Positions 1 through 64,000 of a stretch of 64,000 bases of DNA are shown piece after piece (position 1 is the first letter of the stretch; every line of letters begins with the position of its first letter). The notes below the pieces were generated by a model. It was given only the letters and a program-made list of their open reading frames with translations, was not told the DNA's origin and did not search any database. Origin of the DNA: Oceanisphaera marina (lineage in GTDB: Bacteria; Pseudomonadota; Gammaproteobacteria; Enterobacterales; Aeromonadaceae). A program made the translations under genes and the position numbers. Location of the stretch: the NCBI RefSeq assembly GCF_014643915.1, contig NZ_BMKE01000002.1, positions 132,132-196,131 on the forward strand. The letters are read 5' to 3'.

Positions 1-269
1 ATCACCTCCAGGGTGGGTTTCTTGTAAAAGTAAGAAGTCCCAAAATCCCCCTGCAGTGCATTGCCCACAAACCGGCCGTACTTCACCATAAAGGGATCGT
101 TCAGGCCCATATCGGTGCGCATTTGTTGACGAACTTCTTCCGAAACCGACTGGCCAACCAGCTCGCGCAGCGGGTCACCCAGATTATCCTGAATTGAAAA
201 CGCAACCAGGCTGATGATAAACATCACCACTACCACCTGGAACAGCCGTTTCAGTAAAAAAGTAAGCAT
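1..269 (-). CDS. ABC transporter permease (DppB/OppB type); only the N-terminal ~89 aa are in the window and the gene runs off the left edge
   Basis: Reverse-strand ATG at 267-269. Translation MLTFLLKRLFQVVVVMFIISLVAFSIQDNLGDPLRELVGQS... is the typical N-terminus of peptide/nickel ABC permeases. It lies directly downstream of the family-5 binding protein. Confidence 0.8.
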   Translation of the reverse strand, partial: MLTFLLKRLFQVVVVMFIISLVAFSIQDNLGDPLRELVGQSVSEEVRQQMRTDMGLNDPFMVKYGRFVGNALQGDFGTSYFYKKPTLEV

Positions 270-317
270 CTTTGTTACATCCAATAGCGGGAATGGGGAT
301 CAGGGAATGGGAAAACT

Positions 318-348
318 CCCTAATCCCTAATCCCTAATCCCTAATCCC
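318..348. repeat. (CCCTAAT)x4 + CCC tandem heptamer repeat, preceded by GGGAATGGGA at 303-313
   Basis: Direct reading of the sequence. It sits in the 84-nt spacer between the binding-protein stop (354) and the permease start (269). Confidence 0.9.
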
Positions 349-353
349 AGTTT

Positions 354-1907
354 TTATTCGACGACCAAATCACCCAGGTACGGGAAGTCCATGGCGTTCA
401 CCACCGCTTCGGCACCTATGTTATCGCGCGCACCCCAGGCGAGATCCTGCCAATGCAGCGGCACGAAAGCGGCATCGTCATACAGGATTTTTTCTGCCTG
501 CTGCAGCATCTTGCCGCGTTTTTCGCCATCGGTTTCCAGGTTGGCGGACTCAATCAACTGATCCAGCTCCGGGTTGGCATAGTGACCGCAGTTATACTGG
601 CCGCGGCCGGTTTCTTCATTGCGGGTCATGGTCAGGAATTCGGAGAAATTGGCCGCATCTTCGGTATCCGAGTGCCAACCAATCATCAGCATGTCGGCGT
701 TGCATTTATCGAACTCGGGCCAGTATTGCGCCACCGGCATGGTTTTGAGATCCACATCGATATTAATGCGCGCCAGCATCGCCTTTACCGCTTCGGCAAT
801 TCTAAAGTCGTTTACATAACGGTTGTTGGGCGCAATCATGCTGATTTTAAAGCCGTCTTTATAACCGGCGTCAGCCATCAGCTGCTTGGCTTTGTCCAGA
901 TCAAAACGGGGCTTCAGCTCAGGATTGTGGCCCACATAACCGGCCGGAGCCTGTTGCGATGCCGTGGTGCCAAAGCCGCGCATGATGCGTTTTACAATAC
1001 CGTCCTGATTCACCGCGTAGTTCACCGCCTGGCGCACTCGCACATCTTTAAAGGGCTCGAAACGATCCTGGTTCAGCTGAAAGGTAATAATGCGCGTGCC
1101 CGATTCGGTCACCAGCTTGACGCCGTTGGCCGATTTGACGCGATTTTGGTCGTTGGGCGAAACCGGTTTGATGAAGTCGACGTCACCGGCCAGCAAGGCC
1201 GCCACTCGAGTAGCGTCTTCCTTAATCGGCACCAGCGTCATGTTTTGTACGTTACCCGGTGAGGCGTTATCCCAGTAGTCGGCGTTACGTTCGTATTCTA
1301 CCTTAACGCCCTGCTGGCGGAACTTGAGCTTGAAAGGGCCGGTACCAGAAGGATGGGTCGACGCAAACGAGCTGCCATGTTTCACCACGGCCCCCTTGTC
1401 TTGACCGTCATCGGTTTTACCGCTGTAGTACTTGGAATCCATCGGGAACAGATAGGTCACGGTATTCAGTACCAGCGGAAACGGCCCTTTGGTCACCAGG
1501 TCGACCGAATACTTATCTACCCTGGACGCCGCACTGAAGGGGTTGAAAATAGCCTTGAAGTCCGGCGATTCTTTCAGGCGATTAAAGGTCCACACCACAT
1601 CATCGGCAGTCAACTCGTTGCCACTGTGAAAGGTGACGCCCTTGCGTAAATGGAAGCGCATGGTGTTTTCATCAATCCGTTCCCACTTTTCTGCCAGGCG
1701 CGGCTCAATGTCGAAATCTTTGGTCCAACGTACCAGCGGGTCGAACAACAGATGCGACATCTCCATGGTGGCGCCCGACAGCTGCTCATGCGGATCCATA
1801 GAGACAGGATCCGCATCGTAGGCAATGGTGATATCCGCCGCCTGAACACTGAATGCCAGCCCGGCAGCCAGCAGCGCTGCCGTTACTTTATTGAGTCCTT
1901 TTTTCAT
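354..1907 (-). CDS. ABC transporter periplasmic substrate-binding protein, family 5 (peptide/nickel type)
   Basis: 517-aa product with signal peptide MKKGLNKVTAALLAAGLAFSVQA. The 523-aa ORF 354..1925 is trimmed to the Met at 1907 before the signal peptide. Homology across the whole length is to DppA/OppA-like binding proteins. Confidence 0.85.
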   Translation of the reverse strand: MKKGLNKVTAALLAAGLAFSVQAADITIAYDADPVSMDPHEQLSGATMEMSHLLFDPLVRWTKDFDIEPRLAEKWERIDENTMRFHLRKGVTFHSGNELTADDVVWTFNRLKESPDFKAIFNPFSAASRVDKYSVDLVTKGPFPLVLNTVTYLFPMDSKYYSGKTDDGQDKGAVVKHGSSFASTHPSGTGPFKLKFRQQGVKVEYERNADYWDNASPGNVQNMTLVPIKEDATRVAALLAGDVDFIKPVSPNDQNRVKSANGVKLVTESGTRIITFQLNQDRFEPFKDVRVRQAVNYAVNQDGIVKRIMRGFGTTASQQAPAGYVGHNPELKPRFDLDKAKQLMADAGYKDGFKISMIAPNNRYVNDFRIAEAVKAMLARINIDVDLKTMPVAQYWPEFDKCNADMLMIGWHSDTEDAANFSEFLTMTRNEETGRGQYNCGHYANPELDQLIESANLETDGEKRGKMLQQAEKILYDDAAFVPLHWQDLAWGARDNIGAEAVVNAMDFPYLGDLVVE

Positions 1908-1941
1908 GTAACACTCCATTGACATGGTTAATGTGGATCCG

Positions 1942-3681
1942 TTAGCGAGGGTCCATTGTGGTGGTGGAAATATTCAGACCTTCCCGTGACATCCCCTTGA
2001 ATTCGGGCATTAAAGAAATCAGAGAGCGACTGTAGGGATCGCTCGCATGGGTAAACAGCTGCTCGGTTTCAGCCACTTCTACCAGCGTGCCTTTTTTCAT
2101 GACGCCGATGCGATCGCACATTTGGCGGATAACCGGCAAATCGTGGCTGATAAAAAGCATGGTCAGCTTCAACTCGTCTTGCAAGTCTTTCAATAAATTG
2201 AGAATTTGAGCCTGTACCGACACATCCAGCGCCGAGGTGGGCTCGTCACAAATCAGCAGTCGCGGGCGCGTAGCCAGCGCACGAGCAATAGAGATCCGCT
2301 GGCGTTGGCCACCGGAAAACTCGTGAGGAAACTTGAGCCCGGCCGCTTTCCCCAGACCGACATAATCAAGCAGATCGTCGACAATGCCGCGAATTTGTAC
2401 TTCATTTTTCGCCAGCTGATGAAAACGAATCGGCTCGGCAATAATGTCGGCCACCCGCATCCGGGGGTTAAGGGAAGAATAGGGGTTTTGAAATACCATC
2501 TGCATTTGTCGGCGTATTGGGCGACGCTGTTTTTCGCTTTTAATCGCGGTCAACTCTATGCCTTCAAACCAGATTTTACCGCTGTCGGGCGGATACAGGC
2601 CGGTAATGGCACGCGCTATGGTCGACTTGCCCGATCCCGACTCGCCCACCAGGCCAAAGGTTTCGCCCTCGGCTATCTCAAAACTGACATCGTTAGTGGC
2701 TTGCAGATACTGACGGCGTGAGGCAAACAGCGAGTCCTGGGTAACAAAGCGCAGGTTGCAATGCTCCACTCTCAGCAAAGAGCCGCTGTAATCGCGCTGA
2801 TCCTGACTTTGTCCCAACCAGTGGTTTTTAAGATCCAAAGTGGTTTTTTCCTTGGCGTCTTCAATGTAAGACACCAGCGGAAACCGATGCAGCTTGACAT
2901 CGGATCGCGGCACGGCAGAAATCAGGCTCTTGGTGTAATCGTGGCTGGGGGTGCCCAGCACCTGGGCGGTGGGGCCTATTTCCATCAAGCGCCCGCGATA
3001 CATCACCGCCACGCGGTCGGTCACGTTAGAGACCACGCCCATATCATGAGTCACCAGCATGCAGCCTACATTACGTTCTTTGCACAGGTTGCGGATCAGG
3101 GTCAATATCTGGTCTTGAATCGATACATCCAGTGCCGTGGTGGGTTCGTCGGCAATAATCAGCTCCGGGTCGCAAGACAGTGCAATGGCAATCACCACCC
3201 GTTGACGCATACCGCCGGAAAACTGATGAGGATACTGCTTGATGCGCAGCTCCGGTTCGGGAATACCGACCGCGTCCAGTAGTGATATCGACTTTTTGCG
3301 CGCCGCATCCCGACTCATGCCGGTATTGGCCAGCAGGGTTTCCACCATCTGGTATTCCACGGTAAACAGTGGATTCAGCGAGGTCATGGGATCTTGAAAG
3401 ATAAAACCGATTCGACTGCCGCGAATGCTGCGCATCTGGTTGGCATTCAGGCCAGAAATAAGCTCGCCATCCAGATAAACCTCCCCTTTGGCGATGCGCC
3501 CTGGCGGGCTCAACAGGTCGATCACCGCGTTGCCTATGGTGGACTTGCCGGCGCCGGATTCTCCGACCACCCCCAGAATTTCTCCTCTTTCAATACTCAA
3601 GGATAAATCGTCAATGGCAGCCATGACGCCATGGCGAGAGGGATATTCAATGCGCAGGTTTTTTACTTCTAACAGGGACAT
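1942..3681 (-). CDS. ABC transporter ATP-binding protein with two fused ATPase domains (GsiA/YejF/DppDF-like)
   Basis: Two Walker A motifs (GESGAGKST and GESGSGKST), two ABC signature motifs (SGGMRQR and SGGQRQR) and two Walker B motifs. Start placed at Met-14 (3681), which has GAGG seven nt upstream. Starts at 3687 or 3720 are also possible. Confidence 0.85.
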
Positions 3682-3978
3682 ATTCATCCTCGAGGTCCAC
3701 TTGGGCCGCAATCCTTTCATCGGCTACAACAGGTAGCGCGGCAATCGATTATGTTACTGTCTGGTTTGTGATGACAATAAAGGTTAGTTACAAAAAAGCA
3801 ACATATCGCGTCTATTGTAAACCCAGTTCTGTGCCAAGATAAATCGCAGTCATCCCGATTCATCTCACAAAACCAGCAATAAGTTTCAATAGATAAATGA
3901 TAGCTAGAGTTTATGACTGACGACTCGGGAAAGGTCAAGCGAGAAATGAAACAAAAATAGAGTTTTTGATCTAAATCA

Positions 3979-4037
3979 GGGATTGGGGATTGGGGATTGG
4001 GGATTGGGGATTGGGGATTGGGGATTGGGGATTGGGG
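3979..4037. repeat. (GGGATTG)x8 + GGG tandem heptamer array. It is followed at 4053-4061 by the inverted copy CCAATCCCC
   Basis: Direct reading. G3-N4 spacing fits the canonical G-quadruplex pattern. The array lies in the 536-nt spacer between the ATPase gene start and the pgpA stop. Confidence 0.9.
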
Positions 4038-4169
4038 TAAAGATAGCGCCAATCCCCAACCTCCGGTAACAGAAAACCACCGCACCTGTAGAAGGCTGCT
4101 TTAGCTGGCTGGTTTTGCGCAGCAAAACGAAAACGACGATATTGCACAGCTGAAGCAGCGCCTACAAAA

Positions 4170-4202
4170 GCAAAAAACACCGGCCTTTTGAGGGCCGGTG
4201 TG
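4170..4202 (-). terminator. Rho-independent terminator downstream of pgpA
   Basis: Stem CACCGGCC / GGCCGGTG with a T-run on the minus strand (plus strand reads aaaaaacaccggccttttgagggccggtgtg). Confidence 0.6.
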
Positions 4203-4256
4203 TATCTTTAGCTGGGCTGGGCGTTTGATGCTTAGCGCAGGTTTACCAATGCCGAT

Positions 4257-4736
4257 TTACCAATACAAGACGAGTAACTGCAGGCAGGCCAGGGCAAACA
4301 CGCCGGCGATGACATCGTCGAGCATAATACCGAAACCGCCGTGCACGCGACGATCAAACCAGCTAATGGGCCAGGGTTTGATAATATCGAAGAAGCGAAA
4401 CAGCACAAAGCCCACCACCATCCAGCCCAAACCGGCGGGAGCGGCAAACATGGTAATGCCATAACCAATGATTTCATCCCACACGATGGCGCCGTGGTCA
4501 TGACGACCAATGGCCCTGGTCGCCGCATTGCAAATCCAGATACCGGCAATAAAGCCCAGCAATAAAATCAACAGATACCAGGCGGGGGAAAGGCCCTGTA
4601 TCAGCCAATACAACGGAATGGCGGCCAGGGTCCCCATGGTGCCCGGCATAACGGGGCTTAAGCCAGAGCCAAAACCCAGGGCCAGTAAGTGCAAGGGATT
4701 GGACAGTTTCAAGTTGGCAAGCTCAGGCTTTCTCAT
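4257..4736 (-). CDS. pgpA: Phosphatidylglycerophosphatase A
   Basis: 159 aa with full-length PgpA-family similarity (…GTMGTLAAIPLYW…DEIIGY…). Conserved position downstream of thiL. Confidence 0.9.
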   Translation of the reverse strand: MRKPELANLKLSNPLHLLALGFGSGLSPVMPGTMGTLAAIPLYWLIQGLSPAWYLLILLLGFIAGIWICNAATRAIGRHDHGAIVWDEIIGYGITMFAAPAGLGWMVVGFVLFRFFDIIKPWPISWFDRRVHGGFGIMLDDVIAGVFALACLQLLVLYW

Positions 4737-4900
4737 CTAGACACTCCTAAATGATTCACTCACGGTAAGGAGTGAAGAGTAAATGGTGAAGGGTAAAATA
4801 TAACCGCCCTGTATTTAACGAATAAAGACGTCTTACATGGCAAAAACAGGTTTGAGTAAAGTGCACTTATTTCGTCCACTTCACTCTTTACCCAGCCCCT

Positions 4901-5866
4901 TCACGGCTGGCGAAAGTGATCCCAACTTTGGCTTTGCAACTGGTAAGGGTGCCCTTCGAGCAATAGCTCTACATCGGGAATTCCGGTAAACATACGCCCG
5001 ATACGGGTAAATTTAACCCCACAGTGCGCCAGGGCCATCTCCAGCTGACCACGATGCAATTCCGGTACGGTAAAGCATAACTCGTAGTCATCCCCTCCGG
5101 TCAGCGCCAACTCCCAGCCCTGCTCTTTGGAGACCGAATCCTGCATGGCCGCGCTCAAGGGGATCTGTTCCAGCTCGATTTGCGCCCGCATGCCCGACGC
5201 TCGGGTGATGTGTGCCAGGTCGCCCATCAGGCCGTCGGACAAATCCAGCGCACTGGTGGCGATATCTCGTAACGCCTGCCCCGCCAGAATACGTGGGTGC
5301 GGATGCTCGAACTTGTTGCGTACAAAGGCTTTATGCGCCTCGGGCACGGTAATATTACCCAGTACCTTCTGCAAGCCCAGAGCGGCATCACCCAGGGTGC
5401 CGGTGACATAAATACCGTCGCCAACCTGGGCACCGCTGCGCTTCAGACCTTTACCCTCGGGCAAGGTCCCTTTTACCGAGACGGTAATCGACAGCGGACC
5501 CTTGGTCATGTCGCCCCCCACCAGCGCCACATTGTAGTATTCCGCCAGCTCGAAAAAACCGGCACAAAACTGCTTGATCCACTCTTCATCCACCTCTGGC
5601 AGGGTAAGCGCCAGTGACACCCAGCAAGGGTCGGCTCCCATGGCAGCCAGATCGGACAGGTTTACCGCCAGGGCCTTGTGACCTAACGCAGTGGGGTCCA
5701 TGTCGGCAAAAAAGTGTACGCCGCTAACCAGGGTGTCCGTGCTGACGGCCAACAGGGTATTGGGCGGAACTTGCAGCAAGGCACAGTCGTCGCCCGGCCC
5801 CATGACAACATCTTTACGATGACTGGCCACGGTGAAGTAGTGTTTTATTATATCGAATTCATTCAT
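4901..5866 (-). CDS. thiL: Thiamine-monophosphate kinase
   Basis: 321 aa with the ThiL/AIR-synthase-related fold. Conserved nusB-thiL-pgpA synteny. Confidence 0.9.
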   Translation of the reverse strand: MNEFDIIKHYFTVASHRKDVVMGPGDDCALLQVPPNTLLAVSTDTLVSGVHFFADMDPTALGHKALAVNLSDLAAMGADPCWVSLALTLPEVDEEWIKQFCAGFFELAEYYNVALVGGDMTKGPLSITVSVKGTLPEGKGLKRSGAQVGDGIYVTGTLGDAALGLQKVLGNITVPEAHKAFVRNKFEHPHPRILAGQALRDIATSALDLSDGLMGDLAHITRASGMRAQIELEQIPLSAAMQDSVSKEQGWELALTGGDDYELCFTVPELHRGQLEMALAHCGVKFTRIGRMFTGIPDVELLLEGHPYQLQSQSWDHFRQP

Positions 5867-5874
5867 AAAAAATG

Positions 5875-5900
5875 AAAAGCCAGCAACCGCTGGCTTTTTT
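5875..5900 (-). terminator. Stem-loop plus T-run between nusB and thiL (possible attenuator or terminator)
   Basis: gccagc-aacc-gctggc stem, flanked by an A-run and a T-run. Confidence 0.5.
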
Positions 5901-5913
5901 CCCGTGCTTATTG

Positions 5914-6324
5914 TTATTTTTTCAACTGCTTGATGACTTTATCCAGTACACCGTTTACAAAACGATGACTTTCTTCGGCAGCGAACGCTTTGGCCAGTTC
6001 AATGGCCTCGTTAATCACTACACGATAAGGCACATCTTCACGCCGAGTCAGCTCATAGCTGGCTAAACGCAGTATTGCCTTGTCAACCATATCCAAATCG
6101 GCCAGCGGACGTGAAAGATAGGATGAATAGACCGCATCCAGTTCGTTGGCATGCACCGACACCCCAAACAGCAGGTCGCGGAAATAATCCAGATCCACCC
6201 CTTTGGTGTCCTGTTCCAGTGCAAATTGCTGAGCAATATCGGCCACGTTATCCTTGGTCATTTGCCATTGGTAAATGGCCTGGGTAGCGAGACGGCGGGC
6301 CTTGCGGCGTTCGGACGGTTTCAA
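5914..6324 (-). CDS. nusB: Transcription antitermination factor NusB
   Basis: Clear NusB homology (…RRKARRLATQAIYQWQ…). The ORF-track ATG at 6360 would overlap ribH by 23 nt. An in-frame TTG at 6324, with GAGGAG eight nt upstream, gives the canonical N-terminus (M)KPSERRKARR. Confidence 0.85.
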   Translation of the reverse strand: MKPSERRKARRLATQAIYQWQMTKDNVADIAQQFALEQDTKGVDLDYFRDLLFGVSVHANELDAVYSSYLSRPLADLDMVDKAILRLASYELTRREDVPYRVVINEAIELAKAFAAEESHRFVNGVLDKVIKQLKK

Positions 6325-6337
6325 TTCAATACTCCTC

Positions 6338-6805
6338 TTAGTCCAGCTGCTGCAGGACATTAATCATTTCAAGTGCGCTGAGGGCGGCTTCTGCGCCCTT
6401 GTTACCCGCCTTGGTGCCAGCACGCTCTATGGCTTGTTCTATGTTTTCGGTGGTCAATACCCCGAAGGCAATCGGCATTTCAAACTCCATCATTACACTG
6501 GCCATGCCTTTGCTGTTTTCATTGGCAACCAGGTCAAAATGATAAGTACCGCCGCGGATAACGCAGCCCAGGGCAACGATGGCGTCATACTTGCCGCTTT
6601 TGGCGAGTTTTTTACACACCAAGGGCATTTCAATGGCGCCAGGCACTTTTACCAGCGTAATGTTATCGTCTTTTACCTGGCCCTGACGCTTGAGCACATC
6701 CAGTGCACCGCCTACCAGGCTGTCGTTGATAAAACTATTGAAGCGAGCAACAACGATCGCTACCTTGGCCTCGGGAGTGGCCATCAGCCCTTCGATTACC
6801 TTCAT
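6338..6805 (-). CDS. ribH: 6,7-dimethyl-8-ribityllumazine synthase
   Basis: 155 aa starting [23 protein letters not shown]… with AGGGA six nt upstream of ATG 6805. The ORF-track start at 6835 is probably spurious. Confidence 0.9.
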
Positions 6806-6952
6806 GGGAATCCCTGTTTGGACAAAAGTGCGCACATTCTAGCACAACCTGAGGGTGACAAAAGTCATTAGATTGCGAACTTAGGTCTCGCGCCTGACGC
6901 TTTACGCCTTACGCCCCCCCCTGAAGAGGTTCGGCAAAAAAAGGGCGGCAGG

Positions 6953-7900
6953 CTAATGTCGCGATGCGGGAGTTTCGTCATCAGCGTCTTCCACTTCGGT
7001 TTGCTCCCGTAAAAAGCACACCAGATTTTCACTCGGCATTTCTATGCCGGCGTCGTCCAGCGTCAGCTTGATGATACGAATCACCTCGGCATGCACTCGC
7101 GTCACATCAGCCCGACGGCTATGGGTCCACCAGCGTACCCTGATCGTGACCCAGCTGGCCGCCAGATCCCATGGCAACGCCTGCACTTCGGGAGCGCCTT
7201 CCACCTGGGCCACCTTGGCAACGGCGGCCTTTAGCAGCTCGCACGCCTTGTCTATATCATCGTCATAACCAATGCCCACGTCGTATTGGCTGCGCCTGTA
7301 ATCATGAGCAGTAAACACCCTGACCGCATTGGTATAAATATCGCTGTTCGGGATCACGATGCGCTGACCATCATAGGTTTTAATGATGGTAGCGCGGGTT
7401 TCAATGCGCTGTACCGTGCCTTCGTGACCGTTGACCTCTATTTGGTCGTTAATATTGAAAGGCTGGCGCAACAGAATAAGCAGCCCCGCCAGCCAGTTTT
7501 GCAGGATATCCTTGAAGGCGAAACCAATGGCCACCGAGCTAACGCCCAGGCCGGCAATCAGATCACCGGGTTTCAGACTGGGGATCACTATGGTGGCGGC
7601 CAGCAAAAAGCCGAATAAAATAACGGTCCATTTAACCAAGCCACCCAACACCTCACCCAGATTATCCCTGCCCCGGGTATGGGTCTGGCGTAGAATAAGC
7701 CGTCGCACCAACAGGGCGAGCCCATAGAAAACAAGTAACAGGACCAGGGCAACCAGCAAATTGGGCAGCAAGCGTATACCGCCATCCAGCCAGCTGTCGA
7801 TGCGTTCTATGGCTACGCCAAAATCCAGATCGACCTGCTGCGGAACATCCTGATTGGCACTGCTCTCGTTTGCCGACGCCGTTGCGGAATTGTCTGCCAT
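6953..7900 (-). CDS. Small-conductance mechanosensitive channel, MscS family
   Basis: Transmembrane helices plus the MscS beta domain (…PFNINDQIEVNGHEGTVQRIETRATIIKTYDGQRIVIPNS…). Start set at ATG 7900, preceded by AGGAGGA. Confidence 0.8.
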   Translation of the reverse strand: MADNSATASANESSANQDVPQQVDLDFGVAIERIDSWLDGGIRLLPNLLVALVLLLVFYGLALLVRRLILRQTHTRGRDNLGEVLGGLVKWTVILFGFLLAATIVIPSLKPGDLIAGLGVSSVAIGFAFKDILQNWLAGLLILLRQPFNINDQIEVNGHEGTVQRIETRATIIKTYDGQRIVIPNSDIYTNAVRVFTAHDYRRSQYDVGIGYDDDIDKACELLKAAVAKVAQVEGAPEVQALPWDLAASWVTIRVRWWTHSRRADVTRVHAEVIRIIKLTLDDAGIEMPSENLVCFLREQTEVEDADDETPASRH

Positions 7901-8189
7901 ATTATCCTCCTGAGCGGCCGCCATACGTGAAGCGAATGGCGTCAAACTAACCCTAAAAGCTTATGTAACAGACGCCTGCTTTGCCATTTTTATTAACGCC
8001 TTTTCCGCCTTAAAACACCGGTCACCTCACAGTCGCAAGCGGCTGCGCGTGCAAACTGGATGAAATAACATAAAGTGAAGCAATGGCAGAATAAAGCGTC
8101 CACCTCTGCGGTAGAATGCAGACTTCTAGAGGAGCATTTTTCTCTTTTACAGCACAACACTTTTATCACATGCAGGGCGAGGTTTATTT

Positions 8190-9092
8190 ATGCTGCCAGA
8201 GCGGCGTGGCGACGTGTTTATTTTAACGGCAACTTTATTGGCTTCTGCCGGCTGGTTATTCTCTAAAGAAGCCCTTGGCGGCCTTCCCCCTGCCGGGTTT
8301 GTCGGTTGGCGTTTCTTGCTGGCCGCCCTCTTGCTGCTGCCTTTTTGCTATCGGCATTTACGCAGCACTGCGCCCATACTCTTGCTCAAGGCCGCCGCCA
8401 TTGGTCTGGTGATGACCCTGAATCTGATTTTCTGGATCCAGGCCATTTCTCACAGTGAAGGGATTGGCGAGGGGGCTTTTATTATGAGTCTGGCCATGTT
8501 GATGGTACCGCCGCTGGCCTGGCTGATATTCAAAGAGCGGCCACAACGCCAGTTTTGGCTGGCGCTGCCAATTGCCGTATTGGGGTTGTTTTTTCTGACC
8601 ATGGGTAATGGCCTGAGCTTGTCACTCAGCCAACTGCTGTTTTTGCTGGCGTCGCTCTCGCTGGCGCTGTATTTCAATTTAAACAGCCGCTTTGCCAGGC
8701 GCGTTCACCCCATGGCGCTCACCTGCATTCAGCTGGCCGTTACCGGCATCATGCACCTGCTGTATTCCGGCTTGTTTGAGCAGTGGCCCGAACAAATTCT
8801 CCCGGTTACCTGGGGCTGGTTTGCCGCCAGCGTCTTGCTGGCCACCTCGTTACGGTTTGTCTTTCAAAGCATGGGGCAAAAATACAGCCATGTTGCCAAC
8901 GCGGCCCTGATTATGATGCTGGAACCCATCTGGACGGTGCTGATCAGCGTATTCTGGTATCACGAGCCCATGCCGATACAGAAGATATTTGGCTGCCTGT
9001 TGATCCTGCTGGCCCTGCTCAGCTATCGCAGCCGTAACCTGCTGGACTGGTATCGCAGCCGCCGAGCATTACAGGCCGCCAATAAACGATAA
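8190..9092 (+). CDS. EamA/DMT-superfamily transporter
   Basis: 300 aa with about 10 predicted TM helices and duplicated EamA-like halves. Confidence 0.7.
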   Translation: MLPERRGDVFILTATLLASAGWLFSKEALGGLPPAGFVGWRFLLAALLLLPFCYRHLRSTAPILLLKAAAIGLVMTLNLIFWIQAISHSEGIGEGAFIMSLAMLMVPPLAWLIFKERPQRQFWLALPIAVLGLFFLTMGNGLSLSLSQLLFLLASLSLALYFNLNSRFARRVHPMALTCIQLAVTGIMHLLYSGLFEQWPEQILPVTWGWFAASVLLATSLRFVFQSMGQKYSHVANAALIMMLEPIWTVLISVFWYHEPMPIQKIFGCLLILLALLSYRSRNLLDWYRSRRALQAANKR

Positions 9093-9135
9093 CCCGCCAG
9101 CCTGTCTCTTAATCACAACTATTTGTTGATATTAG

Positions 9136-9248
9136 TGTGGTTTGTCAGGCAGAGGGCGCTACTCCTCCGACTCGCCGTGAATACGGTCCCTGTAGGCTCA
9201 ACTGACCATCCCTGGCGCGGATGGTCGGTTGAGCAGACACCCTCTGCC
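9136..9248. repeat. Nested imperfect palindrome (REP/ERIC-like structured element) between convergent genes
   Basis: Outer arms are GCAGAGGG / CCCTCTGC. Inner 15-bp arms are CTCAACTGACCATCC / GGATGGTCGGTTGAG around an 8-nt loop. A second hairpin, CACATGAC-aggac-GTCATGTG, lies at 9335-9356. Confidence 0.6.
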
Positions 9249-9478
9249 TTCCCATTGACAACGGAGCTGCCTGTTAATGTGACTGACCGACAGCTCAGGG
9301 GCTAAGAAGAGGCAGCTGGGATAGCCTCAGCCGACCATCACATGACAGGACGTCATGTGCTGAGCGTCGCAGGGATGCGGTTTAGCGTGTCGGAGGAGGG
9401 TACCCAGTCGCCTCTGGACATGAATTCACTGGCTAGCGACTTGTAACTAAGAGACAGGCATAAAGCCCCAACAACGCT

Positions 9479-10390
9479 TTAAGCGCTGTGCTTGAACAGG
9501 CTGAGCGCTTTTATCAGCAACAGCACCACCATGCCGGCGAATATGCCGATAACGGCGTTCAATAACAGAGGGGTCAGCCAGAGCAGCGTGCCTCCTACCC
9601 CGGGCAGGCCCTGACTCAGCTCTGCCCAGTGGTGAATCACCTGCTCGATGACGGGCAAACCATGTACCAGAATGCCGCCCCCCACCAGAAACATGGCGGC
9701 AGTGCCCACCACCGACAAGCCCTTCATTAAATAAGGGCAGGCCGCCAGCAATACCTCTCCGGCTTTTTTCAGTACACCGGTTTTCTGACTGAGATACAGC
9801 CCCAGATCATCGAGCTTGACGATGCCCGCCACCAGACCGTACACGCCTACCGTCATCAGCAAAGCAATGCCTGCCAGTACCGTCACTTGCTGACCAAAGC
9901 CAGCCCCCGCCACCGTGCCCAGGGTAATCACGATAATTTCGGCCGACAAAATAAAATCGGTACGAATGGCGCCCTTGATCTTGTCTTGCTCAAACGCCAC
10001 ACGGTCAACCGAGGGGGCAAGATCGGCCAAGTGAGGCTTATCTTCGCCCTCTTGGTGCATAAAAGAATGCACCAGCTTTTCTACCCCCTCGTAGCACAGA
10101 AACGCCCCGCCCAGCATCAATAACGGCACTATGGCCCAAGGCGCAAAGGCACTGATCACCAAGGCGGCCGGCACCAGTATCACCTTGTTACGCAAAGAGC
10201 CTTTTGCGACCGCCCATACTACCGGTAACTCTCGTTCAGCTCGTACGCCCGATACCTGCTGGGCATTCAGAGCCAAATCATCCCCCAGCACACCGGCGGT
10301 TTTTTTGGCCGCTACCTTGGTCATCAGTGAAATATCGTCAAGCAAGGTCGCAATATCGTCGATCAGGGTCAGCAGACTGGCTCCGGCCAT
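9479..10390 (-). CDS. DUF808 (YedI-like) inner-membrane protein
   Basis: Full-length similarity to E. coli YedI-family proteins ([46 protein letters not shown]…). Confidence 0.8.
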
Positions 10391-10403
10391 AGTGGCGTCC
10401 TTA

Positions 10404-10751
10404 TTAGCGGTGTTTAGGGGTTAACGGCTGTTGCTCATAGTGAATACCGGCCCAGCCGTGTTTGATGAAGTTACGGATATTTTGATGATCTTGTCCAGTC
10501 GGGTTAGCCAACACATTTTGATAATGTTGACCAAAACAGGTGAGCGCCTGCTCCTGGTTCAACTCGTGCAGTTGGGCAAAGGCAAAAATCTTGCACGAGC
10601 CATTGTTTTTCCCGGCTTCATTGTGCAGCTCACCGTTGTCAAAGGCGGTGGGAGTAAAGTCATAGCAGGCATCAATCACCGCCATCACCTCGGAAAATTC
10701 CATCTGCTCCGGCTGCTGTTGCAGCGCCGTAATCAACTCATGTTCGGTCAT
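10404..10751 (-). CDS. HopJ type III effector family protein (small conserved protein)
   Basis: 115 aa with the HopJ-family signature [24 protein letters not shown]…[14 protein letters not shown]. Confidence 0.65.
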
Positions 10752-10791
10752 TGATATTCCTTAACTTTGATGTAATACCGGCGACCTGCGC

Positions 10792-11466
10792 TTATGCCGT
10801 TTGCTTCAACGCCAGGCACTGGCACAAAAAGCGGGCGATATCGGCTATTTGAGGGCCGCACACGCTGTGCTCCATCGAGTAATCATGAAACTCGGGGGTG
10901 AAACCCCATAACTGCAGTTGCTGACAGGCGCGCTCACCCAACACTGCTGGCACCACCGTATCACGTGTACCGTGCATCACCAGTATGGGCAGCTCGGAAT
11001 TGGCCGCATGACGCTGCAGGGTATCGCCGGTGGCCAGATAGGTCGACATGGCCATCAGCCCGCCCAACGGCTTGTCACAGCTCAAGGCCGCCTCGTAGGC
11101 AACCGCGCCCCCCTGAGAAAACCCGGCCAGCACAATGCGCCGGCTATCGATACCGGCTGCAATTTGCTGCTCAACCAGCGCTTGTATCGCTCGGGCCGAA
11201 GCACGCAGCTGGCGTTCGTCCACTTCACGATCCAGATTCATGGCCAGAATATCGTACCAGGCCGGCATGCGATGCCCGCCATTAATGGTCACCGGTATTT
11301 GTGGCGCATGGGGAAAAATAAAGCGAATGGCGCTGCCTTGCGGCAAGTTCAGCTCGGGAACGATCGGCTCAAAATCATGGCCATCGGCCCCCAGACCGTG
11401 CAGCCAGATCACACAGGCATCCGGAGTTGGGGCGGTGTCTTTCACAATCACATTCAGTGTACTCAT
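10792..11466 (-). CDS. Alpha/beta-hydrolase carboxylesterase/phospholipase family (EstB/YpfH-like)
   Basis: 224 aa with the catalytic GFSQGG nucleophile elbow and a C-terminal His-containing motif. Confidence 0.8.
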   Translation of the reverse strand: MSTLNVIVKDTAPTPDACVIWLHGLGADGHDFEPIVPELNLPQGSAIRFIFPHAPQIPVTINGGHRMPAWYDILAMNLDREVDERQLRASARAIQALVEQQIAAGIDSRRIVLAGFSQGGAVAYEAALSCDKPLGGLMAMSTYLATGDTLQRHAANSELPILVMHGTRDTVVPAVLGERACQQLQLWGFTPEFHDYSMEHSVCGPQIADIARFLCQCLALKQTA

Positions 11467-11467
11467 C

Positions 11468-12025
11468 TCAGGCTCCGTGCAAAGGATAAAGGGTGATATC
11501 CACCAGCGTCGCGCCCTGCTCGTCGGCAGTCAACTCCAGAAGTTCATCGGCGGCCAGTATCCATAACTCGGGCTCGGCACTCTGCCCCCTTGCATGACGA
11601 TACAGCAGCCTGGGCGTCTCGCCGTAACAATGATAAATCTGCCACGGTGCCAGCTCATGTACCTGTAACTCGGCCCGGCCCCAGCGCCGATCGCTCATCA
11701 CATTGAAGTCCAGGCATTCCCCGCCCAGTAATGTACAGTCAACCGATTCTTCTCCACAAAAGGCCAGCGGAACGAAGGGCGTATCCAGTGTTTTCAGCTG
11801 GCCGTTCAGATCCAGCTTGAAACCGGCCCCCTCTACCAGCATCAAGATACGGTCGACATTGGGGAAAAAAGAAAAAGGACCACTTTGCCCCACTCGGGCC
11901 ATAGACACTCGCAGGCCAAAATCACTGCCAGGTACACCGGGCAGCCGATACAGCTCTCGGGTAACGCCGCCGCCATTTTTCCAGGGCATGTCGATAAAGT
12001 CATTCGCTCCCAGTCGTGTTGCCAT
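11468..12025 (-). CDS. hutD: HutD/Ves family protein
   Basis: 185 aa with the conserved PWKNGGGVTRE motif. Its start lies 2 nt from the esterase stop. Confidence 0.75.
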   Translation of the reverse strand: MATRLGANDFIDMPWKNGGGVTRELYRLPGVPGSDFGLRVSMARVGQSGPFSFFPNVDRILMLVEGAGFKLDLNGQLKTLDTPFVPLAFCGEESVDCTLLGGECLDFNVMSDRRWGRAELQVHELAPWQIYHCYGETPRLLYRHARGQSAEPELWILAADELLELTADEQGATLVDITLYPLHGA

Positions 12026-12076
12026 CGATATTTTGCTCCGATTCCAGGGTAATAAACAAAAGTGGTGTTGGACTGG

Positions 12077-12859
12077 CTAAGTACGAGCTATCTGTAGCTG
12101 ATCCCGGCCATTCTTTTTGGCCTGAATAAGCGCAGCATCGGCACGATTGATGGTGAGATCGACGTTTTCATCAGGCTGATACATAGCCAGTCCCGCACTG
12201 ATACTGAGCCTGAGTTGTTCCTCTTTCTCCAGGCGCACCCCACGCACCGCAGCCATGACACGCTCAACAATATGACAGGCCTGCTCCAGTTCGGTTTGCG
12301 GCAATAGCAGCAAAAACTCTTCTCCTCCCCAGCGCGCGCACAAATCGTAGCCTCGCAGTTGCTGCACTATGGTCTCGGCCATCATGCATAAGGCCCTATC
12401 CCCCATCTCGTGGCCGAAATCATCGTTGATTCGTTTGAAATGATCGGCATCCAGCATGACCAGAGTAAAGGGGCTTGCGCCACGGCGACATCGCTCCACT
12501 TCTTCTCCCAGCCGGGCCATCAACAGTCGACGGTTCGCCAGTTTGGTCAAGGGGTCCTGCTGTGCCGCCTGCTTGAGCTGTTCGTTCAGTTCCATCAGGC
12601 TATGCTGATAGCGATCGGAAATACGGGTGATTTTTTCCAATCGGCGTAACTGCTTGTCGTATTGCTCCAGCAGTTCATGGGTCTGGGAGCGTGCGATACC
12701 ATCGCTGCAATCGGCAATACGCAGCAGCTTTTCAAGCTGTTTGCGTTGCGCCTGTTCTCGCTGCTGCAGCCACTCCAGGGCCGGCAACAGGGGATTATCC
12801 TGATGTTCGGGGTTTGTCAGCAAGCGTTCCAGATCGGCATCAGTCCATGGTTTCATCAT
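12077..12859 (-). CDS. siaD: GGDEF diguanylate cyclase, SiaD-like
   Basis: N-terminal coiled coil plus a GGDEF domain with an intact GGEEF active site and RxxD I-site context (…CARWGGEEFLLLLP…). It is the last gene of a siaABCD-like array. Confidence 0.75.
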   Translation of the reverse strand: MMKPWTDADLERLLTNPEHQDNPLLPALEWLQQREQAQRKQLEKLLRIADCSDGIARSQTHELLEQYDKQLRRLEKITRISDRYQHSLMELNEQLKQAAQQDPLTKLANRRLLMARLGEEVERCRRGASPFTLVMLDADHFKRINDDFGHEMGDRALCMMAETIVQQLRGYDLCARWGGEEFLLLLPQTELEQACHIVERVMAAVRGVRLEKEEQLRLSISAGLAMYQPDENVDLTINRADAALIQAKKNGRDQLQIART

Positions 12860-12865
12860 GCGGCT

Positions 12866-13270
12866 CTATTCATCATGGGGCTTTATATAGAAAGGAAAGG
12901 TGCAATCTTCTTTAAACTCTTCAGCCAGCTCCACTACCCGTTCGTTTTCCGGATCGTAATACCAGCGTACACTCACCGCACGCCCTTGCTCGTAGGCGGC
13001 CTCCAGCAAGTCAAAAATATCCATCATGGCCTTGACGCTGCTGGTATTCATGTAAATCAGACGTAGTTCAAGTTGCAGTGGCAAGGTGGACTGTTGCAAA
13101 AACTGCTCGACCCAGTGGATAACCTCATCAAAAAACTCAAACGAGTTTTCCGGATAAGAGTCGCCCTGCATGCTCATCAGGCCCCGGGCAGGATCGCATT
13201 GAATGGTCGGGGTAGAATGGCTGCCTGCCATCGTTAATGATTTCATGTCTATTTCTGGTCCCATATTCAT
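12866..13270 (-). CDS. siaC: DUF1987 protein, SiaC-like (anti-sigma-antagonist-like partner-switch protein)
   Basis: DUF1987 signature …YMNTSSVKAMMDIFDLLE…VRWYYDPENE. Its ATG overlaps the siaB stop (ATGA). Confidence 0.75.
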   Translation of the reverse strand: MNMGPEIDMKSLTMAGSHSTPTIQCDPARGLMSMQGDSYPENSFEFFDEVIHWVEQFLQQSTLPLQLELRLIYMNTSSVKAMMDIFDLLEAAYEQGRAVSVRWYYDPENERVVELAEEFKEDCTFPFYIKPHDE

Positions 13271-13809
13271 ATCACTGCCAACAAACTTAAAAAACCACGG
13301 CCGGAGCCGGTATCCACCAATTTGGCAACCATCGGCTGTGCGCTTTTTCGGGCAACATCCAGCAGGCCCAGTCCGGCACCACTGGCGGTATCTTCACCTC
13401 GAGGCTGGCGTAGCTGTGTTTTGTACGCTTTTTTCAGTTCAACCTTGTCCATTTCGGCCAGCTGCTCAATACGCTGACACACCGCCTGACCATCGTCCAG
13501 CTCTACCTGATTGCCCGCCAGCACCAGGTAATTGCCTTCGGTATTACGCGCCACCACCACGGTCGCCGAGCCTTCGGAGTCACTGTATTGCATGCGGTTG
13601 GCATAATGACGAATATTCTGGGTCAGCTCTATGTATACGCCAAAAACATCTTGTGCCGCATGGGGCAAGGCATTATCGGCCTGCAAATAGTTCTTTAACG
13701 CATTCCCTATTTCTTCTATCAGACTGCGAGAAATAGGACCGTTAAAACACAATAGTATGTGATTATTATTAAACTGTTCTCGTATCGACAATAAATCTAT
13801 GGATAGCAT
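13267..13809 (-). CDS. siaB: SiaB-like serine/threonine kinase (HATPase-like anti-sigma-factor-type)
   Basis: 181 aa from ATG 13809, which has AAGGA five nt upstream. The product has a GAGLGLLDV G-rich ATP-lid-like motif. It matches the P. aeruginosa SiaB in length and in operon position. Confidence 0.65.
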   Translation of the reverse strand: MLSIDLLSIREQFNNNHILLCFNGPISRSLIEEIGNALKNYLQADNALPHAAQDVFGVYIELTQNIRHYANRMQYSDSEGSATVVVARNTEGNYLVLAGNQVELDDGQAVCQRIEQLAEMDKVELKKAYKTQLRQPRGEDTASGAGLGLLDVARKSAQPMVAKLVDTGSGRGFLSLLAVI

Positions 13810-13819
13810 AGCAACGTCC

Positions 13820-15847
13820 TTATTTGTATGAGTCCACTTTAAACGCCAGCAGGGTAATATCATCCCGCTGAGGATAGTCACCCCGGTAATCTTCCAGTGC
13901 CTGCTTGAGCGCCTGAGCCTGTTCACTCAAAGGCAAGCCAGTTTGTTGTTTCAATAAATCACAAAAACGACTATTACCCAAGCCAAACCCTTTTTCACCC
14001 CCCGCCTGATCCAGATAGCCGTCGGTGGCCAAATAATAAATATGCTCCGGCTGCAGGGCCAGCCGTGTATCGCTAAATTGCACCTGGCGACGGTCGAGCA
14101 ACGGACGACGATGACCCTTAACCTCCATCACCTGATCACCATCGCTGTGATAGAGTGACATCTTGGCTCCGGCAAACACCAGCTGTTGAAGATCCGGCAT
14201 CACACTGACCAGGCCAACATCCATGTTGGTGGCGAGTCCACGAGGCAGCTCGCAATCTTGCATCATGCCACGCAAGATAAGGTCGGTCTGCTGCAGTATG
14301 CCGGCCGGCGAGGTAATGCCACTATCATGAATGGCATGATCCAGTGCGGCACGGGCCAGCATGGTCATTAACGCTCCGGCCACGCCGTGCCCGGCACAAT
14401 CCACCACCCCAACCAGATAACGGCCCTGCTCTGCGGGATGAAACACATAAAAGTCTCCGCCTACTACATCGCGAGGATGCCACAAGACAAAGTGCTGTTC
14501 ACCCAGGGTTTGCCTTAACTGTTGATCGGGTAAAATCGCTTTTTGTATCAAGCTGGCGTAATCAATGGAGTCATTAATCTGTTGATGGGCCTTGCGCATC
14601 TTGTTGTTGGCTTCTTCCAGCTCAGAAGTACGACTGCGTACCTTGTGCTCCAGTTCCCGGGTATGGGTCTGCACCTTGTTTGCCATTACACCAAATGCCG
14701 TGCTCAAGTCGCCAATTTCGTCGCCCTGGGATGGCGGTAACGACGTTTTATAATCTCCATCGGCAATGGCACTGGCCGAGCTTTGCAGTCGTCGCAGCGG
14801 TGACAGGATCAATCGCTCTACCGCATAAGCCAGGGCCAGCAGCAAGAGGACAAAGATGATGACCAACGCCAACAGAGAGGTCATGAGCCAACCGGATTCC
14901 AGCACCTGGGCCGCATCGAGATCAATGGCCGTCACCACATACCAGCCCAGCTCGGGAATAAAGCTCATGGCCACCAACTGGCGCTTCTCGGCCAGGGTAA
15001 AACTGTCGATGCCTACCTGGCCGGGATTGGATTTAGCCTGTGCCATCAGCGTTCGCAACTGCGGCTGTTGCGCCTGGGGTAATTGCGCCAATAAGGTACG
15101 GCGTTGCACCTCGGCCCCGGTCGCGGAGCCGATGGCAATACTGTCTTTATCGGGATGGGCCTGAAACGCCCCCTGCTCATCGATGATCATGGGGGTGACG
15201 CCCACTTCATCGGTCGCAATAAACTCATTGATAAACTCGGTGAGATCGATCCCCGTTCCCGCCAGCCCCAGTACTTTACCCTGGTCTTCAACCAGAATAT
15301 TTAACCAGACCCGCGTCGTTTCCAGCCGGGTATCAAGATTAACGTTGATATTAACCTGGTCACCCTTGGCCAGCACATTGTAAAACCAGCTGTCATCGGG
15401 GTTGCTGGCCACAAGAACATATTCGGGTTGGCCGTCGAATGCCGTGTTGGCTTCACGGTAATAATAGGCGCCTGACTGCGCGCTGGTAATAAAAAAGGAA
15501 TGGCTACTGAAATCCTTGATATAGCCTTCGCTTTCACGAAACAGCAGGGCTTTATCTTGTTCATCACCTTCATTGCTCAGCCATTGCTTCATCAAGATGG
15601 AGTCGGCAAAGCGCTGGGCCAGAGCGAGATCCCGAGACAGGGGCACCAGAATATTCTGTCTGTTCAATTGGGTAAAGTTTCGGGCAAAGGCGCTGCCAAA
15701 ATGGTCTTGCACCCCGGACATTATCTGCCAGCCAATTCCCACCGCCGGAATAAATACCAGCAAACAGGCCACGAAGAGTGCCCACATTGCCTTGGCGCGC
15801 AGTCCTTTTCCCCAAATAGCCATTGGCGTCCTTGCCCTTGTCATCAT
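13820..15847 (-). CDS. siaA: Membrane sensor PP2C phosphatase, SiaA-like (TM - periplasmic domain - TM - HAMP - SpoIIE/PP2C)
   Basis: 675 aa with two TM segments flanking a periplasmic domain of about 280 aa, a HAMP domain, and a C-terminal PP2C fold (…VVDCAGHGVAGALMTMLA…). Confidence 0.75.
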   Translation of the reverse strand: MMTRARTPMAIWGKGLRAKAMWALFVACLLVFIPAVGIGWQIMSGVQDHFGSAFARNFTQLNRQNILVPLSRDLALAQRFADSILMKQWLSNEGDEQDKALLFRESEGYIKDFSSHSFFITSAQSGAYYYREANTAFDGQPEYVLVASNPDDSWFYNVLAKGDQVNINVNLDTRLETTRVWLNILVEDQGKVLGLAGTGIDLTEFINEFIATDEVGVTPMIIDEQGAFQAHPDKDSIAIGSATGAEVQRRTLLAQLPQAQQPQLRTLMAQAKSNPGQVGIDSFTLAEKRQLVAMSFIPELGWYVVTAIDLDAAQVLESGWLMTSLLALVIIFVLLLLALAYAVERLILSPLRRLQSSASAIADGDYKTSLPPSQGDEIGDLSTAFGVMANKVQTHTRELEHKVRSRTSELEEANNKMRKAHQQINDSIDYASLIQKAILPDQQLRQTLGEQHFVLWHPRDVVGGDFYVFHPAEQGRYLVGVVDCAGHGVAGALMTMLARAALDHAIHDSGITSPAGILQQTDLILRGMMQDCELPRGLATNMDVGLVSVMPDLQQLVFAGAKMSLYHSDGDQVMEVKGHRRPLLDRRQVQFSDTRLALQPEHIYYLATDGYLDQAGGEKGFGLGNSRFCDLLKQQTGLPLSEQAQALKQALEDYRGDYPQRDDITLLAFKVDSYK

Positions 15848-15905
15848 GTAATTAAGTCGAGGCTGCCATTGTTCACGCTTGTCTTTGAAAACTCAATCGG
15901 CACTC

Positions 15906-15938
15906 ATAAAAAAGCCCACATAAAGTGGGCTTTTCTTT
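15906..15938 (-). terminator. Rho-independent (bidirectional-looking) terminator downstream of ribBA
   Basis: aaaaaagcccac-ataa-agtgggcttttcttt. The stem is flanked by A- and T-runs. Confidence 0.65.
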
Positions 15939-15958
15939 AAAACAACGGTCAATGTTCA

Positions 15959-17068
15959 TCAATCGGTAATGTATTCCACGACTTCAAGGCCGAAACCCGA
16001 CAAGGCATGGTAGCGTTTGGGGGAGCTTAACAGCTTCATTTTACCCACGCCCATGGCCTGCAGAATTTGCGAGCCCACTCCCACGCGGCGCGACGTGCCC
16101 TGCCACTTGGCGGCGGCGGATCGTTCGCCACGGTCCTCGGCTTCAAACTGGCGCACCAGCGACAACAAATGGTCCGGCGTTTCTTCTCGGCCCAGGATCA
16201 CCAGCACACCGCCTTCCTCGGCAATGCGTTGCATCGACTTGCCCAAGGGCCAGGTACGAGATGAATGACGGTCTGTCATCAATACATCGGTAAACATATC
16301 GTGAATATGCACTCGCACCAGAGCCGGCTCATCCTGCTTGATGTCGCCTTTTTTCAGTGCAAAGTGCACCTGATTGTCGATGGTGTCTCTGAAGGTGACC
16401 AGCTCGAAATCACCGTATTCGGTGGGCAGATTACAACGGGCAACCTGCTCTATGGTGGTTTCGTTCTGATTACGATATTCAATCAAATCGGCAATGGTAC
16501 CCAGCTTGATACCGTGCTCTTTGGCAAATACTTCCAGATCGGGCCGACGAGCCATGGTGCCGTCTTCATTGAGGATCTCGACGATGACCGACGAAGGCTC
16601 CAGGCCCGCAAGGCGCGCCAAATCACAACCGGCTTCGGTATGCCCGGCACGGGTCAAGACGCCACCGTTCTGGGCTTTCAGCGGAAAAATATGCCCGGGC
16701 TGCACCAGGTCGGCCGGTTTGGCATCGGGCGCCACCGCGGCCTGAACGGTACGGGCACGGTCGGCAGCAGAAATGCCGGTGGTCACGCCTTCGGCCGCTT
16801 CAATAGACACGGTAAAGGCCGTGGAAAACTGCTCGGTATTACGGCTGACCATCTGCGGAATATCCAGCTGGCGGCAGCGGGCTTCGGTCAGGGTCAGGCA
16901 AATCAGGCCTCGGCCATATTTCGCCATGAAGTTGATGTCTTCCGGGCGCACATGATGGGAGGCCATGATCAAATCGCCTTCGTTTTCGCGATCTTCATCG
17001 TCCATCAAAATAACCATCTTGCCCTGACGGATATCGTCGATGATCTCTTGGGTACTGCTTAAAGCCAT
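15959..17068 (-). CDS. ribBA: Bifunctional 3,4-dihydroxy-2-butanone-4-phosphate synthase / GTP cyclohydrolase II
   Basis: 369 aa. The N-terminal half is RibB-like (…[12 protein letters not shown]…) and the C-terminal half is RibA-like. Confidence 0.9.
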
Positions 17069-17093
17069 GGAATTCTCCCTTAATATCTAACGA

Positions 17094-17747
17094 CTACTTT
17101 ATAAAACCACTGGTAGCCAGCGCCGACAGCGTAATCCCGGCTGACGCAGGCGTGGCATCCGCATTGAGCAGACGTTCCAGGTAGCGAGCAATAATATCCA
17201 CCTCGAGGTTGACCAGCCGGCCGGGCCGCCAGTCGTTCAGGGTGGTTTCCTGCAAGGTATGGGGTACCAGCGTCAGCTTGAAACGCGACGCCACTACCTC
17301 GTTGACCGTCAGACTGATGCCATCCACCGTGATAGAGCCCTTTTCGGCAATATAACGCGCCAGATGGGCCGGAGCCTCAACCCACAGCTCAATGCTCTGC
17401 CCCCTAAGGGTGCGCTGGCTGATCGTACCCACATCATCAACATGACCGGACACCATGTGTCCCCCCAGTCGACCAGTGGCCAGCAGCGCCTTCTCCAGAT
17501 TCACTTTTTGCCCTTTGGCATAGTTGGCAAAGCCGGTGCGTTCTATGGTTTCGCCGGAAACATGAGCACAATAATAATCGCGGCCCAGCTCGGTTACTGT
17601 GAGGCAGACACCATTGGTGGCAATCGAATCACCCAGCTTCACATCGGACAAGTCCAGCTGTGGGCAGTGAATGCGAATAACCGACTCCTTGCCCTGGCGG
17701 CGCAACTCGGCCAATACGCCGGTGGCTTCTACAATACCGGTAAACAT
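17094..17747 (-). CDS. ribE: Riboflavin synthase (alpha subunit)
   Basis: 217 aa starting MFTGIVEATG…, with the duplicated lumazine-binding halves. Confidence 0.9.
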   Translation of the reverse strand: MFTGIVEATGVLAELRRQGKESVIRIHCPQLDLSDVKLGDSIATNGVCLTVTELGRDYYCAHVSGETIERTGFANYAKGQKVNLEKALLATGRLGGHMVSGHVDDVGTISQRTLRGQSIELWVEAPAHLARYIAEKGSITVDGISLTVNEVVASRFKLTLVPHTLQETTLNDWRPGRLVNLEVDIIARYLERLLNADATPASAGITLSALATSGFIK

Positions 17748-18910
17748 CAGTTTTTTACCCTTGCGGTTAATTTAATATCTTCACCTACCTGCCGACAGTC
17801 TTGCCACTCCAGCCGGGTGATCTGACTCATGGCAACCCGCTCGGGAATATCGAATAAGCCACGGGCAGTGCTGCCCATCAGTTTGGGCGCCTGATAGAGC
17901 ACCAGCTCGTCGATCAGTGTCGCCTCCAGCAAGGCGCCTCCTAACCGGGCCCCCGCCTCTACCCACAGATGATTAATCTGGCGACGGCCCAGCTCGGCCA
18001 TCAGCTCGGGCAAGTCCAGCTGGCCGAGAGGGGTGCACGGCAGTACGCATTCTTCAACATTGGCATTGAAGCCGCCCGTCACCTGACCACGCAGCAACAA
18101 GATAGGGCCGGGCACGCTGAATAAGGCAAGATGAGGAGTCAGTCGGTTACGAGTGTCGATAATCACCCGCAATGGCTGACGTAACGGTTGGCTTACCTGA
18201 AGGCTAGCTAGCTCACCGGCATTATCAGCGGTCCGAACCTCGTCGTAACTGGCCTGCACCGACTCGGGCAGCTCGGCCCAGCGCACATTGAGGCTGGCGT
18301 TGTCGACCAGTACCGTATCGGCACCCGACAAAATGGCACAACTCAAGGCCCGGTGGCGTTGCACATCACGCCGCGCCGCAGAGCCGGTGATCCATTTGCT
18401 CTGGCCATTGGCCAGTGCAGTACGGCCGTCCAGGCTGGATGCCAGCTTGACGGTAACAAACGGCAGACCGGTACGCATACGGTGCATAAAACCGCGGTTA
18501 ATGGCATCGGACTCGGCCGCCATCAGCCCGGCTTCCGCCATAATACCCGCCTCGCGCAGCATGGCCAGGCCACGACCCGACACCTGCGGGTTGGCATCCA
18601 CACTGGCGGCGACCACCCGCGACACGCCGGCATCGATCAAGGCCTGAGCACAAGGCGGGGTACGACCATAATGGGAACAGGGCTCTAACGTAACGTAAGC
18701 GGTGGCTCCCTTGGCGGCAGCACCCGCCTGGCGCAGAGCAAACACTTCGGCGTGCGGGCCACCGGCCTGACGGTGATAACCCTCGCCCACTATTTTATCG
18801 TGCCGCACTATGACGCAGCCCACGGCGGGATTGGGACTCACGGTAAAACGGCCCCGTTTGGCCAGCTCCAGCGCCCTGGCCATGTAGTGTGCATCTTGGG
18901 AGTTAAACAC
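17747..18910 (-). CDS. ribD: Bifunctional diaminohydroxyphosphoribosylaminopyrimidine deaminase / 5-amino-6-(5-phosphoribosylamino)uracil reductase
   Basis: 387 aa with a CMP/dCMP-type deaminase motif (HAE…PCxxC) and a C-terminal reductase domain. Its start abuts the nrdR stop. Confidence 0.9.
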   Translation of the reverse strand: MFNSQDAHYMARALELAKRGRFTVSPNPAVGCVIVRHDKIVGEGYHRQAGGPHAEVFALRQAGAAAKGATAYVTLEPCSHYGRTPPCAQALIDAGVSRVVAASVDANPQVSGRGLAMLREAGIMAEAGLMAAESDAINRGFMHRMRTGLPFVTVKLASSLDGRTALANGQSKWITGSAARRDVQRHRALSCAILSGADTVLVDNASLNVRWAELPESVQASYDEVRTADNAGELASLQVSQPLRQPLRVIIDTRNRLTPHLALFSVPGPILLLRGQVTGGFNANVEECVLPCTPLGQLDLPELMAELGRRQINHLWVEAGARLGGALLEATLIDELVLYQAPKLMGSTARGLFDIPERVAMSQITRLEWQDCRQVGEDIKLTARVKN

Positions 18911-19360
18911 TTATTGCTCCAGTCGGGCTATTTCTTCACCAAATTGGCGTAGGTCTTCAAAGCAGCGGTACACGGAGGCAAAGCGGATATAGGCCACCTT
19001 GTCGAGCAGCTTTAGCTCTTCCATCACCAGGTTGCCAATGTGATCTGACTTGATTTCTCGCTCGCCGGTGGCACGCAACTGAGACATGATGCGACTAACG
19101 GATTGCTCGATGGCTTCTATGCTGACCGGACGCTTTTCCAGTGCCCGTTGCATGCCCGCTTCCAGTTTGTCTTCGTTAAAGGGTTCGCGAATGCCGTTGT
19201 TCTTGATCACTCTTGGCATGACCAATTCGGCGCTTTCAAAGGTGGTAAAACGCTCTTTGCAGGCATTGCATTCTCGCCGACGGCGCACCTGCAAACCTTC
19301 ACCGACCAAACGGGAGTCGATCACCTTGGTTTCGGTTGCTTGACAGAAGGGACAGTGCAT
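18911..19360 (-). CDS. nrdR: Transcriptional repressor NrdR
   Basis: 149 aa starting [19 protein letters not shown]…, with a zinc ribbon and an ATP-cone. Confidence 0.95.
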
Positions 19361-19474
19361 AGCGCCTCCATGGGCTGAATTCGGTCATTAGTGTAAATAA
19401 GCAGGCTACAGATTGCCAGAATGAAACACAGTTGTAAGCATGAAGCTATCAGCAAAACGGGGTGGATATGAGTA

Positions 19475-19556
19475 GGGAAATGGGAATGGGGAATGGGGAC
19501 GATGGATGAAAAAAGGGACCGGGAACGCAAGTCCCCGATCCCTAGTCCCTAATCCA
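19475..19556. repeat. Composite G3-heptamer repeat: (GGGAATG)x3 at 19475-19499, then after a spacer CCCCGAT-CCCTAGT-CCCTAAT-CC
   Basis: Direct reading. The architecture is the same as at 303-348. It lies between the glyA stop and the nrdR start. Confidence 0.85.
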
Positions 19557-19564
19557 GATACGTG

Positions 19565-20818
19565 TTAGGCGTAAACTGGGTGACGACGGCAGATATCCTG
19601 TACCTGCTCTTTCACGTTGGCAATGGCGGCTTCATCGTTGATGTCGTTCAGCACATCACAAATCCAGCCGGCCAGCTGGCGTACTTCGGCTTCTTTAAAG
19701 CCACGACGCGTTACCGCAGGGGTACCAATACGAATGCCGGAAGTCACAAACGGCGAGCGTGGATCGTTAGGCACGGCGTTTTTGTTCACGGTAATGAAAG
19801 CACGACCCAGGGCGGCGTCGGCCTCTTTACCGGTAATGCCTTTGTCGATCAGATCCAGCAGGAACAAGTGGTTGTGAGTACCACCAGACACCACCTTGTA
19901 GCCGCGCTTCTGGAACTCGTCAGCCATGGCCTGGGCGTTTTTCACGACCTGACCCTGGTATTCCTTGAACTCTGGCTCCATGGCTTCTTTGAACGCAACG
20001 GCTTTAGCAGCAATCACGTGCATCAGAGGGCCACCCTGACCACCCGGGAAGACGGCCGAATTCAGCTTCTTCTCCAGATCTTCATTGTTGGAGGCAGACA
20101 GGATCAAACCACCGCGTGGGCCGGCCAGTGTTTTATGGGTAGTGGTGGTCACCACATGAGCGTGCTCGATGGGGCTTGGGTAATGACCCGCCGCAATCAG
20201 GCCGGCCACGTGAGCCATATCCACCATGAACCAGGCACCTATCTTGTCGGCGATTTCACGCATACGCGCCCAATCAACGATACCGGAGAAAGCGGAAAAA
20301 CCACCGATGATCATCTTCGGCTTGTGCTCAACCGCCAAACGCTCCATTTCTTCGTAATCGATCACGCCGGCTTCGTTAATGCCGTAAGGGATGATGTTAT
20401 ACATTTTGCCGGAGAAGTTGGCAGGCGAGCCATGAGTCAGGTGACCACCATGAGCCAGGTTCATGCCCATGACGGTGTCGCCTGGCTTGACCAGCGCCAT
20501 AAATACCGCTGAGTTGGCCTGAGAGCCGGAGTGCGGCTGCACGTTGGCATAGGTTGCACCAAACAGCTCTTTGGCACGGTCAATCGCCAGCTGCTCGGCA
20601 ATATCAACGTACTCACAGCCACCATAGAAACGCTTGCCCGGATAACCTTCGGCATATTTATTGGTCAACTGGGAACCCTGGGCCTGCATGACGCGTGGGC
20701 TGGTGTAGTTTTCGGAAGCAATCAGCTCGATGTGCTCTTCCTGACGTTGAGTTTCATCAACGATGGCCTGCCACAGCTGGGGATCATAATCGGCGATATT
20801 CATGTCACGCTTTAACAT
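19565..20818 (-). CDS. glyA: Serine hydroxymethyltransferase
   Basis: Near-identical to enterobacterial GlyA from [16 protein letters not shown]…. The start is trimmed to 20818. Confidence 0.95.
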
Positions 20819-21091
20819 CCGTCTCTCCTGACTCATGGGGGTGTTCACTGAAGTGCCAAGTTTACCCTTTAGGGGCTGTGCGGCCTAGTCCCGACCCCAT
20901 AGTTAACAACACTTATTTATCTTTATGTTGAAAATTTTACAAAAAGTTTAATATATAGCAACATTTAATTCCCTAGTTATTCACTCACATTCGGGGTAGA
21001 TCTGACAGACAAAGCCGATAGAATAGAAACTTTTAGCTGAGCCAACCTGTATTTACAGAAAATCTGGCGCCCCGACCCCGTTGAGGAGTAT

Positions 21092-21712
21092 ATGCAAGAC
21101 TTCACAGTGACCTCGCAACGCCGAGCCGAACTTTATCACTGGTTTACCGCCCTGTTTTCGGCTCCACTGGTCGAAGATGACATTAACGAGTTTGGCGGCT
21201 ATGACATGCATGCCTTTCTAAGCAGTCTGGCCACCCTGGATCCCTTGCGTGAAGCCACCGAAGCCTTTCGGGTGCAAGCCGATCAAGTGTTGCGGCTAAA
21301 GCAGCCACAAGCCGAGCTGAGCGGGCAATATCAGCAGCTGTTTGGTGAACCTTCTTTACTGGACACCTCGGCTTTGGCTGCGCCGGATGAAGAGTCGCTG
21401 TTTTTGATGAGCATATTATTACATCAACACGGCACTCAACTGCAGGATGACGATCCTCTCAATGCCTGTAATCAGCTGGAAATGATGGCCACCCTGGCGC
21501 TGGCTGCCGCCGCTGCCAATGACGAACAACAGTGTATTGCCCTGCTCGACCAGCAACGGGAGCTGGCCAACCAACTGCTGCTTAACTGGTTACCCGCATT
21601 CGTTGCTGCCTGTCAGCAACAGGACTCCCTGGGCTTTTACGCCGCCGCTGCGCAACTATTACTGGCCATGTTCAGCATGGATATTCATTATCTGAACAAT
21701 GTGGCGCAATAA
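21092..21712 (+). CDS. TorD/DmsD-family redox-enzyme maturation chaperone-like protein (orphan)
   Basis: 206 aa. The N-terminus (AELYHWFTALFSAPLVEDDINEF) and C-terminus (LLLNWLPAFVAACQQQDSLGFYAAAAQLLLAMF) align with E. coli TorD. No molybdoenzyme gene is nearby. Confidence 0.7.
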   Translation: MQDFTVTSQRRAELYHWFTALFSAPLVEDDINEFGGYDMHAFLSSLATLDPLREATEAFRVQADQVLRLKQPQAELSGQYQQLFGEPSLLDTSALAAPDEESLFLMSILLHQHGTQLQDDDPLNACNQLEMMATLALAAAAANDEQQCIALLDQQRELANQLLLNWLPAFVAACQQQDSLGFYAAAAQLLLAMFSMDIHYLNNVAQ

Positions 21713-22065
21713 TGGCCCATCACAAGCACGGCAAAGCCAGCCCATCGCCCCAGACTCAAGAAGAGGCTGAACGCGTGGCCAGGGCCACCCAGAAACCGGG
21801 GCAAACCAAAGAACAGACACGACTGATTGCCCAGGGTATTCAAAAGGGCATAGACGAATATAAAAAGCAGCAAAAGGCCCGCGCTCGGGCCGCCGACAAG
21901 GCGAAAAAACAACGCAGCCGCGAACAGGCCCCCCCCCGGACTGACGAGCAGGAAGAGTGGGCGCCAGCACCCCAAGCGATTGGCACATCCTGGTTACCCT
22001 GGGCGTTGCTGGTATCAAGCTGGATTGGTTTTGCCGTTTACTGGTGGCAACAACAACCCGGATAA
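21712..22065 (+). CDS. DUF2956-like small protein with C-terminal TM anchor
   Basis: 117 aa, Lys/Gln-rich (…KPGQTKEQTRLIAQGIQKGIDEYKKQQ…) with one C-terminal TM helix. Its start overlaps the torD-like stop. Confidence 0.6.
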   Translation: MAHHKHGKASPSPQTQEEAERVARATQKPGQTKEQTRLIAQGIQKGIDEYKKQQKARARAADKAKKQRSREQAPPRTDEQEEWAPAPQAIGTSWLPWALLVSSWIGFAVYWWQQQPG

Positions 22066-22074
22066 CCCACAGGA

Positions 22075-23049
22075 GTGCACATGGCCCTTAGCTTACCCGA
22101 ACACTGCCTTACTGCCGAAGGGGTTGAACGACGTCTTGGCGTTGAGCTTGAGCTAAACGGCCTGCCCCTGCCTCGGTTGGCCGGGCTGGTGGCCGAACAA
22201 CTCGGCGGCACTCTGCAACCGCAGTCGGAATACGAAATAGACATAGAAACACCTCTGGGTACCTTTCGCGCCGAGCTGGACTTCGATTATCTGAAACGGC
22301 TGGCGCGAGAACAGCTCAAGCAACCGCCCGGAGAACTCGAATTGGCTGCCACCGAGCTGTTGGGCACCCTGGCCTTTCAACTGGTACCACTCGAACTGAT
22401 CAGCCCGCCACTGCCCTTATCGCAGCTGGTCTGCCTAACACCCTTGTTTGAACGTCTGAGGCTGGCCGGCGCCAAAGGGACCCGCCATGCCCTGCACTAC
22501 GCTTTTGGTTTGCACCTTAATCCCGAGCTGCCAGATACCGATAGTCATACCCTGCTGCGCTACTTCAAGGCTTATTTATGCCTGCACGACTGGCTGGAAG
22601 AGCACGAAGACATAGTGGCTGCGCGCAAGGTGTCGCCCTATATTCGCGCCTTTGGCAAAGAGTACAGCCGCCGGGTTATCGACGTGCATTACTGGCCTGC
22701 CTTGCCCGCCTTTAGTGCCGATTATCTATTGGCCAATCCCAGCCGTAACCGGTCACTCGACTTGCTGCCCTTGTTGGCCTGGCACGATGAGGCGCAAGTA
22801 CAAAGAGCGGTACAGGACGACAAGGTCAACAAACGCCCCACCCTGCACTATCGTCTGCCCAACTCGGATATCGATAACCCCAACTGGTCCCTGGATCATG
22901 CCTGGCGGGGCTGGCTGCAGGTAGAGTCCCTGGCCAACGATGAACACCGGCTGGCCCAGGTATGCCAGCACTACGCCGCGCATCTTGACCAGCTCACGCC
23001 GGACTTCTTAAACCCGTGGAAATACAAGGTCATCCAATGGCTCCGCTAA
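22075..23049 (+). CDS. Putative amidoligase (Amidoligase_2 / glutamine-synthetase-like fold)
   Basis: 324 aa. The similarity is to the uncharacterised amidoligase enzyme family, which is typically paired with C26 gamma-glutamyl hydrolases. Confidence 0.6.
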   Translation: MHMALSLPEHCLTAEGVERRLGVELELNGLPLPRLAGLVAEQLGGTLQPQSEYEIDIETPLGTFRAELDFDYLKRLAREQLKQPPGELELAATELLGTLAFQLVPLELISPPLPLSQLVCLTPLFERLRLAGAKGTRHALHYAFGLHLNPELPDTDSHTLLRYFKAYLCLHDWLEEHEDIVAARKVSPYIRAFGKEYSRRVIDVHYWPALPAFSADYLLANPSRNRSLDLLPLLAWHDEAQVQRAVQDDKVNKRPTLHYRLPNSDIDNPNWSLDHAWRGWLQVESLANDEHRLAQVCQHYAAHLDQLTPDFLNPWKYKVIQWLR

Positions 23050-23726
23050 TTGGCGTCACCGGACCCGACAGCAGACTGCCCTGGGCCTGGTGGGCAACCC
23101 GTCTGGCCATTCGCCTGGCGGGTGGGCGGGCGCTGCGCTTGACCCCCAACAGCTTTCGACCCCACAAGAGAGACAAGCTGCAGGGGCTGATTATTGGCGG
23201 CGGCGACGACATAGATGCCGCCTTATACGGCGAAGACACCGGCCGCGCCCCGGCCGATCCCAGGCGGGATGCCTTTGAAATAGAGCTGATTGAGCACGCT
23301 CTGCAAACCCAACTGCCGTTATTGGGTATTTGCCGCGGTGCCCAGCTGATCAACGTGGTACTCGGGGGATCCTTGCATGCCGATATTCGCCCCCAACGCC
23401 AACACACTTCCAACCGTCGCACCCTGCTACCACGCAAAACCGCCCTGGGCACAGGCGAGGGGCGGTTACATCATATTATGGGCCAGTCACGCTGGCGTAT
23501 TAACAGCCTGCATCATCAGGCGGTCAAACGACTGGGCGCTCAGCTTGAGGTGACTGCACGCGATCTGGACGGCTTTGTACAGGCCATCGAATATCGGGGC
23601 GATCACGCCATTCTGGGAGTACAGTGGCATCCGGAATACCTGCCTTATCTGGCTGGTCAGCGGGAAATTTTTCGCCATTTAGTGGCGCTGGCCAAAGCCA
23701 CCTCTCCCGAGCGACTCTATCCCTGA
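23037..23726 (+). CDS. Class-I glutamine amidotransferase-like / peptidase C26 gamma-glutamyl hydrolase (PuuD-like)
   Basis: The catalytic Cys is in GICRGAQLIN, with the His in the LGVQWHPE context, matching PuuD (GICRGLQ…GVQWHPE). Start chosen at MAPLIGVTG, overlapping the amidoligase by 13 nt. Confidence 0.8.
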   Translation: MAPLIGVTGPDSRLPWAWWATRLAIRLAGGRALRLTPNSFRPHKRDKLQGLIIGGGDDIDAALYGEDTGRAPADPRRDAFEIELIEHALQTQLPLLGICRGAQLINVVLGGSLHADIRPQRQHTSNRRTLLPRKTALGTGEGRLHHIMGQSRWRINSLHHQAVKRLGAQLEVTARDLDGFVQAIEYRGDHAILGVQWHPEYLPYLAGQREIFRHLVALAKATSPERLYP

Positions 23727-24157
23727 TGCTGGATTACCTCATTGTTTTTACCAGCAGCCTGCTGGCGGCCACCATAGCGCCCTTTTACTCGGAAGTGGTG
23801 CTGGCTGCCGTGCTCACCCGCCAGCCCGACGCCGCCCTGTTGTTGTGGTTGCTGGCAAGCATCGGCAATACCCTGGGCGCCATCGTCAACTGGTGGCTCG
23901 GCAAATACCTGCTGCATTATCGCCACAAGCGCTGGTTCCCCATCAAGGAAAAACAATTAGTCAAAGCCCAGGCCGGCTTTCAGCGCTTTGGCGTCTGGAG
24001 CTTGTTGTTGTCCTGGGCGCCCATCGGCGGCGATGCCCTGACCTTTATTGCCGGCATCATGAAGGTACAGCTGCTGCCTTTTACGCTGTTGGTGTTTATT
24101 GGTAAGGCAGCCCGCTACGCCGTGGTGATCTGGCTTGCGGATACGCTGCTGTTGTAA
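23726..24157 (+). CDS. yqaA: YqaA-family (DedA-related) inner-membrane protein
   Basis: Aligns with E. coli YqaA along its length (…NSEVVL…LLSW.P..GD…GKA.RY…). Start at MLDYLIV. Confidence 0.75.
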   Translation: MLDYLIVFTSSLLAATIAPFYSEVVLAAVLTRQPDAALLLWLLASIGNTLGAIVNWWLGKYLLHYRHKRWFPIKEKQLVKAQAGFQRFGVWSLLLSWAPIGGDALTFIAGIMKVQLLPFTLLVFIGKAARYAVVIWLADTLLL

Positions 24158-24193
24158 AAAGGGCCCTGTCGTTGCCGACAAGGCCCTTGGGGA
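24155..24193 (-). terminator. Terminator downstream of telA (a hairpin shared with convergent yqaA)
   Basis: agggccctgtcg-ttgc-cgacaaggccctt stem with TTTTT on the minus strand. Confidence 0.55.
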
Positions 24194-25276
24194 TTAAAAG
24201 GTCTGGCGTAAAGCCTGCTTGAGTTCCTCTTCGGCGCGAGCAATTTCCAGCTCGGCCGCGGCCCGTTGCCGACGCCCGTCACGATAATGCTCCAGGGTGC
24301 TGTTGAGGGTATCTATGGTGATGCGGTTCACTTCTTTCAGGGAGTCCAGATCCAGAATGCCGCGCTGGTAATTACCGGCAATCTCCTGCTCCAGCTGCTG
24401 CAGCTTCTGGGCATTACGTACATATTGCTGATTGGTATAGTCTTTGACGGCTCGCGTCACCTGCAAGGCCTTTTCTTTTTCATAGTTGGAAATTGCAATC
24501 AAGAATTGCCGTTTCCATAACGGAATGGTGTTGTGACAGATATCCTGAATATCTTCCATCAACATCTTGTTGCCTTCTTGGGACAGCCGGATTTGCGGTG
24601 CGGTTTGCAGTGCCGCCAGGCGCACCGCACTCAGATTGGCCAGACGTTTTTCCAGGCGCCCCAGCGCCTGTTGCAAATCACGCAATGCCTGTGCATCTAC
24701 CGGATCGCCGCTTGCCTCGGCCTTGCTCTGCAAGGTGGGCACCTGCTGTTCAAGCAAGGTGTTCAGCTTAAGCTTGCCGGCGGCAATATACACATCCAGT
24801 TGCTGCAGTAGATGCAAATTTTCCTGATACAAGCCATCGAGGCGCTCAATATCCGTGGTCAGTTGGTGCTCATGGGCACGCAACTGCCCCTCCAGGGCAT
24901 CGAGACGATCCTTTACCGAATCAAACCCCTTGATAAAGCTGCCAAAGGTCTGAAACAGTTCGCCAATAAGCGGCAGGCGACTGAGAAAGCTGTCGGGGCG
25001 AATCCGGTCCAACTCACAGCCTTTCATCTGGCCTATCATGGCATCCAGAATGTCTCCGGCTTCGCCCGTATCTCGACTGCGAATATTATCCAGCACCCGA
25101 TCTGAAAAGGCGGTAATGCGCTCCATCGCCTCCTTGCCAAAGGTGATGGTCGCCACTGAATCGAGCGGATCAAGACTGGCGGCAATGCTCTGAACTGCCT
25201 GTTGTTCGTCTGTGTGCAGATCCCCTGGCCGCGTTTCGGCGAGAGCCTGTGTTTGCAAAACGGGTTCATTGGGCAT
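24194..25276 (-). CDS. telA: Toxic anion resistance protein, TelA/KlaA family
   Basis: 360 aa with full-length TelA-family similarity. Start set at the second ATG (MPNEP…), which has AAGGAG six nt upstream. It overlaps the PLD gene stop. Confidence 0.8.
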   Translation of the reverse strand: MPNEPVLQTQALAETRPGDLHTDEQQAVQSIAASLDPLDSVATITFGKEAMERITAFSDRVLDNIRSRDTGEAGDILDAMIGQMKGCELDRIRPDSFLSRLPLIGELFQTFGSFIKGFDSVKDRLDALEGQLRAHEHQLTTDIERLDGLYQENLHLLQQLDVYIAAGKLKLNTLLEQQVPTLQSKAEASGDPVDAQALRDLQQALGRLEKRLANLSAVRLAALQTAPQIRLSQEGNKMLMEDIQDICHNTIPLWKRQFLIAISNYEKEKALQVTRAVKDYTNQQYVRNAQKLQQLEQEIAGNYQRGILDLDSLKEVNRITIDTLNSTLEHYRDGRRQRAAAELEIARAEEELKQALRQTF

Positions 25277-25976
25277 GAAATACTCCTTCATGGTGTAGTT
25301 GCCACAAGCGGTTAAACTCCCCCACGTAGGCTGACACCAGCGGCTCGTTGTCGGTCAGCAACAGGTTTTCCTGGTTGTACTGGCTGGCGCTGCGCGTCCA
25401 GTTAAAGCTGCCATTGAGCAGCCAGCGTCGGTCGAACAGCGCGAACTTGTGGTGCATGTGATAGGGGCTGGTATCGAGCAAGACCTCGACGCCCTTGCGA
25501 CTAAGATAATCCACGTCACTGCCCCTGTCGTTGGCCTTGTCCTGATCGCTCAGCACCCGCACCGCCACCCCCTTGTTGTGGGCCGCCAGCACCGCCTGGG
25601 TAAGGCGATCGTCGGACAAGGTAAATACGCAAATATCCAGTTGCGTTCGGGTCTGCTCAATCAAGCCGATAATGGCCTCTAGACAATCGCGCCCCGGTGA
25701 AAACCAGGCCCCGGATGTGACTGGCTGTACCTGCAGGCGGGCACGATCCAGCGTCTGGATTACCCGCTCCAGCCAGATAACCACCTCGGTGTTTAACTGG
25801 CCGTCTCTGGAGCGTTCGCGCGCCAATTCAAAGGCTTTGTTACGGGCAAAGGACAATAACTCCGGCTGAGAGACCAGACCATCAAACAGCAGCCCCAGAT
25901 CTCGCCGCTCTTCCTTGGAAAGACGGCCATCGGCCAGGGTCAGTCGCAGCTGCATTTCCAGCTCTTGTTGTGTCAT
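25266..25976 (-). CDS. Phospholipase D-family (HKD) protein with an N-terminal TerB-like domain
   Basis: HKD motif HMHHKFALFD…GSFNWT. The N-terminus LTLADGRLSKEERRDLGLLFDGL resembles the TerB ADG motif. Its ATG overlaps the stop of the giant gene (ATGA). Confidence 0.75.
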   Translation of the reverse strand: MTQQELEMQLRLTLADGRLSKEERRDLGLLFDGLVSQPELLSFARNKAFELARERSRDGQLNTEVVIWLERVIQTLDRARLQVQPVTSGAWFSPGRDCLEAIIGLIEQTRTQLDICVFTLSDDRLTQAVLAAHNKGVAVRVLSDQDKANDRGSDVDYLSRKGVEVLLDTSPYHMHHKFALFDRRWLLNGSFNWTRSASQYNQENLLLTDNEPLVSAYVGEFNRLWQLHHEGVFHAQ

Positions 25977-28900
25977 TCGATAGACTCCTTATCCGCCGCG
26001 CCGACGAGGGCGGCTTTATCATCAGTGCCCTGCATCATGGACCAGGCCAGGGTGCGCAGGTGGCTGCCAATGCCCTTCATTTCATCGGCGATCACACCCA
26101 CCTTGTCGACCGGCTGATGCTGTTGGCGATAACGGGCGCAAATGGCGGCCCAGCGGTCGGCCTGCTCGGGTGTCAGAGTCCCGCGCAGCTCGGCCAGCTT
26201 GAGCAGGTTTTCTTCGGTGCCCTGGGTCAGTGTTTGCGCCTCGCCCAGATAGTGATCGTCAAGCAGGCGTTGCAGCTCTTGCTCTGTCATGACCGCCATC
26301 ACTTTTTCCGCCAGCTTGTTCATGTTGCGATAAGAGCCCTGCAACTTGAACGGCGGCTCGGTGCGGTAATCGTCGGCCGAGGCGGCGGACGCGATATATT
26401 GCTGGTTAACCTTGAGCACCACCTGCTGCACTTGCAACAACCGGCTGAGAACGCCGGTGATCTCGCGAGCTTCATGGGCGGAATAGTTGTATTCCAGCTC
26501 ACTGAGTGCAATGTCTTCGCCGCGCGCCATGGCCACCAGCAAGTAAAGGTCCTTGAGATTGCGACTGGCCAGCGGCGCCAGCACCGGGTTGGACGAGAGG
26601 GCATTTTCCACATAAGACAACTCAAAGGCCGCTCGCTGATCAGACAGCATGTCACCCAGGTTATAAATATCGGCGCGGTTGGCCAACATGTCGGGCAGGC
26701 GAAACACTTCTCCCGACTCGGTATAGGGATTGCCCGCCATCACCAGCGCAAAGCGCTTGCCTTTCATGTCATAGGTTTTGGGTTGGCCGCGCCAGACGCC
26801 ATCGATGCGCCGCGTGCCATCACTCAGGGAGATAAATTTCTGCAAAAACTCGGGGTGCGTATGCTGAATATCATCCAGATACAAGAGCACGTTAGCGCCC
26901 ATTTCCAGCCCCAGATTAAGCTTTTCTATCTCGCGGGCAGCGGTGGCATTAGGCGCATCCGCCGGATCCAGCGACACCACCTCGTGTCCCAGCGACGGGC
27001 AGTTGATTTTCATAAACACCATGCCCAGCTTGCCGGCTATGTATTCCACCAGTGTGGTTTTGCCGTAACCGGGAGGCGATATCAACATCAACAGACCCAT
27101 TTGATCGGTTCGACGAGCCGTTCCCATGGCCCCCAGTTGCTTGGCAAAGTTGTCTCCGATCAAGCCCAGATAAGACTCACTGATCAGTTTGTTGCGTACG
27201 AAGCCACTGAGCGGACGCGCCTGAAACTGATCGGGGCGCAACTCGTCTCTGGCTTGCTCGAGCAAAGTCGAGCGCCTCGCCTGAAAGGCATCAAAGGCCG
27301 GTAATACCTGTTGTTGGTGATATTCACCCCGCGTTAAAAAGTCATCCAGGCTGAGTATCAGCTCTCCCCCATCCAACCTCGGATGGTCGGCCAGTAATCC
27401 TTGCACGCGTACCGCCAACGAGAAATCGAGCGGGCGCAACACCAGCTCGCTGTGCTCTTTAAGGCAGGCCAGCGCCGCCGCTTCAACCACGAAGCTGTCG
27501 GGTCTTTGCTGCTGTTCACAAAATGCCTGCAGCCACAGTTGATGCTCGGCACAGCTCTCGACACTGATTGAACTATCACCCTGCCAACCTAAGCTGCGGC
27601 GAAAGGACAGATAATCCGAGGCCAGTTCATCCGCATCCCGGCTGATCAGGATATCGCCATCGATGGCGAGTTGGCGCAACAGATAGTCGGCGGTTTGCCG
27701 GGTATCTATCGCCTCGGCAACGAGCCCGAGTTCCTGTATCGACAACGCCAACTGCTGCTGTAATTGCTCATACAAAGATGACTGCCCAAGATGTTGTTGT
27801 AATTGCAGGGCGTCTTGACCACGGCGACGCCAGTGCTCGCGCTGGATCTTAGGCTGGGCAGATAACCACAAGAGCCCGGTCGCGCGGGCGCGCTGGCCAA
27901 AGCGTAATAATCCCGCCTCTCTATACAAGGGCCAGAGCGCCGTAAGCAGGCACACTGCGTCTTGATCGTGAATGCCCTTTACATAACCATCGCGATAACG
28001 GCTGGCAGCAAAACGCTGTACTAATCCGGTCAATGTGCCTTCTTTGAGCGCCGCTTCCAGCACCTCGGGCGAGAGGTCTTCTTGTCGGCGCTCCACTTGC
28101 TGCAACAGGCAGTAAGCCAGATATTCAGAGCGGCTAAGCTGCGGGCTTTCCGAGGGTAGCGTCAGCTCACCAAACCGGCTCAGGGTTTCCAGCTCGGCAT
28201 CCACCACCGGCTCGTAAAAGTCGGTGCCGGTAAGATGCAGCGCCAGTTGCTGCTGCCTTTGCACCAGGGTCAGGGCCGGCTCTTGAGTGTTGACCGCAAA
28301 CCGATGTCGACCCAGCTTGAGCACGCTGCCCCCCTGCTCAAAGATATCCTGATTATCTCGCAGGGTACTCATTGCCTGTTCTTTCAGGGTCTTTACGCGC
28401 CCGCGTACCGCTTCGGCACGCACGCTGCCGCCCAGTTGCTCCATTTGAGTGGCAAGCTGCGCCAGCTTGTGCACCATGGCATCGGCGGCAAAATAACCGT
28501 TAAGCTCCGCCAACTGGTCGAAACGTCGCACTCGCTTGTCGATGCTGGCCAGCGTAATCTCTGCCGCCTGCGCCAGGTTGTCGAGCCGCTTTTGTCGCGC
28601 CGCAAGCAACTGTTGTTTGCGCGATTCCAGACTGGACTGTATCTCGTCACGTTTGTGATAGATGTCAGCCAGAAACTGATCGAATTCGGCAAAACGGCTT
28701 TCCAGTTTTTCAATCATGCCCATCAGTCGCGCCTGCTGTTCGTCGCAGCTTTCTGGACTGTCGGCCTGCCCCAGTGCCGACGTGACCGCCTGGGTCAACA
28801 ACTTGAGCTGAGCCTCAAACTCGGCCTCTGCCTCGCCTTGACGCAGTTGCTGATGACGCTGGCGCAATCGAGCCAGACAGGCATTGAGCCGCGCCACCAC

Positions 28901-30898
28901 TTCAGTAGTCAGATCGAGAATACGGGTCGCCTGGGTCGCATCCTGAGTTTCAATTTCGGCCACTTCTTCGTTGATCAGATCCAAAGACTGATGGATTTCA
29001 TCCGCCTGCTCACGCAGTCGATCCAGCTCGACTGTGGTAGTACATTCGGGCAGAGCCCGTTCCAGCTCATCAATGACCTTGAGAAAAGGCTGATACGCCT
29101 GCTCTTTCTGTAACAACCCCAGCAGTCGCTGATTAAGCTGCTCACGGCCGTGTTCGAGCTGTTGCTCCAGCTCCAACAGACGTGCTTCATCCACATAACG
29201 GCCACCCTTGAGACTGATCACCCGCCCCAGCTGGGTTTTGATTCCGGCCAATAATTGAATAAGCTGCGCGGCATCGTCATCCGGGCTCAGTTTGATGCGG
29301 CCCAGCAACGTCTGCTGCTCCTGCGCCAACTCGGCAATGGCGCTATCGGTTTGCTGGCGCAACAGCTGTACCTTGGCAAACTCATCGACGATTTGTTCGG
29401 CGGTGGTGGTGATTTCACGCACCTGAGCACCCAACTTGCCTGCTGCATCGTCATCGAGCCAATGATAGTTATCGAGCGTGCGTCCACAAAAGGTCACCAG
29501 AATTTCATACAGCGAACGGGTCACCTCCTGGGTACGACAATAGGAGACGATACTGTTGATTTCGGCGATACCACGCACCAGTTCGGCATTGCCGATATTG
29601 GCGAAAAAAGGATGTTGATGCTGGTGTTGGTCAGCCTCGTAAATTTCGAGGGTCATGAACGGCGTTTGCCAGATGCGCAGCGGGTGCAGTTTGCTGGCCA
29701 CACTGTTATCAGTGAGGCGAAACATCAACATGCGGCCATCGTTATAAAGGCTGTAGCCGTGATTGTAGTTAGGTGGACTGACGCTTTTCTCGATCAGGTT
29801 GTAGCTATAGTGCAGGTAGGCGCCTTGAACGGGATCAAAAAAGATAAACAGCACATCTTCGCCATTGGGAGCCTGTTCCCGATGGAAATAGCGCATCTGC
29901 CGCCAGTCTTCGTCAAATAGCCGAGCGTCTCCATCGGCCAGCAGATAGCCGTTGGCAAATAACAGGCCGTGATCTTCTGGTAGTAACTTGCAGCTCGCCC
30001 CGATGGCATCGGCGCGCACGACTTTTTCGGTCAGTCGGTTGTACGCCAGATAACGGTAGTCTTTCTCACGGTTAGGCCGCACCTTGAGCAGAATAAACCC
30101 CGCCGCCTCGGCATAATGGACTTCGGTATCGGCCAGCGTCTGGTGGACGTCTTCCACCGGCTCGTTGAATATTTCCAGACCGTCGGGGGTGTTGTTTTCA
30201 ATACGAACACTGAGGCTGCCTGCCAGACAGTCGACAAACAGCTGATCGAGGATCATCAGGTGTGGTCTGTCTCCCTGCACCTGATGATCTCGCCCTGCCA
30301 ACTGCCATTGCACATCCTGCTGGGGCGCTTCATCCAGCTGGGCTTGACCCGGATCGTCCAGATATTCGACGCGACCGTCTGCGTGCAGCTGCCAGCGATA
30401 GACCTTGCGATCTTCCAGCCGCGAGCCAATTTGAAACACCAGATACAACCAGCTGCCGCGCCGGCTGATTTGGGTCAAACGCGTATCTTTGTAGTAGGTG
30501 AGCAGTTCATTAAAGGAGTGGCGAAAACGGGCATCGTCGAGAAAAGTATCCGCCAGTGGCAGCTCTTCTACTCGAAACTGACCGTCATGTTCGACCAGTC
30601 GATATAATCCCAGTACTTCTTCCACGGACGGGACGGCTTTAAGCCCCACTTGTACACGATAGCCAAACAGCAAGAGGCCGTTGATCTGCGCTATGTCTAT
30701 GGGCAGGCAACGATGTTCGGTATGTACATTGACCCTGCCCAGCAGCTCCTGGGCTCGGGCACCAAAGGCCTGTTGGCGAGCCTGATTAAAACTGCCGGCA
30801 TCTTCGGCCAGCGCCTTGCCTTGCTCGGCCAGGCGGGCGCGCAGTATCTCGTAGGATCCTTCGCCGGCCACCGCCTCATTAAGTTGATGTTGTTCCAT
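25973..30898 (-). CDS. Giant (1641 aa) uncharacterised protein with extensive coiled-coil regions and one P-loop AAA+ ATPase module near residue 1320
   Basis: A single uninterrupted ORF. Walker A is LISPPGYGKTTL, Walker B is VLLYLDDIQH, and sensor-1 is ALVMAGNP. Residues about 480-900 are Gln/Leu/Glu/Arg-rich coiled coil. The N-terminal 450 aa show no similarity I recognise. Confidence 0.75.
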   Translation of the reverse strand: MEQHQLNEAVAGEGSYEILRARLAEQGKALAEDAGSFNQARQQAFGARAQELLGRVNVHTEHRCLPIDIAQINGLLLFGYRVQVGLKAVPSVEEVLGLYRLVEHDGQFRVEELPLADTFLDDARFRHSFNELLTYYKDTRLTQISRRGSWLYLVFQIGSRLEDRKVYRWQLHADGRVEYLDDPGQAQLDEAPQQDVQWQLAGRDHQVQGDRPHLMILDQLFVDCLAGSLSVRIENNTPDGLEIFNEPVEDVHQTLADTEVHYAEAAGFILLKVRPNREKDYRYLAYNRLTEKVVRADAIGASCKLLPEDHGLLFANGYLLADGDARLFDEDWRQMRYFHREQAPNGEDVLFIFFDPVQGAYLHYSYNLIEKSVSPPNYNHGYSLYNDGRMLMFRLTDNSVASKLHPLRIWQTPFMTLEIYEADQHQHQHPFFANIGNAELVRGIAEINSIVSYCRTQEVTRSLYEILVTFCGRTLDNYHWLDDDAAGKLGAQVREITTTAEQIVDEFAKVQLLRQQTDSAIAELAQEQQTLLGRIKLSPDDDAAQLIQLLAGIKTQLGRVISLKGGRYVDEARLLELEQQLEHGREQLNQRLLGLLQKEQAYQPFLKVIDELERALPECTTTVELDRLREQADEIHQSLDLINEEVAEIETQDATQATRILDLTTEVVARLNACLARLRQRHQQLRQGEAEAEFEAQLKLLTQAVTSALGQADSPESCDEQQARLMGMIEKLESRFAEFDQFLADIYHKRDEIQSSLESRKQQLLAARQKRLDNLAQAAEITLASIDKRVRRFDQLAELNGYFAADAMVHKLAQLATQMEQLGGSVRAEAVRGRVKTLKEQAMSTLRDNQDIFEQGGSVLKLGRHRFAVNTQEPALTLVQRQQQLALHLTGTDFYEPVVDAELETLSRFGELTLPSESPQLSRSEYLAYCLLQQVERRQEDLSPEVLEAALKEGTLTGLVQRFAASRYRDGYVKGIHDQDAVCLLTALWPLYREAGLLRFGQRARATGLLWLSAQPKIQREHWRRRGQDALQLQQHLGQSSLYEQLQQQLALSIQELGLVAEAIDTRQTADYLLRQLAIDGDILISRDADELASDYLSFRRSLGWQGDSSISVESCAEHQLWLQAFCEQQQRPDSFVVEAAALACLKEHSELVLRPLDFSLAVRVQGLLADHPRLDGGELILSLDDFLTRGEYHQQQVLPAFDAFQARRSTLLEQARDELRPDQFQARPLSGFVRNKLISESYLGLIGDNFAKQLGAMGTARRTDQMGLLMLISPPGYGKTTLVEYIAGKLGMVFMKINCPSLGHEVVSLDPADAPNATAAREIEKLNLGLEMGANVLLYLDDIQHTHPEFLQKFISLSDGTRRIDGVWRGQPKTYDMKGKRFALVMAGNPYTESGEVFRLPDMLANRADIYNLGDMLSDQRAAFELSYVENALSSNPVLAPLASRNLKDLYLLVAMARGEDIALSELEYNYSAHEAREITGVLSRLLQVQQVVLKVNQQYIASAASADDYRTEPPFKLQGSYRNMNKLAEKVMAVMTEQELQRLLDDHYLGEAQTLTQGTEENLLKLAELRGTLTPEQADRWAAICARYRQQHQPVDKVGVIADEMKGIGSHLRTLAWSMMQGTDDKAALVGAADKESIE

Positions 30899-30959
30899 GA
30901 TTAGATGATTCCAGGCTGGTAAGCGAACGGGGGCCGCATAACGGCCCCCTCCTTGCGGT

Positions 30960-33041
30960 TTACTCCTGTTTGGCGTCGCCTGTTACCAGCTGCTGCAGTT
31001 TATCCTGCAGGTTGCCGTTGCCATTGAGTTTGGTCAGCAGGTTGGCCAGCGCCAAATTGCTCACCGTGCCTGTGTCTATCTTGGAATTTTCCAGTACCGC
31101 GCGAATATCGTCGGACAGGCTGCGGCCTTGTTCAGTGTATTCACGCACCAGTGGCTTGAGCACTTCGCTGCTGCCAATGCGGCTGTCGAGTTTGGCGCTG
31201 CTCATCACGGTGCGACGCAGCTCTTCCATACCCTGACCGCCAAACAGCTTGATGTCCGCGTTGGACAGTGCCGTTGCCAGTGCCTTGGCACTGTCGACCG
31301 ACATCGACTTTTGGGCGTCGATACGGGCAATTTCCAGCTCTTTCTGCTGCTGCAGTTCCAGCACCCATTTGTCGTGCTCACGGGTTTGATCGTCAAATTT
31401 CTTCGCCGCTTCAAAACGTGCCGTCTGGGTTTCGGCTTCGGCCAGCCCTTTGGCGCGCAGCGCCTGGGCCTCGGCATCACCTTTGGCTCTGTGGCTTTCG
31501 GCTTCAGCCAGACCAAGCGAAGAAATAGCAGCGGCTTCGGCGTCGCCGGTTTCACGAATCGCCATGGCACGCTCGCGATCCACACCGACCTGCGCCAGCC
31601 CTTCGGCACTGATTTCTTCACGCAGGGCATGGGCCATGCGCTCTTTGGCTTCGGCACGTTTGGTTTCCTGAATCAGTTCGGCCTCGGCTTCGCGGGTCTT
31701 CACATTCAGATCGTTTTCCGCTTCGCGGGTACGGATCTTGATTTGAGCTTCGCTTTCCAGGGTTTGCTTTTCCATCCATTCCTGAGCAGCCTGCTTCTCG
31801 GTGCGGGCCATGACCACGGAGCGAATGCCCTCGGCTTCGGCTGCCGCCTCGGCCTCTACCAGGCGCACTTTTTTCTCGCGCTCGACAAGCTGGAAGGCGC
31901 GCAAATTGGCGGTTTCTTCTTCTTCACGTGCTATCTTGCGCTCGATTTCAACTCGCTGAGATTGCGTTTCCACCACCGCCTTGCGGGCTTCTTCCAGCGC
32001 AGCCTCTTTCTCCATGGTCTGCTGGGCAATTTCCCGCTCGGTACGTACCCGTTCGGTTTCCTTGGCGCGATTGACTTCTTCCTGCTGAATAGCCACCTGA
32101 CGCTCGTTGCTGCTGCGGGTTAAATCCACTTCCATCTGCAACGATTCCTGGCGCTTGGCCACGTTTTCTTCGGTCTGCAGACGCGCCAGTTCTTTTTGAC
32201 TGACATATTCCTGACGCTTCTCTTCGGTCAGGGCTTCTTCTTGAGCACGAATGATCTCGATTTCGCGCTTTACGCGAGCCAGGTTTTCCTGCTCCTGCTT
32301 ATCAAGCTGAGCGCGGTTGCTTTCGGCCTCTACGTTCTTTTGCTTGATTAAGGTTTGCTCGTCCTGACGAATGGCGTTGGTTTCAATATTTTTACTGGAG
32401 GTAATAGAAGCAATCTTGCGAATACCTTCCACATCCAATACGTTTTGCGGATCGTGGGCGTCAAAACAGGTCTGATCTACGCGGTCAATAACCACATCGT
32501 AGATCTTGAACCCATCCATCTCGGAGCCAATCACTTCCACCACAGCATCCCGAAATTCACGGCGGTTGGTGAGCAGCTCTTCAAATTCAAACTGCTTAAC
32601 GGCGGTTTTCAGGGCCTCTGAGAATTTGGGCTGAAAATGTTCTTTCAGCCGATCCAGCTGAGACGCACCAATGGTGGTGAACAGCTTGGCCACGCGAATA
32701 ATATCTTCTTCTTCGTGGTTAACACCGATATAGAAGTCTACTTTCAGGTCGGCACGAATATTATCCCGGCAATGCAAACCTTCCGATTCCTCACCCAACT
32801 GGTCTTTACGACCACTGCGGATCACCGAAATTTTCTTGCGCGTGATATCCATAAACTCACCGCGATTAACGACAGGCCACACAAAGGCACCGGTAAGCGT
32901 AGCGCGCGTCCGTCTGCTGCCGTTAACAATAAGTGCTTCACCTTCATGGCGTATTTTGTAATAGCGGCTGGTCAGAAAAACAAGTATCAAGACTATCAGG
33001 CCGGCAAGCCCACCGACAAAATAGTACAAAGGGGTAAACAT
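30960..33041 (-). CDS. Flotillin / SPFH (band-7) family protein, YqiK-like but extended (693 aa)
   Basis: N-terminal TM helix, then an SPFH domain, then a Glu/Ala/Arg/Lys-rich coiled coil of about 320 residues with repetitive EAE/AEA heptads. Confidence 0.8.
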   Translation of the reverse strand: MFTPLYYFVGGLAGLIVLILVFLTSRYYKIRHEGEALIVNGSRRTRATLTGAFVWPVVNRGEFMDITRKKISVIRSGRKDQLGEESEGLHCRDNIRADLKVDFYIGVNHEEEDIIRVAKLFTTIGASQLDRLKEHFQPKFSEALKTAVKQFEFEELLTNRREFRDAVVEVIGSEMDGFKIYDVVIDRVDQTCFDAHDPQNVLDVEGIRKIASITSSKNIETNAIRQDEQTLIKQKNVEAESNRAQLDKQEQENLARVKREIEIIRAQEEALTEEKRQEYVSQKELARLQTEENVAKRQESLQMEVDLTRSSNERQVAIQQEEVNRAKETERVRTEREIAQQTMEKEAALEEARKAVVETQSQRVEIERKIAREEEETANLRAFQLVEREKKVRLVEAEAAAEAEGIRSVVMARTEKQAAQEWMEKQTLESEAQIKIRTREAENDLNVKTREAEAELIQETKRAEAKERMAHALREEISAEGLAQVGVDRERAMAIRETGDAEAAAISSLGLAEAESHRAKGDAEAQALRAKGLAEAETQTARFEAAKKFDDQTREHDKWVLELQQQKELEIARIDAQKSMSVDSAKALATALSNADIKLFGGQGMEELRRTVMSSAKLDSRIGSSEVLKPLVREYTEQGRSLSDDIRAVLENSKIDTGTVSNLALANLLTKLNGNGNLQDKLQQLVTGDAKQE

Positions 33042-33096
33042 TATCGTGCTCCTAGTTATAGTGATTTTTTTTGGGGGGATATCAAATAACAGACAA

Positions 33097-33690
33097 TTAT
33101 TGCTTGGTGATGAAATATCGCCGAGTCACATCATTGAAAGAAAGAATGCGAACTTCATCTCCATAATGCAGCTCTTCTTTATCATCACAATAAACATCAA
33201 GCTGATTTTCCACACTGCCACGAGTCACCACCACTTCACCGAAGTGTGCGCCCACTCGAGAAGTACGAACTCGAGCACGCATACCAATGTAATTGATGCT
33301 GGCGTAAACGCGGCTCTGATCAAACAAGGGAGCCAAAGGCTTCAGTATCCATGCAGCAAGGTAGAGACTGAGGTAACATGCCAGCGGTATGGCCAGAGTG
33401 GCGAGCGTATAAAACAGCCAGGCAGGAACCAAAGGCGTCACCAAATGAGAAAACATAAATAGTTCGGCCGTGGCTAAAAAAAACACCAAGGGTAAACTGA
33501 CCACGATGGGAATTTGAGTGATGCCTATGGGTAACAGCATATCGGGCAAGTCTGCGTCCACGTTCAGGCTGGGTAACAGCTCGTCAAACAAGCCGGTAAA
33601 TACCGAAAAGAGTAGCAGCAGTAAAAATAGCAAAAAGGGAATCGCTGTCATCACAACAGGAAAGGCAAAAAACGTTTGCCATACGTCCAT
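33097..33690 (-). CDS. YqiJ/NfeD-like inner-membrane protein (DUF1449) with a C-terminal OB-fold
   Basis: 197 aa with four TM helices and a soluble C-terminus (…GEVVVTRGSVENQLDVYCDDKEELHYGDEVRILSF…). It lies 55 nt upstream of the flotillin gene, as in yqiJK/nfeD-floT pairs. Confidence 0.7.
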   Translation of the reverse strand: MDVWQTFFAFPVVMTAIPFLLFLLLLLFSVFTGLFDELLPSLNVDADLPDMLLPIGITQIPIVVSLPLVFFLATAELFMFSHLVTPLVPAWLFYTLATLAIPLACYLSLYLAAWILKPLAPLFDQSRVYASINYIGMRARVRTSRVGAHFGEVVVTRGSVENQLDVYCDDKEELHYGDEVRILSFNDVTRRYFITKQ

Positions 33691-33816
33691 GATAAGGTCT
33701 CGTTTGTATGTTTACCCGATACTAAATGCGTATTCCAAAGTGAGCATCATATGCAGCATTTATTTTTGTGCTGCGCACAATCGAAAAGGAAACTAACAAA
33801 GCCATCTGCAATCGTC

Positions 33817-33841
33817 AACGTTAATATTTTATATTAACGTT
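33817..33841. promoter_or_regulatory. Perfect 11-bp inverted repeat AACGTTAATAT-ttt-ATATTAACGTT, about 125 bp upstream of the yqiJ-like gene; candidate operator
   Basis: Direct reading. It lies in the AT-rich divergent region between the yqiJ-like gene and acs. Confidence 0.5.
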
Positions 33842-34298
33842 ATTCACCCAACGACTTTCCAACCTTTTATAAGACCCAGTAAAATTCATCCTGTCGTAAT
33901 TTAAATAGTCGTTACCCCTCTAAATTCAGGGTGATTTAGTCGTACATACTGCTCTTGCTCAGCCATCGTCTTTAAAATAAAATCTTGCTAATAAATATCC
34001 AGCAACAGGCGCAGACCTTAACCTTTACTCATGCTCGTCACTAACATCAGAAAGCCGACGGCTTTGTTCATACTTCAAGCGGCATTTGCTATCGCTTTAC
34101 AACACGCATGCTACATGCGTGAATTTTGAACAAGCCGTACACTATCTGCATACAAACCAACAACAAAGCCTGCAAACTATGCTAGTAATGAGACATGGCT
34201 AGCCAAAAGTCTAATTGAGCGTGACGGCCTTCTGCGTCACCTTGTTACACAATAGTTACACCCCAGGGGTTATTGGTACTACACCAAGGAGCGGAATA

Positions 34299-36248
34299 AT
34301 GAGTGAAGTTAAGGTTCATCCTGTCATGGCACATATTGCCGAACATGCCCTGATAGACGATGCAGGCTATAAAAGCATGTATCAGGAGTCTATCGAGAAC
34401 CCAGAGAAATTCTGGGGCGAACAAGGTAAGCGTTTAGACTGGATAAAGCCCTATACCAAGGTAAAGAATACCTCTTACGATCCGGGCCATATCAACATCA
34501 AGTGGTTTGAAGACGGTACCCTTAACCTGTCCGCCAACTGCATCGACAGGCATCTGGCGACCAAGGCCGATGAGGTGGCTATTATCTGGGAAGGTGACAG
34601 CCCCGACGACGACAAAAAAGTCACCTACCGCGAGCTGCACGAGCAGGTGTGCCGCTTTGCCAACGTATTGAAAGCACACGGCGTGAAAAAAGGCGACGTG
34701 GTCAGTTTATATATGCCCATGGTAGTGGAAGCCGCCGTGGCCATGCTGGCCTGTGCGCGCATTGGCGCCGTACATTCGGTGGTGTTTGGTGGCTTTTCTC
34801 CCGACGCCGTAGCCAGCCGTATCATCGACTCCAATGCCAAACTGGTGATCACCGCCGACGAAGGCCTGCGCGGCGGTCGTACCGTGCCGCTGAAAGCCAA
34901 CGTGGATGCGGCACTGGCCAAGCCGGGGGTGAGTGCAGACTGTAAAGTCATTGTTTACCGTCGCACCGGTGGCGATGTTGCCTGGGACGAGTCTCGCAAT
35001 ATCTGGTGGCATGAAGCCGCCGCCAAGGTAGACGCCGTTTGCGAGCCCGAAGAAATGAACGCCGAAGATCCGCTGTTCATACTCTATACCTCGGGCTCTA
35101 CCGGTACCCCAAAAGGCGTATTGCACACCACCGGGGGGTATCTGGTGTATGCCGCCATGACCTTCAAGTACATCTTCGACTATCACGACGGCGACGTGCA
35201 CTGGTGTACCGCAGACGTCGGCTGGGTGACCGGCCACACCTATATTCTGTATGGCCCGCTGGCCAATGGCGCCACCACCCTGATGTTCGAGGGGGTGCCC
35301 AATTACCCGAAAACCAATCGCATGAGCCAGATTGTCGACAAGCACCAGGTCAATATTCTGTATACCGCTCCTACCGCCATTCGCGCCTTCATGGCCAAGG
35401 GCGATGAAGCAGTAGAAGGCACCAGCCGTGCCAGCCTGCGCATTCTGGGCTCTGTGGGTGAGCCCATCAACCCAGAAGCCTGGGAATGGTATTACCGGGT
35501 GATTGGCGACGAACGCTGCCCGATAGTGGATACCTGGTGGCAAACCGAAACCGGCGGTATCCTGATTTCTCCGCTGCCCGGCGCCACCCTGCTCAAGGCC
35601 GGCTCGGCTACCCGCCCCTTCTTTGGCGTACAGCCCGCCCTGGTGGACGGGGAAGGCAATATTCTGGACGGCGCCACCGATGGTAACCTGGTTATTCTGG
35701 ACTCCTGGCCGGGACAGATGCGTACCATCTACGGCGACCACGACCGCTTTGAACAAACCTACTTTTCGACCTTCCCCGGCACCTACTTCTGTGGTGATGG
35801 CGCTAAGCGCGACGAAGACGGTTACTACTGGATTACCGGTAGGGTAGACGATGTGCTGAACGTGTCTGGCCACCGCATGGGCACCGCCGAAATTGAGTCG
35901 GCATTGGTGGCGCATCCCAAAATTGCCGAAGCGGCCATTGTGGGCGTGCCTCACGACATCAAGGGCCAGGGTATTTACGCCTACATCACCTTGAATGCCG
36001 GCGAAGTACCCAGTGCCGAGCTGCATAAAGAGGTAAAAGACTGGGTGCGTAAAGAAATTGGCCCTATTGCCACGCCCGATGTCATCCACTGGGCCGAAGG
36101 CCTGCCCAAGACTCGATCAGGTAAAATCATGCGCCGTATTCTGCGCAAGATTGCCACCGGCGAAACCGATACCCTGGGCGATACCTCGACCCTGGCTGAT
36201 CCGGCCGTGGTTGACCGTCTGATAGAAGAGCGGGTTCGTCTGGGTTGA
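34299..36248 (+). CDS. acs: Acetyl-CoA synthetase
   Basis: 650 aa from [19 protein letters not shown]…, near-identical to Acs. The start is trimmed from ORF position 34215. Confidence 0.95.
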
Positions 36249-36275
36249 ATCACGTCAGCATGAAATAATGAATAT

Positions 36276-36299
36276 CGCCGCCTGCGGGCGGCTTTTTTG
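36276..36299 (+). terminator. Rho-independent terminator after acs
   Basis: cgccgcc-tgc-gggcggc stem followed by TTTTTT. Confidence 0.7.
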
Positions 36300-36632
36300 T
36301 GCGCTGGCAGCAAAACTTCTCGCCGTATCACTTATTTGATGTAACTCTCATGTTAATGTCTAAAAATGTCGTATTGGTAACAGAAGCTAGCTACATTGCG
36401 TGCTGGTGCCGCTATCATGATGCCGCATCGGGTTGAAGGCCATCTTCTGTTACCAGGATTTAACCTGCCTTCAGTGATTAGACCAGTAAATTGCTGCCAA
36501 TTTCCACGAAATCACTATAATTGGCCGATATGAGTCGAGCCGCACGATTTTATTTGCCAGCAATAGGTAAAAACGGCTAGGCTTCCGGTTACTCGATATG
36601 AACACTGCAAGATTGACGAGGATTGCTGCACA

Positions 36633-37082
36633 ATGGCCGATGAATACCGAATTCTGTTGCTTAACGGACCCAATTTAAATCTGTTGGGCCAGCGCGAACC
36701 CGGCATCTATGGTCAGAACAGTCTGGCTGATATTGTTACTCGCCTGACCCAACAGGCAGCCGAGCGTAATATCACCCTCAGTCACCTGCAGTCTAATGCC
36801 GAACATCAACTGATTGACGCCATTCACCAGGCCTATGGCCAGCAGGATTTTATTATTATCAATCCTGCTGCATTTACGCACACCAGCGTGGCCATTCGTG
36901 ATGCCCTGTTAGGAGTGAATATTCCTTTCATCGAGGTGCATCTGTCGAACGTGCATGCCCGTGAGCCGTTTCGTCATCACTCTTATCTGGCCGATAAGGC
37001 GGTAGGCGTGATCTGTGGTTTTGGCGCCAATGGTTACGAATTTGCCCTGGAAGCGGCGGCGAGACATTTAAGCCACCGTTAA
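36633..37082 (+). CDS. aroQ: 3-dehydroquinate dehydratase, type II
   Basis: 149 aa starting [23 protein letters not shown]…. Confidence 0.95.
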
Positions 37083-37120
37083 CTCCCCAAGCTCAGTACT
37101 AACATAACAAGAGAACGCTC

Positions 37121-37591
37121 ATGGATATTCGTAAAATTAAAAAACTGATCGAACTGGTTGAAGAGTCTGGCATCGCCGAACTGGAAATTTCCGAAGGCGA
37201 AGAATCCGTTCGCATCAGCCGTTACGGTAATCCCGGCCAGCAAGTCATGCAGCCCCAATATCAGCAATTTCAAGCAGCTCCCGCTCCTGCACCGGCCCCC
37301 ATGGCTGCCGCCTTGTCTCCTGCGGCTACAGAAGAAGCTGCCGCCCCGGCCGTTAGCGGCCATGTGATGCGTTCGCCCATGGTTGGCACCTTCTACCGTG
37401 CTTCTAGCCCGGGTGCTAAAAACTTCGCCGAAGTAGGCCAGACGGTCAATGCCGGTGACACCCTGTGCATTGTTGAAGCCATGAAGATGATGAACCAGAT
37501 TGAAGCCGACAAGAGCGGCGTGATCAAAGCCATTCTGATCGACAATGGCGAGCCGGTTGAATTTGACGAGCCGCTGTTCATCATCGAATAA
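37121..37591 (+). CDS. accB: Acetyl-CoA carboxylase biotin carboxyl carrier protein
   Basis: Ala/Pro-rich linker and the biotinylation motif EAMKMMN. Confidence 0.95.
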
Positions 37592-37601
37592 AGGAATTCT
37601 C

Positions 37602-38942
37602 ATGCTGGATAAAGTAGTCATCGCCAACCGCGGTGAAATTGCCTTGCGGATCCTGCGCGCTTGTAAAGAGCTGGGGATCAAGACGGTAGCCGTGCATTCC
37701 ACGGCCGACCGCGAGCTTAAGCACGTATTGCTGGCAGACGAGTCCATCTGTATTGGTGGCAACCAGTCTAGCCAGTCTTACCTGAACATACCGTCCATTA
37801 TTGCGGCGGCAGAAGTGACCGATGCGGTCGCCATTCACCCCGGTTACGGCTTTTTGGCAGAAAACGCCGATTTTGCCGATCAGGTAGAAAAGTCGGGGTT
37901 CGTGTTCATCGGCCCTCGTGGCGACACCATTCGCCTGATGGGCGATAAAGTGTCGGCGATTAACGCCATGAAAAAAGCCGGTGTACCTTGTGTTCCCGGT
38001 TCAGACGGCCCCATCAGCGACGACGCCAAGAAAAACGCCGCCATCGCCAAGCGCATTGGTTATCCGGTGATCATCAAGGCCTCTGCGGGTGGCGGTGGTC
38101 GCGGTATGCGTGTGGTGCGCAACGAAAGCGAGCTGGAAAAATCCATTACCATGACCAAGGCCGAAGCCGGCTCTGTATTCGGTAGTGATGTGGTTTACAT
38201 GGAAAAATTCCTGGAAAATCCACGTCATATCGAAATTCAGATTCTGGCCGACGGTCAGGGCACAGCCATTCATCTGGGCGAACGTGACTGCTCCATGCAG
38301 CGCCGTCACCAGAAAGTGGTAGAAGAAGCACCGGCTCCTGGCATTACCGATGAAATGCGCAAGTTCATTGGTGAGCGTTGCTGCCGCGCCTGTGTCGATA
38401 TCGGTTATCGCGGTGCCGGCACCTTCGAATTCCTGTATGAAAACGGCGAGTTCTATTTCATTGAAATGAACACCCGTATTCAGGTTGAGCATCCGGTTAC
38501 CGAGATGATCACCAGCGTGGACTTGATCAAAGAGCAGCTGCGCATTGCCGCCGGCATGCCGTTGTCGATTACTCAAGAACAAGTCAATGTTCGTGGCCAT
38601 GCCATCGAGTGCCGGATTAACGCCGAAGATCCCAAGAGCTTTATTCCAAGCCCGGGTGAAATCAAGTTGTTCCATTCTCCGGGTGGCTTAGGGGTTCGTT
38701 GGGATTCGCACATTTATGCGGGTTACAAAGTCCCCCCTTACTACGACTCCATGATTGGCAAGCTGATCTGTTACGGCGAAAATCGCGATATCGCGATTGC
38801 CCGCATGACCCATGCCCTGAACGAGCTGGTCATTGAAGGTATTAAAACCAACATACCGCTGCATCAGGAAATCATGCGTGACGAGAACTTCCGCAACGGC
38901 GGTACCAACATTCATTACCTGGAGAAAAAACTGGGTTTGTAA
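37602..38942 (+). CDS. accC: Acetyl-CoA carboxylase biotin carboxylase subunit
   Basis: 446 aa starting [17 protein letters not shown]… with AAGGAA upstream. Confidence 0.95.
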
Positions 38943-38964
38943 TTGTTGAGTCACAGCACATTTA

Positions 38965-38993
38965 AAACGGCGCCCTTGGGCGCCGTTTTTTTA
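38965..38993 (+). terminator. Rho-independent terminator after accC
   Basis: aaaacggcgcc-cttg-ggcgccgtttttttatttg. Confidence 0.75.
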
Positions 38994-39082
38994 TTTGTGA
39001 TCTCGCAGGCCTTGTGGCGTTTCCCCCTCGCCGTCTTTTGCCGTTAAAATAGCGCATTTACGTCTACCGCAAGAGAAGCTCA

Positions 39083-39448
39083 GTGACTATCCACCGTATC
39101 AATCCCTGCCAACGCTGGTCCGACATTACCGTGTTCAACGGCATGGCACACTTCGTCGAAGTACCCGAGTCCGATCTCGACGCCGATATTCGCGGTCAAA
39201 CCGCGCAGATTTTTGCTCAGGCCGAACAGGCGCTGGCCAAGATCAACAGCGACAAGACACGATTGCTGTCGGTCACCATCTACCTGACCGACTTCGACAA
39301 TTTGCCCGCTTTCAACGCCGAGTGGGATGCCTGGTTTGAGCCTAATACCGCCCCCAGCCGCGCCTGTGTAAAGGCCGAGCTGGCCAATCCACGTTATCTG
39401 GTGGAGCTGGCCTTTGTGGCCGCCGCCGGTGACGGTTACTCCGCATAG
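39083..39448 (+). CDS. RidA/YjgF/TdcF-family reactive-intermediate deaminase
   Basis: 121-aa YjgF fold (…LSVTIYLTDFDNLPAFNAEWDAWF…PSRACVKAELA…). Confidence 0.8.
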   Translation: MTIHRINPCQRWSDITVFNGMAHFVEVPESDLDADIRGQTAQIFAQAEQALAKINSDKTRLLSVTIYLTDFDNLPAFNAEWDAWFEPNTAPSRACVKAELANPRYLVELAFVAAAGDGYSA

Positions 39449-39553
39449 CCCAGCTGGTAACGGCACGCTCAAACGGACCACCAGCATAGCAGCCGATTGA
39501 TTCCAGCAAGCTCGGGCTGGTATCCTGCGGCCCCTTCTTGTGGAAAATCAAAG

Positions 39554-39883
39554 ATGATTAATATTGTATCCATCGCCCGTCGGGAGGCCGCCCTGAGTGT
39601 GGGCCTGGCAATGCTGTATATGCTGGGCTGGTGGCTGAGTGCCTATCAGGTTTCGCCGGAGCTAACCTTTGGCGGCTGGCCGCTGTGGTTTCTATTAAGC
39701 TGTTTGTTCAACCCCTTATTGTTTGTGGGCCTGTGCGTCGTCATGGTGCGCTATTGCTTCAAGACGGTGGCGCTGGACAGCCCTGAGCCTGCGAGCAGCC
39801 CTGAGCCAATCCATCGCCCTGCACCGAAAAACAGCTCCAGTATCGCCCCCTCTCATCACCATGAATCAGGTACACAGTCGTGA
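39554..39883 (+). CDS. yhdT: YhdT-family small membrane protein (DUF997) preceding panF
   Basis: Two TM helices. It sits at the conserved accC-yhdT-panF position and its stop overlaps the panF GTG start. Confidence 0.65.
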   Translation: MINIVSIARREAALSVGLAMLYMLGWWLSAYQVSPELTFGGWPLWFLLSCLFNPLLFVGLCVVMVRYCFKTVALDSPEPASSPEPIHRPAPKNSSSIAPSHHHESGTQS

Positions 39884-41382
39884 ATATCGAGTTAGTCATT
39901 CCCCTGGTCTGTTATTTGGTCCTGATGCTGGCGCTGGGCTTTTACTTGAGCCGTCGCCCTCAGCAAGGCAGTTTCGTGCAGGACTACTTTTTGGGTAATC
40001 GCTCCATGGGCGGTTTTGTGCTGGCCATGACCATGGTGGCTACCTACGCCTCGGCGTCATCTTTTATCGGCGGCCCGGGTGCCGCCTACAGCATGGGGCT
40101 GGGCTGGGTATTATTGGCCATGATCCAGGTGCCCACGGTATGGCTGACACTGGGCGTGCTGGGCAAGCAGTTTGCCCACATTGCCCGCCGGGTAAACGCG
40201 CTTACCATCAACGACATGCTCTATGCCCGCTATCGCAGTCCGTTGGTGGTCATTCTGGCCGCATTCGGCCTGTTGGCGGCCTTTATCGCCACCATGGTGG
40301 TGCAGTTTATTGGCGGTGCCCGGCTGCTGGAAACCGTGACCGGCCTGCCTTATCAGGGCGGCCTGATCATTTTTGCCACTACCGTGCTGCTCTATACCCT
40401 GATTGGCGGCTTCAGAGCCGTGGTGATCACCGATGCAGTACAGGGCATCTTGATGCTGATTGGCACCATAGTGCTGCTGGTGGGTGTATTGCATGCCGGT
40501 GGCGGTGCCAGCGCCATGTTCAGCGCCCTGGCCGACATAGACCCGGGCCTGGTTACGCCCCAAGGGCCGGATGACTTTTTAAGCACCAGCTTTATGCTGT
40601 CATTCTGGGTACTGGTGTGCTTTGGCGTGATTGGCCTGCCCCACTCTGCTGTACGCTGCCTGGCCTATAAAGACAGTGGCGCCATGCACAAGGGCATTAT
40701 CATCGGTACGCTCGTGGGTGCGCTCTTGATGTTTGGCATGCACTTTGCCGGAGCACTGGGGCGGGTGCTGGTGCCCGAGCTGACCGTACCCGACAAGGTG
40801 ATGCCTACCCTGATGCTCACCGTACTGCCGCCCATAGTGGCGGGGCTGTTTTTGGCCGGCCCCATGGCAGCCATTATGTCGACCATAGACTCGCAGCTGA
40901 TCCAGGCTTCGGCCACCCTGGTTAAAGACTTGTACCTCAATTACCTGAGCCGTTCTCATGGCGGCAAGCCCGCCCCTTCGCCGATCTTTATTAAGCGCGC
41001 CAGCCGCGGGGTCACGCTGGTCGTTGGCCTGATTGTGCTGTGGGCCGCCCTGAGCCCGCCGGACATGATAATCTGGCTCAATCTGCTGGCCTTTGGCGCC
41101 CTGCAGGCCATTTTCTTCTGGCCCCTGGTATTGGGTCTGTACTGGTGGCGCGGTACGGCCGCCGGGGCACTGGCCTCCATGGTCACTGGAGCCCTGTGTT
41201 ACGGCCTGCTGACCACCTTTGGCATCAAGCTGCTGGGGCTCCATGCCATCGTTCCCAGCCTGGCCTTCTCGGGTCTGGCCTACGTCATAGGTTCACTGCT
41301 CAGCCCGGCCCCCTGCGCCGAAGTACGGGCCTTGTTCGGCAAAGAAGAACTTGGAAAAAGCAGCTCCCGGCACCCAGCTTGA
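39880..41382 (+). CDS. panF: Sodium/pantothenate symporter (SSS family)
   Basis: 500 aa with about 13 TM helices and PanF similarity. GTG start overlaps the yhdT stop (GTGA). Confidence 0.85.
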   Translation: MNIELVIPLVCYLVLMLALGFYLSRRPQQGSFVQDYFLGNRSMGGFVLAMTMVATYASASSFIGGPGAAYSMGLGWVLLAMIQVPTVWLTLGVLGKQFAHIARRVNALTINDMLYARYRSPLVVILAAFGLLAAFIATMVVQFIGGARLLETVTGLPYQGGLIIFATTVLLYTLIGGFRAVVITDAVQGILMLIGTIVLLVGVLHAGGGASAMFSALADIDPGLVTPQGPDDFLSTSFMLSFWVLVCFGVIGLPHSAVRCLAYKDSGAMHKGIIIGTLVGALLMFGMHFAGALGRVLVPELTVPDKVMPTLMLTVLPPIVAGLFLAGPMAAIMSTIDSQLIQASATLVKDLYLNYLSRSHGGKPAPSPIFIKRASRGVTLVVGLIVLWAALSPPDMIIWLNLLAFGALQAIFFWPLVLGLYWWRGTAAGALASMVTGALCYGLLTTFGIKLLGLHAIVPSLAFSGLAYVIGSLLSPAPCAEVRALFGKEELGKSSSRHPA

Positions 41383-41711
41383 GCCTAAGACCTAAAGACT
41401 AACGCTATGTTTGCCACGGAAGAACGCTGAAGACGTAACATATAGCACAAATGTAGTCGCGTGCTTTAGCCGCGAAAACCTGCAGAGCAGGTTCTGATGC
41501 ACAGGTTCAACCCTGTTCGCCAAACTGTGTGTAAACCAATGTAATACGATAAACGATGAAACCTCGGAGTCGGGATCTGGCTTCGCCACATTGCGAAGCG
41601 GTCGCATCGCCTTGGTATCTACAGAAGGTGTTATTCTGTGGCTGCTTTAGCTGCTAAAAACGGCTGGTTTTATGCTAGAATCTGCCCTTTACCGTTTGAT
41701 GAAGCCACGCC

Positions 41712-42599
41712 ATGCCCTGGATACAAATTCGCATTAATGCCACCGAAAAAACCGCCGACAAGGTCAGCAACATGCTGATGGGGCGCGGTGCTCAGGCGGT
41801 GACCTATATGGACGCCGAAGACAAACCCGTGTTCGAACCCCTGCCCGGTGAAACCCTGTTGTGGGACGATACCGTAGTGGTCGGCATGTTTGATGCGGCC
41901 ACCGACCCCGATCCCGTGATCGCCTTCCTGAAAAAGTACTACCGCAAAGATCTCACCTACAAGGTAGAGCAGCTGGAAGACAAAGACTGGGTACGCGAGT
42001 GGATGGACAGCTTTCACCCCATGCGGTTTGGCAAGCGGTTATGGATTTGCCCCAGCTGGCGCGATGTGCCCGATCCCGATGCGGTCAACGTGATGCTGGA
42101 TCCGGGCCTGGCTTTTGGTACCGGCACCCACCCCACCACCGCCTTGTGCCTGGAATGGCTGGACGGCCAGGATCTGAGCGATAAAACCGTGATCGACTTT
42201 GGCTGTGGCTCGGGCATTCTGGCCCTGGCCGCCCTCAAGCTGGGCGCCAAGCAGGTGATTGGTATCGACATAGATCCACAGGCACTGCAGGCCAGCCGCG
42301 ATAACGCCGAGCGCAATGGCGTGGCCGATCGCCTGAGCGTCTATCTGCCCAAAGATCAGCCCGACGGCCTGCTCGCAGATATCGTGGTCGCCAATATTCT
42401 GGCCGGCCCACTCAAAGAGCTGTCGCCGCTGATCACCAGCCTGGTCAAGCCCGGCGGCCAGCTGGCACTGTCCGGCATTCTCGACACCCAGGCCGAGGGG
42501 TTGAACCAGTTGTATGAACAGTGGTTTACCATGGATACTCCCGAACTGCGTGAAGAATGGGCGCGGCTAAGCGGCCAAAAACGCCAGGTAAATCAGTAA
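41712..42599 (+). CDS. prmA: Ribosomal protein L11 methyltransferase
   Basis: 295 aa starting [23 protein letters not shown]…, with the SAM motif [10 protein letters not shown]. Confidence 0.95.
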
Positions 42600-42830
42600 A
42601 TAACTATTCAATAACGCCCGTGGCCCGGCCAAATCTGCCGCTGGAAAGAGACACCAATTAATGAGTCAAACGCATTCATTTGCGGATGAATAATCCGCAA
42701 ATGAAATTGCATAAAAAACGCACCAGCATCTTGACTTATAAAAATTTAGCAATCGGTCAATTTGTGACCTTTTCAGACTCATAAAAAATGCGTAAGATAC
42801 GCGACCCTGAGCAAAGATAGCCGTTATCTC

Positions 42831-43796
42831 ATGCAAATTGGTCCTTACAAACTGTCTACCCCGTTATTGGTGGCACCGATGGCTGGCGTAACCGACAGAC
42901 CATTTCGTACCCTGTGCTTGCGCATGGGCGCAGGAATGGCCGTGTCGGAAATGATGTCGTCCAACCCCAGGGTCTGGCAGTCCGAGAAGTCTTTACGGCG
43001 TATGGACCATGCAGGGGAAACGGGTATTCGATCCGTCCAGATTGCCGGGGCAGATCCTGAGTTGATGGCCGAGGCCGCCCGGTTCAATGTGGACCAGGGC
43101 GCGCAGATTATCGACATCAATATGGGCTGCCCAGCAAAGAAAGTGAATAAAAAAATGGCAGGGTCCGCCCTGTTGCAATATCCACAGCTAGTGCAAGAAA
43201 TTGTCAGCGCCGTGGTGAAGGCAGTAACGGTTCCCGTAACCCTGAAAATTCGTACTGGCTGGGACCCTGATCACCGCAACGGCGTGCACATTGCTCGCAT
43301 AGCCCAGGAATGCGGTATTCAGGCTCTGGCCGTGCATGGCCGCACACGCGCCTGCATGTACAGGGGTGAAGCGGAATACGATACCATTAGAGCAATAAAA
43401 CAAGCCGTCTCTATTCCCGTTATCGCCAACGGGGATATCGACAGCCCGGAAAAGGCGCGTTTTGTACTGGATTACACCGGCGCTGATGCCATCATGATTG
43501 GCCGGGCTGCCCAGGGGCGGCCATGGATTTTTAGAGAAATCCGCCACTATCTGGAACAAGGTACCCATCCCGTGCCGCTTCACAAGGACCTGGAGCAGGC
43601 CATGATTAGGGAGCACGTTGATGCACTGCACGCGTTTTATGGTGAGGTGATGGGCGTGCGTATTGCCCGAAAACATGTGGGCTGGTATTTGAAAGATAGT
43701 GATGCGGGCCGTGACTTTCGCAGTGATTTTAATGCTATCAATGAGCCCGAGCTCCAGCTCGACTCATTGCAGCAGTATTTCGCGAATATAGCTTAA
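42831..43796 (+). CDS. dusB: tRNA-dihydrouridine synthase B
   Basis: 321-aa Dus TIM barrel (…[13 protein letters not shown]…). Confidence 0.95.
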
Positions 43797-43821
43797 CGAA
43801 CAAAAGAAGAGCCGACTGAAT

Positions 43822-44121
43822 ATGTTCGAACAAACTACGACTTCTGATGCACTGGTTACTACCACTAAATCTCCAACCTCTGAGCAGCCTACCCAGCGCC
43901 CGTTGCGCAACTCGGTAGACCAAGCGCTGCGTAATTACCTGTCCCAGCTGAATGGTCAGGAAGTAACTGAGTTGTATGAGTTGGTCCTCGCCGAAGTCGA
44001 AGCTCCCATGCTGGACGTGATCATGCAGTACACTCGCGGTAACCAAACCCGCGCCGCCAACATGATGGGCATCAACCGCGGTACACTGCGCAAGAAGCTT
44101 AAAAAGTACGGCATGAACTAA
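43822..44121 (+). CDS. fis: DNA-binding protein Fis
   Basis: 99 aa. The C-terminal helix-turn-helix [27 protein letters not shown] is near-identical to Fis. Confidence 0.95.
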
Positions 44122-44147
44122 TTTATATTAGTTAAGTGCTTGAATTA

Positions 44148-44183
44148 AAAAGCGTTAACCTGCAAAGGTTAACGCTTTTTTTA
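44148..44183 (+). terminator. Rho-independent terminator after fis
   Basis: aaaaagcgttaacc-tgcaaa-ggttaacgcttttttt. Confidence 0.8.
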
Positions 44184-44291
44184 TGCATGAAATCACATTA
44201 AGCTCACATTTTTACCTGCAAAAAAGAACACAAGCTCCTCCAAGACATTACAAACAACAAAAAGCCTCTGTGACTCAATCTGTTTGGTATT

Positions 44292-44996
44292 ATGCTGCAG
44301 CCTAAAAATCAGCCCTGTAAAACGCGGTCACTTAATACAGAGATTCATATGCTAAACACTGAACACTCCCCCCGGGATGGAACATCTATCATCGGCATCG
44401 ACACCCAGCTCGATATAGATAAAACAAACAGCCAAAACAAAAAGCTACAGTCGCTGGGCTTCTTGAGCTTTTTGGAACAGGTGCAAACCGAGTTGAATGC
44501 TGCGGTGGCGGTCTTTGTTGCAGTGAACGGCCATGATGTTCAGCAGCTAATAGCCGATAAAACGGATATTAATACGCTGTTTGCCGACCATGAGCACTAC
44601 CCTGACTTCGTCGCTTATTTTGCGCGTACCAAGGCCGAGATTGAACACTGGGTAGCAGCAGACAACCCAGAGCCCTTGGCGCATCAGGCCATTGTTGATC
44701 AAGTGATCTGTTTGCGGGCGTTTATAGAAACACGTTATGCCGCCTCTATTTCCGAACCGGATACGCCACCCAAACAACGCAAGGTTGGCCATTATCTCGG
44801 CGCCGGTATCGTATTTTTACCGATTATTTTTGCCTGGTTTACGCTACGCAAAGGCTACTCGAATTGGTTAAGAATAGGGGCATTTTTATGGCTGGCGGTA
44901 TTTTTGTACGCCACCTTCCCCACCGCTAAAGATGACGTTGAGAAGAACTCCCCGCCCTACGAACAAGAGGTCCATGAACAAGACGCTGGCGAATAA
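44292..44996 (+). CDS. Hypothetical protein with two C-terminal TM helices
   Basis: 234-aa ORF with coding-like composition and no family I recognise. An alternative start is at 44349. Confidence 0.5.
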   Translation: MLQPKNQPCKTRSLNTEIHMLNTEHSPRDGTSIIGIDTQLDIDKTNSQNKKLQSLGFLSFLEQVQTELNAAVAVFVAVNGHDVQQLIADKTDINTLFADHEHYPDFVAYFARTKAEIEHWVAADNPEPLAHQAIVDQVICLRAFIETRYAASISEPDTPPKQRKVGHYLGAGIVFLPIIFAWFTLRKGYSNWLRIGAFLWLAVFLYATFPTAKDDVEKNSPPYEQEVHEQDAGE

Positions 44997-45181
44997 CATC
45001 CTCCACTCCAGTTAAGGGCTCCTGGCTGACATGGCGTGCTTGGCCCCGAGCAGTGTATTGTGGCTGAAACGCGGTATGTTCAGTCTCTGACAGACAGATC
45101 CTGTCCAAGGTATCCAGTTTCAAACGAACTCTTGTGCACTCTGTCACTCTTACTGGTTGGTTCATTATTAGAGAGACCCTT

Positions 45182-46207
45182 ATGTTGTTAAGAATAACAA
45201 TGATGATCTCGCTGCTGATCACCAGCCAGCTTGCTCACGCTCGCCCTTACGTAGATGGTCATCTGCACTACGTCGATTTCTTTCAGGAATCTGATGGCAT
45301 GCCGGCTTTACTGAGTGCCATGGACGACGGCAATATCAGCCAGGCGGCCATTATGGGCATTCCGGTGGCCAAAATCTGGCACGAAGACGAACCCAAGAAG
45401 CCCCGTTATTATGCGGGGGATGATGCGGCCCTGTACTGGTATAGCGCCACCGACTTTGAGCTGCTCAATGCCATACAGGCACTGCAGCCGGAGCAACAGC
45501 AACGCTTTATTCCCTTTATTTCGGGCATTAATGCCAACGATAAAAACGCCGCCGCCCATTTGCGCCGGGCCCTGGAGCTTAACCCCGGTTTTTGGCAGGG
45601 CATTGGCGAGCTGTTTACCCGCCACGACGATGTCACCGCGCTGATGCATGGTAATACGCCACGGGCAAACAACGAAGCCATGATGAAGGTCTACAAGGTG
45701 GCCGCCGAGTTTGACTTGCCGGTACTGATCCACAGCAATGTGACCTCCAAACGTGAACGTAACCCGCTGTATCTTGAAGAAATGGAAGAGGCGCTGAGCA
45801 AGAACCCCGAGGTGAAGTTTATCTGGGCCCATGCCGGCACCAGCAAAGAGCTGCATCGCCACCAGGAGGAGCTGGAATTTTTGCGCCCTCTATTACAACG
45901 CCTGTTGGCAAAATACGATAATCTGACCATCGACTTGTCGTGGACGCTGATAGAGCCTTATTTACTCGATGAGCAGGGAAAACCTCGCCCCCAGTGGCTG
46001 GCACTGCTTAAGCAGTATCCACAGCGTTTTGTGCTCGGCAGCGATGTGGTCGGCCGGTTTGACAACCTGGGCAACACCATGCACCGCTTCGATCCTGTGC
46101 TGCAGGCGCTGCCGCCCGAGGTGGCGAAGGCCATTGCTCACGATAACTTTCTGGCCTTGTTGCCCAAGTCCGCCCAACACGCCGAGCAAGAATCAGCGTC
46201 AGACTAA
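45182..46207 (+). CDS. Secreted amidohydrolase-family (metal-dependent TIM-barrel hydrolase, Amidohydro_2-like) protein
   Basis: Signal peptide MLLRITMMISLLITSQLAHA. The HxH-like N-terminal motif DGHLHY and a later …HSN…H…D pattern fit an amidohydrolase. Confidence 0.6.
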   Translation: MLLRITMMISLLITSQLAHARPYVDGHLHYVDFFQESDGMPALLSAMDDGNISQAAIMGIPVAKIWHEDEPKKPRYYAGDDAALYWYSATDFELLNAIQALQPEQQQRFIPFISGINANDKNAAAHLRRALELNPGFWQGIGELFTRHDDVTALMHGNTPRANNEAMMKVYKVAAEFDLPVLIHSNVTSKRERNPLYLEEMEEALSKNPEVKFIWAHAGTSKELHRHQEELEFLRPLLQRLLAKYDNLTIDLSWTLIEPYLLDEQGKPRPQWLALLKQYPQRFVLGSDVVGRFDNLGNTMHRFDPVLQALPPEVAKAIAHDNFLALLPKSAQHAEQESASD

Positions 46208-46294
46208 AAACCGCTGACGAGCAAAAGCGCTCTGCGCAGGGGAGCGCTTTTTATCCGTGCGACTGTGTCATATCACCCTATTAAGGAGAACATC

Positions 46295-46630
46295 ATGAAA
46301 CGTCTGCTAACTGCGATAACAGGGATAATGGCAGTGGCGCTGCTGGTAGCCTGTGGTAAACCCACCGTTGAAATTGCACACACAGTGAAAGCCTCGCTGC
46401 AAAGAGTATTAGACTCGGAATTTAACCTGCTGCCCCAGGAATTGAGTGTGGATAAGGTTGAAGTATCTAGAAATTTGTTGGGTGGCTATAGTGGCACCGC
46501 CCATATTCTATACCAGGAACAATGGCATGAAATCCCGCTCAAAATCACGCTTATACACGGCGAGCCAGTATGGGAACTCAGCCCTGAGGCTATTCAGCTC
46601 ATTAATCGCAACCCACGGCAAAGCCAGTAA
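46295..46630 (+). CDS. Small lipoprotein, uncharacterised
   Basis: Lipobox in MKRLLTAITGIMAVALLVAC. Confidence 0.55.
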   Translation: MKRLLTAITGIMAVALLVACGKPTVEIAHTVKASLQRVLDSEFNLLPQELSVDKVEVSRNLLGGYSGTAHILYQEQWHEIPLKITLIHGEPVWELSPEAIQLINRNPRQSQ

Positions 46631-46699
46631 ATTACGACGCTGTCGGCCCACCCAGCCGCCGTGTCTATTTTGCCCTTAACGATTTACTCTTTACGCTGC

Positions 46700-47290
46700 T
46701 CACTCGCAGGCGATGCGTGCTATCTGGCCATGGCTGAGTTTAAAGAAGGCGTTTTGCGGGATCTCTTGCTGCCATACCGCATCAAAATCCAGGTTGGCGT
46801 ACAGGCCGCGTAATACGGCGCCGGATAATCCATGGGCGACCACCACCACTTGCTGAGGCAAATCAGGATCTTGCAGCCAGCTTGAGAGCCTGGTTTGCAG
46901 TTTATCGTAGCGCTCGGCACCTGGCGCTTGCAGATACCAGCTTAATACCTGTTGCGAAATATGCGGGTATTGCTGCTGCAGATCCGGGGCGCGTTGCTGT
47001 TCCCATTCGCCCAGCCCCAGCTCCATCAGTCGTTCATCCAATCGAATATGCTCAGACGATATCTGTAATCGCTCGCCTACTATATGTGCCGTTTGTTGTG
47101 CCCGGCCCAGGGGGCTGGAATAGAGTGCCCACTCTTGTGGCGTGGCCAATAATTCGGCCAGAGTATTGGCCATGGCTTCGGCCTGTTGCAGTCCGGTGGC
47201 GGTCAGATCGGAATTGCAGTGCCCTTGTAAACGCTGCTCGGCATTAAACCGGGTTTGCCCGTGGCGTAATAAATAGATGGTACGTGACAT
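46700..47290 (-). CDS. Histidine phosphatase (phosphoglycerate-mutase-like) family protein
   Basis: Catalytic RHG motif in MSRTIYLLRHGQTRFNAEQRLQG…. Confidence 0.8.
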   Translation of the reverse strand: MSRTIYLLRHGQTRFNAEQRLQGHCNSDLTATGLQQAEAMANTLAELLATPQEWALYSSPLGRAQQTAHIVGERLQISSEHIRLDERLMELGLGEWEQQRAPDLQQQYPHISQQVLSWYLQAPGAERYDKLQTRLSSWLQDPDLPQQVVVVAHGLSGAVLRGLYANLDFDAVWQQEIPQNAFFKLSHGQIARIACE

Positions 47291-47392
47291 GGTGTGAGTT
47301 ACCTTGTTGACAGAAACAGCCCCCTGCACTTGTTAAGGGTGAAGCGTAAAGAGTTAAGAGGATGACATAAATTAAAATCACTCAAACATAGA

Positions 47393-47575
47393 GCTATTTT
47401 TGCAACGGAAGAACGCGGAACGCGCGGAAAATCAAGCAGAGATAAGATCGAAAATGGCTAAAAAATATGGTTGGTAAGAGCCAAACATAGTCTTGTTAGC
47501 TCTTAACATAAAATTACTTTTCAGATTTGATCACTATTTTTCCGCGTTTTCTGCGGGTTCCGTTGCAAGAATTCT
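47393..47575. repeat. MITE/REP-like intergenic element of about 180 bp, with terminal inverted repeats TTGCAACGGAAGAACGCGGAA … TTCCGCG…GGTTCCGTTGCAA and an internal hairpin
   Basis: Direct reading. It shares the ACGGAAGAACGC core with 41415-41435. Confidence 0.55.
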
Positions 47576-47581
47576 TAGTCT

Positions 47582-48763
47582 TTAGAACTCGACGGTGACC
47601 TTGGCGGCACAGTCGCTGGCCTTGGTTTTGGCTGCTTCGATGCTGTCGGCCAGCGCCAGAGCAACGCCCATGCGACGGCGGCCATTAATCTCGGGCTTGC
47701 CGAACAGGCGTAGCTCGGTGTCCGGCTCGGCCAGCGCCAGGTTAAGGCCGCCGAAGCGGGTTTGACAAGACAGCCCTTCAGGCAAAATCACCGCCGAGGC
47801 GGCAGGACCATACTGGCGGATCAGCGGGATTGGCAAGCCCAGAATGGCACGGGCATGCAGGGCAAACTCCGACAGATTTTGCGAAATCAAGGTGACCAGG
47901 CCGGTGTCGTGCGGCCGTGGCGACACTTCACTGAACAACACCTCATCACCACGAATAAACAGTTCAACGCCAAATACACCAAAACCACCCAGGGCACCGG
48001 TCACTTGCTCTGCAACCTGTTGCGAGGCGGCCAGTGCCGCCGCACTCATCACCTGGGGCTGCCAGGAAGTGCGATAGTCGCCGTCTTCCTGCAGGTGGCC
48101 AATCGGCTCGCAAAAGCTGGTGCCGTTGACATGACGCACCGTAAGCAGGGTGATTTCATAATCAAACTCAACGAAACCTTCAATAATAACGCGCCCACCG
48201 CCGGCTCGACCGCCTTCCTGGGCATATTGCCAGGCCGCTTCAATGTCACTCTTCTGGCGCAAGGTGCTCTGCCCTTTACCGGATGAGCTCATGATCGGCT
48301 TGACCACACAGGGTAGCCCGATCTCGGCAATGGCCGCCTTAAACTCGGCCAGGGTACCGGCAAAACGGTACGGCGACGTCGCCAGCCCCAGTTCTTCTGC
48401 CGCCAGGGTGCGAATACCTTCGCGGTTCATGGTCAGCTGGGTAGCGCGGGCGGAGGGGATCACGGTAAAGCCTTCCTGCTCCAGTTCGGCCAGGGTGTCG
48501 GTGGCGATGGCTTCAATCTCGGGCACGATCAGGTGCGGCTGCTCTTGCTCGATGACGGCTCTGAGTGCCGCACCATCGAGCATGGAAATCACGTGGGATC
48601 TATGGGCCACCTGCATGGCGGGCGAGTCGGCATAGCGGTCCACCACTATCACTTCTACGCCCAGGCGCTGCAGTTCAATGACCACTTCTTTGCCCAGCTC
48701 GCCGCCGCCGCACATTAATACTCGGGTGGCCGTAGCCGAAAGAGGAGTTCCAATTGTTGTCAT
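47582..48763 (-). CDS. purT: Formate-dependent phosphoribosylglycinamide formyltransferase (GAR transformylase T)
   Basis: 393 aa with strong PurT/ATP-grasp similarity ([27 protein letters not shown]…). Confidence 0.9.
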
Positions 48764-49172
48764 CTGCGCTGTTCCTGTAAAAGCAGGCCACCCACGGCGG
48801 CCAAAAATAAAGTAATAAGCTAGGGTCTGTTAGACTCCAGTCTGTCTTAGTCACAAGTCAATCAGCTGTTGATGTAGTGCAAAGAGGCAGCAGGATTGCC
48901 TACGCCAACGCGCTAAGCCGCATCCATACAACGCTCGTCAAATGCCGTCCCTGGCATTTGACGGTTGACTCCGACAACTCCTACTGCCTCTTTCAACGAT
49001 ACGGAGCCGTCTGTTGATCGCACTCACAGGCAACTCCGCTGTCGACGGGAGGGCAAAGATGGCAAGCCCAGCGGCGAGTCGGAGGAGCTGTGCTCTCTGC
49101 CTGACAAGCCACACTCATTTCAAAAACATCAACAAAAAGATGTGACTGAGAGACAGTCTGTTAGCCTCCAGA

Positions 49173-49742
49173 TTACGGCTTAACGCTTTCCGAAGGGGCC
49201 TGTTCTGCCAGCCAGCTTTCTGCCGCCAGGGTCCAGTTCTGGCTTTGTTGCCAGCTGTTGATGATGTGCGTTACATCCTGCGGCTGCCAATGCAGACTGC
49301 GCAAAATAGCCAGCGCTTCGGGCGATTCCTGCTCAAGACTGCGGCGCACCACCGTATGGGGTTTATCGTTAACAGGCCATATTTCGCTTTCTTCCGCCAG
49401 AGCAGTGCCTTTGGGGCCTAAGTCGTCCAGCCGGTCAAAAAAGCGCTCCACAAAAGGGGCTGATGCATCGGGTAGCCATACCGTTACACTGGCATCGGCT
49501 TTACCGGCCCAGAGTCGCTGCCAGATTTGCCCTAACCGGGCTTCTTCAATGGTAACGGTAAAGCCCTGTTCTCGTAATACGGCACCCGCCAGATGAGTGC
49601 GGGCCAGCTCGGCGGGATTAGCGCCAGTAAGCAAATGAATCTGCCTGGAAGATGAATCGGTACAGGCCGCTAACAGCAGTCCGCACAGCAATAGCACCGA
49701 TAGTGTAAATCGTCGCGCTGCCTGGGATATCAATCGTCGCAT
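49173..49742 (-). CDS. Lipoprotein with a glycine-betaine-binding (OpuAC/ProX-like) domain, short form
   Basis: Lipobox LLLAAC after the start MRRLISQ, which has GGAGA/AGGGA upstream. Weak OpuAC-like similarity. Only 189 aa, so it may be a truncated or standalone binding domain. Confidence 0.5.
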   Translation of the reverse strand: MRRLISQAARRFTLSVLLLCGLLLAACTDSSSRQIHLLTGANPAELARTHLAGAVLREQGFTVTIEEARLGQIWQRLWAGKADASVTVWLPDASAPFVERFFDRLDDLGPKGTALAEESEIWPVNDKPHTVVRRSLEQESPEALAILRSLHWQPQDVTHIINSWQQSQNWTLAAESWLAEQAPSESVKP

Positions 49743-50068
49743 TCCCTGTTCTCCAATGAATCGCAATCCCCCTAAGAGTGCCAGAAAGTGACGCCAATAG
49801 CATGTGATCCGGCATGTTTTAACCACGGCTGATCACGGGCGGCTGATCGCGATTGGCGAAGAAAGAAACATGTGGTGACGGCAACACTTAGGCTGAGTCC
49901 CTGCTTGTTTCACTAAATCAGAATCCGCCGTAAATACCGTGAAAATGCGGTTACCACCCAGGATGCTTTTAACAGAAATTGTGCTAATGTGCGCCACCTT
50001 TTCGGACCTGGGCCCACGCCGAGGATCAGTTAGGCAAACCTTTATTTACTTACTCAAATGGATACAAG

Positions 50069-50749
50069 ATGCGTCTATCTAACCTGTTAACCGTTACCGC
50101 ACTTTGCTGGTTGCTCAGCGGTTGCGTTGCCCCCATGTTGGCCATGGGACAAAACCAGCTGATGTGGTCTTTGATCAAGCCTTTGGTCGGGCTGGATCCC
50201 AGCAGCAGCAAGCTGTTTGAACAGCCCATGATTAAAAACCGCATGACGGCCTTGCTGGGCGACGACTATCAAGACACGCTGGCCCTGCTGCGCACCGCCC
50301 CTAAATTACAGCAAGAAGGTACCCTGTTTTATCTGGCATCCAATGACACCCTGACCCAGGGATCTGATCGGGCCAGCCTGGTATGGAATGCTCAAACCAA
50401 CCAAATGTCGGCTTTGCTAAACAAGGGAGATCTTACCCAGGTGTTTACCGAGTCGGACAGCGAACAAACGGTGGCATGGCCACAAACCGTTCAAACCTGG
50501 TTGGCCGAGCCTGACTCTGCCGGCGCAAAGGCAGCAGCTGCAGACGTGGAAACAGAGCGACGTCAACTAAAGCAAGAGCTGACGGCGGCCCAGCAAAAGC
50601 TCAAGGCGGCACAAGCGCAGCTGCAAGCATTGCAGACTGACTCCGCCGCCAATGCCAAGGTGGAAGAAAAGCTCAAGGCGACGGCACAGAGCAAACTGGC
50701 GGCAGAAACAAAACCCGCCAACACGGCCCCCCTAGAGTCTTTGAATTAA
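50069..50749 (+). CDS. Lipoprotein with a C-terminal coiled coil, uncharacterised
   Basis: Lipobox in MRLSNLLTVTALCWLLSGC. The C-terminus is Ala/Gln/Lys-rich and heptad-like. Confidence 0.6.
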   Translation: MRLSNLLTVTALCWLLSGCVAPMLAMGQNQLMWSLIKPLVGLDPSSSKLFEQPMIKNRMTALLGDDYQDTLALLRTAPKLQQEGTLFYLASNDTLTQGSDRASLVWNAQTNQMSALLNKGDLTQVFTESDSEQTVAWPQTVQTWLAEPDSAGAKAAAADVETERRQLKQELTAAQQKLKAAQAQLQALQTDSAANAKVEEKLKATAQSKLAAETKPANTAPLESLN

Positions 50750-50752
50750 GCA

Positions 50753-50791
50753 TAAAACAATGGCGTGGTTAACCACGCCATTGTTGTTTTT
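50753..50791. terminator. Bidirectional rho-independent terminator
   Basis: 13-bp stem aacaatggcgtgg-ttaa-ccacgccattgtt with T-runs on both strands. Confidence 0.8.
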
Positions 50792-50810
50792 GACTGCTGG
50801 CGGCTAGCGG

Positions 50811-52910
50811 CTACATCGGTTTGTCGGCCAGATAACTGTCTTCTGGCGGATGATCGCTTTCGTTGACCAGGTCATCATCATGCTCTTCCATCTTCCAGGG
50901 CAAAATGCCCGGCGAGATGTGCAAGAAATGCAGATATTTCTCGAACTGGTCGAGAATATCGCTGATGATATCCTGCTGATCATAACCGTATACATCGTAA
51001 GCCTGGCCACCCCGGCGCAGGAACACCTCGGCACGATAGTAATGTTCATCCCCGTCCAGATCCCGCTCGGTTTCCGGAAAGGCAAAATCAGGCAAGGCAT
51101 AACCACGCAGCCGAATTTCATAGATAAACTCGAGTTTACCCTCCTGAAACACCTGAAACTGCGCGCGGCAATTTTGCTCGTCAAAAGTCACTTCGGCTTC
51201 CCAGCCTTGCTGCTCCAGCTCCTGCTCCACCTTGTGCATGCCCTGAAAACAGGTGGTGCGAATAAATTTTTCTACCGCATCCCGAGCCGGAAAGTCCACC
51301 AGGTTGGCCAGACGCTTTTTCCAGAAACCCGGCCCGGCCTTGGCCCCGCTCTTGGCCGACTGCATATGATGTTGCAGGCTCACCTCGTGATGCCCTTCAA
51401 TAATCAAGGCCCGCCACATGCCGACCATGGCAATCAGCATGATAATGGCAAAGGGCAAGGCACTGACGATAGAGGCGGTTTGCAAGGCCCCCAGACCACC
51501 GGCCAGCAAGAGTGCCGCAGCCACCACCCCTTCGGTGGTTGCCCAGAACACTCGCTGCCACACCGGCGTATATTGAGCACCGCCCGAAGCCAGCGAATCA
51601 ATGACCAGAGAGCCCGAATCCGATGAAGTAACAAAGAAGGTAATGATCAACACCACGGTGACAAACGACACGATAGACGTCAGTGGCAGCCGTTCGAACA
51701 ATTTGAACAAGGCAATCGCATGATCGGCCTGCACTTCATCGATCAGTGCCGTATAGCCATCCACCATGATCAGGTGCAAGGCGGTGTCACCAAACACCGA
51801 GAACCACAAGAAGGTAAAAATGGTCGGCACCACCATTACGCCTACCACAAACTGGCGAATAGTACGGCCACGGCTGATTTTGGCAATAAACAGCCCCACA
51901 AACGGCGCCCAGGCGATGGTCCAGCCAAAGATAAACAGGGTCCAGTTGCCAATCCAGTCACTGGCGGTATAGGCCTGCAGATTAAAGGTACGCTCGACAA
52001 TGTTGCTTAAATAGCTGCCGGTATTCTGCATGAAGGTGTCGAGGATGAAGATGGTCGGCCCCACCGCAAACACGAACAGCATCAGCGAAATGGCCAGCGC
52101 CATGTTCAGCATCGACAGGCGCTTTACGCCTTTGTCCATGCCTGCCACCACCGACATGATGGCCAGCCCGGTAATCACGGCAATGGCAATAATCTGCACC
52201 GTGGTATTCACCGGAATATTCGGCCACAGATAATTCATGCCGGCGTTGATTTGCGCCACCGACAAGCCGAGTGTGGTGGCAATACCAAACAGGGTGCCCA
52301 AAATGGCAAACACATCCACGGTATGCCCCATGGGGCCATGAATTTTTTCGCCAATCAGCGGATACAAGGTAGAGCGCATCGACAGCGGCAGCCCATGGCG
52401 AAAAGCAAAGTACGCCAGTGATAAACCGACCAGGCCGTAAATGGCCCAGATATGAAAGCCCCAGTGAAAAAAGGCGATTTGCATGGCTTGCTTGGCGGCG
52501 TCTACGGTCAGCGCCGGCCCTTGTGGCGGTGAAGCATAATGCAACACCGGCTCGGCCACGCCAAAGAACAATAATGCAATGCCGTAACCGGCCGAAAACA
52601 GCATGGCAAACCAGGCGACAAAGCTGTATTCCGGCTCTGCATGATCTGGCCCAAGCTTGATATTACCCCATTTACTGAAGGCCACCGACACCACAAACAC
52701 CAGGAAGATGGCCACCGACAGCATGTAGAACCAGCCAAAGGTTTTGGTGATGTAGCCCAGTACGCTGGAAAACAGCTCTCCGGCCTGAGTGGGGTTGCTC
52801 ATGGTGCCAATCACCATAAGCGCAATCACAATCACGGCAGGGATAAAAACCGGTATTAGCACCGTTGATGAGGGAGGCGATTTTTCCGAGTTCGCTTTTT
52901 CCGAAACCAT
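50811..52910 (-). CDS. BCCT-family betaine/choline transporter (BetT-like) with a long cytoplasmic C-terminus
   Basis: 699 aa with 12 TM helices and the BCCT signature region (…WTLFIFGWTIAWAPFVGLFIAKISRGRTIRQF…). Confidence 0.85.
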   Translation of the reverse strand: MVSEKANSEKSPPSSTVLIPVFIPAVIVIALMVIGTMSNPTQAGELFSSVLGYITKTFGWFYMLSVAIFLVFVVSVAFSKWGNIKLGPDHAEPEYSFVAWFAMLFSAGYGIALLFFGVAEPVLHYASPPQGPALTVDAAKQAMQIAFFHWGFHIWAIYGLVGLSLAYFAFRHGLPLSMRSTLYPLIGEKIHGPMGHTVDVFAILGTLFGIATTLGLSVAQINAGMNYLWPNIPVNTTVQIIAIAVITGLAIMSVVAGMDKGVKRLSMLNMALAISLMLFVFAVGPTIFILDTFMQNTGSYLSNIVERTFNLQAYTASDWIGNWTLFIFGWTIAWAPFVGLFIAKISRGRTIRQFVVGVMVVPTIFTFLWFSVFGDTALHLIMVDGYTALIDEVQADHAIALFKLFERLPLTSIVSFVTVVLIITFFVTSSDSGSLVIDSLASGGAQYTPVWQRVFWATTEGVVAAALLLAGGLGALQTASIVSALPFAIIMLIAMVGMWRALIIEGHHEVSLQHHMQSAKSGAKAGPGFWKKRLANLVDFPARDAVEKFIRTTCFQGMHKVEQELEQQGWEAEVTFDEQNCRAQFQVFQEGKLEFIYEIRLRGYALPDFAFPETERDLDGDEHYYRAEVFLRRGGQAYDVYGYDQQDIISDILDQFEKYLHFLHISPGILPWKMEEHDDDLVNESDHPPEDSYLADKPM

Positions 52911-53146
52911 AATAGAACTCCTGTATTATTATTTAATGTCATAAAATGCAGCGTGCTCGAATTGAGTCTATCGCAAAAGCCACTCGCTTTGGGTAATAAG
53001 CTGGAGTCAAATGAACGATAATAATACGCCCAAGTTTTTAGCCGCTATTGAATGTCGTCGGTATTAACAACTCGCTTTACCGATAATAGCTATCCCATGC
53101 CCCTATACTAAAAAGACATTTTTGGCCGCTTTCAGCGGGAGGTATT

Positions 53147-53518
53147 ATGCAAGGGAAAACAACTCGCCGTGGCTTGCCGAAGGTCGCCATACGGTACACC
53201 TGGGCACTGCTCATATTGTTGTTGAACATTCTGACGCCAGAGGCTTGGGCTGAAGACGTCATCAACCTCGAGTTCGGCGGCACGCCCGGAACGGCGTATT
53301 CGGCACACTGGACGGTAGAAAACGCAGGTCAAATCCGTGAATATCAGGAACAAGATGGCCGCGTTCCGGCCAGGCACCTCTATGCTGGCGACGCCATCAG
53401 CGGCACCGTCACGCTGTTAAGCGGCGGACAGTTAACGTTGAATGTGGAAAAAAGCGGCAATCGTTCTCGCTCTGCCACCCAGGGCAGGGGCAGCACGCTG
53501 CATTTCTCGGTCAGATAA
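53147..53518 (+). CDS. Small secreted protein, uncharacterised
   Basis: Signal-peptide-like N-terminus, and RBS GGGAGG upstream. Confidence 0.45.
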   Translation: MQGKTTRRGLPKVAIRYTWALLILLLNILTPEAWAEDVINLEFGGTPGTAYSAHWTVENAGQIREYQEQDGRVPARHLYAGDAISGTVTLLSGGQLTLNVEKSGNRSRSATQGRGSTLHFSVR

Positions 53519-53585
53519 CCGGCTGAAAACTTTTTTCAATCTTGTTGCTATTCAGCCTAATACGTTCTGTCTATTGCGGTACCAT

Positions 53586-53611
53586 TAAAAAGCCGCTGTT
53601 AGCAGCGGCTT
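53586..53611 (-). terminator. Rho-independent terminator after gabD
   Basis: gccgctg-ttag-cagcggc stem with a T-run on the minus strand. Confidence 0.65.
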
Positions 53612-53647
53612 GGATAGATGATTTATATTAGCGAAGTATATTCAACG

Positions 53648-55093
53648 TCAGTTAACCTGCCCCAGATTCACGTATTTGGTTTCCAGAAACTCATCCAGGC
53701 CGATACGCGAGCCCTCTCGGCCCAGGCCCGACTCTTTTACACCACCAAAGGGGGCCACTTCGTTGGAGATCATGCCGGCGTTAACCCCCACCATGCCTGA
53801 CTCCAGCGCTTCAGACACCCGAAATACCCGATTGAGATCCCGGGTATAAAAATAGGCCGCCAGGCCAAAAGGCGTGTCATTGGCCCGTTTAATGGCGTCA
53901 GCTTCCTCTTTAAAACGAAAGCAGGCCGCTACCGGACCAAAAGTTTCTTCATGGGCCAGCAGCATGTCTTCGTTGGCCTCGGCAATCACGGTAGGCTGAT
54001 AGAAGGTGCCGCCCAGCGGGTGCCGCGCACCGCCGCAAATCAGCTTGCCGCCTTTAGCCAGTGCATCGCTGACGTGCTGCTCGACTTTTTCCAGCGCGCC
54101 CTGGTTGATTAGCGGCCCCTGTTCGGCACCCTCGGTCAGGCCGTCGGCCACCTTGAGCGCAGTGGCGGCCTCGGCCAGCTTTTGTACGAAGGCATCATAA
54201 ATGCCCTCTTGCACAAAGAAACGGTTTACACACACGCAAGTCTGGCCGGTATTTCTAAACTTGGAGGACATGGCACCGGCAACAGCCGCGTCCAGATCCG
54301 CATCATCAAACACAATGAAAGGCGCATTGCCGCCGAGCTCCAGCGACAGTTTTTTTACCGTGTCTGCCGCCTTGCCCATCAGCAGCTTGCCAACATTGGT
54401 GGAGCCGGTAAAAGACAGCTTGCGCACCTGGCTGCTGCTCATCAAGGCGTCACTGATGGCGGCGGTATCACCCGAGACCAGATTCAGCACACCTGGCGGC
54501 AGTCCCGCCTGTTCGGCCAGCACGGCCAGAGCATTGGCGCACAGCGGAGTTTCGCTGGAGGCTTTCACCACGGCGGTACAGCCGGCTGCAATGGCGGGCC
54601 CGACCTTGCGGGTCAGCATGGCAATAGGGAAGTTCCAGGGAGTAATGGCCGCCACCACGCCCACCGGTTGCTTGATCACCCAAAGACGGTTTTCCGCCGT
54701 GGGGCTGGGAATGGTATCGCCATAGGCACGTTTGGCCTCTTCGGCAAACCACTCCAGAAAACTGGCGGCATAGGCCACTTCACCCTTGGCTTCGGCCAGT
54801 GGCTTACCCTGCTCAAGCACCATGAGCTCGGCCAGGGCAGTTTGATGTTCCATCATCAATTCATACCAGCGGCGCAACACGGCTCCCCGCTCTTTGGCCG
54901 TTTTTTTGCGCCAGCTGTCAAACGCCCGCGTGGCGGCGGTAATGGCGGTTTCCGTTTCTTGAGTGCCACACCGGGCAACCTTGGCCAGCAGCTGACCGTT
55001 GGCCGGGTTGTTCACGTCATACTGCTGCTCACAGTCATGCCACTGACCGTCGCAATACCAACCGGTTTGCCATAAGAAATGCGAACTGTCCAT
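53648..55093 (-). CDS. gabD: NADP-dependent succinate-semialdehyde dehydrogenase
   Basis: 481 aa with more than 60% apparent identity to E. coli GabD across its length (…ITPWNFP…ELGGNAPFIVFDDADLD…NTGQTCVC…). Confidence 0.9.
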   Translation of the reverse strand: MDSSHFLWQTGWYCDGQWHDCEQQYDVNNPANGQLLAKVARCGTQETETAITAATRAFDSWRKKTAKERGAVLRRWYELMMEHQTALAELMVLEQGKPLAEAKGEVAYAASFLEWFAEEAKRAYGDTIPSPTAENRLWVIKQPVGVVAAITPWNFPIAMLTRKVGPAIAAGCTAVVKASSETPLCANALAVLAEQAGLPPGVLNLVSGDTAAISDALMSSSQVRKLSFTGSTNVGKLLMGKAADTVKKLSLELGGNAPFIVFDDADLDAAVAGAMSSKFRNTGQTCVCVNRFFVQEGIYDAFVQKLAEAATALKVADGLTEGAEQGPLINQGALEKVEQHVSDALAKGGKLICGGARHPLGGTFYQPTVIAEANEDMLLAHEETFGPVAACFRFKEEADAIKRANDTPFGLAAYFYTRDLNRVFRVSEALESGMVGVNAGMISNEVAPFGGVKESGLGREGSRIGLDEFLETKYVNLGQVN

Positions 55094-55210
55094 TTAGCTT
55101 CTCCTTTATCGGTGAATGTATGACGAACATGGGATCAATAATGACGCTATCGGTAATCGGGTACGGGTGCAACCGTAAGCGCAAGATGTATAACCTTACT
55201 CACATAAACC

Positions 55211-55235
55211 AAAAAAGCCGGGCTAAGCCCGGCTT
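55211..55235 (-). terminator. Rho-independent terminator after the AGCS transporter gene
   Basis: agccgggct-a-agcccggct with TTTTTT on the minus strand. Confidence 0.75.
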
Positions 55236-55254
55236 GAATAATAAAGAAGAGACG

Positions 55255-56754
55255 TTAACCGCGTTCGGTTTGCGCTGGCACCCCGGGTGGCTCGGTGTCT
55301 GGCACAGAGTGAGTATTACCCGCCTTGTCTGTCGTCCAGATATCCGCATTTTTGATGCCCAGCTTTGTCGGGTCGAAAACGGGATCCAAACCCTGGGCTT
55401 TTTGCGCCTCGTAATCTTTCAGAGCCAGTAATGCCGGCTTTTGCAGCAGCAAAATGGCGATGATATTCAGCCACGCCATCAAGCCCACGCCTATGTCACC
55501 CAATCCCCATGCCAGTTCGGCCGTTTTAACCGCGCCGTACACCACGGACGACATAAGCGCGATTTTCAGCAAGAACATCAGCCAGGGGCGATGGATATGG
55601 CGGTTGATATACGCCACATTGGTTTCGGCAATATAGTAGTAAGCCAAAATAGTGGTAAAGGCGAAGAAGAACAGCGCTATGGCCACAAACATGCCACCAA
55701 AGCCCGGCATCACCGACTCGACGGCGGCCTGGGTATACCCCGGACCCGCTTCAACGCCTGGCAGCTGCTCCACGATGGCCTCACCGGCTTTGCCCATCAC
55801 GTTATAGGCACCGGTAATGATGATCATGAACGCAGTCGCGCTGCACACAAACAGGGTGTCTACATACACGGAGAAACCTTGCACCAGCCCCTGCTTGGCA
55901 GGGTGAGAGACCTCGGCGGCCGCCGCTGGGTGAGGACCTGTGCCCTGCCCTGCTTCATTGGAATAAATACCGCGCTTGACGCCCCATTCGATAGCCAGCC
56001 CCAGAATGGCGCCAAAACCGGCTTTCATGCCAAAAGCACTGCCAACAATAAGGCTGACCACATCGGGAACCATCTCGATGTGCATCGCGATAATCACGAA
56101 GGCGACCAGGATGTAACCCAGCGCCATGAAGGGCACTACTATCTGGGTAAAGTGCGCAATGCGCTTTACACCGCCAAAGATAATCATTCCCAGCAGCACC
56201 ACAATCACGGCGGCCGATACCGACGGCGAAATGCCAAAGGCATTCTCGATGCCGGAGGCGATGCTGTTGGCCTGTACCCCAGGCATTAACAAGCCGCAAC
56301 CCACTATGGTCGACAAGGCAAACACCCAGGCATACCATTTCATGCCCAGGCCTTTTTCAATGTAATAGGCAGGTCCGCCCCGATACTGACCCTTACTGTC
56401 TTTCTCTTTATAGATTTGCGCCAGTGTGGATTCGATAAAAGCAGTACCGGCACCAAAGAAGGCCACTACCCACATCCAGAACACGGCGCCCGGGCCACCA
56501 AAGGTGATGGCCGTGGCCACGCCTGCGATGTTGCCCGTTCCCACTCGTCCGGACAACGACAGGGTCAATGCTTGAAAAGACGTAATACCGGCAGGAGAAG
56601 ACTCCCCCTTGAACATCAGCCTAACCATTTCCTTGATATGACGAATTTGTAAAAAACGGGTACGCAACGAAAAGTACAACCCCACGCCCAGACACAAGTA
56701 AATCAGGGGCAGGCTCCATATATAACTGTTTATGCCATTAACTAGGTCACTCAT
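55255..56754 (-). CDS. Alanine/glycine:cation symporter (AGCS family)
   Basis: 499 aa with AGCS signature segments (…GRVGTGNIAGVATAI…GGPGAVFWMW…). Confidence 0.85.
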   Translation of the reverse strand: MSDLVNGINSYIWSLPLIYLCLGVGLYFSLRTRFLQIRHIKEMVRLMFKGESSPAGITSFQALTLSLSGRVGTGNIAGVATAITFGGPGAVFWMWVVAFFGAGTAFIESTLAQIYKEKDSKGQYRGGPAYYIEKGLGMKWYAWVFALSTIVGCGLLMPGVQANSIASGIENAFGISPSVSAAVIVVLLGMIIFGGVKRIAHFTQIVVPFMALGYILVAFVIIAMHIEMVPDVVSLIVGSAFGMKAGFGAILGLAIEWGVKRGIYSNEAGQGTGPHPAAAAEVSHPAKQGLVQGFSVYVDTLFVCSATAFMIIITGAYNVMGKAGEAIVEQLPGVEAGPGYTQAAVESVMPGFGGMFVAIALFFFAFTTILAYYYIAETNVAYINRHIHRPWLMFLLKIALMSSVVYGAVKTAELAWGLGDIGVGLMAWLNIIAILLLQKPALLALKDYEAQKAQGLDPVFDPTKLGIKNADIWTTDKAGNTHSVPDTEPPGVPAQTERG

Positions 56755-57292
56755 ATAACATCCTTTGTTCTAATGTAATGACTCTGCACCAGCAGAACAT
56801 TTGCCAAAACAGGCTTATCACCCACAGCTAAACAAGGGTCAAGCCGTCAGCTGCAGAGAAAAATACTCTGCATTATTCATCAGCACAAGTGAGCAGCCCG
56901 GACAAAAAGTCCACCTTGCAAAAAAACACAAACGCAACATTTGAATAACATTTCATTCCATTGGCGAAAGCGCCGAAGGACGTTACGCAGATTTCTTACT
57001 AACTCTCTGTTTAAGCAGCAATAAAGATCACTCAACCGACAAGGGCAGTTTTAAGAAGTGAATGAATATTTAAATGTGTGCGAAAGTAAGCCGTTTTTTC
57101 GAGGAACAATGAAATTGAAGAAACGGGATAAAGATCACATGAGCTGGTTGAGCAGCCGCCCATAGACGGAACCCAATGCATGAGACATACAGGCATTGAT
57201 AACTGCACGAGCAAGCGTATGAGAGCGGAGGTTTATGCTGTGCATGAGCATGCACAGCACCAAAGATATTAATATTAAATAATTGAAAGCCG

Positions 57293-58054
57293 TTACTGAA
57301 CTTGCAGAGCCACCTGGCGCAGCCAGCGCTGCCTTAGTGGCAGCATTTCCATGGCGCCAAACTGAGCCTCGCCTGCCTTGCTGTACCAGGCCCAGTTTTG
57401 ATTGCCATAATCAAAATGCCACCATTCACTGGGGAGATTGGTAAAGCCGGCCTGGATCATCACGCTATGCAGCAAACGACGGTTTTCAATGACTTCCGCT
57501 TCCCGGGCACTGGGCTTTTCAATGGCCTCGAACGCCGCGCTGTAAGACCAGGGGCTGATGTCATCAAACTCGGTGCCCATGTCCAGAAACAGGCCTTCGC
57601 TATCACACAGGGCTATATCAACAGCGCCACCGGTTAGATGTGGGCTGGGCGCCGCAGGGTCGCTGCTTGGCGGTGCCACAAAATGACGGATGCGACTCAA
57701 GAGCTCGGGCTGGGAGTCATTAACATGATGCGCACTCATGGCCGCAAACAGAACATCATACAGATGCTGCTGCACTATCAGCGGACGCCAGCCATCCAGC
57801 ACCACCAGCTCTATGCCTGACGGCAATAATCGCGCCGCCTTGTAAAGGCGATACAATACGGAGCGGCGAATATAACACTCGCTAATTGCGCCCGGCACAT
57901 TTTGATGAAAATAGGTCGGGTAAGAACGCAGCGGCGTATTCACCAGCCCCAAAGGCACCAGAGGATCATCGGCCTCGACTATGGGTATCAGCTGCACTCG
58001 AGGCCAGTCTGGCTCAGGTTGGGCGATAATGGCTTGAGATAAGAAATTCATCAC
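57293..58054 (-). CDS. ddpX: D-alanyl-D-alanine dipeptidase, VanX/DdpX (M15D) family
   Basis: Zn ligands in SPHLTGGAVDI and EWWHFDYG. Confidence 0.75.
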   Translation of the reverse strand: MMNFLSQAIIAQPEPDWPRVQLIPIVEADDPLVPLGLVNTPLRSYPTYFHQNVPGAISECYIRRSVLYRLYKAARLLPSGIELVVLDGWRPLIVQQHLYDVLFAAMSAHHVNDSQPELLSRIRHFVAPPSSDPAAPSPHLTGGAVDIALCDSEGLFLDMGTEFDDISPWSYSAAFEAIEKPSAREAEVIENRRLLHSVMIQAGFTNLPSEWWHFDYGNQNWAWYSKAGEAQFGAMEMLPLRQRWLRQVALQVQ

Positions 58055-58163
58055 GTTTGCCTACGGTTACGAAGATATGGCTCAGGCTTACCAAAAGCAC
58101 CGTACTTTGCAAGCAAAGAAGACTCTTTATGTGAACAGGCCGCAAAACTGGCGCGTTAATCAA

Positions 58164-58604
58164 TCACAAATCACGAATGAAAGACTTGTCCAATTGTTTG
58201 AAGGCCAGGCTCAGGGTTTCGCCCAATTGAAAATAACTGGGCCTGGCGACCGGTTCGGCTATCGGCACGCCAGCGGCAACAATTTTGGCATAAAGCTGGC
58301 GATACCAGTTAACCAGTGAGGGGGGCAATGGGGTATCGGCGCGTTTGCCGAGCCAGAACAATCCCTGCATTGGCAGACTGGCCAGAAACATGACAGACGC
58401 CACCACTCCCGGCCAATAACGGGGGTCACCCGCCTGAAACTGCACCAGCAGACTCAGCACGATCAGGGCCGGCATGGTGCGCAGCCCCAAGCGCGTCGCC
58501 GTCATAATACGATATTCGGGAAACAGGGCCGCCAGTTGTCGTTCTTTGGGCCAAACGTCAAGGTAGGCGCTGCCTCTGTGTAGCGTGCCAGTCAATGTTG
58601 CCAT
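58164..58604 (-). CDS. yfbV: UPF0208/DUF412 membrane protein YfbV
   Basis: Aligns with E. coli YfbV (…LPMQGLFWLGKR…AFKQLDKSFIRDL). It is divergent from ackA, as in E. coli. The start is uncertain (58604 or 58646). Confidence 0.75.
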   Translation of the reverse strand: MATLTGTLHRGSAYLDVWPKERQLAALFPEYRIMTATRLGLRTMPALIVLSLLVQFQAGDPRYWPGVVASVMFLASLPMQGLFWLGKRADTPLPPSLVNWYRQLYAKIVAAGVPIAEPVARPSYFQLGETLSLAFKQLDKSFIRDL

Positions 58605-58865
58605 AATGCCTCCAAAACAGGCCGCAATTACCATTACTAGACCCATATCATAGAACCGTTGTCACATTATGTTATTTTACGCCACCAACAGGGGTTTATC
58701 CCCCTGTTATTATAATTTGCTTGATTTTAAGGCATCGGCAAGCGCCATCAACCAGGCATAAGTTGCGGGTTGAGCATCACACTGGCGAGTACCGCCGCTG
58801 CCAATAACCTGAATATTGCATTCGGGCAGCAAGACTTTCGACCTCTCTGACGACAGGGTTTACAG

Positions 58866-60098
58866 ATGACTAGCAAGCTGGTTCTTGTGCTTAATTGCGG
58901 CAGCTCGTCGCTTAAATTTGCCATTCTGAATGCCGACACCGGCGCCGAGCAACTTTCTGGCCTGGCCGAGTGCTTCTACCTGCCCGACACCCGCATCAGC
59001 TGGACGCTCAATGGCCAGAAAGGCAGTGTCTCTCTGGGCGCGGGAAGTGCACACCAACGGGCACTGGACTTTATCGTCGACACGCTGTTGAAGCCTCATC
59101 CCGAGCTGATGCACCAGCTTTCAGCGGTGGGGCACAGGGTGGTGCACGGTGGTGAGCAATTTACCCGTTCGGTACTGATTGATGACGCCGTGATCAAGGG
59201 CATTGAAGACTGTGCCAGTCTGGCACCCCTGCATAATCCGGCGCATTTAATCGGCATAGCCTCGGCCCGGCACTCGTTTCCCGACTTGCCTCAGGTCGCA
59301 GTGTTTGACACCGCCTTTCATCAGTCCATGCCCGAGTCGGCCTATCTTTATGCCCTGCCCTATGCGCTGTATCAGGACCATGATATTCGCCGCTATGGCA
59401 TGCACGGCACCAGCCATTTTTTTATTACCGAACAAGCGGCCACTGTGCTTAACAAACCTCGGGAGCAGCTGAACATCATCAGTTGCCATTTGGGTAACGG
59501 CGCTTCGGTATGCGCCATCAAAAATGGCGAGTCGGTCGATACCTCCATGGGCATGACGCCGCTCGAAGGTCTGGTCATGGGCACGCGATCCGGCGATATT
59601 GATCCCGCCATTATTTTTCATCTGCACGATAATCTGGGTTATAGCCTGGACCGCATCAATACTCTGTTGACCAAAGAATCCGGCCTGCTGGGCCTGACCG
59701 GGCGCACCAACGACTGCCGTTATATCGCAGAGCACTACGATTCTCAGCCCGAAGCCAAACGGGCCATGGATATTTTTTGTTACCGCCTGGCTAAATATAT
59801 TGCCAGCTATACCTGTGCCCTGGATGGCCGGCTGGATGCCGTCGTATTTACCGGCGGCATAGGGGAAAACTCGATTCTGGTACGTGAGCTAACCCTGTCC
59901 CAGCTTGGCTTGCTGGGTTTCAAACTGGATTCGGACGCGAACAAAGACACGCGCTTTGGCAAAACCGCCTGCATTACCACCCCGGACAGCACGCCCGCCT
60001 GGGTGATTCCGACCAATGAAGAGTGGGTCATTGCACAGGATGCACTAGTATTGTCCGGGCAATCAGCTACCTCCCCCATGCCGTTGGCAAAACAATAA
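58866..60098 (+). CDS. ackA: Acetate kinase
   Basis: Starts [21 protein letters not shown]…, near-identical to AckA. Confidence 0.95.
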
Positions 60099-60107
60099 GA
60101 GGATCTC

Positions 60108-62300
60108 ATGGCTAGAACGATAATGCTTGTTCCCGTTAGTGGCGGCGTGGGTGCCACGTCTGTCAGTCTTGGCATGGTACGCGCCATGGAACGTAACGGG
60201 GTGAACGTCAGTTTTTTCAAGCCGGTTTCACAACCTCGTCATCGCAGCAAAATTCAGGACCATTCCACCGCCGTTATCGCCAATGGCTCTAATATTGAGC
60301 CGCCGGAACCATTCGCGCTTAGCTATGCCGAAACCATGATTTCTCAGGGCAACCTGGATGTACTGCTTGAAGAAATAGTGGCTCGGGTAGAAAAACATGT
60401 GGCAGATAGCGGAGCCGAAGTGATAGTGGTGGAAGGATTAATCCCCACCGATAAACAACCCTTTGCCAACCGCATCAACTACGATGTCGCCAAGGCGCTG
60501 GATGCCGATATGGTGTTTATAGCTCAGCCCGGCAACGACACCAGCCAGCAGCTGAAAGAGCGTATCGAGCTGGCCTGCTCCAGCTTTGGTGGCATGATCA
60601 ACAAGCGTATTGTGGGCTGTATCATCAACAAGGTGGGCGCCCCCATGGATGAGCAGGGCAATACCCGGCCCGATCTCACCGAAATGTTTAATCCCAAAAA
60701 CAAGAATCAGCAATACAGCCCCAACCTGGAAGTGCTGCAGGTATTTGGTAAAACCCCGCTGCGTATTCTGGGTTGTGTGCCCTGGAATACCCAGCTGGTG
60801 GCACCGCGCGCCGTCGACCTGGCTCGCCACCTGAATGCCACCGTGCTGAATGAAGGCAAACTGAATAGTCGTCGCCTGCAAAGCGTGACCTTTTGTGCCC
60901 GCGCCTTGCACAACATGGTGCAGCATTTCAGGCCCGGCAGCTTGCTGGTAGCCTCGGGCGATAGATCCGATGTGATTGTGGCTGTGTGTCTGGCCGCCAT
61001 GAACGGGGTGAAAATTGGTGCCCTGCTGCTAAACGGCAGCTATCACCCCGAGCCGCAGATCATGGATTTGTGCCAGCGCGCCACCGAAACCGGATTACCC
61101 ATCCTGATGGTGGATACCAACACCTGGCAAACCGCCGTGAGCCTGCAGCATTTCAACCTTGAAATTCCGGTGGATGACGCAGCCCGTATCGAGCTGGTGC
61201 AGGATTACATGGCCAGCCATATCGACCAGCACTGGATTGAGTCGCTGAGTGCCAAATCAACCCGCAGCCGCCGCCTGAGCCCACCGGCGTTTCGTTATCA
61301 GTTAACCGAACTGGCTCGGCGTGCCGCCAAGCGCATCGTGCTGCCCGAAGGAGAAGAGCCGCGCACCATCAAGGCGGCGGTGATTTGTGCCGAGCGCAGC
61401 ATAGCCCGCCCGGTGCTGCTGGGTAACAGGGAAGAAATCATGCGCGTCGCAGCCCAACAAGGCGTGGTGCTGGATGAACGGGTCGATATTATCGAGCCTG
61501 AACAGGTACGGGAGCATTACGTAGAGCGCTTGGTGGAATTGCGCAAGGCCAAGGGAATTACCGACATTGTTGCCCACGAGCAATTAAAGGACAACGTGGT
61601 GTTGGGCACCATGATGCTGGAGCGTGACGAAGTAGACGGTCTGGTATCCGGCGCCATCAATACCACCGCCAACACCATACGCCCCCCGCTGCAGATCATT
61701 AAAACCGCACCGGGTTCGTCATTGGTGTCTTCGGTGTTCTTCATGCTGTTGCCCGATCAGGTGCTGGTTTACGGCGACTGTGCCATCAACCCGGATCCCA
61801 CCGCCGAACAGCTGGCGGAGATCGCCATTCAATCGGCAGAGTCGGCGCTGGCCTTTGGTATCGAGCCCAGAGTGGCGATGATATCTTACTCCACCGGCAG
61901 CTCGGGCACAGGTGCCGATGTGGACAAGGTACGAGAAGCCACCCGCCTGGCCCAGGAAAAACGTCCCGACCTCATCATAGATGGCCCACTGCAATACGAT
62001 GCGGCCATTATGGAAAACGTGGCCAAATCCAAGGCGCCGGATTCTCCGGTTGCCGGCAAGGCCACCGTGTTTATCTTTCCGGACTTGAACACCGGCAATA
62101 CCACCTACAAGGCGGTACAGCGCTCGGCGCAGCTAGTCTCCATTGGCCCCATGCTGCAAGGCATGCGCAAGCCCGTTAACGACCTGTCGCGCGGCGCCCT
62201 GGTAGACGACATCGTTTACACCATAGCGCTGACCGCCATTCAGGCCAGCCAGATGGCGGCCGCCAAGCTGAGTCCACCTACGGACAGCAGTCAACCTTAA
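60108..62300 (+). CDS. pta: Phosphate acetyltransferase (long form, with N-terminal DRTGG/regulatory domains)
   Basis: 730 aa starting [32 protein letters not shown]…, with Pta homology throughout. Confidence 0.95.
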
Positions 62301-62317
62301 GCCGCAAGATGCCTGAA

Positions 62318-62356
62318 AGCGCCGCTCCTTGTACAAGGCCAGCGGCGCTTTTTTTA
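62318..62356 (+). terminator. Rho-independent terminator after pta
   Basis: agcgccgct-(ccttgtacaaggcc)-agcggcgcttttttt. Confidence 0.8.
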
Positions 62357-62478
62357 TGTCTGGCGCGTATTCAAGTGTGGGCGATAAAAATAAAAACCTT
62401 TTCCTTATGGTGAAAACTGGTAACTTAACCCTTTCAACACACTTTTTTCACACTGCCTTTCAACAAGGAGCACAATAC

Positions 62479-62979
62479 ATGTCTACAGTGACGTTCCAGG
62501 GTAATTCCGTTGCCGTTTCCGGTCAGTTTCCACAAGCAGGCCAAGCGGCTCCCGATTTCACCCTGACCGACGGTGATCTGAATGACGTTCGCCTGGCGGA
62601 CTTCAAAGGCCAGAAAGTACTGCTGAATATCTTTCCTAGCGTAGATACCGGCGTATGTGCCACCAGCGTGCGCACCTTCAATGAAAAAGCAGCCGCCCTT
62701 GGCAACACCAAGGTACTGTGTATTTCCATGGATCTGCCGTTTGCACTGGGTCGTTTCTGTGCCGCCGAAGGCATCGAAAACGTACAAACCGCGTCTGCCT
62801 TTCGCAATGCAGAATTTCTGAATGCCTACGGCGTTGCCCTGAGCGATGGTCCACTGCGTGGTCTGTCTGCCCGTGCCGTGGTGTGCATCGACGAGCAAGG
62901 TAAAGTGACTTACAGCGAGCGCGTTGCCGAGCTGACCGACGAGCCTGCATACGACGCCGCAATCGCCGCTTTATCCTGA
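62479..62979 (+). CDS. tpx: Thiol peroxidase
   Basis: 166 aa starting MSTVTFQGN…, with the peroxidatic Cys in DTGVCA and AAGGAG upstream. The ORF-track start at 62329 is spurious. Confidence 0.9.
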
Positions 62980-63217
62980 TCTTGCTGGATCCCTGTCCAG
63001 TCAGTTTTTTGATGTAATATCAAAGAACTAGCCATAATGTCCGAGGTAATCTACAGACTTACTCACAGTTTATGTGGATAACCTCGGTTATGTTGCCTCT
63101 GTTCTGCCGTTACACACCCCCTCTTTTACTCCCCCACAGCTGCCGCTCTCTGATACTCTGATAAGGTATGATCCTTTAGGGCACCGTTGGTCTGAATAGC
63201 AGATTGAGGAATACATC

Positions 63218-64000
63218 ATGAATATATTACTAACCGGGGGTACTGGCTTTATCGGCCATCGCTTGATGAGTCATTTGCGGCCTCATCACCAGGTTACCGT
63301 GCTGAGCCGCACTCCCAACAAGGTACATCAACGCCTAGGGCACGATATTCAGGCATTGGCCTCACTGGACAATCTGGAGAACCTCGATCAATTTGATGCG
63401 GTGATCAATCTTGCCGGCGAGCCCATTGCCGATAAGCGCTGGACTCCCGCTCAAAAAGAACGCATTTGTAACAGCCGTTGGCAGATTACCGAGCAGCTGG
63501 TGAACAAACTCAAGGCTGGCCAACATCCGCCCAAGGTGCTGATCAGCGGCTCGGCCGTGGGTTTTTATGGCCGCCAGGGTGAGGCATTGGTAGATGAAGA
63601 CTCGCATCCGCATCCGGAATTCAGCCACAAGGTGTGTGCCAGATGGGAAGAACTGGCGAACGAAGCCGCCAGTGAGCAAACTCGAGTGTGCTGTATTCGC
63701 CTGGCGGTAGTCATGGGGGCCGAAGGTGGCGCACTAAAGAAAATGCTACCCAGCTACCGCTTAGGCCTGGGTGGCCCCATTGGCAGCGGAAAACAGTATA
63801 TGTCGTGGATCCACATTGATGATGTGGTGAGCTTGCTGCTGTTTTTACTGGAAAATGAGCAGTGCCAGGGCCCCTTTAATGCCGCCGCACCGGAGCCGGT
63901 GACCAACGAGCAATTCAGCCGCACCCTGGCCCGGGTATTGAACAAACCGCACTTTGCCCGTATTCCCGCCTGGAGCATGCGGTTACTGTTTGGCGAAATG
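63218..64000 (+). CDS. TIGR01777/YfcH-family NAD-dependent epimerase-like protein (DUF1731); the C-terminus lies beyond the window
   Basis: Starts MNILLTGGTGFIGHRL…. The frame is still open at the window end, and the gene is not in the ORF track because no stop falls inside the window. Confidence 0.8.
   Translation, partial: MNILLTGGTGFIGHRLMSHLRPHHQVTVLSRTPNKVHQRLGHDIQALASLDNLENLDQFDAVINLAGEPIADKRWTPAQKERICNSRWQITEQLVNKLKAGQHPPKVLISGSAVGFYGRQGEALVDEDSHPHPEFSHKVCARWEELANEAASEQTRVCCIRLAVVMGAEGGALKKMLPSYRLGLGGPIGSGKQYMSWIHIDDVVSLLLFLLENEQCQGPFNAAAPEPVTNEQFSRTLARVLNKPHFARIPAWSMRLLFGEM

What the first reader, a model, noticed from the sequence alone, without database searches (positions are those of the whole stretch)
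21092..24157. torD-like / DUF2956 / amidoligase / C26 gamma-glutamyl hydrolase / yqaA operon
Five co-directional genes with overlapping or abutting boundaries (21712, 23037-23049, 23726). An uncharacterised amidoligase (glutamine-synthetase-like fold) paired with a PuuD-like C26 hydrolase recalls PuuA/PuuD gamma-glutamylation cycles. This suggests ATP-dependent gamma-glutamyl (or similar amide) tagging and removal on an unknown amine or peptide substrate. An orphan TorD-family chaperone and a lysine-rich, membrane-anchored DUF2956 protein are in the same operon, and one of them might be the substrate or a partner. The function is unknown.
Basis: inference. Interest (0 to 1): 0.55.

Follow-up and report, generated by a model that had tools for sequence, protein, structure and literature searches.

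The report
Amidoligase–C26 hydrolase–YqaA membrane module
The five tightly packed genes are real, but only three of them (an ATP-dependent amide ligase, a cysteine hydrolase and a small membrane protein) travel together across bacteria. That ligase–hydrolase pairing was already predicted in 2009 and its substrate is still unknown.

Summary
The window is Oceanisphaera marina.

- **Conserved core.** In 80 related loci, the Amidoligase_2 gene is followed by a C26 gene in 74 and by a YqaA (VTT-domain) gene in 57. This holds across many gammaproteobacterial families with different flanking genes, and in 3 of 6 alphaproteobacterial plasmids.
- **Gene fusions.** Natural Amidoligase–C26 and VTT–Amidoligase fusion proteins exist.
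- **Bystanders.** The TorD-like and DUF2956 genes accompany the core only in Oceanisphaera, Zobellella and Oceanimonas. They persist in O. avium and O. profunda, which lack the amidoligase–C26 pair. DUF2956 sits in unrelated contexts in Aeromonas, Vibrio and Aliikangiella.

**Best reading:** a cytoplasmic ligase and hydrolase that make and break a gamma-glutamyl-type amide on a small molecule handled by an adjacent membrane transporter.

**Main rival:** a glutamine-dependent amidotransferase.

The ligase–hydrolase neighbourhood is, to my recollection, already noted by Iyer et al. (2009) and in Pfam. I found no paper describing the VTT link. This is a new member of a known, uncharacterised kind, of moderate interest.

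The parts
20849..21091 (.). AT-rich intergenic region between divergent glyA and the TorD-like gene. It is the presumed promoter region for the five-gene transcript.
   Evidence: Sequence; GC drops to 0.48-0.52. The consensus promoter scan found no + strand site, so the promoter is inferred, not shown. No Rfam element is present.
21092..21712 (+). TorD-family-like chaperone gene (206 aa). It is a lineage-specific neighbour and not part of the conserved module.
   Evidence: - Family matches are.
- Only 43 homologues were found. The named ones are all Oceanisphaera, Zobellella or Oceanimonas, and most are 59% identical or more.
- It is present without the amidoligase–C26 pair in L086 and L087.
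21712..22065 (+). DUF2956 gene (117 aa): a basic, Gln/Glu-rich N-terminal part and a Trp-rich hydrophobic C-terminus. It is a lineage-specific neighbour.
   Evidence: - PF11169, 135 bits.
- Contexts in Aeromonas, Vibrio and Aliikangiella are unrelated.
22081..23049 (+). Amidoligase_2 gene (322 aa; alternative GTG start at 22075). A glutamine-synthetase-like carboxylate-amine ligase and the core of the module.
   Evidence: - PF12224, 179 bits.
- 100% identical to an O. marina protein.
- AF2 model pLDDT 90.
- Conserved in at least 97% of the 81 aligned sequences (window plus 80 loci): E22, E24, D67, E105, N147, E149, R182, R222, N223, R224, D227, R252, H256, R258.
23037..23726 (+). Peptidase C26 / class-I GATase-fold cysteine hydrolase gene (229 aa). 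It overlaps the amidoligase gene by 13 nt and is part of the core module.
   Evidence: - PF07722, 157 bits.
- Best solved relatives are Lin1909 (3fij), PuuD (6vtv) and a P. aeruginosa glutamine amidotransferase-like protein (7d4r).
- Cys99, His198 and Glu200 are invariant in 75 of 75 sequences.
- It lies downstream of the amidoligase gene in 74 of 80 loci.
23726..24157 (+). YqaA-type VTT/DedA-superfamily membrane protein gene (143 aa). Its start overlaps the C26 stop codon (TGATG). It is the third member of the module.
   Evidence: - PF09335, 49.7 bits.
- Hydrophobic segments are listed.
- It follows C26 on the same strand in 57 of 80 loci.
- VTT–Amidoligase fusion proteins exist.
24159..24188 (.). 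GC-rich hairpin between the convergent yqaA and telA genes. It marks the end of the operon.
   Evidence: -21.8 kcal/mol, z -2.9. The T-run lies on the minus strand, so it looks like the telA terminator. Termination of the + strand transcript here is inferred.

Best explanation
The conserved functional unit is three genes, not five: Amidoligase_2, a C26 cysteine hydrolase and a VTT-domain membrane protein (YqaA).

In O. marina this trio sits directly downstream of an unrelated, lineage-specific TorD-like/DUF2956 gene pair. It is probably co-transcribed with that pair.

**Proposed mechanism (inferred).**
1. The cytoplasmic amidoligase uses ATP to activate a carboxylate as an acyl-phosphate. By analogy with GS, GCL and PuuA this is most likely the gamma-carboxyl of glutamate.
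2. It joins the activated carboxylate to an amine, giving a gamma-glutamyl-type amide.
3. The C26 enzyme, through its Cys-His-Glu triad, hydrolyses the same kind of bond.

The two enzymes act as a physically coupled make-and-break pair on a small molecule. That molecule is moved across, or presented at, the inner membrane by the adjacent transporter. The transporter is YqaA here; elsewhere it is an RND, AI-2E or MFS transporter.

Plausible roles are temporary conjugation of an amine for detoxification or export, or control of the level of an exported amide metabolite.

**Shown:** gene order, family membership, fold, invariant catalytic residues, conserved linkage, fusions.
**Inferred:** the chemistry, the substrate, complex formation and the physiological role.
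For: **Linkage**
- Amidoligase followed by C26 on the same strand in 74 of 80 genome loci, with YqaA next in 57 of 80. Median gaps are 24 and 17 nt.
- Flanking genes differ between families: Aeromonadaceae, Marinobacterium, Hahella, Halieaceae, Spongiibacteraceae, Methylobacter, Salinisphaera and Verrucomicrobia MAGs.
- The pair recurs at 29-35% identity on plasmids of Rhodobacteraceae SC52, D. shibae and Qingshengfaniella.

**Fusions**
- Amidoligase–C26 fusions: P0374, P0380 and P0387. P0437, another member of P0387's cluster, is seen on 88 contigs.
- VTT–Amidoligase fusions in Deltaproteobacteria and Sandaracinus MAGs, each followed by a C26 gene; the overlap is 4 nt in L095, L098 and L099.

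**Transporter association**
- 68 of 80 loci have an adjacent co-directional transporter: YqaA in 57, RND in 12, AI-2E in 10. Qingshengfaniella has an MFS transporter.

**Enzyme features**
- GS-like fold.
- Invariant acidic, His and Arg residues in the amidoligase, and an invariant C26 triad.
- The C26 protein is closer to free-standing gamma-glutamyl hydrolases than to amidotransferase GATases. Pfam C26 scores 157 bits against 59.5 for GATase. NCBIfam ranks PuuD (8e-25) and gamma-glutamyl-CDP-amidate hydrolase (9e-18) above GuaA (3e-12).

**Established knowledge (from memory)**
- GS-like ligases next to GATase-like gamma-glutamyl-amide hydrolases recur in amine metabolism: PuuA/PuuD, IpuC/IpuF, TdnQ/TdnT.
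Against: - No oxidase, aminotransferase or dehydrogenase is conserved with the pair. A Puu-type catabolic route is therefore incomplete, and ligase plus hydrolase alone would be a futile cycle unless regulated or spatially separated.
- Synthetase–GATase fusions are also the hallmark of glutamine-dependent amidotransferases, which is rival 1.
- The carboxylate and amine substrates are unknown. The amidoligase has no sequence-level similarity to any solved enzyme.
- 6 of 80 loci lack C26 and 12 of 80 lack any adjacent transporter.
- Amidoligase–C26 fusions occur without a nearby VTT gene.
Confidence: 0.5

Rival explanations
1. Glutamine-dependent amidotransferase. The C26 protein is the glutaminase subunit that feeds ammonia to the GS-like amidoligase. 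The amidoligase then amidates an ATP-activated carboxylate (R-COOH to R-CONH2), possibly on a lipid-linked or envelope precursor handled by the VTT/DedA-type protein. This would work like MurT/GatD or CTP synthase.
For: - Translational coupling: a 13-nt overlap here and 4-nt overlaps in other lineages.
- Natural Amidoligase(N)–GATase(C) fusions are the standard architecture of amidotransferases.
- The intact Cys-His-Glu triad is equally compatible with glutaminase activity.
- Some DedA/VTT proteins flip undecaprenyl phosphate. There are weak NCBIfam UptA hits and a DedA review (PMC10127716).
- Lipid genes (DAGK/YegS, CDP-OH_P_transf) lie near the VTT–Amidoligase fusion.
- A paper citing Iyer et al. 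2009 reports a proposed cell-wall-modifying role for phage amidoligase plus GATase (PMC10580990).
Against: - The C26 protein groups with stand-alone gamma-glutamyl-X hydrolases rather than with ammonia-channelling GATases.
- From memory, no GS-superfamily ligase is known to take ammonia from a class-I GATase.
- Pfam text (from memory) says firmicute family members pair instead with an AIG2 gamma-glutamyl cyclotransferase, which cannot supply ammonia.
- Six loci have the amidoligase without C26.
- RND, AI-2E and MFS neighbours point to a soluble transported molecule rather than a lipid-linked one.
Confidence: 0.25
2. One reading: the TorD-like chaperone and/or the DUF2956 protein is the substrate or a dedicated partner of the amidoligase–C26 pair.
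For: The genes abut or overlap and are probably co-transcribed in O. marina. The same five-gene order is seen in the 14 related Oceanisphaera, Zobellella and Oceanimonas loci.
Against: - The linkage is confined to one clade, where glyA and nrdR synteny is also conserved. It is therefore not independent evidence.
- 66 of 80 loci have no TorD-like or DUF2956 gene within 6 kb.
- O. avium keeps TorD-like/DUF2956 with none of the trio. O. profunda keeps TorD-like/DUF2956/YqaA without the amidoligase–C26 pair.
- DUF2956 in Aeromonas, Vibrio and Aliikangiella has unrelated neighbours.
- In Oceanisphaera sp. W20 the trio is 86-91% identical to the window but TorD-like/DUF2956 only 71-76%. This suggests separate histories.
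Confidence: 0.05
3. Peptide or protein tagging system. The amidoligase attaches an amino acid or peptide to a protein side chain, as PafA attaches Pup, and the C26 protein is the matching isopeptidase.
Against: - GS, GCL and YbdK-like small-molecule ligases score higher than PafA/Dop.
- No conserved small tag or target gene accompanies the pair across the 80 loci.
- Transporter neighbours fit a small molecule better.
Confidence: 0.07
4. Puu-like catabolic entry and exit steps for an amine used as a nitrogen or carbon source, with the intermediate oxidation steps encoded elsewhere in the genome.
For: - Closest characterised relatives of the C26 protein are PuuD and, by my recollection of entry 7d4r, SpuA.
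- The Rhodobacteraceae SC52 plasmid has an aldehyde dehydrogenase and an amino-acid ABC binding protein directly upstream of the pair.
Against: - No oxidase, aminotransferase or dehydrogenase is conserved next to the pair in the 80 loci.
- Fusion of the first and last enzymes of a pathway is unusual.
- The neighbouring RND and AI-2E transporters are typically exporters.
Confidence: 0.12

Closest known systems
Amidoligase_2 (PF12224) with a glutamine-amidotransferase-like thiol peptidase: the conserved neighbourhood predicted by Iyer, Abhiman, Burroughs and Aravind, Mol Biosyst 2009
   Same: The same two families in the same order in proteobacteria. The window pair scores far above both Pfam thresholds. 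The linkage is reproduced here in 74 of 80 loci.
   Different: - The 2009 paper could not be read here; the description is from memory of the Pfam text and from citing papers.
- The regular third partner (a VTT/YqaA or other transporter) and the two kinds of fusion protein were not found in any paper in the searchable library.
- No member of this family appears to have been characterised biochemically.
PuuA/PuuD (E. coli putrescine gamma-glutamylation pathway) and analogous IpuC/IpuF and TdnQ/TdnT pairs
   Same: A GS-fold ATP-dependent ligase paired with a class-I GATase-fold Cys-His-Glu hydrolase acting on gamma-glutamyl amides. PuuD is among the best solved relatives of the C26 protein.
   Different: - The amidoligase is 322 aa and shows no detectable sequence similarity to any solved protein, GS and PuuA-type enzymes included; the resemblance is at fold level only.
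- The C26 protein is well below the PuuD equivalog cut-off (87.7 against 266 bits).
- No oxidase or dehydrogenase steps accompany the pair.
- The pair is fused in some lineages and is associated with transporters.
Glutathionylspermidine synthetase/amidase (Gss)
   Same: A ligase and a cysteine amidase for the same amide bond are physically coupled, in one polypeptide in Gss. This gives reversible conjugation of a small amine.
   Different: The folds are unrelated: Gss combines an ATP-grasp synthetase with a CHAP amidase. The analogy is one of logic only (from memory).
MurT/GatD lipid II amidotransferase
   Same: A two-gene ATP-dependent ligase plus a GATase-fold partner with tight coupling. 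A possible link to lipid-carrier biology comes through the DedA/VTT protein.
   Different: MurT is a Mur-ligase fold and GatD is a CobB/CobQ-type GATase (from memory). Here the ligase is GS-like and the partner is C26-type. No peptidoglycan genes are adjacent.
E. coli YqaA / DedA superfamily (UptA-type undecaprenyl-phosphate transporters, TMEM41B/VMP1 scramblases)
   Same: A VTT domain (PF09335) in a small multi-pass membrane protein.
   Different: The protein is far below the UptA equivalog cut-offs (30 against 300 bits). The function of YqaA-type proteins is unknown. The VTT domains fused to amidoligases are not detectably similar to the window YqaA by BLASTP.

Membership tests
Amidoligase_2 (PF12224), GS-like carboxylate-amine ligase superfamily | Profile match above the curated threshold | tested here: met
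   179.3 bits against a cut-off of 22, covering profile positions 2-244 of 245.
Amidoligase_2 (PF12224), GS-like carboxylate-amine ligase superfamily | Glutamine-synthetase / glutamate-cysteine-ligase catalytic fold | tested here: met
Amidoligase_2 (PF12224), GS-like carboxylate-amine ligase superfamily | Conserved metal- and phosphate-binding residues on the core strands (ExE strand, H/N-x-E strand, R-x-x-x-H-x-R strand) | tested here: inconclusive
   - E22, E24, E105, N147, E149, R252, H256 and R258 are conserved in at least 97% of the 81 aligned sequences, window plus 80 loci.
- They lie on predicted strands 18-26, 144-149 and 256-259.
- One-to-one equivalence with the GS ligands was not checked by superposition.
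Amidoligase_2 (PF12224), GS-like carboxylate-amine ligase superfamily | ATP-dependent amide-bond formation | not testable with these tools
   This needs an enzyme assay.
Amidoligase_2 with GATase-like thiol peptidase neighbourhood (Iyer et al. 2009) | Adjacent co-directional class-I GATase-fold gene in proteobacteria | tested here: met
   13-nt overlap in the window. 74 of 80 loci. 3 of 6 alphaproteobacterial plasmid contexts. Fusion proteins.
Peptidase C26 / class-I GATase fold | Profile match above the threshold and a Cys-His-Glu catalytic triad | tested here: met
   - PF07722, 156.8 bits against a cut-off of 20.5.
- GICRG and WHPE align with Lin1909 and PuuD.
- C99, H198 and E200 are invariant in 75 of 75 sequences.
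PuuD (gamma-glutamyl-GABA hydrolase) equivalog | Score at or above the NCBIfam NF008471 cut-off | tested here: not met
   87.7 bits against 266. It is a relative of PuuD, not an orthologue.
Puu-type gamma-glutamylation catabolic pathway | Oxidase or aminotransferase plus aldehyde dehydrogenase steps encoded together with the ligase and hydrolase | tested here: not met
   None among the five genes. None is conserved in the 80 loci. An aldehyde dehydrogenase is adjacent only on one Rhodobacteraceae plasmid.
Puu-type gamma-glutamylation catabolic pathway | Ligase is a full-length GS-type (PuuA-like) enzyme | tested here: not met
   322 aa. No sequence match to any solved protein even at E 10, so none to GS or PuuA-type enzymes. 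The similarity is at fold level only.
TorD/DmsD/NarJ redox-enzyme maturation chaperones | Profile match | tested here: inconclusive
   Pfam Nitrate_red_del scores 22.9 against 22.2, only just above threshold. NCBIfam TorD gives E 1.2e-21 over the full length, but its 77.7 bits are below the 132 cut-off.
TorD/DmsD/NarJ redox-enzyme maturation chaperones | Encoded next to its cognate Tat-exported molybdoenzyme | tested here: not met
   None of the ORFs of about 590 aa or longer in the 64-kb window matches a molybdopterin oxidoreductase family; one of them, 30960-33041, matches no Pfam family. The rest of the genome was not searched.
DUF2956 (PF11169) | Profile match above the threshold | tested here: met
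   135 bits against 25, covering profile positions 1-101 of 102.
DedA/VTT superfamily (YqaA type) | VTT domain match and a multi-pass membrane protein | tested here: met
   PF09335, 49.7 bits against 33.9. Hydrophobic segments around residues 1-55 and 104-138.
UptA undecaprenyl-phosphate transporter equivalog | Score at or above the NCBIfam cut-off | tested here: not met
   30.3 bits against 300 and 20.3 against 250.
Glutamine-dependent amidotransferase (synthetase plus GATase) | Physical coupling of the GATase with the synthetase (fusion or obligate complex) | tested here: met
   Amidoligase–C26 fusion proteins occur in several lineages; one sequence is seen on 88 contigs. This feature is shared with bifunctional ligase/amidase enzymes, so it does not discriminate.
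Glutamine-dependent amidotransferase (synthetase plus GATase) | Glutaminase activity coupled to the synthetase through an ammonia channel | not testable with these tools
   This needs a complex structure and an enzyme assay.

The most novel reading that the evidence does not exclude
The Amidoligase_2–C26–VTT trio may be an unrecognised membrane-coupled conjugation system.

One version is conjugate-and-export: a bacterial analogue of phase-II detoxification, or of maturation of an exported amide metabolite. The other is ATP-dependent amidation or gamma-glutamylation of a lipid head group or of a polyprenyl-linked precursor.

In either case the VTT-domain protein would be the dedicated membrane partner. 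That would give the first enzymatic partner and substrate clue for YqaA-type DedA-superfamily proteins.
Probability: 0.2. Interest if true: 0.6.

Novelty: new member of a known kind. Interest (0 to 1): 0.35.

Why it matters
Amidoligase_2 is a modest-sized family, with about 970 clusters at 50% identity among 1.84 billion representatives. I found no solved structure related by sequence and no biochemical characterisation of any member.

- **Narrowing the system.** Only the amidoligase, the C26 hydrolase and a membrane transporter co-evolve, and they fuse. This reduces the experimental system from five genes to two enzymes plus a transporter.
- **Natural controls.** O. avium and O. profunda lack the pair.
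- **Tractable hosts.** Dinoroseobacter, Marinobacterium, Hahella and Methylobacter carry the pair.
- **A clue for YqaA-type proteins.** The repeated link with VTT-domain proteins could give a functional hint for the YqaA branch of the DedA superfamily, whose substrates are unknown.

Otherwise the locus is an ordinary chromosomal instance of a neighbourhood predicted in 2009.

Tried and rejected
- **PDB sequence search.** The amidoligase profile gave no hit at E 1 or below; at E 10 or below there was only noise. Only fold comparison was informative.
- **Phage genomes.** tblastn against 50,697 phage records found no match. The phage Amidoligase_2 genes mentioned in the literature are too distant to compare.
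- **Riboswitches and leaders.** Rfam found nothing relevant in window 20500-24500 or in 11 loci. The one TPP riboswitch, in L013, is on the opposite strand.
- **Promoter and terminator scan.** Uninformative for the + strand.
- **Iyer et al. 2009.** The paper (PMC3268129) is not held, so its content is cited from memory and through citing papers. The Klebsiella CfmP "amidoligase-like" paper concerns an ATP-grasp enzyme and is irrelevant.
- **AF2 of a VTT–Amidoligase fusion.** A six-sequence alignment gave pLDDT 45, which is unusable for domain arrangement.
- **BLASTP of YqaA against the fused VTT domains.** No significant similarity. The two are linked only at Pfam-domain level.
- **PADLOC on the downstream island.** Only weak DrmC/DpdK-like hits for the PLD protein.
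- **Crude gene calling.** Longest-ORF calling in GC-rich loci mis-called many genes. Counts therefore rest on the tblastn anchors.
- **Folate or pterin polyglutamylation.** I considered this idea because glyA is nearby here and folB sits next to the pair in D. shibae. I set it aside because the link appears in only two lineages.

Full report
**Observation**

The window comes from Oceanisphaera marina: the amidoligase is 100% identical to GCM10011502_03910. Between the divergent glyA gene (19565-20848, minus strand) and a convergent telA gene (24194-25291, minus strand) lie five + strand genes:

| Gene | Coordinates |
|---|---|
| TorD-like | 21092-21712 |
| DUF2956 | 21712-22065 |
| Amidoligase_2 | 22081-23049 (alternative GTG at 22075) |
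| Peptidase C26/GATase | 23037-23726 |
| YqaA-type VTT-domain membrane protein | 23726-24157 |

A stable hairpin (24159-24188, -21.8 kcal/mol, z -2.9) follows the last stop codon.

There are two small caveats. DUF2956 is only moderately lysine-rich, with 11 K in 117 residues. The TorD match is marginal: it is just above the Pfam cut-off and below the NCBIfam equivalog cut-off.

**Which genes belong together**

I built a 20-sequence alignment of amidoligase homologues and used it to scan one genome per species. This gave 593 confirmed matches, of which the best 80 loci were kept. tblastn anchors gave these counts:

- C26 lies directly downstream on the same strand in 74 of 80 loci (median gap 24 nt).
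- YqaA follows in 57 of 80 loci (median gap 17 nt).

The loci span Aeromonadaceae, Marinobacterium, Neptuniibacter, Hahella, Halieaceae, Spongiibacteraceae, Ketobacter, Methylobacter, Cellvibrionaceae, Salinisphaera, Nevskiales and two Verrucomicrobia MAGs. Flanking genes differ between these groups.

TorD-like and DUF2956 hits appear in only 14 loci. All are Oceanisphaera, Zobellella, Oceanimonas or a closely related unnamed MAG, and all 14 also keep glyA (nrdR in 12 of them). That linkage is therefore inherited synteny rather than independent evidence.

Three further results separate the two groups of genes:

- **Natural variants.** O. avium has glyA–TorD-like–DUF2956–acs with none of the trio. 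O. profunda has glyA–TorD-like–DUF2956–YqaA–acs, with YqaA 83% identical to the window protein but no amidoligase or C26.
- **DUF2956 elsewhere.** In Aeromonas, Vibrio fluvialis and Aliikangiella it has unrelated neighbours.
- **TorD-like distribution.** Only 43 homologues were found. The named ones are all from the same three genera, and most are 59% identical or more.

None of the ORFs of about 590 aa or longer in the 64-kb window matches a molybdoenzyme family; one of them, 30960-33041, has no Pfam match at all.

**Deeper linkage and fusions**

On alphaproteobacterial plasmids, at 29-35% identity, the amidoligase is again followed by a C26 gene in three cases:

- Rhodobacteraceae SC52, with an aldehyde dehydrogenase and an amino-acid binding protein upstream.
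- D. shibae pDSHI02, with folB upstream.
- Qingshengfaniella, with an MFS transporter upstream.

It is solitary in Azospirillum and in mobile-element contexts in Rhodovastum and Microvirga.

A full HMMER search of 1.84 billion representatives found only 966 family members. Among the best 150 there are two kinds of fusion protein:

- **Amidoligase_2–C26:** P0374 (567 aa), P0380 (620 aa) and P0387 (594 aa).
- **VTT_dom–Amidoligase_2:** P0299 (570 aa) and P0408 (548 aa).

These are not assembly artefacts. P0437, a 594-aa member of the same cluster as P0387, occurs on 88 contigs. The VTT fusions occur in several Deltaproteobacteria and Sandaracinus assemblies. Each is followed by a separate C26 gene, overlapping it by 4 nt in L095, L098 and L099.

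In one lineage the fusion lies near a DAGK/YegS-type lipid kinase gene and a CDP-alcohol phosphatidyltransferase gene.

In Halieaceae the pair lies directly downstream of an RND efflux operon. In Spongiibacteraceae an AI-2E-family transporter gene abuts it upstream. Overall, 68 of 80 loci have an adjacent co-directional transporter gene.

**Are the enzymes active, and of what kind**

The C26 protein aligns with Lin1909 (3fij), PuuD (6vtv) and a P. aeruginosa glutamine amidotransferase-like protein (7d4r). Its nucleophile Cys lies in GICRG and its His and Glu in WHPE. Cys99, His198 and Glu200 are invariant in all 75 sequences.

The protein scores much higher on Pfam C26 (157 bits) than on generic GATase (59.5 bits). 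On NCBIfam it ranks PuuD and gamma-glutamyl-CDP-amidate hydrolase above the amidotransferase subunits, all below their equivalog cut-offs.

Residues on its core strands and a cluster of Arg, Asn and Asp residues are conserved in at least 97% of the 81 aligned sequences, window plus 80 loci.

**Mechanism**

The best-supported reading is a coupled ligase and hydrolase that make and break a gamma-glutamyl-type amide on a small molecule. That molecule is moved or presented by the adjacent membrane protein.

The chemistry is inferred from three things:

- the GS-like fold;
- the closeness of the C26 protein to free-standing gamma-glutamyl hydrolases;
- the recurring pairing, in established amine pathways, of GS-like ligases with GATase-like gamma-glutamyl-amide hydrolases (PuuA/PuuD, IpuC/IpuF, TdnQ/TdnT; from memory).

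It differs from Puu because no oxidising steps accompany it, the ligase is a different and much smaller family, and the two enzymes can be fused. In logic it is closer to glutathionylspermidine synthetase/amidase.

The main rival is a glutamine-dependent amidotransferase in which C26 supplies ammonia. Fusions and translational coupling fit it equally well, and the DedA link would suit a lipid-linked substrate, as with MurT/GatD. The affinities of the C26 protein, the variety of exporter-type neighbours, and the reported AIG2 partner in firmicutes (from memory of the Pfam text) argue against it, though not decisively.

**Comparison with what is known**

To my recollection, the Pfam entry for PF12224 and Iyer et al. 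(Mol Biosyst 2009) already describe Amidoligase_2 genes next to GATase-like thiol peptidase genes in proteobacteria. The paper is not held here. Citing papers confirm the general proposal for phage amidoligase plus GATase.

No paper in the searchable library links amidoligases with DedA or VTT proteins, and I found no biochemical characterisation. The window locus is therefore a new member of a known, computationally predicted kind. The five-gene arrangement is a lineage-specific juxtaposition.

**Verdict**

- Interest is moderate to low (0.35). The chemistry and substrate remain open and the module is now well delimited, but the central idea is not new.

Noticed in passing
window 24158-~34100: An insertion of about 10 kb lies directly after the yqaA stop codon. 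It carries TelA (24194-25291, minus strand), a PLD/NucT/DrmC-like protein (25266-25976, minus), a 1641-aa DUF3686 + AAA ATPase (25973-30898, minus) and a 693-aa ORF with no Pfam match (30960-33041, minus). In the other Oceanisphaera loci acs follows yqaA directly. The L001 yqaA–acs spacer aligns to the window just before acs. TelA and PLD recur in Oceanimonas baumannii L012 at 84-91% identity, higher than the neighbouring operon genes, so the block looks mobile. It may be a stress or defence island.
   Followed up: partly
L010 (Oceanisphaera sp. W20_SRM_FM3) 4985-8077: Identities to the window are discordant: TorD-like 71% and DUF2956 76%, but amidoligase 90%, C26 91% and YqaA 86%. This suggests a recombination breakpoint between DUF2956 and the amidoligase gene, meaning the trio is exchanged as a unit.
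   Followed up: no
L087 (O. profunda) 5349-5602; L086 (O. avium) 5370-5638: Within the genus there are natural presence/absence variants. O. profunda keeps yqaA (83% identical) but lacks the amidoligase–C26 pair, with a 254-bp spacer in its place. O. avium lacks all three genes. These strains are ready-made controls for experiments.
   Followed up: partly
L094 5001-7450, L095 3956-6405, L098/L099 5001-7441: VTT_dom–Amidoligase_2 fusion genes in Deltaproteobacteria and Sandaracinus MAGs are followed by a C26 gene. In L094 and L095 they lie next to a DAGK/YegS-type lipid kinase, an MscS-type channel, a LysR regulator and a CDP-alcohol phosphatidyltransferase. This hints at a lipid connection.
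   Followed up: partly
L090 (D. shibae pDSHI02) 1114-5701: The amidoligase–C26 pair sits directly after folB (dihydroneopterin aldolase), near a homocysteine S-methyltransferase gene and a formate/nitrite transporter gene. In the window the operon lies next to glyA. This one-carbon/folate flavour is seen in only two lineages and is unexplained.
   Followed up: no
protein P0001 and homologues: UniRef names several of these amidoligase homologues "Alpha-L-fucosidase", including P0001, P0006, P0010, P0016 and P0040. Nothing in the Pfam match or the predicted fold supports that name. It is probably a propagated annotation error.
   Followed up: no
L040, L050, L060, L065, L069 (Halieaceae), about 2775-7330: In a Halieaceae sub-clade the amidoligase follows an MFP–AcrB-type RND efflux operon and is followed by a DUF3144 gene, but the C26 gene is missing. 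Sister Haliea loci have RND–amidoligase–C26–DUF3144. This looks like a natural loss of the hydrolase.
   Followed up: partly
L013 5674-5802 (minus strand): A TPP riboswitch (71 bits) lies upstream of the divergent gene next to the Marinobacterium arenosum amidoligase locus. It is on the opposite strand and is not associated with the amidoligase.
   Followed up: no

Follow-up and report, generated by a model that had tools for sequence, protein, structure and literature searches.

Flotillins, NfeD proteins and TelA proteins are widespread in bacteria. The closest described system to the locus reported here is an operon of a YqiJ-type protein, a flotillin and an AAA+ ATPase, sometimes with an additional HKD hydrolase and usually headed by a CesT-PspA pair, which Ravi et al. 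2024 (mSystems, PMC11237479) predicted from comparative genomics only, without assigning a mechanism. The same study noted abbreviated operons without PspA, and its main text does not mention TelA. Neither Hinderhofer 2009 nor the P. aeruginosa SPFH paper refers to giant ATPase, phospholipase D (PLD) or TelA partners. In the literature searched, no experimental function of the gene set is on record, no papers were returned for “DUF3686” or “PF12458”, and the papers on “DNA repair ATPase” are unrelated.

We analysed a window of 64,000 nucleotides from Oceanisphaera marina (GCF_014643915.1, NZ_BMKE01000002.1:132132-196131), which contains one operon of this kind. ORF calling locates five consecutive genes on the minus strand, at 33097-33690, 30960-33041, 25973-30898, 25266-25976 and 24194-25291, which encode in this order a YqiJ-like protein, a long flotillin, a giant ATPase, a PLD-superfamily hydrolase and TelA. 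An earlier note on this DNA had presented the same cluster at 24194-33690 as a candidate undescribed system. This does not hold: four of the five genes already form a described operon (Ravi et al. 2024). TelA is not included in it, and the described arrangement has no assigned function and is not from a model organism. The intergenic gaps of 55 nt and 61 nt given in that note are present, as is the ATGA overlap of the giant and PLD genes, through which the PLD is translationally coupled to the ATPase. The overlap between the PLD and telA genes is not 10 nt, as had been claimed, but 11 nt from the second ATG of telA or 26 nt from the first; the second ATG, preceded by GAAGGAG, is where the identical public protein P0121 begins. 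Within the 61-nt gap between the flotillin and giant genes, the junction sequence contains a GC-rich hairpin, GGGGGCCG-TTATG-CGGCCCCC (30929-30949, minus strand), that may act in attenuation or in stabilising the mRNA. According to TM prediction, the membrane-spanning parts of the operon are the flotillin, with one N-terminal segment, and the YqiJ-like protein, with about three; the giant, the PLD and TelA have none. The membrane association suggested for the parts thus holds.

The first gene of the operon (33097-33690, minus strand) encodes a short NfeD membrane protein of the YqiJ/YuaF type with 197 residues, in which the TM segments (TM-like windows 3-42, 51-84 and 83-117) are followed by a C-terminal soluble β domain. 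Pfam returns no match for this protein, and its Hymenobacter orthologue is annotated as DUF1449. Its label rests on the family profile (A3), which aligns with E. coli YqiJ at an hhalign probability of 94% (E=1e-7); the match to the soluble domain of B. subtilis YuaF (2k14) is weak (E=0.044). The flotillin (693 residues; 30960-33041, minus strand) consists of an N-terminal TM segment (residues 1-30), an SPFH domain, a coiled coil of about 345 residues (216-560, 61% E+A+Q+R+K) and a C-terminal region. Its profile matches are weak (NCBIfam FloT 7.6e-6, Pfam Flot 0.024), and the assignment comes from aligning it directly with E. coli YqiK (BLASTP 2e-20, residues 4-420, spanning the TM segment and SPFH domain). 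Both features by which Ravi et al. 2024 define this part of the operon are found in the window, namely a flotillin that combines a TM segment, a band-7 (SPFH) domain, a coiled coil and a flotillin region, and a YqiJ/YuaF-type 3TM protein beside it.

We compared the locus with 83 related loci that have at least 5 kb of upstream and at least 2.5 kb of downstream flank. The flotillin gene adjoins the giant ATPase gene in 83/83 of them and a YqiJ-like gene is present in 82/83, so that the adjacency is not fortuitous. The loci cover Proteobacteria, Actinomycetota, Bacteroidota and Deinococcota, and the core occurs in Vibrionaceae, Oceanospirillales, Proteus, Halomonas and the Pseudomonas plasmid pQBR103 as well as in Streptomyces, Nonomuraea, Deinococcus and Hymenobacter. 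The invariant core is a YqiJ/YuaF-type NfeD protein, a long anchored flotillin and an AAA+ ATPase of about 1650 residues; to it, different lineages add a CesT/Tir-PspA pair, TelA, a MitoPLD-like single-HKD hydrolase, or rhomboid or M50 proteases. This co-conservation across phyla, together with the tight coupling of the genes, agrees with the proposal that the five genes act as a unit. Taken as a whole, we consider the locus best explained, with a probability of roughly 0.55, as an operon for inner-membrane stress sensing and maintenance, in which the giant ATPase would be docked at the flotillin.

The giant ATPase (1641 residues; 25973-30898, minus strand) is cytoplasmic, matches Pfam DUF3686, DUF7902 and AAA, and carries the NCBI name “DNA repair ATPase”. 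A DUF3686 N-domain is followed by the DUF7902 coiled coil, a β and helical middle domain and one AAA+ module, in line with the single P-loop ATPase in a coiled-coil protein that had been proposed. The DUF3686 domain (residues 30-479; 29462-30811, minus strand; PF12458, E=2.2e-150) is made of β-propeller repeats according to Ravi et al. 2024 (PMC11237479). A search of 1.84 billion representatives gave 603 DUF3686 clusters at 50% identity; among the members listed, most of the longer ones have about 1600-1900 residues and the shorter ones appear fragmentary. More than 2390 homologues of the giant were found, and it is 40-58% identical across phyla. Since some 1650 residues stay at least 40% identical from phylum to phylum, this protein must do something specific. 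A single-sequence search against the PDB gave no match and a profile search gave only weak matches confined to the P-loop.

The AAA+ module (about residues 1229-1629; 26012-27214, minus strand) was examined with an AF2 model of residues 850-1641 (pLDDT 84, pTM 0.70) and Foldseek. Against the PDB this model gives 115 matches at E<=1e-3, and the best 50 of the 115 are all AAA+ proteins, among them Skd3/ClpB (1.4e-5), RuvB (3e-5), NorQ/CbbQ (3.7e-5), ClpA/ClpC and MCM. The module has a Walker A motif (GYGKTT), a Walker B motif (LYLDD), a β-hairpin between Walker B and sensor 1, sensor 1 itself, an arginine finger and the α-β-α fold with a lid (Foldseek probability 1.00). In the family alignment G1277-YGKT-T1281, D1342-D1343 of Walker B, which is DD and not DE, N1390 of sensor 1 and R1408 are invariant. 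The classical AAA clade (Vps4/FtsH/p97) was considered and rejected: the best 50 Foldseek matches lie elsewhere, the β-hairpin before sensor 1 is present, and the sequence matches to p97 and Rix7 are confined to the P-loop. The module instead groups loosely with ClpB/Skd3, RuvB, MoxR and MCM, and no obvious aromatic pore loop is seen in it; like the DD of Walker B, this counts against the remodelling role proposed for the giant below.

Does the fold tell us what the giant acts on? Its database names (“DNA repair ATPase”, “ATPase involved in DNA repair”, “Smc”) imply a DNA repair or chromosome-associated ATPase, and RuvB and MCM are indeed among the many AAA+ fold matches. However, these names are inherited, the weak similarity to RuvB in sequence is limited to a stretch of about 40 residues surrounding the P-loop with its Walker A motif, and the simplest explanation of “Smc” is the long coiled coil. 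Domain profile searches of the giant detected no DNA-binding or nuclease domain, both of its obligate partners are integral membrane proteins, and its accessory genes are those of PspA, TelA and membrane proteases, so that we regard a role in DNA repair as highly improbable. A different reading takes the nearest fold relatives at face value: since the best 50 of the 115 matches place the module closest to the disaggregases and unfoldases Skd3/ClpB and ClpA, the flotillin/YqiJ assembly may be a cage that confines damaged or unfolded membrane proteins and the giant an unfoldase or extractor of the caged clients, with TelA, PspA, rhomboid and M50 proteases as parallel helpers rather than TelA or PspA as objects of remodelling. 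Intramembrane proteases of the rhomboid and M50B types are repeatedly encoded inside flotillin-giant operons or downstream of them, and the abstracts on S. aureus FloA-NfeD (PMC11222466) and on HflK/C-FtsH (PMC13220708) describe such cage and quality-control roles for SPFH proteins. On the other hand, the giant has no protease domain, the canonical aromatic-hydrophobic-Gly pore loop is not seen after Walker A in the AAA+ module, and the match to ClpB is about as good as those to MoxR, RuvB and MCM. Membrane-protein quality control would also leave the exchange of TelA for PspA, described below, without an explanation. We judge it unlikely as the main role.

The fourth gene (25266-25976, minus strand) encodes a phospholipase-D-superfamily hydrolase of 236 residues, as had been suggested (PLDc_2, 1.6e-29). 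It has the PLDc_2 fold and one intact HKD motif, HxK(x)4D(x)6GSxN, within the family-conserved HHKFALFD...NGSFNWTRSA; in the family alignment, conservation is 90% or more at H175, K177, D182, G189, S190 and N192. Because each chain has a single HKD motif, a dimeric active site is expected. Searched against the PDB, the family profile finds mitochondrial cardiolipin hydrolase best (1.1e-40), followed by Nuc (2.4e-18) and NucT (2.9e-13), which by profile comparison places the catalytic domain closest to MitoPLD/Zucchini. At the N-terminus lies a family-specific, conserved helical extension (about 95 residues), for which neither Pfam at E<=10 (residues 1-100) nor the PDB family-profile search finds a relative. 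A TerB-like domain had been claimed for this region and finds no support: Pfam TerB (PF05099) is absent from 16/16 family members even at E<=5, the PDB profile search is negative as well, and hhalign against the genuine TerB of E. coli O157 gives a probability of 0.08%, with only a 10-residue motif aligned (DGRLSKEERR/DGNFDQDEKL), of whose “DG” the PLD family does not conserve the G.

An anionic phospholipid such as cardiolipin is the substrate we favour for the PLD, with nucleic acid as the alternative. Relatives of MitoPLD/Zucchini can be nucleases. A nuclease would suit an anti-phage or abortive-infection system, the other function considered in the earlier note, in which the scaffold senses membrane damage by phage, the ATPase transduces the signal, the HKD nuclease is the effector and TelA contributes. 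Besides the matches to the nucleases Nuc and NucT, the PLD has weak PADLOC/NCBIfam matches to DrmC and DpdK, which are HKD proteins of defence systems (6e-9 to 1e-7), but these are far under the family cut-offs, and the giant, the flotillin, the YqiJ-like protein and TelA match no model in PADLOC-DB 2.0. The PLD, the presumed effector, is also found in only 37/83 loci and missing from 46/83.

TelA, the last gene product, is a cytoplasmic protein of 360 residues when read from the second ATG (24194-25276, minus strand; ORF to 25291). Its name is secured by a match to PF05816 over profile positions 1-331 of 332 (E=1.2e-79, 268 bits against a Pfam cut-off of 30), and it is 100% identical to P0121, “TelA-like protein [Oceanisphaera marina]”. 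The AF2 model (pLDDT 79) is a long three-helix bundle (helices 110-194, 197-309 and 315-364), the protein has a conserved hydrophobic segment, and the best fold matches, all weak, are ClyA-type membrane-inserting proteins. The predicted fold retrieves no PspA, Vipp1 or ESCRT-III, so that membership of TelA in the ESCRT-III/PspA superfamily is not supported. The TelA proteins encoded in such operons stand apart as a tier with 52-86% identity to the window TelA; the next relatives are YaaN-like proteins of Clostridia and Spirochaetes at about 41%. In E. faecium, the xpaC-telA pair has been tied to daptomycin binding and anionic-phospholipid microdomains, and the ΔtelA mutant alone has no phenotype (PMC6811118).

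The distribution of TelA in the census is informative. It is present in 35/83 loci and PspA in 22/83, with neither in 26/83 and never both (Fisher p=4.5e-7 for all 83 loci, which are phylogenetically non-independent). Restricting the comparison to the 51 distant loci leaves 6 with TelA, 22 with PspA and 23 with neither (Fisher p=0.03, again for phylogenetically non-independent loci). TelA and PspA are thus mutually exclusive in this sample; the non-independence of the loci and the number with neither gene weigh against reading more into it. The CesT-PspA pair lies directly upstream in 22/83 loci, for example in Thiodiazotropha (L036) and Hymenobacter (L040), in both of which the DUF3686 family adjoins the CesT-PspA-YqiJ-flotillin genes; in L039 it belongs to the same cluster further downstream. 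In pQBR103 CesT-PspA is located further upstream, with polyamine-type genes between it and the triad. At two loci (L046 and L063) TelA takes the position of PspA, directly before the YqiJ-like gene. The CesT/Tir-PspA dyad that heads the operon of Ravi et al. 2024 does not head the operon here, and a search of the 64-kb window with HMMs for the PspA and CesT proteins from related loci finds neither. Because TelA and PspA never occur together and TelA sometimes occupies the PspA slot, we read the window, from its gene content, as a TelA-bearing variant of the predicted envelope-stress system.

Both ends of the operon were inspected for regulatory elements. Downstream, a hairpin with a 13-bp stem, AAGGGCCCTGTCG/CGACAAGGCCCTT (24159-24188, minus strand), lies between the convergent DedA and telA genes. 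Since TTTTT follows on the minus strand, this hairpin is likely the intrinsic terminator of the operon, in keeping with the convergent terminator noted before. It was found by direct reading and was not called by the consensus terminator scanner; the consensus promoter/terminator scanner returned nothing convincing at either operon boundary. Upstream, the AT-rich region with a palindrome that had been pointed out is present: the GC content over 33000-34500 is about 0.43, compared with 0.55-0.59 within the module, and a perfect 11-nt palindrome, AACGTTAATAT-N3-ATATTAACGTT, is located at 33817-33841. The low GC at this end coincides with the promoter region and the gene of a hydrophobic membrane protein. 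The palindrome overlaps a promoter-like element on the minus strand, TTGACG-N17-TAGTTT (-35 at 33813-33818, -10 at 33790-33795; 33790-33841 including the palindrome), which was likewise read directly from the sequence and is a candidate for the operon promoter. In an alignment with the O. baumannii upstream region the -35/-10-like hexamers are kept and the palindrome is not. A classical psp-type sigma-54 promoter was looked for and not found: no -24/-12 site (TGGCAC-N5-TTGC, <=2 mismatches) occurs in 33691-34214, and matches to this pattern across the whole window are at chance level. This counts against the stress-maintenance reading.

The earlier note had also taken the module for an insertion. 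In Oceanimonas baumannii, however, the module has the same neighbours as in the window, acs at one end and DedA, Peptidase_C26, amidoligase and DUF2956 at the other. Because of this synteny a recent island was rejected. The same chromosomal position in two genera speaks against defence, as does the slow evolution of the giant, whose identity of at least 40% between phyla is unlike typical fast-turnover defence genes. Proponents of defence could point to megaplasmid copies, for example on pQBR103 and on plasmids of Deinococcus, Hymenobacter and Streptomyces, and to a distribution that appears patchy in Aeromonadaceae, the closest non-family relatives being from Oceanospirillales. Ter/TelA proteins are also said to have been linked to phage resistance, by Anantharaman et al. 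2012. But the protein search of phage genomes found no copy of the giant, the 150 flanking proteins are heterogeneous housekeeping products, and in the flanks of 50 loci defence matches are single and scattered, no family linked to defence or mobility recurs, and the top families include neither integrases nor transposases. With PADLOC matches that are weak and limited to the PLD, a defence function is in our view quite unlikely.

How might a membrane stress sensing and maintenance operon work? We infer each mechanistic step. By analogy to solved SPFH assemblies, a scaffold or microdomain attached to the cytoplasmic face of the membrane would be formed by the flotillin together with YqiJ, and the giant ATPase would dock there. 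Powered by ATP, the giant may then drive the assembly, remodelling or release of a helical protein that binds the membrane peripherally, which would be PspA in many lineages and TelA in the operon described here, and the HKD enzyme may modify a local substrate, for example an anionic phospholipid such as cardiolipin.

Could a giant AAA+ protein tethered to the flotillin then have TelA as the partner it works with, and TelA be an evolutionary alternative to PspA? In this more specific proposal the ATPase would load or remove TelA at the stressed inner membrane while the MitoPLD-like enzyme would remodel cardiolipin locally. We offer it tentatively and regard it as doubtful; if it is true, the operon would represent a new bacterial membrane-repair apparatus and would provide a mechanism for TelA. 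The operon ties a flotillin, an NfeD protein and TelA to a large and very conserved ATPase. If TelA and PspA are alternative clients or effectors of one core, the role of TelA in tellurite, nisin and daptomycin tolerance, and that of flotillin microdomains in envelope stress, would become testable by simple genetics in Vibrio, Photobacterium and Proteus. The analysis also corrects the misleading name “DNA repair ATPase”, which thousands of proteins carry in databases.

Comparison with known systems places the operon among several families. The E. coli yqiJK and B. subtilis yuaF-floT pairs likewise have the NfeD gene first and the flotillin gene second, but yqiJK is annotated as a two-gene unit with no adjoining giant ATPase, PLD or TelA, the window flotillin is 140 residues longer than E. 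coli YqiK, and a DNA-level search of 5,426 complete E. coli genomes found no near-identical match to the module. With the “toxic anion resistance” proteins TelA, KlaB, YceH and YaaN it shares the full-length PF05816 match; the partners of the known TelA/KlaB family are klaA/telB or xpaC, whereas here they are a flotillin and an AAA+ ATPase. The PLD resembles MitoPLD/Zucchini, Nuc and NucT in its profile matches and in having a single HKD motif per chain, and differs in its N-terminal extension of about 95 residues and the lack of a TM anchor. The systems of ESCRT-III, PspA or Vipp1 with Vps4-type remodellers resemble the operon in that, as proposed, a gene for a peripheral helical membrane-binding protein lies beside an AAA+ gene, and the PspA form of the flotillin-giant operon encodes a true ESCRT-III-superfamily protein. 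The closest relative is the operon of Ravi et al. 2024, with the same three core families in the same order and, in some Proteobacteria, the same optional HKD hydrolase; the operon of O. marina differs from it in having no CesT-PspA pair and in ending with TelA.

The five consecutive minus-strand ORFs claimed in the earlier note are present in the window at exactly the claimed positions. They encode a YqiJ-like protein (33097-33690, 197 aa), a flotillin (30960-33041, 693 aa), a giant ATPase (25973-30898, 1641 aa), the hydrolase PLD (25266-25976, 236 aa) and TelA (24194-25291, 365 aa). The junction sequences include an AGGAG Shine-Dalgarno in the 55-nt gap 5' of the flotillin gene, an ATGA overlap that joins the giant and PLD genes, and, from the flotillin stop to the giant start, a 61-nt gap that holds a GC-rich hairpin (GGGGGCCG-TTATG-CGGCCCCC, 30929-30949). 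This hairpin could reduce read-through, yielding less ATPase than scaffold, or could stabilise the upstream mRNA. Taking the second ATG as the telA start, as in the public Oceanisphaera marina TelA-like protein (P0121), which is 100% identical to the window TelA, gives an 11-nt overlap with the PLD gene; GAAGGAG precedes this ATG. The space between the convergent telA and DedA genes holds a hairpin with a 13-bp stem (24159-24188), with TTTTT after it on the minus strand.

The divergent region upstream of the operon comprises 520 bp with a GC content of about 0.43. It contains a promoter-like TTGACG-N17-TAGTTT on the minus strand (-35 at 33813-33818, -10 at 33790-33795), and the Oceanimonas baumannii upstream region aligns over TTGACG-N17-TA(G/A)TTT, the hexamers being conserved in both. 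A perfect 11-nt palindrome, AACGTTAATAT-N3-ATATTAACGTT (33817-33841), overlaps the -35 hexamer and is not conserved in O. baumannii in the same alignment. No match to the sigma-54 consensus was found upstream of the operon. A regulatory reading of the promoter-like site and palindrome, made from sequence, is weak.

The flotillin aligns with E. coli YqiK over the TM and SPFH region (E = 2e-20) and has no match to the Pfam Band_7 profile. Pfam likewise gives no match for the YqiJ-like protein, while its family profile (21 orthologues) aligns with E. coli YqiJ at an hhalign probability of 94% (E = 1e-7) and weakly with the soluble domain of B. subtilis YuaF (E = 0.044). According to hydropathy, the flotillin has one TM segment and the YqiJ-like protein about three, the giant, PLD and TelA having no such segment. 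TelA is a full-length PF05816 match (E = 1e-79), and TelA proteins linked to the operon stand apart as a tier of their own, with 52-86% identity to the window TelA and the next relatives at about 41%.

PLD matches PLDc_2 (E = 1.6e-29), and the HxK...D...GSxN motif is conserved in its family. A profile of 16 family members, compared with the PDB, gives mitochondrial cardiolipin hydrolase (MitoPLD/Zucchini) as the best match (1e-40), followed by Nuc (2e-18) and NucT (3e-13); the N-terminal region has no PDB sequence match with this profile. The TerB-like domain previously proposed for this region finds no support: Pfam is empty for residues 1-100 at E ≤ 10, and none of the 16 members matches TerB at E ≤ 5. 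Nor is TerB supported by direct hhalign comparison with the E. coli O157 Sakai protein (probability 0.08%), in which the alignment is limited to DGRLSKEERR versus DGNFDQDEKL and the motif glycine is not conserved in the PLD family.

In the giant, DUF3686 spans residues 30-479 (E = 2e-150), DUF7902 residues 600-683, and a single AAA module lies around residues 1266-1400; the N-domain is a β-propeller according to Ravi et al. (mSystems 2024, PMC11237479). We found no literature on DUF3686 / PF12458. A search with the DUF3686 domain alone returned 603 clusters at 50% identity among 1.84 billion representatives, and the longer members among the matches listed are mostly 1600-1900 aa. More than 2390 homologues of the giant were scored, nearly all of 1600-1800 aa and carrying the NCBI name "DNA repair ATPase"; a function in DNA repair, as this name implies, is in our judgement highly improbable. 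Full-length identity is 40-58% between proteins of Gammaproteobacteria, Actinomycetota, Bacteroidota and Deinococcota, with no variation across these phyla in Walker A (GYGKTT), Walker B (DD), N1390 or R1408. The Walker B is Asp-Asp (D1342-D1343, window 26870-26875) rather than Asp-Glu, invariant in 14 distant and 50 closer homologues, and may confer slow or regulated hydrolysis.

A single-sequence search found no solved structure for the giant, and a profile search gave P-loop-limited matches only (E of at least 0.0065). The AF2 model of residues 850-1641 (pLDDT 84, pTM 0.70) consists of a small β domain, a helical domain of about 250 residues, a long helix and the AAA+ module, which has a β-hairpin between Walker B and sensor 1. 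Searched against the PDB with Foldseek, this model gave 115 matches at E ≤ 1e-3; the best 50 of these are all AAA+, led by Skd3/ClpB, RuvB, NorQ/CbbQ (MoxR), ClpA and MCM. As modelled, the giant belongs to the pre-sensor-1-hairpin AAA+ group, not to the classical Vps4/FtsH/p97 clade, and no one clade is favoured. A version of the system in which the giant would act in quality control, as an unfoldase, is doubtful.

A genome scan identified 35 loci, in Oceanimonas (84% identity), Neptuniibacter, Amphritea, Marinobacterium, Photobacterium, Enterovibrio, Grimontia, Veronia, Thaumasiovibrio and Vibrio, and almost all of them are arranged as YqiJ-like, flotillin, giant, (PLD), TelA. By tblastn against plasmid records, the YqiJ-like, flotillin and giant genes (the triad) were found together in Proteus mirabilis, Halomonas, pQBR103 (P. 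fluorescens), Deinococcus, Hymenobacter, Streptomyces and Nonomuraea, and a metagenome scan with the family alignment added 80 loci. For a census, HMMs for eight neighbour families were run against all stop-to-stop frames, and counts were made over the 83 loci whose flanks reach at least 5 kb upstream and 2.5 kb downstream. Flotillin accompanies the giant in 83/83 loci and the YqiJ-like gene in 82/83, and therefore the adjacency is not fortuitous; the co-conservation check asked for in the earlier note thus refutes chance adjacency. PLD occurs in 37/83, TelA in 35/83, PspA in 22/83 and CesT in 21/83, with a protein of about 110 aa (9/83) and a rhomboid protease (5/83) being rarer. The triad forms an invariant core to which PLD and TelA are added as accessories.

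PLD is retained without a downstream TelA in L008, L016, L027 and L045 (three Photobacterium genomes and a metagenome contig), and the reverse, TelA kept without PLD, holds for seven close relatives; gain and loss of the two accessories are therefore independent. Some ORFs are split: TelA into two in O. baumannii (L025, 15554-16672), the giant into several in Vibrio aestivus (L035, 7397-12268), and both flotillin and giant in Veronia nyctiphanis (L029, 7834-14853). Judged from sequence, these may be signs of decay, as pseudogenes, or assembly errors.

Could the operon be an inserted defence module, a reading that the earlier note allowed? Its presence on some megaplasmids and a seemingly patchy distribution within Aeromonadaceae would suit such a role. 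In O. baumannii, however, the module lies between the same chromosomal neighbours as in the window (acs on one side; DedA, Peptidase_C26, amidoligase and DUF2956 on the other), and therefore it is not a strain-level insertion. PADLOC matches PLD only, and weakly (DrmC and DpdK, 6e-9 to 1e-7), with no match for the giant, flotillin, YqiJ-like protein or TelA. For the 150 flanking proteins of 50 loci, PADLOC matches are scattered singletons with no recurrent family, the commonest Pfam families are housekeeping (CoA transferase, YaeQ, LysE, response regulators, RecA), and the top 25 families include no integrase or transposase. We found no phage-borne copy. Together with the slow evolution of the giant, these results argue against a typical mobile defence system; insertion is not favoured, and phage defence is unlikely.

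Two features of the surroundings are recorded here. Zn_ribbon_TFIIB-domain proteins, 5 of the 150 flanking proteins (set A7), are the most frequent family among these heterogeneous neighbours and may have been added to the operon in particular lineages. On the opposite strand, the operon is directly followed (21712-24157) by genes for DUF2956, Amidoligase_2, Peptidase_C26/GATase and a DedA/VTT membrane protein, a cluster syntenic in O. baumannii, in which the amidoligase and GATase pair looks like its own small peptide- or amine-ligation system.

SPFH proteins form large membrane-attached rings or cages with NfeD partners. Flotillin and the YqiJ-like protein would form an SPFH-type scaffold of this kind at the cytoplasmic face of the membrane, on which the soluble giant could plausibly dock, given its large N-terminal interaction domain and coiled-coil spacer. 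The giant would tie its ATP turnover to how a peripheral helical membrane protein is assembled; this protein would be PspA in many lineages and TelA in the window. PLD may alter anionic lipid locally, since its gene is coupled in translation to that of the giant and its closest match is a cardiolipin hydrolase; with Zucchini, Nuc and NucT being nucleases, nucleic acid is also a possible substrate. The membrane-associated stress reading of the earlier note is reasonable, and we give a probability of roughly 0.55 to an inner-membrane stress or maintenance system in which TelA would play the part of PspA. In E. faecium, the xpaC-telA pair is reported to be linked to daptomycin binding and anionic-phospholipid microdomain distribution (PMC6811118), which is compatible with TelA acting on lipid domains. 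The flotillin-ATPase-TelA system lends itself well to genetics in Vibrionaceae or Proteus.

In the 83-locus census TelA (35 loci) and PspA (22 loci) share no locus, and 26 loci have neither. Fisher's test gives p = 4.5e-7 over all loci and p = 0.03 over the 51 distant ones (6 TelA, 22 PspA, 23 neither), both values being descriptive, with shared ancestry ignored. TelA is usually last in the operon; in L046 and L063 it lies directly upstream of the YqiJ-like gene, the slot held by PspA in other loci. PLD is found with TelA in 24 loci, with PspA in 8 and with neither in 5, which makes it an accessory to the core rather than to TelA. The 64-kb window contains no PspA or CesT gene.

In the PspA-type loci and several loci too short upstream to classify (L036, L039, L047, L054, L059, L064, L066, L078, L103, L118), further membrane-related genes recur, among them a rhomboid protease, usually just 3' of the giant, and an M50B peptidase; the protein of about 110 aa recurs in such loci between PspA and the YqiJ-like gene.

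The module was previously called undescribed, which is wrong for four of its five genes: Ravi et al. (PMC11237479) already treat them as a unit, predicted computationally and read in general terms as "membrane dynamics/chaperone", in a conserved operon of a CesT/Tir-PspA dyad plus three more genes. TelA, "toxic anion", YaaN and KlaA are absent from the main text of that paper, and we found no literature linking TelA with flotillin, NfeD or the giant, Anantharaman, Iyer & Aravind 2012 (Ter/TelA neighbourhoods) being outside the search. The new part may be the TelA-bearing form of the operon and the apparent alternation of TelA with PspA. The Thiodiazotropha (L036) and Hymenobacter (L040) loci match the arrangement of Ravi et al. 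with the same protein families as the window. On pQBR103 (L039), where the triad is fused to a polyamine-type PspA cluster (DUF2491, DUF350, DUF1190, glutathionylspermidine synthase), the families are the same, but a polyamine-type gene block separates PspA from the triad.

Follow-up and report, generated by a model that had tools for sequence, protein, structure and literature searches.

A predicted single-HKD phosphodiesterase close to PLD6/Zucchini in a TelA-containing form of the PspA-linked band-7/AAA+ operon

Introduction

To our knowledge, the members of the small single-HKD clade of the phospholipase D (PLD) superfamily that have been purified, namely Nuc, NucT, BfiI and Zucchini, are all nucleases, and we know of no purified small single-HKD enzyme of the Nuc/Zucchini clade with robust lipid activity. 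Nuc (Salmonella pKM101) and NucT (Helicobacter) are secreted or periplasmic proteins with signal peptides, and PLD6 has also been reported as a cardiolipin hydrolase, a lipid activity that is contested. For TelA, we know of no account of its mechanism.

PLD-family enzymes are found together with COG1112/Upf1-like helicases in Mokosh, either as MkoA and MkoB or fused as MkoC, and the MkoA/MkoB and MOV10L1/PLD6 pairs have both been described (bioRxiv 10.1101/2022.12.12.520048).

An operon comprising CesT/Tir-PspA, a band-7/flotillin protein, an AAA+ ATPase and a YqiJ/YuaF protein has been described by Ravi et al. (2024, mSystems, PMC11237479), who noted an HKD hydrolase in it "in some Proteobacteria", included in it the P. 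aeruginosa bac cluster PA3732-PA3729 together with PA3728, allowed for abbreviated operons lacking the CesT/Tir-PspA dyad, and placed the whole in the context of membrane dynamics and cardiolipin-rich domains. The genes PA3728-PA3732 were induced in every phage-infected P. aeruginosa sample in another study (PMC12041424). Here we compare with these systems a five-gene operon located in the window, by which we mean the whole 64,000-nucleotide stretch of DNA that was analysed; all features given below lie on its minus strand unless stated otherwise.

Results

Gene content and boundaries of the operon

The operon reads, in order, YqiJ/NfeD-like protein, flotillin-like protein, beta-propeller/coiled-coil/AAA+ ATPase, PLD and TelA. 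Gene 1 (33097..33690) encodes a 197-aa membrane protein, possibly of the YqiJ/YuaF (NfeD-like) type, whose N-terminus has hydrophobic helices and whose C-terminus forms a small, soluble, beta-rich domain, which fits the "YqiJ/YuaF 3TM protein" named in the published operon (Ravi et al. 2024, PMC11237479). Pfam returned no match for it, and a profile built from four orthologues gave a marginal match (E 0.25) to B. subtilis YuaF (2k14) over the C-terminal 60 residues; the gene precedes the one for the flotillin-like protein in 37 of the 63 related loci. Gene 2 (30960..33041, 693 aa) combines an N-terminal TM helix, an SPFH/band-7-like region, a long coiled coil rich in E, A, K and R, and a flotillin-like C-terminal part. 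The sequence evidence for calling it flotillin-like is weak (NCBIfam FloT E 7.6e-6, Pfam Flot E 0.024, orthologue profile against PDB Flotillin-2 E 0.054), and its position and architecture are consistent with the published operon.

Gene 3 (25973..30898) encodes a giant ATPase of 1641 aa composed of DUF3686 (Pfam E 2.2e-150, residues 30-479), DUF7902 (E 2.1e-16), a coiled coil and a C-terminal AAA+ ATPase (AAA E 9e-7), with a Walker A motif SPPGYGKTT at about residue 1277 and a Walker B motif LYLDDIQH, both conserved in six orthologues. Judging from position and architecture, DUF3686 probably corresponds to what Ravi et al. call "beta-propeller repeats"; a literature search on DUF3686 found nothing. 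The Pfam title of this domain, "ATPase involved in DNA repair", was discounted as evidence of a role on DNA, since only weak coiled-coil-type matches (LmuB, TrlF, RuvB P-loop) were obtained and no solved relative of the ATPase was found in the PDB.

Gene 4 (25266..25976) encodes the 236-aa two-domain HKD phosphodiesterase examined below, and gene 5, telA (24194..25276, 360 aa plus stop, with an alternative ATG at 25291), matches Pfam TelA (PF05816) with an E value of 1.2e-79. Directly after the telA stop lies an intrinsic terminator (24156..24188), a 13-bp GC-rich hairpin followed by UUUUU, with a predicted RNA fold of -25.1 kcal/mol and a z-score of -5.9 (none of 200 shuffled sequences was as stable), and this marks the end of the operon. 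At the other end, an AT-rich intergenic region of about 520 bp and ~43 % GC (33691..34214, no strand assigned) separates the operon from the divergent acs gene and is presumed to be the promoter/regulatory region; a scan of it for sigma-70 promoters did no better than shuffles. No nucleic-acid-binding domain is present in the operon. A genomic island or horizontal transfer was considered and rejected, given that GC content equals that of the surroundings and there are no tRNAs; by composition and context the locus belongs to the core genome and is vertically conserved, and it is not a defence island.

A TelA-bearing variant of the published operon

The operon in the window shares with that of Ravi et al. 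the band-7/flotillin-like gene, the AAA+ ATPase with its coiled coil and the HKD hydrolase, but differs from it in lacking the CesT/Tir (DUF2170)-PspA dyad, which is absent from all nine loci of the TelA type, and in ending with TelA, which is mentioned neither in the main text nor in the one supplement consulted (Ravi et al. 2024, PMC11237479). It represents a form of the PspA-linked band-7/AAA+ envelope-stress operon that carries TelA.

Neighbourhoods were counted in 63 species loci of the PLD family. The giant ATPase lies directly upstream of PLD in 47 of these and a flotillin-like gene is likewise present in 47, while PspA is found upstream in 28 and a rhomboid gene in 26. The same gene order was seen in Oceanimonas, Vibrio, Pseudomonas and Ideonella, with DUF2170 and PspA upstream in the orthologous Pseudomonas and Ideonella loci. 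TelA follows PLD in nine loci, which belong without exception to Oceanimonas or Vibrionaceae, and none of the 63 has both TelA and PspA; TelA fills the accessory slot that is taken, upstream, by CesT/Tir-PspA in most other lineages, and is presumably a membrane-binding partner. A remote homology of TelA to PspA/ESCRT-III was tried and rejected (hhalign 0.2 %). PA3726 was also considered as a PLD and turned out to be YaeQ, and mentions of PA3729 in the Arc paper and of PA3727 were irrelevant.

The remaining 16 loci are "orphans" without the ATPase, in which the N-terminal domain of the PLD protein is still present. Their neighbours include T6SS/lipase, GGDEF-EAL/HDOD, sulfatase, Ser/Thr kinase, beta-propeller and helicase genes, and no theme shared by the 16 was found; in one locus lacking the ATPase (L071) the PLD-rhomboid pair is kept.

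Gene overlaps

The PLD start codon (25976-25974) overlaps the stop codon of the ATPase gene (25975-25973) as ATGA at 25973..25976 and is preceded at 8 nt by an AAGGAG Shine-Dalgarno sequence (25985..25990) within the ATPase gene. Both in-frame ATGs of telA (25291 and 25276) lie inside the 3' end of the PLD gene; the second is the start chosen by gene callers, giving an overlap of 11 nt, and is preceded at 6 nt by a further AAGGAG (25283..25288). Both overlaps and the AAGGAG before telA, as described in the sequence-only reading, were borne out. The same 4-nt ATPase/PLD overlap is also found in the second Oceanimonas, two Vibrio species and the betaproteobacterial loci of Ideonella (L007/L025) and Aquabacterium (L085). 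Exact overlaps are not universal, the gap before telA being +8 to +15 nt in Vibrionaceae, and close spacing is kept across genera, with gaps of -14 to +12 nt before PLD in most loci and of -11 to +15 nt between PLD and telA. Because the genes overlap, it is reasonable to infer that ATPase, PLD and TelA are co-translated in that order.

The catalytic domain

The catalytic domain of the PLD protein occupies about residues 88-228 (25293..25715). The protein matches Pfam PLDc_2 (PF13091) with an E value of 1.6e-29 and 102.8 bits (cutoff 27), residues 102-225 spanning the entire 132-position profile, which is far more than chance would give. An HxK(x)4D motif (H175/K177/D182, in the peptide YHMHHKFALFD; 25431..25454) and a GSxN motif, GSFNWT (residues 189-194, 25395..25412), in which G, S, N, W and T are invariant, were read from the sequence, and motif reading and Pfam agree on one HKD unit per chain. 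The residues H175, K177, D182, G189, S190 and N192 are unchanged in 30 homologues with 43-79 % identity (numbering in that alignment is one lower than the PLD residue numbers used here). The PLD-superfamily domain and the single HKD motif had both been proposed from the sequence alone, with conservation of the HKD residues in orthologues named as a check, and each of these stands, the profile match, both motifs and the PLD alpha/beta fold all being present.

An AlphaFold2 model of the protein (pLDDT 88.9) retrieved NucT (3.8e-12), mouse Zucchini (1.3e-11) and Nuc (2e-10) with Foldseek. A homodimer is the natural expectation, because these best matches of the model are dimeric single-HKD enzymes. 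By sequence, the best solved relatives in a phmmer search of the PDB were PLD6 (1.5e-29), Nuc (2.7e-10) and NucT (3.4e-8), and among NCBIfam models NucT, DrmC and DpdK scored far above ClsB (E 0.023). No TM segment was seen in the sequence or the model. The median pI is 6.1 for the PLD domain, which is mildly acidic, and 5.3 for the N-terminal domain, values unlike those of typical non-specific nucleases. The ORF is predicted to encode a single-HKD phosphodiesterase from the Nuc/NucT/Zucchini (PLD6) branch that is cytoplasmic and catalytically intact.

The N-terminal domain

Residues 1-86 (25719..25976) are modelled by AlphaFold2 as a four-helix bundle (pLDDT 89.5, pTM 0.79) with helices at 3-14, 21-32, 38-55 and 63-81 and with L10, D16, E23, R45, N46, F49, W68 and L69 invariant. 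The sequence-only reading had called this domain TerB-like on account of an "ADG" motif and had named a profile search as the check; the TerB assignment failed that check, Pfam TerB (PF05099) giving no match to the PLD protein of the window even at E<=10. The motif itself, LADGRLSKEE at residues 14-23, is present, but only D16 and E23 of "ADG...E" are family invariants, G17 is not conserved, and neither is a second "DG...E" at residues 58-64.

Searches with the N-terminal domain comprised Pfam at E<=10 on 23 family N-domains, a PDB profile search and both word-indexed and exhaustive profile searches. Among the 23 N-domains, one matched TerB (E 0.065) and two matched DUF533 (E 0.021), all below threshold, and no DnaJ-like signal appeared; DUF533 itself cross-matches TerB in the present tests. 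With TerB, the TerB alignment and DUF533 as hhalign targets, the probabilities were 20.7 % against Klebsiella TerB and 7.5 % against the TerB alignment, over 25-26 columns only, and otherwise 0.5 %, with at most 33 columns aligned. TerB shares with the N-terminal domain one local D-(G)-x-h-x-x-x-E helix-loop-helix and, as a matter of context, the neighbouring TelA gene, but the N-terminal domain has four helices in ~85 residues whereas the TerB Pfam domain has ~118 positions and carries the motif twice, and no fold-level similarity between the two was found. An exhaustive hmmsearch of 1.84 billion representatives gave 388 matches at E<=1e-3; the 150 of these that were listed are all proteins of at most 293 aa in which the domain sits at the N-terminus or close to it. 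The domain is a four-helix bundle that is not TerB and that, according to those 150 of the 388 matches, is specific to the family.

Discussion

Relation to PLD6, Nuc/NucT and Mokosh

We found no other bacterial match to animal PLD6/Zucchini that comes nearly as close as this putative catalytic domain. PLD6 (9lkx_K) has the same single HKD domain of ~140 residues and the same fold, and the two are 38 % identical across 136 residues aligned without gaps (E 1.5e-29). PLD6 matches the HMM of the bacterial family end to end with 134.6 bits, and its own scores against defence-system PLD models are 17.8-33 bits, which places the family ~100 bits closer to PLD6 than any PADLOC defence-system PLD model, MkoB/MkoC included. 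Like PLD6, the bacterial enzyme would be expected to act at a membrane surface with scaffold proteins, and some bacterial lineages have a Upf1-like helicase as its partner, as Zucchini has Armitage/MOV10L1. It differs in that PLD6 has an N-terminal transmembrane anchor in place of the polar, acidic, soluble four-helix bundle, in that the bacterial invariants K147 and R195 are Tyr and Thr in PLD6, where D150 and D154 are also unconserved, and in having flotillin-like, AAA+ and TelA operon partners with no established PLD6 counterpart.

Nuc and NucT share the single-HKD PLD fold (Foldseek target-normalised TM-score about 0.8), but their sequence relation is much weaker than that of PLD6, the NCBIfam NucT models reaching E values of about 4e-13 and 50 bits against equivalog cutoffs of 211-351; unlike these exported enzymes, the PLD of the window is cytoplasmic, lacks a signal peptide, carries an additional N-terminal domain and is part of an operon.

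Helicase genes adjoin PLD in certain lineages. A Upf1-like SF1 helicase lies 3' of PLD in eight Ectopseudomonas/Pseudomonas loci, and in the one helicase locus read at sequence level (L033) its ATG overlaps the PLD stop as TGATG; a related helicase is found 3' of PLD in Motilimonas, and a DUF4011/Hhe-like helicase adjoins PLD in Pleionea. The Ectopseudomonas and Motilimonas helicase matches MkoC (3e-44) and MkoA (5e-27), an adjacency that echoes both the MkoA/MkoB and the MOV10L1/PLD6 pairs. The locus in the window differs from Mokosh in having no helicase, in matching MkoB/MkoC with only 24-25 bits and in the PLD domain only, and in its core-genome setting inside a membrane-stress operon.

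Substrate and role of the enzyme

Our preferred explanation, to which we give a probability of roughly 45 %, is that the protein, within an envelope-stress operon, cleaves single-stranded nucleic acid as an endonuclease of the Zucchini/Nuc type, a tentative preference suggested by the activity of the clade members and by the helicase adjacency in some lineages. From what is known of the family, two subunits would contribute their HKD motifs to a shared active site, and His175, as in Nuc, would attack the phosphodiester and form a covalent phospho-histidine intermediate. The N-terminal domain may be a docking or regulatory adaptor tying PLD to the ATPase and the scaffold, in which case the enzyme would act at the inner face of the membrane upon envelope perturbation; we infer this adaptor role purely from context, and retention of the domain in the 16 loci without the ATPase counts against it.

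The alternative that survives best, and that we regard as nearly as probable, is a lipid-directed PLD that would convert cardiolipin or PG to phosphatidic acid, by hydrolysis or transphosphatidylation, in flotillin-organised microdomains, with a change of curvature and charge that would allow damaged membrane to be remodelled or resealed by PspA or TelA together with the AAA+ ATPase, as a bacterial counterpart of MitoPLD-driven membrane fusion. Several observations favour it and at the same time speak against a nuclease: the conserved partners in the window (NfeD-like, flotillin-like, TelA) are all membrane proteins or membrane-associated, as are the PspA and rhomboid partners of other lineages; the protein is acidic, not basic; and the locus is core-genome and vertically conserved. 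Ravi et al. (2024, PMC11237479) connect their operon with membrane dynamics and with domains rich in cardiolipin, which likewise fits a lipid substrate, as does the persistence of the PLD-rhomboid pair without the ATPase. The nuclease reading is further weakened by the absence of a nucleic-acid-binding domain from the operon and by a helicase link limited to two or three lineages and missing from the window. PLD6, the closest characterised relative, has a PDB entry deposited as "mitochondrial cardiolipin hydrolase", and the reports of that activity also count for a lipid enzyme and against a nuclease; its lipid activity is nevertheless disputed, and the purified members of the clade known to us lack a robust one. 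Against a lipid enzyme there are also the missing TM segment, the negligible ClsB match and the translationally coupled Upf1-like helicase of Ectopseudomonas, which is hard to reconcile with it.

That the protein instead acts by itself in anti-phage defence, as an effector like those of Mokosh, DISARM or Dpd that merely adjoins membrane-stress genes, is improbable. PADLOC did return DrmC (6e-9), DpdK (1e-7), MkoC (1.2e-6) and MkoB (3.9e-6), and Mokosh-like helicases adjoin PLD in some lineages, but these matches are partial, confined to the PLD domain and far under family-level scores, no system was called, partner genes of Mokosh, DISARM and Dpd are lacking in the window, island features are absent, and the gene is coupled to those of the ATPase and TelA, the association with the ATPase holding in 47 of the 63 species.

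Finally, a TerB-PLD fusion that would, like TelA, form part of the Ter (tellurite-resistance) stress network is very improbable, for although hhalign pairs the local "DGxhxxxE" helix-loop-helix (residues 14-39) with TerB's second copy of the motif, three of 23 family members have sub-threshold TerB or DUF533 matches and telA adjoins PLD, these signals are set against the failed Pfam and low hhalign results, the unconserved G and second motif, the restriction of the N-terminal domain to short proteins among the 150 matches listed and the occurrence of TelA in merely nine of 63 loci, so that the family is not primarily a Ter component.

Conclusions

In conclusion, the PLD protein is in itself an ordinary and widely conserved "PLD-like domain protein", and the literature already notes that the PspA/band-7/AAA+ operon can contain an HKD hydrolase. 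What is new is that its N-terminal domain appears to be a family-specific four-helix adaptor instead of a TerB fusion, that TelA stands in the accessory place of CesT/PspA in Oceanimonas and Vibrionaceae, the two being mutually exclusive among the 63 loci, which gives TelA a concrete set of partners, and that the catalytic domain lies so near to animal PLD6/Zucchini.

A broader proposal, which we consider unlikely as a whole, is that PLD6/Zucchini may have its nearest bacterial relative, and possibly its source, in this proteobacterial family instead of in Mokosh MkoB, with a core-genome "phage-shock" module coupling the sensing of envelope damage to nucleic-acid cleavage at the membrane and TelA standing in for PspA. 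If it were true, the sensing side would consist of the flotillin-like and NfeD-like proteins, PspA or TelA, and the giant AAA+ ATPase, and the PLD-Upf1-like helicase pair of Ectopseudomonas and Motilimonas would be a prokaryotic antecedent of the Zucchini-Armitage/MOV10L1 pair of the mitochondrial surface. The closeness of the family to PLD6 is relevant to the proposal that the piRNA nuclease originated in bacteria and to the debate over PLD6 as a lipase or a nuclease, and the operon, being tractable in Vibrio and Pseudomonas, could show what the HKD clade does at membranes.

PLD gene and operon

The PLD gene (25266-25976, minus strand) is a single open reading frame encoding 236 amino acids, in which the HKD motif YHMHHKFALFD (H175-x-K177-x4-D182) and, 3' of it, GSFNWT (residues 189-194) can be read directly, and the whole Pfam profile PLDc_2 matches residues 102-225 (E 1.6e-29; 102.8 bits, cutoff 27), with one HKD unit per chain. 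The start codon overlaps the stop of the upstream 1641-aa gene as ATGA (25973-25976, minus strand), and an AAGGAG belonging to PLD itself stands 8 nt 5' of the start. Two in-frame ATGs of telA (25291 and 25276, minus strand) lie within the 3' end of PLD; an AAGGAG at 25288-25283 stands 6 nt from the second, which is the start used by gene callers (360 aa) and results in an 11-nt overlap with PLD. The product of this downstream gene is TelA (PF05816, E 1.2e-79), and 3' of its stop there is a 13-bp hairpin followed by U5 (-25.1 kcal/mol, z -5.9). The motifs, the single HKD unit and both overlapping junctions had been described in a sequence-only reading of the locus, and that observation was confirmed in all its particulars.

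PLD belongs to a conserved operon of closely spaced genes for membrane-associated proteins. Of the three same-strand genes upstream, the first encodes a hydrophobic, tentatively NfeD-like protein of 197 aa with a C-terminal domain marginally similar to YuaF (E 0.25), and the second a protein of 693 aa that combines an N-terminal TM helix with a long, charged coiled coil and weakly resembles flotillins (FloT 7.6e-6; Flotillin-2 E 0.054 from a profile of four sequences). The third gene (25973-30898, minus strand) encodes the 1641-aa giant ATPase, in which Pfam identifies DUF3686 (E 2.2e-150), DUF7902 and a C-terminal AAA+ domain; its Walker A (SPPGYGKTT) and Walker B (LYLDDIQH) motifs are both conserved across genera. 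Walker B motifs usually carry Asp-Glu; the Asp-Asp found here (region of about residues 1277-1350) is conserved in the Vibrio, Pseudomonas, Ideonella and Motilimonas orthologues.

Between the operon and the divergent acs gene lies an AT-rich spacer of 520 bp (33691-34214, about 43% GC versus about 56% around it), in which a scan showed no sigma-70 consensus above chance level; a sigma-54 site has been proposed upstream of PA3732 in P. aeruginosa. The locus does not differ in composition from the core genome around it, and no tRNA was found near it. The gene set is that of Ravi et al. 2024 (PMC11237479), and in P. aeruginosa the upstream part of the operon is the bac cluster PA3732-PA3729; deletion of PA3731 causes biofilm, rhamnolipid and virulence defects (PMC2587700, PMC10948618), and all phage-infected samples show induction of PA3728-PA3732 (PMC12041424). 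The PLD finding is not categorically new, the family being large and annotated and its presence in this operon type already published.

A convergent five-gene cluster (21092-24157, plus strand) ends at the shared terminator region and encodes a NarJ-like protein (Nitrate_red_del), DUF2956, Amidoligase_2, Peptidase_C26/GATase and a membrane protein of the VTT/DedA type. Its content resembles that of a small module for metabolites with peptide or amide bonds, and the cluster is also present in a close relative (L001) but not beside the Vibrio operon.

Conservation and possible alternative partners

The PLD family gave 1435 matches at E<=1e-5, with a relative encoded in more than 590 species genomes, the closest genome being that of Oceanimonas baumannii (91% identity). 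Neighbourhoods were counted in the 63 species loci that include 9 kb or more upstream of PLD and 2 kb or more downstream of it. The giant ATPase and the flotillin-like gene lie upstream of PLD in 47 of these, the NfeD-like gene is present in 37, and a rhomboid gene stands between ATPase and PLD in 26; the remaining "orphan" PLD loci (16/63) have heterogeneous neighbours. In most loci the gap between PLD and the gene before it is -14 to +12 nt.

The rhomboid intramembrane protease gene occupies the ATPase-PLD interval in many Pseudomonas, Cellvibrio and Limnobaculum loci (L006, L009, L015, L022 and others), and in another locus it still adjoins PLD though the ATPase is absent (L071:10693-11274). 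In a Rhodocyclaceae MAG (L088:1-9374) PLD lies just 3' of T6SS genes (TssG, ClpV-like ATPase), Lipase_3 and two TPR proteins, with a TIR-domain gene nearby, a context quite unlike that of the window.

PspA is encoded upstream in 28 of the 63 loci and TelA downstream in nine, all Oceanimonas or Vibrionaceae, and the two never occur in the same locus (0/63, L008-L087), which suggests that TelA (24194-25276 in the window) and CesT/PspA stand in for each other as accessory partners of one core module. Homology between TelA and PspA was not detectable (hhalign 0.2%), and their relation is therefore positional and phyletic only. This TelA-for-PspA variant, which the Ravi paper does not mention, appears to be new. 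The telA start lies at -11 nt in Oceanimonas and at +8 to +15 nt in Vibrionaceae, always behind a Shine-Dalgarno-like sequence. In one Vibrio chromosome a Y1 transposase gene (Pfam Y1_Tnp) is found immediately 3' of telA (L004:11996-12457).

N-terminal domain

Residues 1-86 are modelled by AlphaFold2 as four helices (pLDDT 89.5). They had been read from sequence as TerB-like, a claim that did not survive profile searches: the N-domain of the window protein has no Pfam match to TerB even at E<=10, and of 23 N-domains from the family, one matches TerB at E 0.065 and two match DUF533 at E 0.021; the Pfam models of TerB and DUF533 each also match a genuine member of the other family. Comparison by hhalign gave 20.7% with Klebsiella TerB (a query verified as TerB by Pfam at 5.9e-23 and 99% identity to a database TerB), 7.5% with a 17-sequence TerB alignment, and a probability of 0.5% with DUF533. 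The 25-26 columns aligned with TerB cover only a D-G-x-h-x-x-x-E helix-loop-helix, and of this "ADG...E" motif only D16 and E23 are invariant within the family, in which L10, R45, N46, F49, W68 and L69 are also invariant. The TerB resemblance is a local motif of helix-capping type, not homology, and a TerB-PLD fusion is highly improbable and poorly supported.

The N-domain is instead family-specific. Its profile found nothing relevant in the PDB and, in a collection of 5.8 billion sequences, only fragments of the same PLD family. When 1.84 billion representatives were searched exhaustively with hmmsearch, 388 matches came up at E<=1e-3; the best 150 are all at most 293 aa long and carry the domain at or close to the N-terminus, and thus belong to the same PLD family. 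The definition of this domain is new, as is the refutation of its reading as TerB.

Catalytic domain and helicase partners

PLD is an HKD enzyme of the Nuc/Zucchini branch with an intact HKD motif. The HKD and GSxN residues are all invariant in 30 of 30 homologues of 43-79% identity (in an alignment numbered one lower than the protein, Met1 being left off). The AlphaFold2 model (pLDDT 88.9) has as its best fold matches NucT (3.8e-12), mouse Zucchini/PLD6 (1.3e-11) and Nuc (2e-10), each of them a small enzyme with a single HKD motif. By sequence, the nearest solved protein to the PLD catalytic region (25293-25715, minus strand; compared with PDB 9lkx_K and 4ggj) is PLD6 (9lkx_K, E 1.5e-29, 38% identity over 136 ungapped residues), with Nuc (2.7e-10) and NucT (3.4e-8) far behind. 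Conversely, the PLD6 catalytic region matches the PLD-family HMM end to end at 134.6 bits, versus 17.8 (MkoB), 23 (MkoC), 33 (DpdK) and 32 bits (DrmC) for PADLOC models. Because of this difference the PLD family looks, on sequence comparison, much closer to animal PLD6/Zucchini than Mokosh does; it is a new observation that PLD6 appears to lie much nearer to this family than to the PADLOC model of any defence-system PLD, MkoB and MkoC included. The window protein's own PADLOC and NCBIfam matches (DrmC, DpdK, MkoB/C, NucT) are weak and confined to the PLD domain, and its role as an independent defence effector is improbable and poorly supported.

A Upf1-like SF1 helicase occurs beside the PLD family in three lineages (L033:10675; L012:11040-13844; L089:3341-7564). 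In eight Ectopseudomonas/Pseudomonas loci (L033, L036, L040, L047, L048, L054, L060 and L063) such a helicase (AAA_11/AAA_12) lies directly 3' of PLD, and in L033 (Ectopseudomonas), the only locus of these inspected in sequence detail, the helicase ATG and the PLD stop overlap as TGATG. Such coupling to a helicase, seen in some lineages, is likewise new. Motilimonas has a 36%-identical helicase 359 nt 3' of PLD, with a C-terminal MTES_1575 restriction-endonuclease-fold domain, and Pleionea a DUF4011 helicase 437 nt upstream (PADLOC PDC-S37 E 0, Hhe 1e-218). The best PADLOC matches of the Ectopseudomonas/Pseudomonas and Motilimonas helicases are Mokosh MkoC and MkoA (3e-44, 5e-27); MkoA and MkoB have been tied by domain homology to MOV10L1 and PLD6 (bioRxiv 10.1101/2022.12.12.520048). 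No Upf1-like helicase is present in the window, where TelA takes that 3' position instead.

Substrate and proposed function

We favour PLD as a membrane-proximal Zucchini-type nuclease, with a probability of about 0.45. A nucleic-acid substrate is argued for by the nuclease activity known from purified small single-HKD enzymes, by the ranking of NucT, DrmC and DpdK over ClsB, whose match to the window protein is negligible, and by the recurrent and partly translationally coupled helicase partner. Hydrolysis of cardiolipin or PG is an only slightly less probable alternative, to which the reported cardiolipin hydrolase activity of PLD6, the PLD-rhomboid link, the core-genome context and the mildly acidic domains (median pI 6.1 and 5.3) all point, as does the membrane or membrane-associated nature of all conserved partners in the window.

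PLD would form a homodimer with one active site and His175 as the nucleophile, as family knowledge predicts. Judging from the operon context, its N-domain may dock it to the ATPase or to the scaffold, and the docked enzyme would then act at the membrane under envelope stress.
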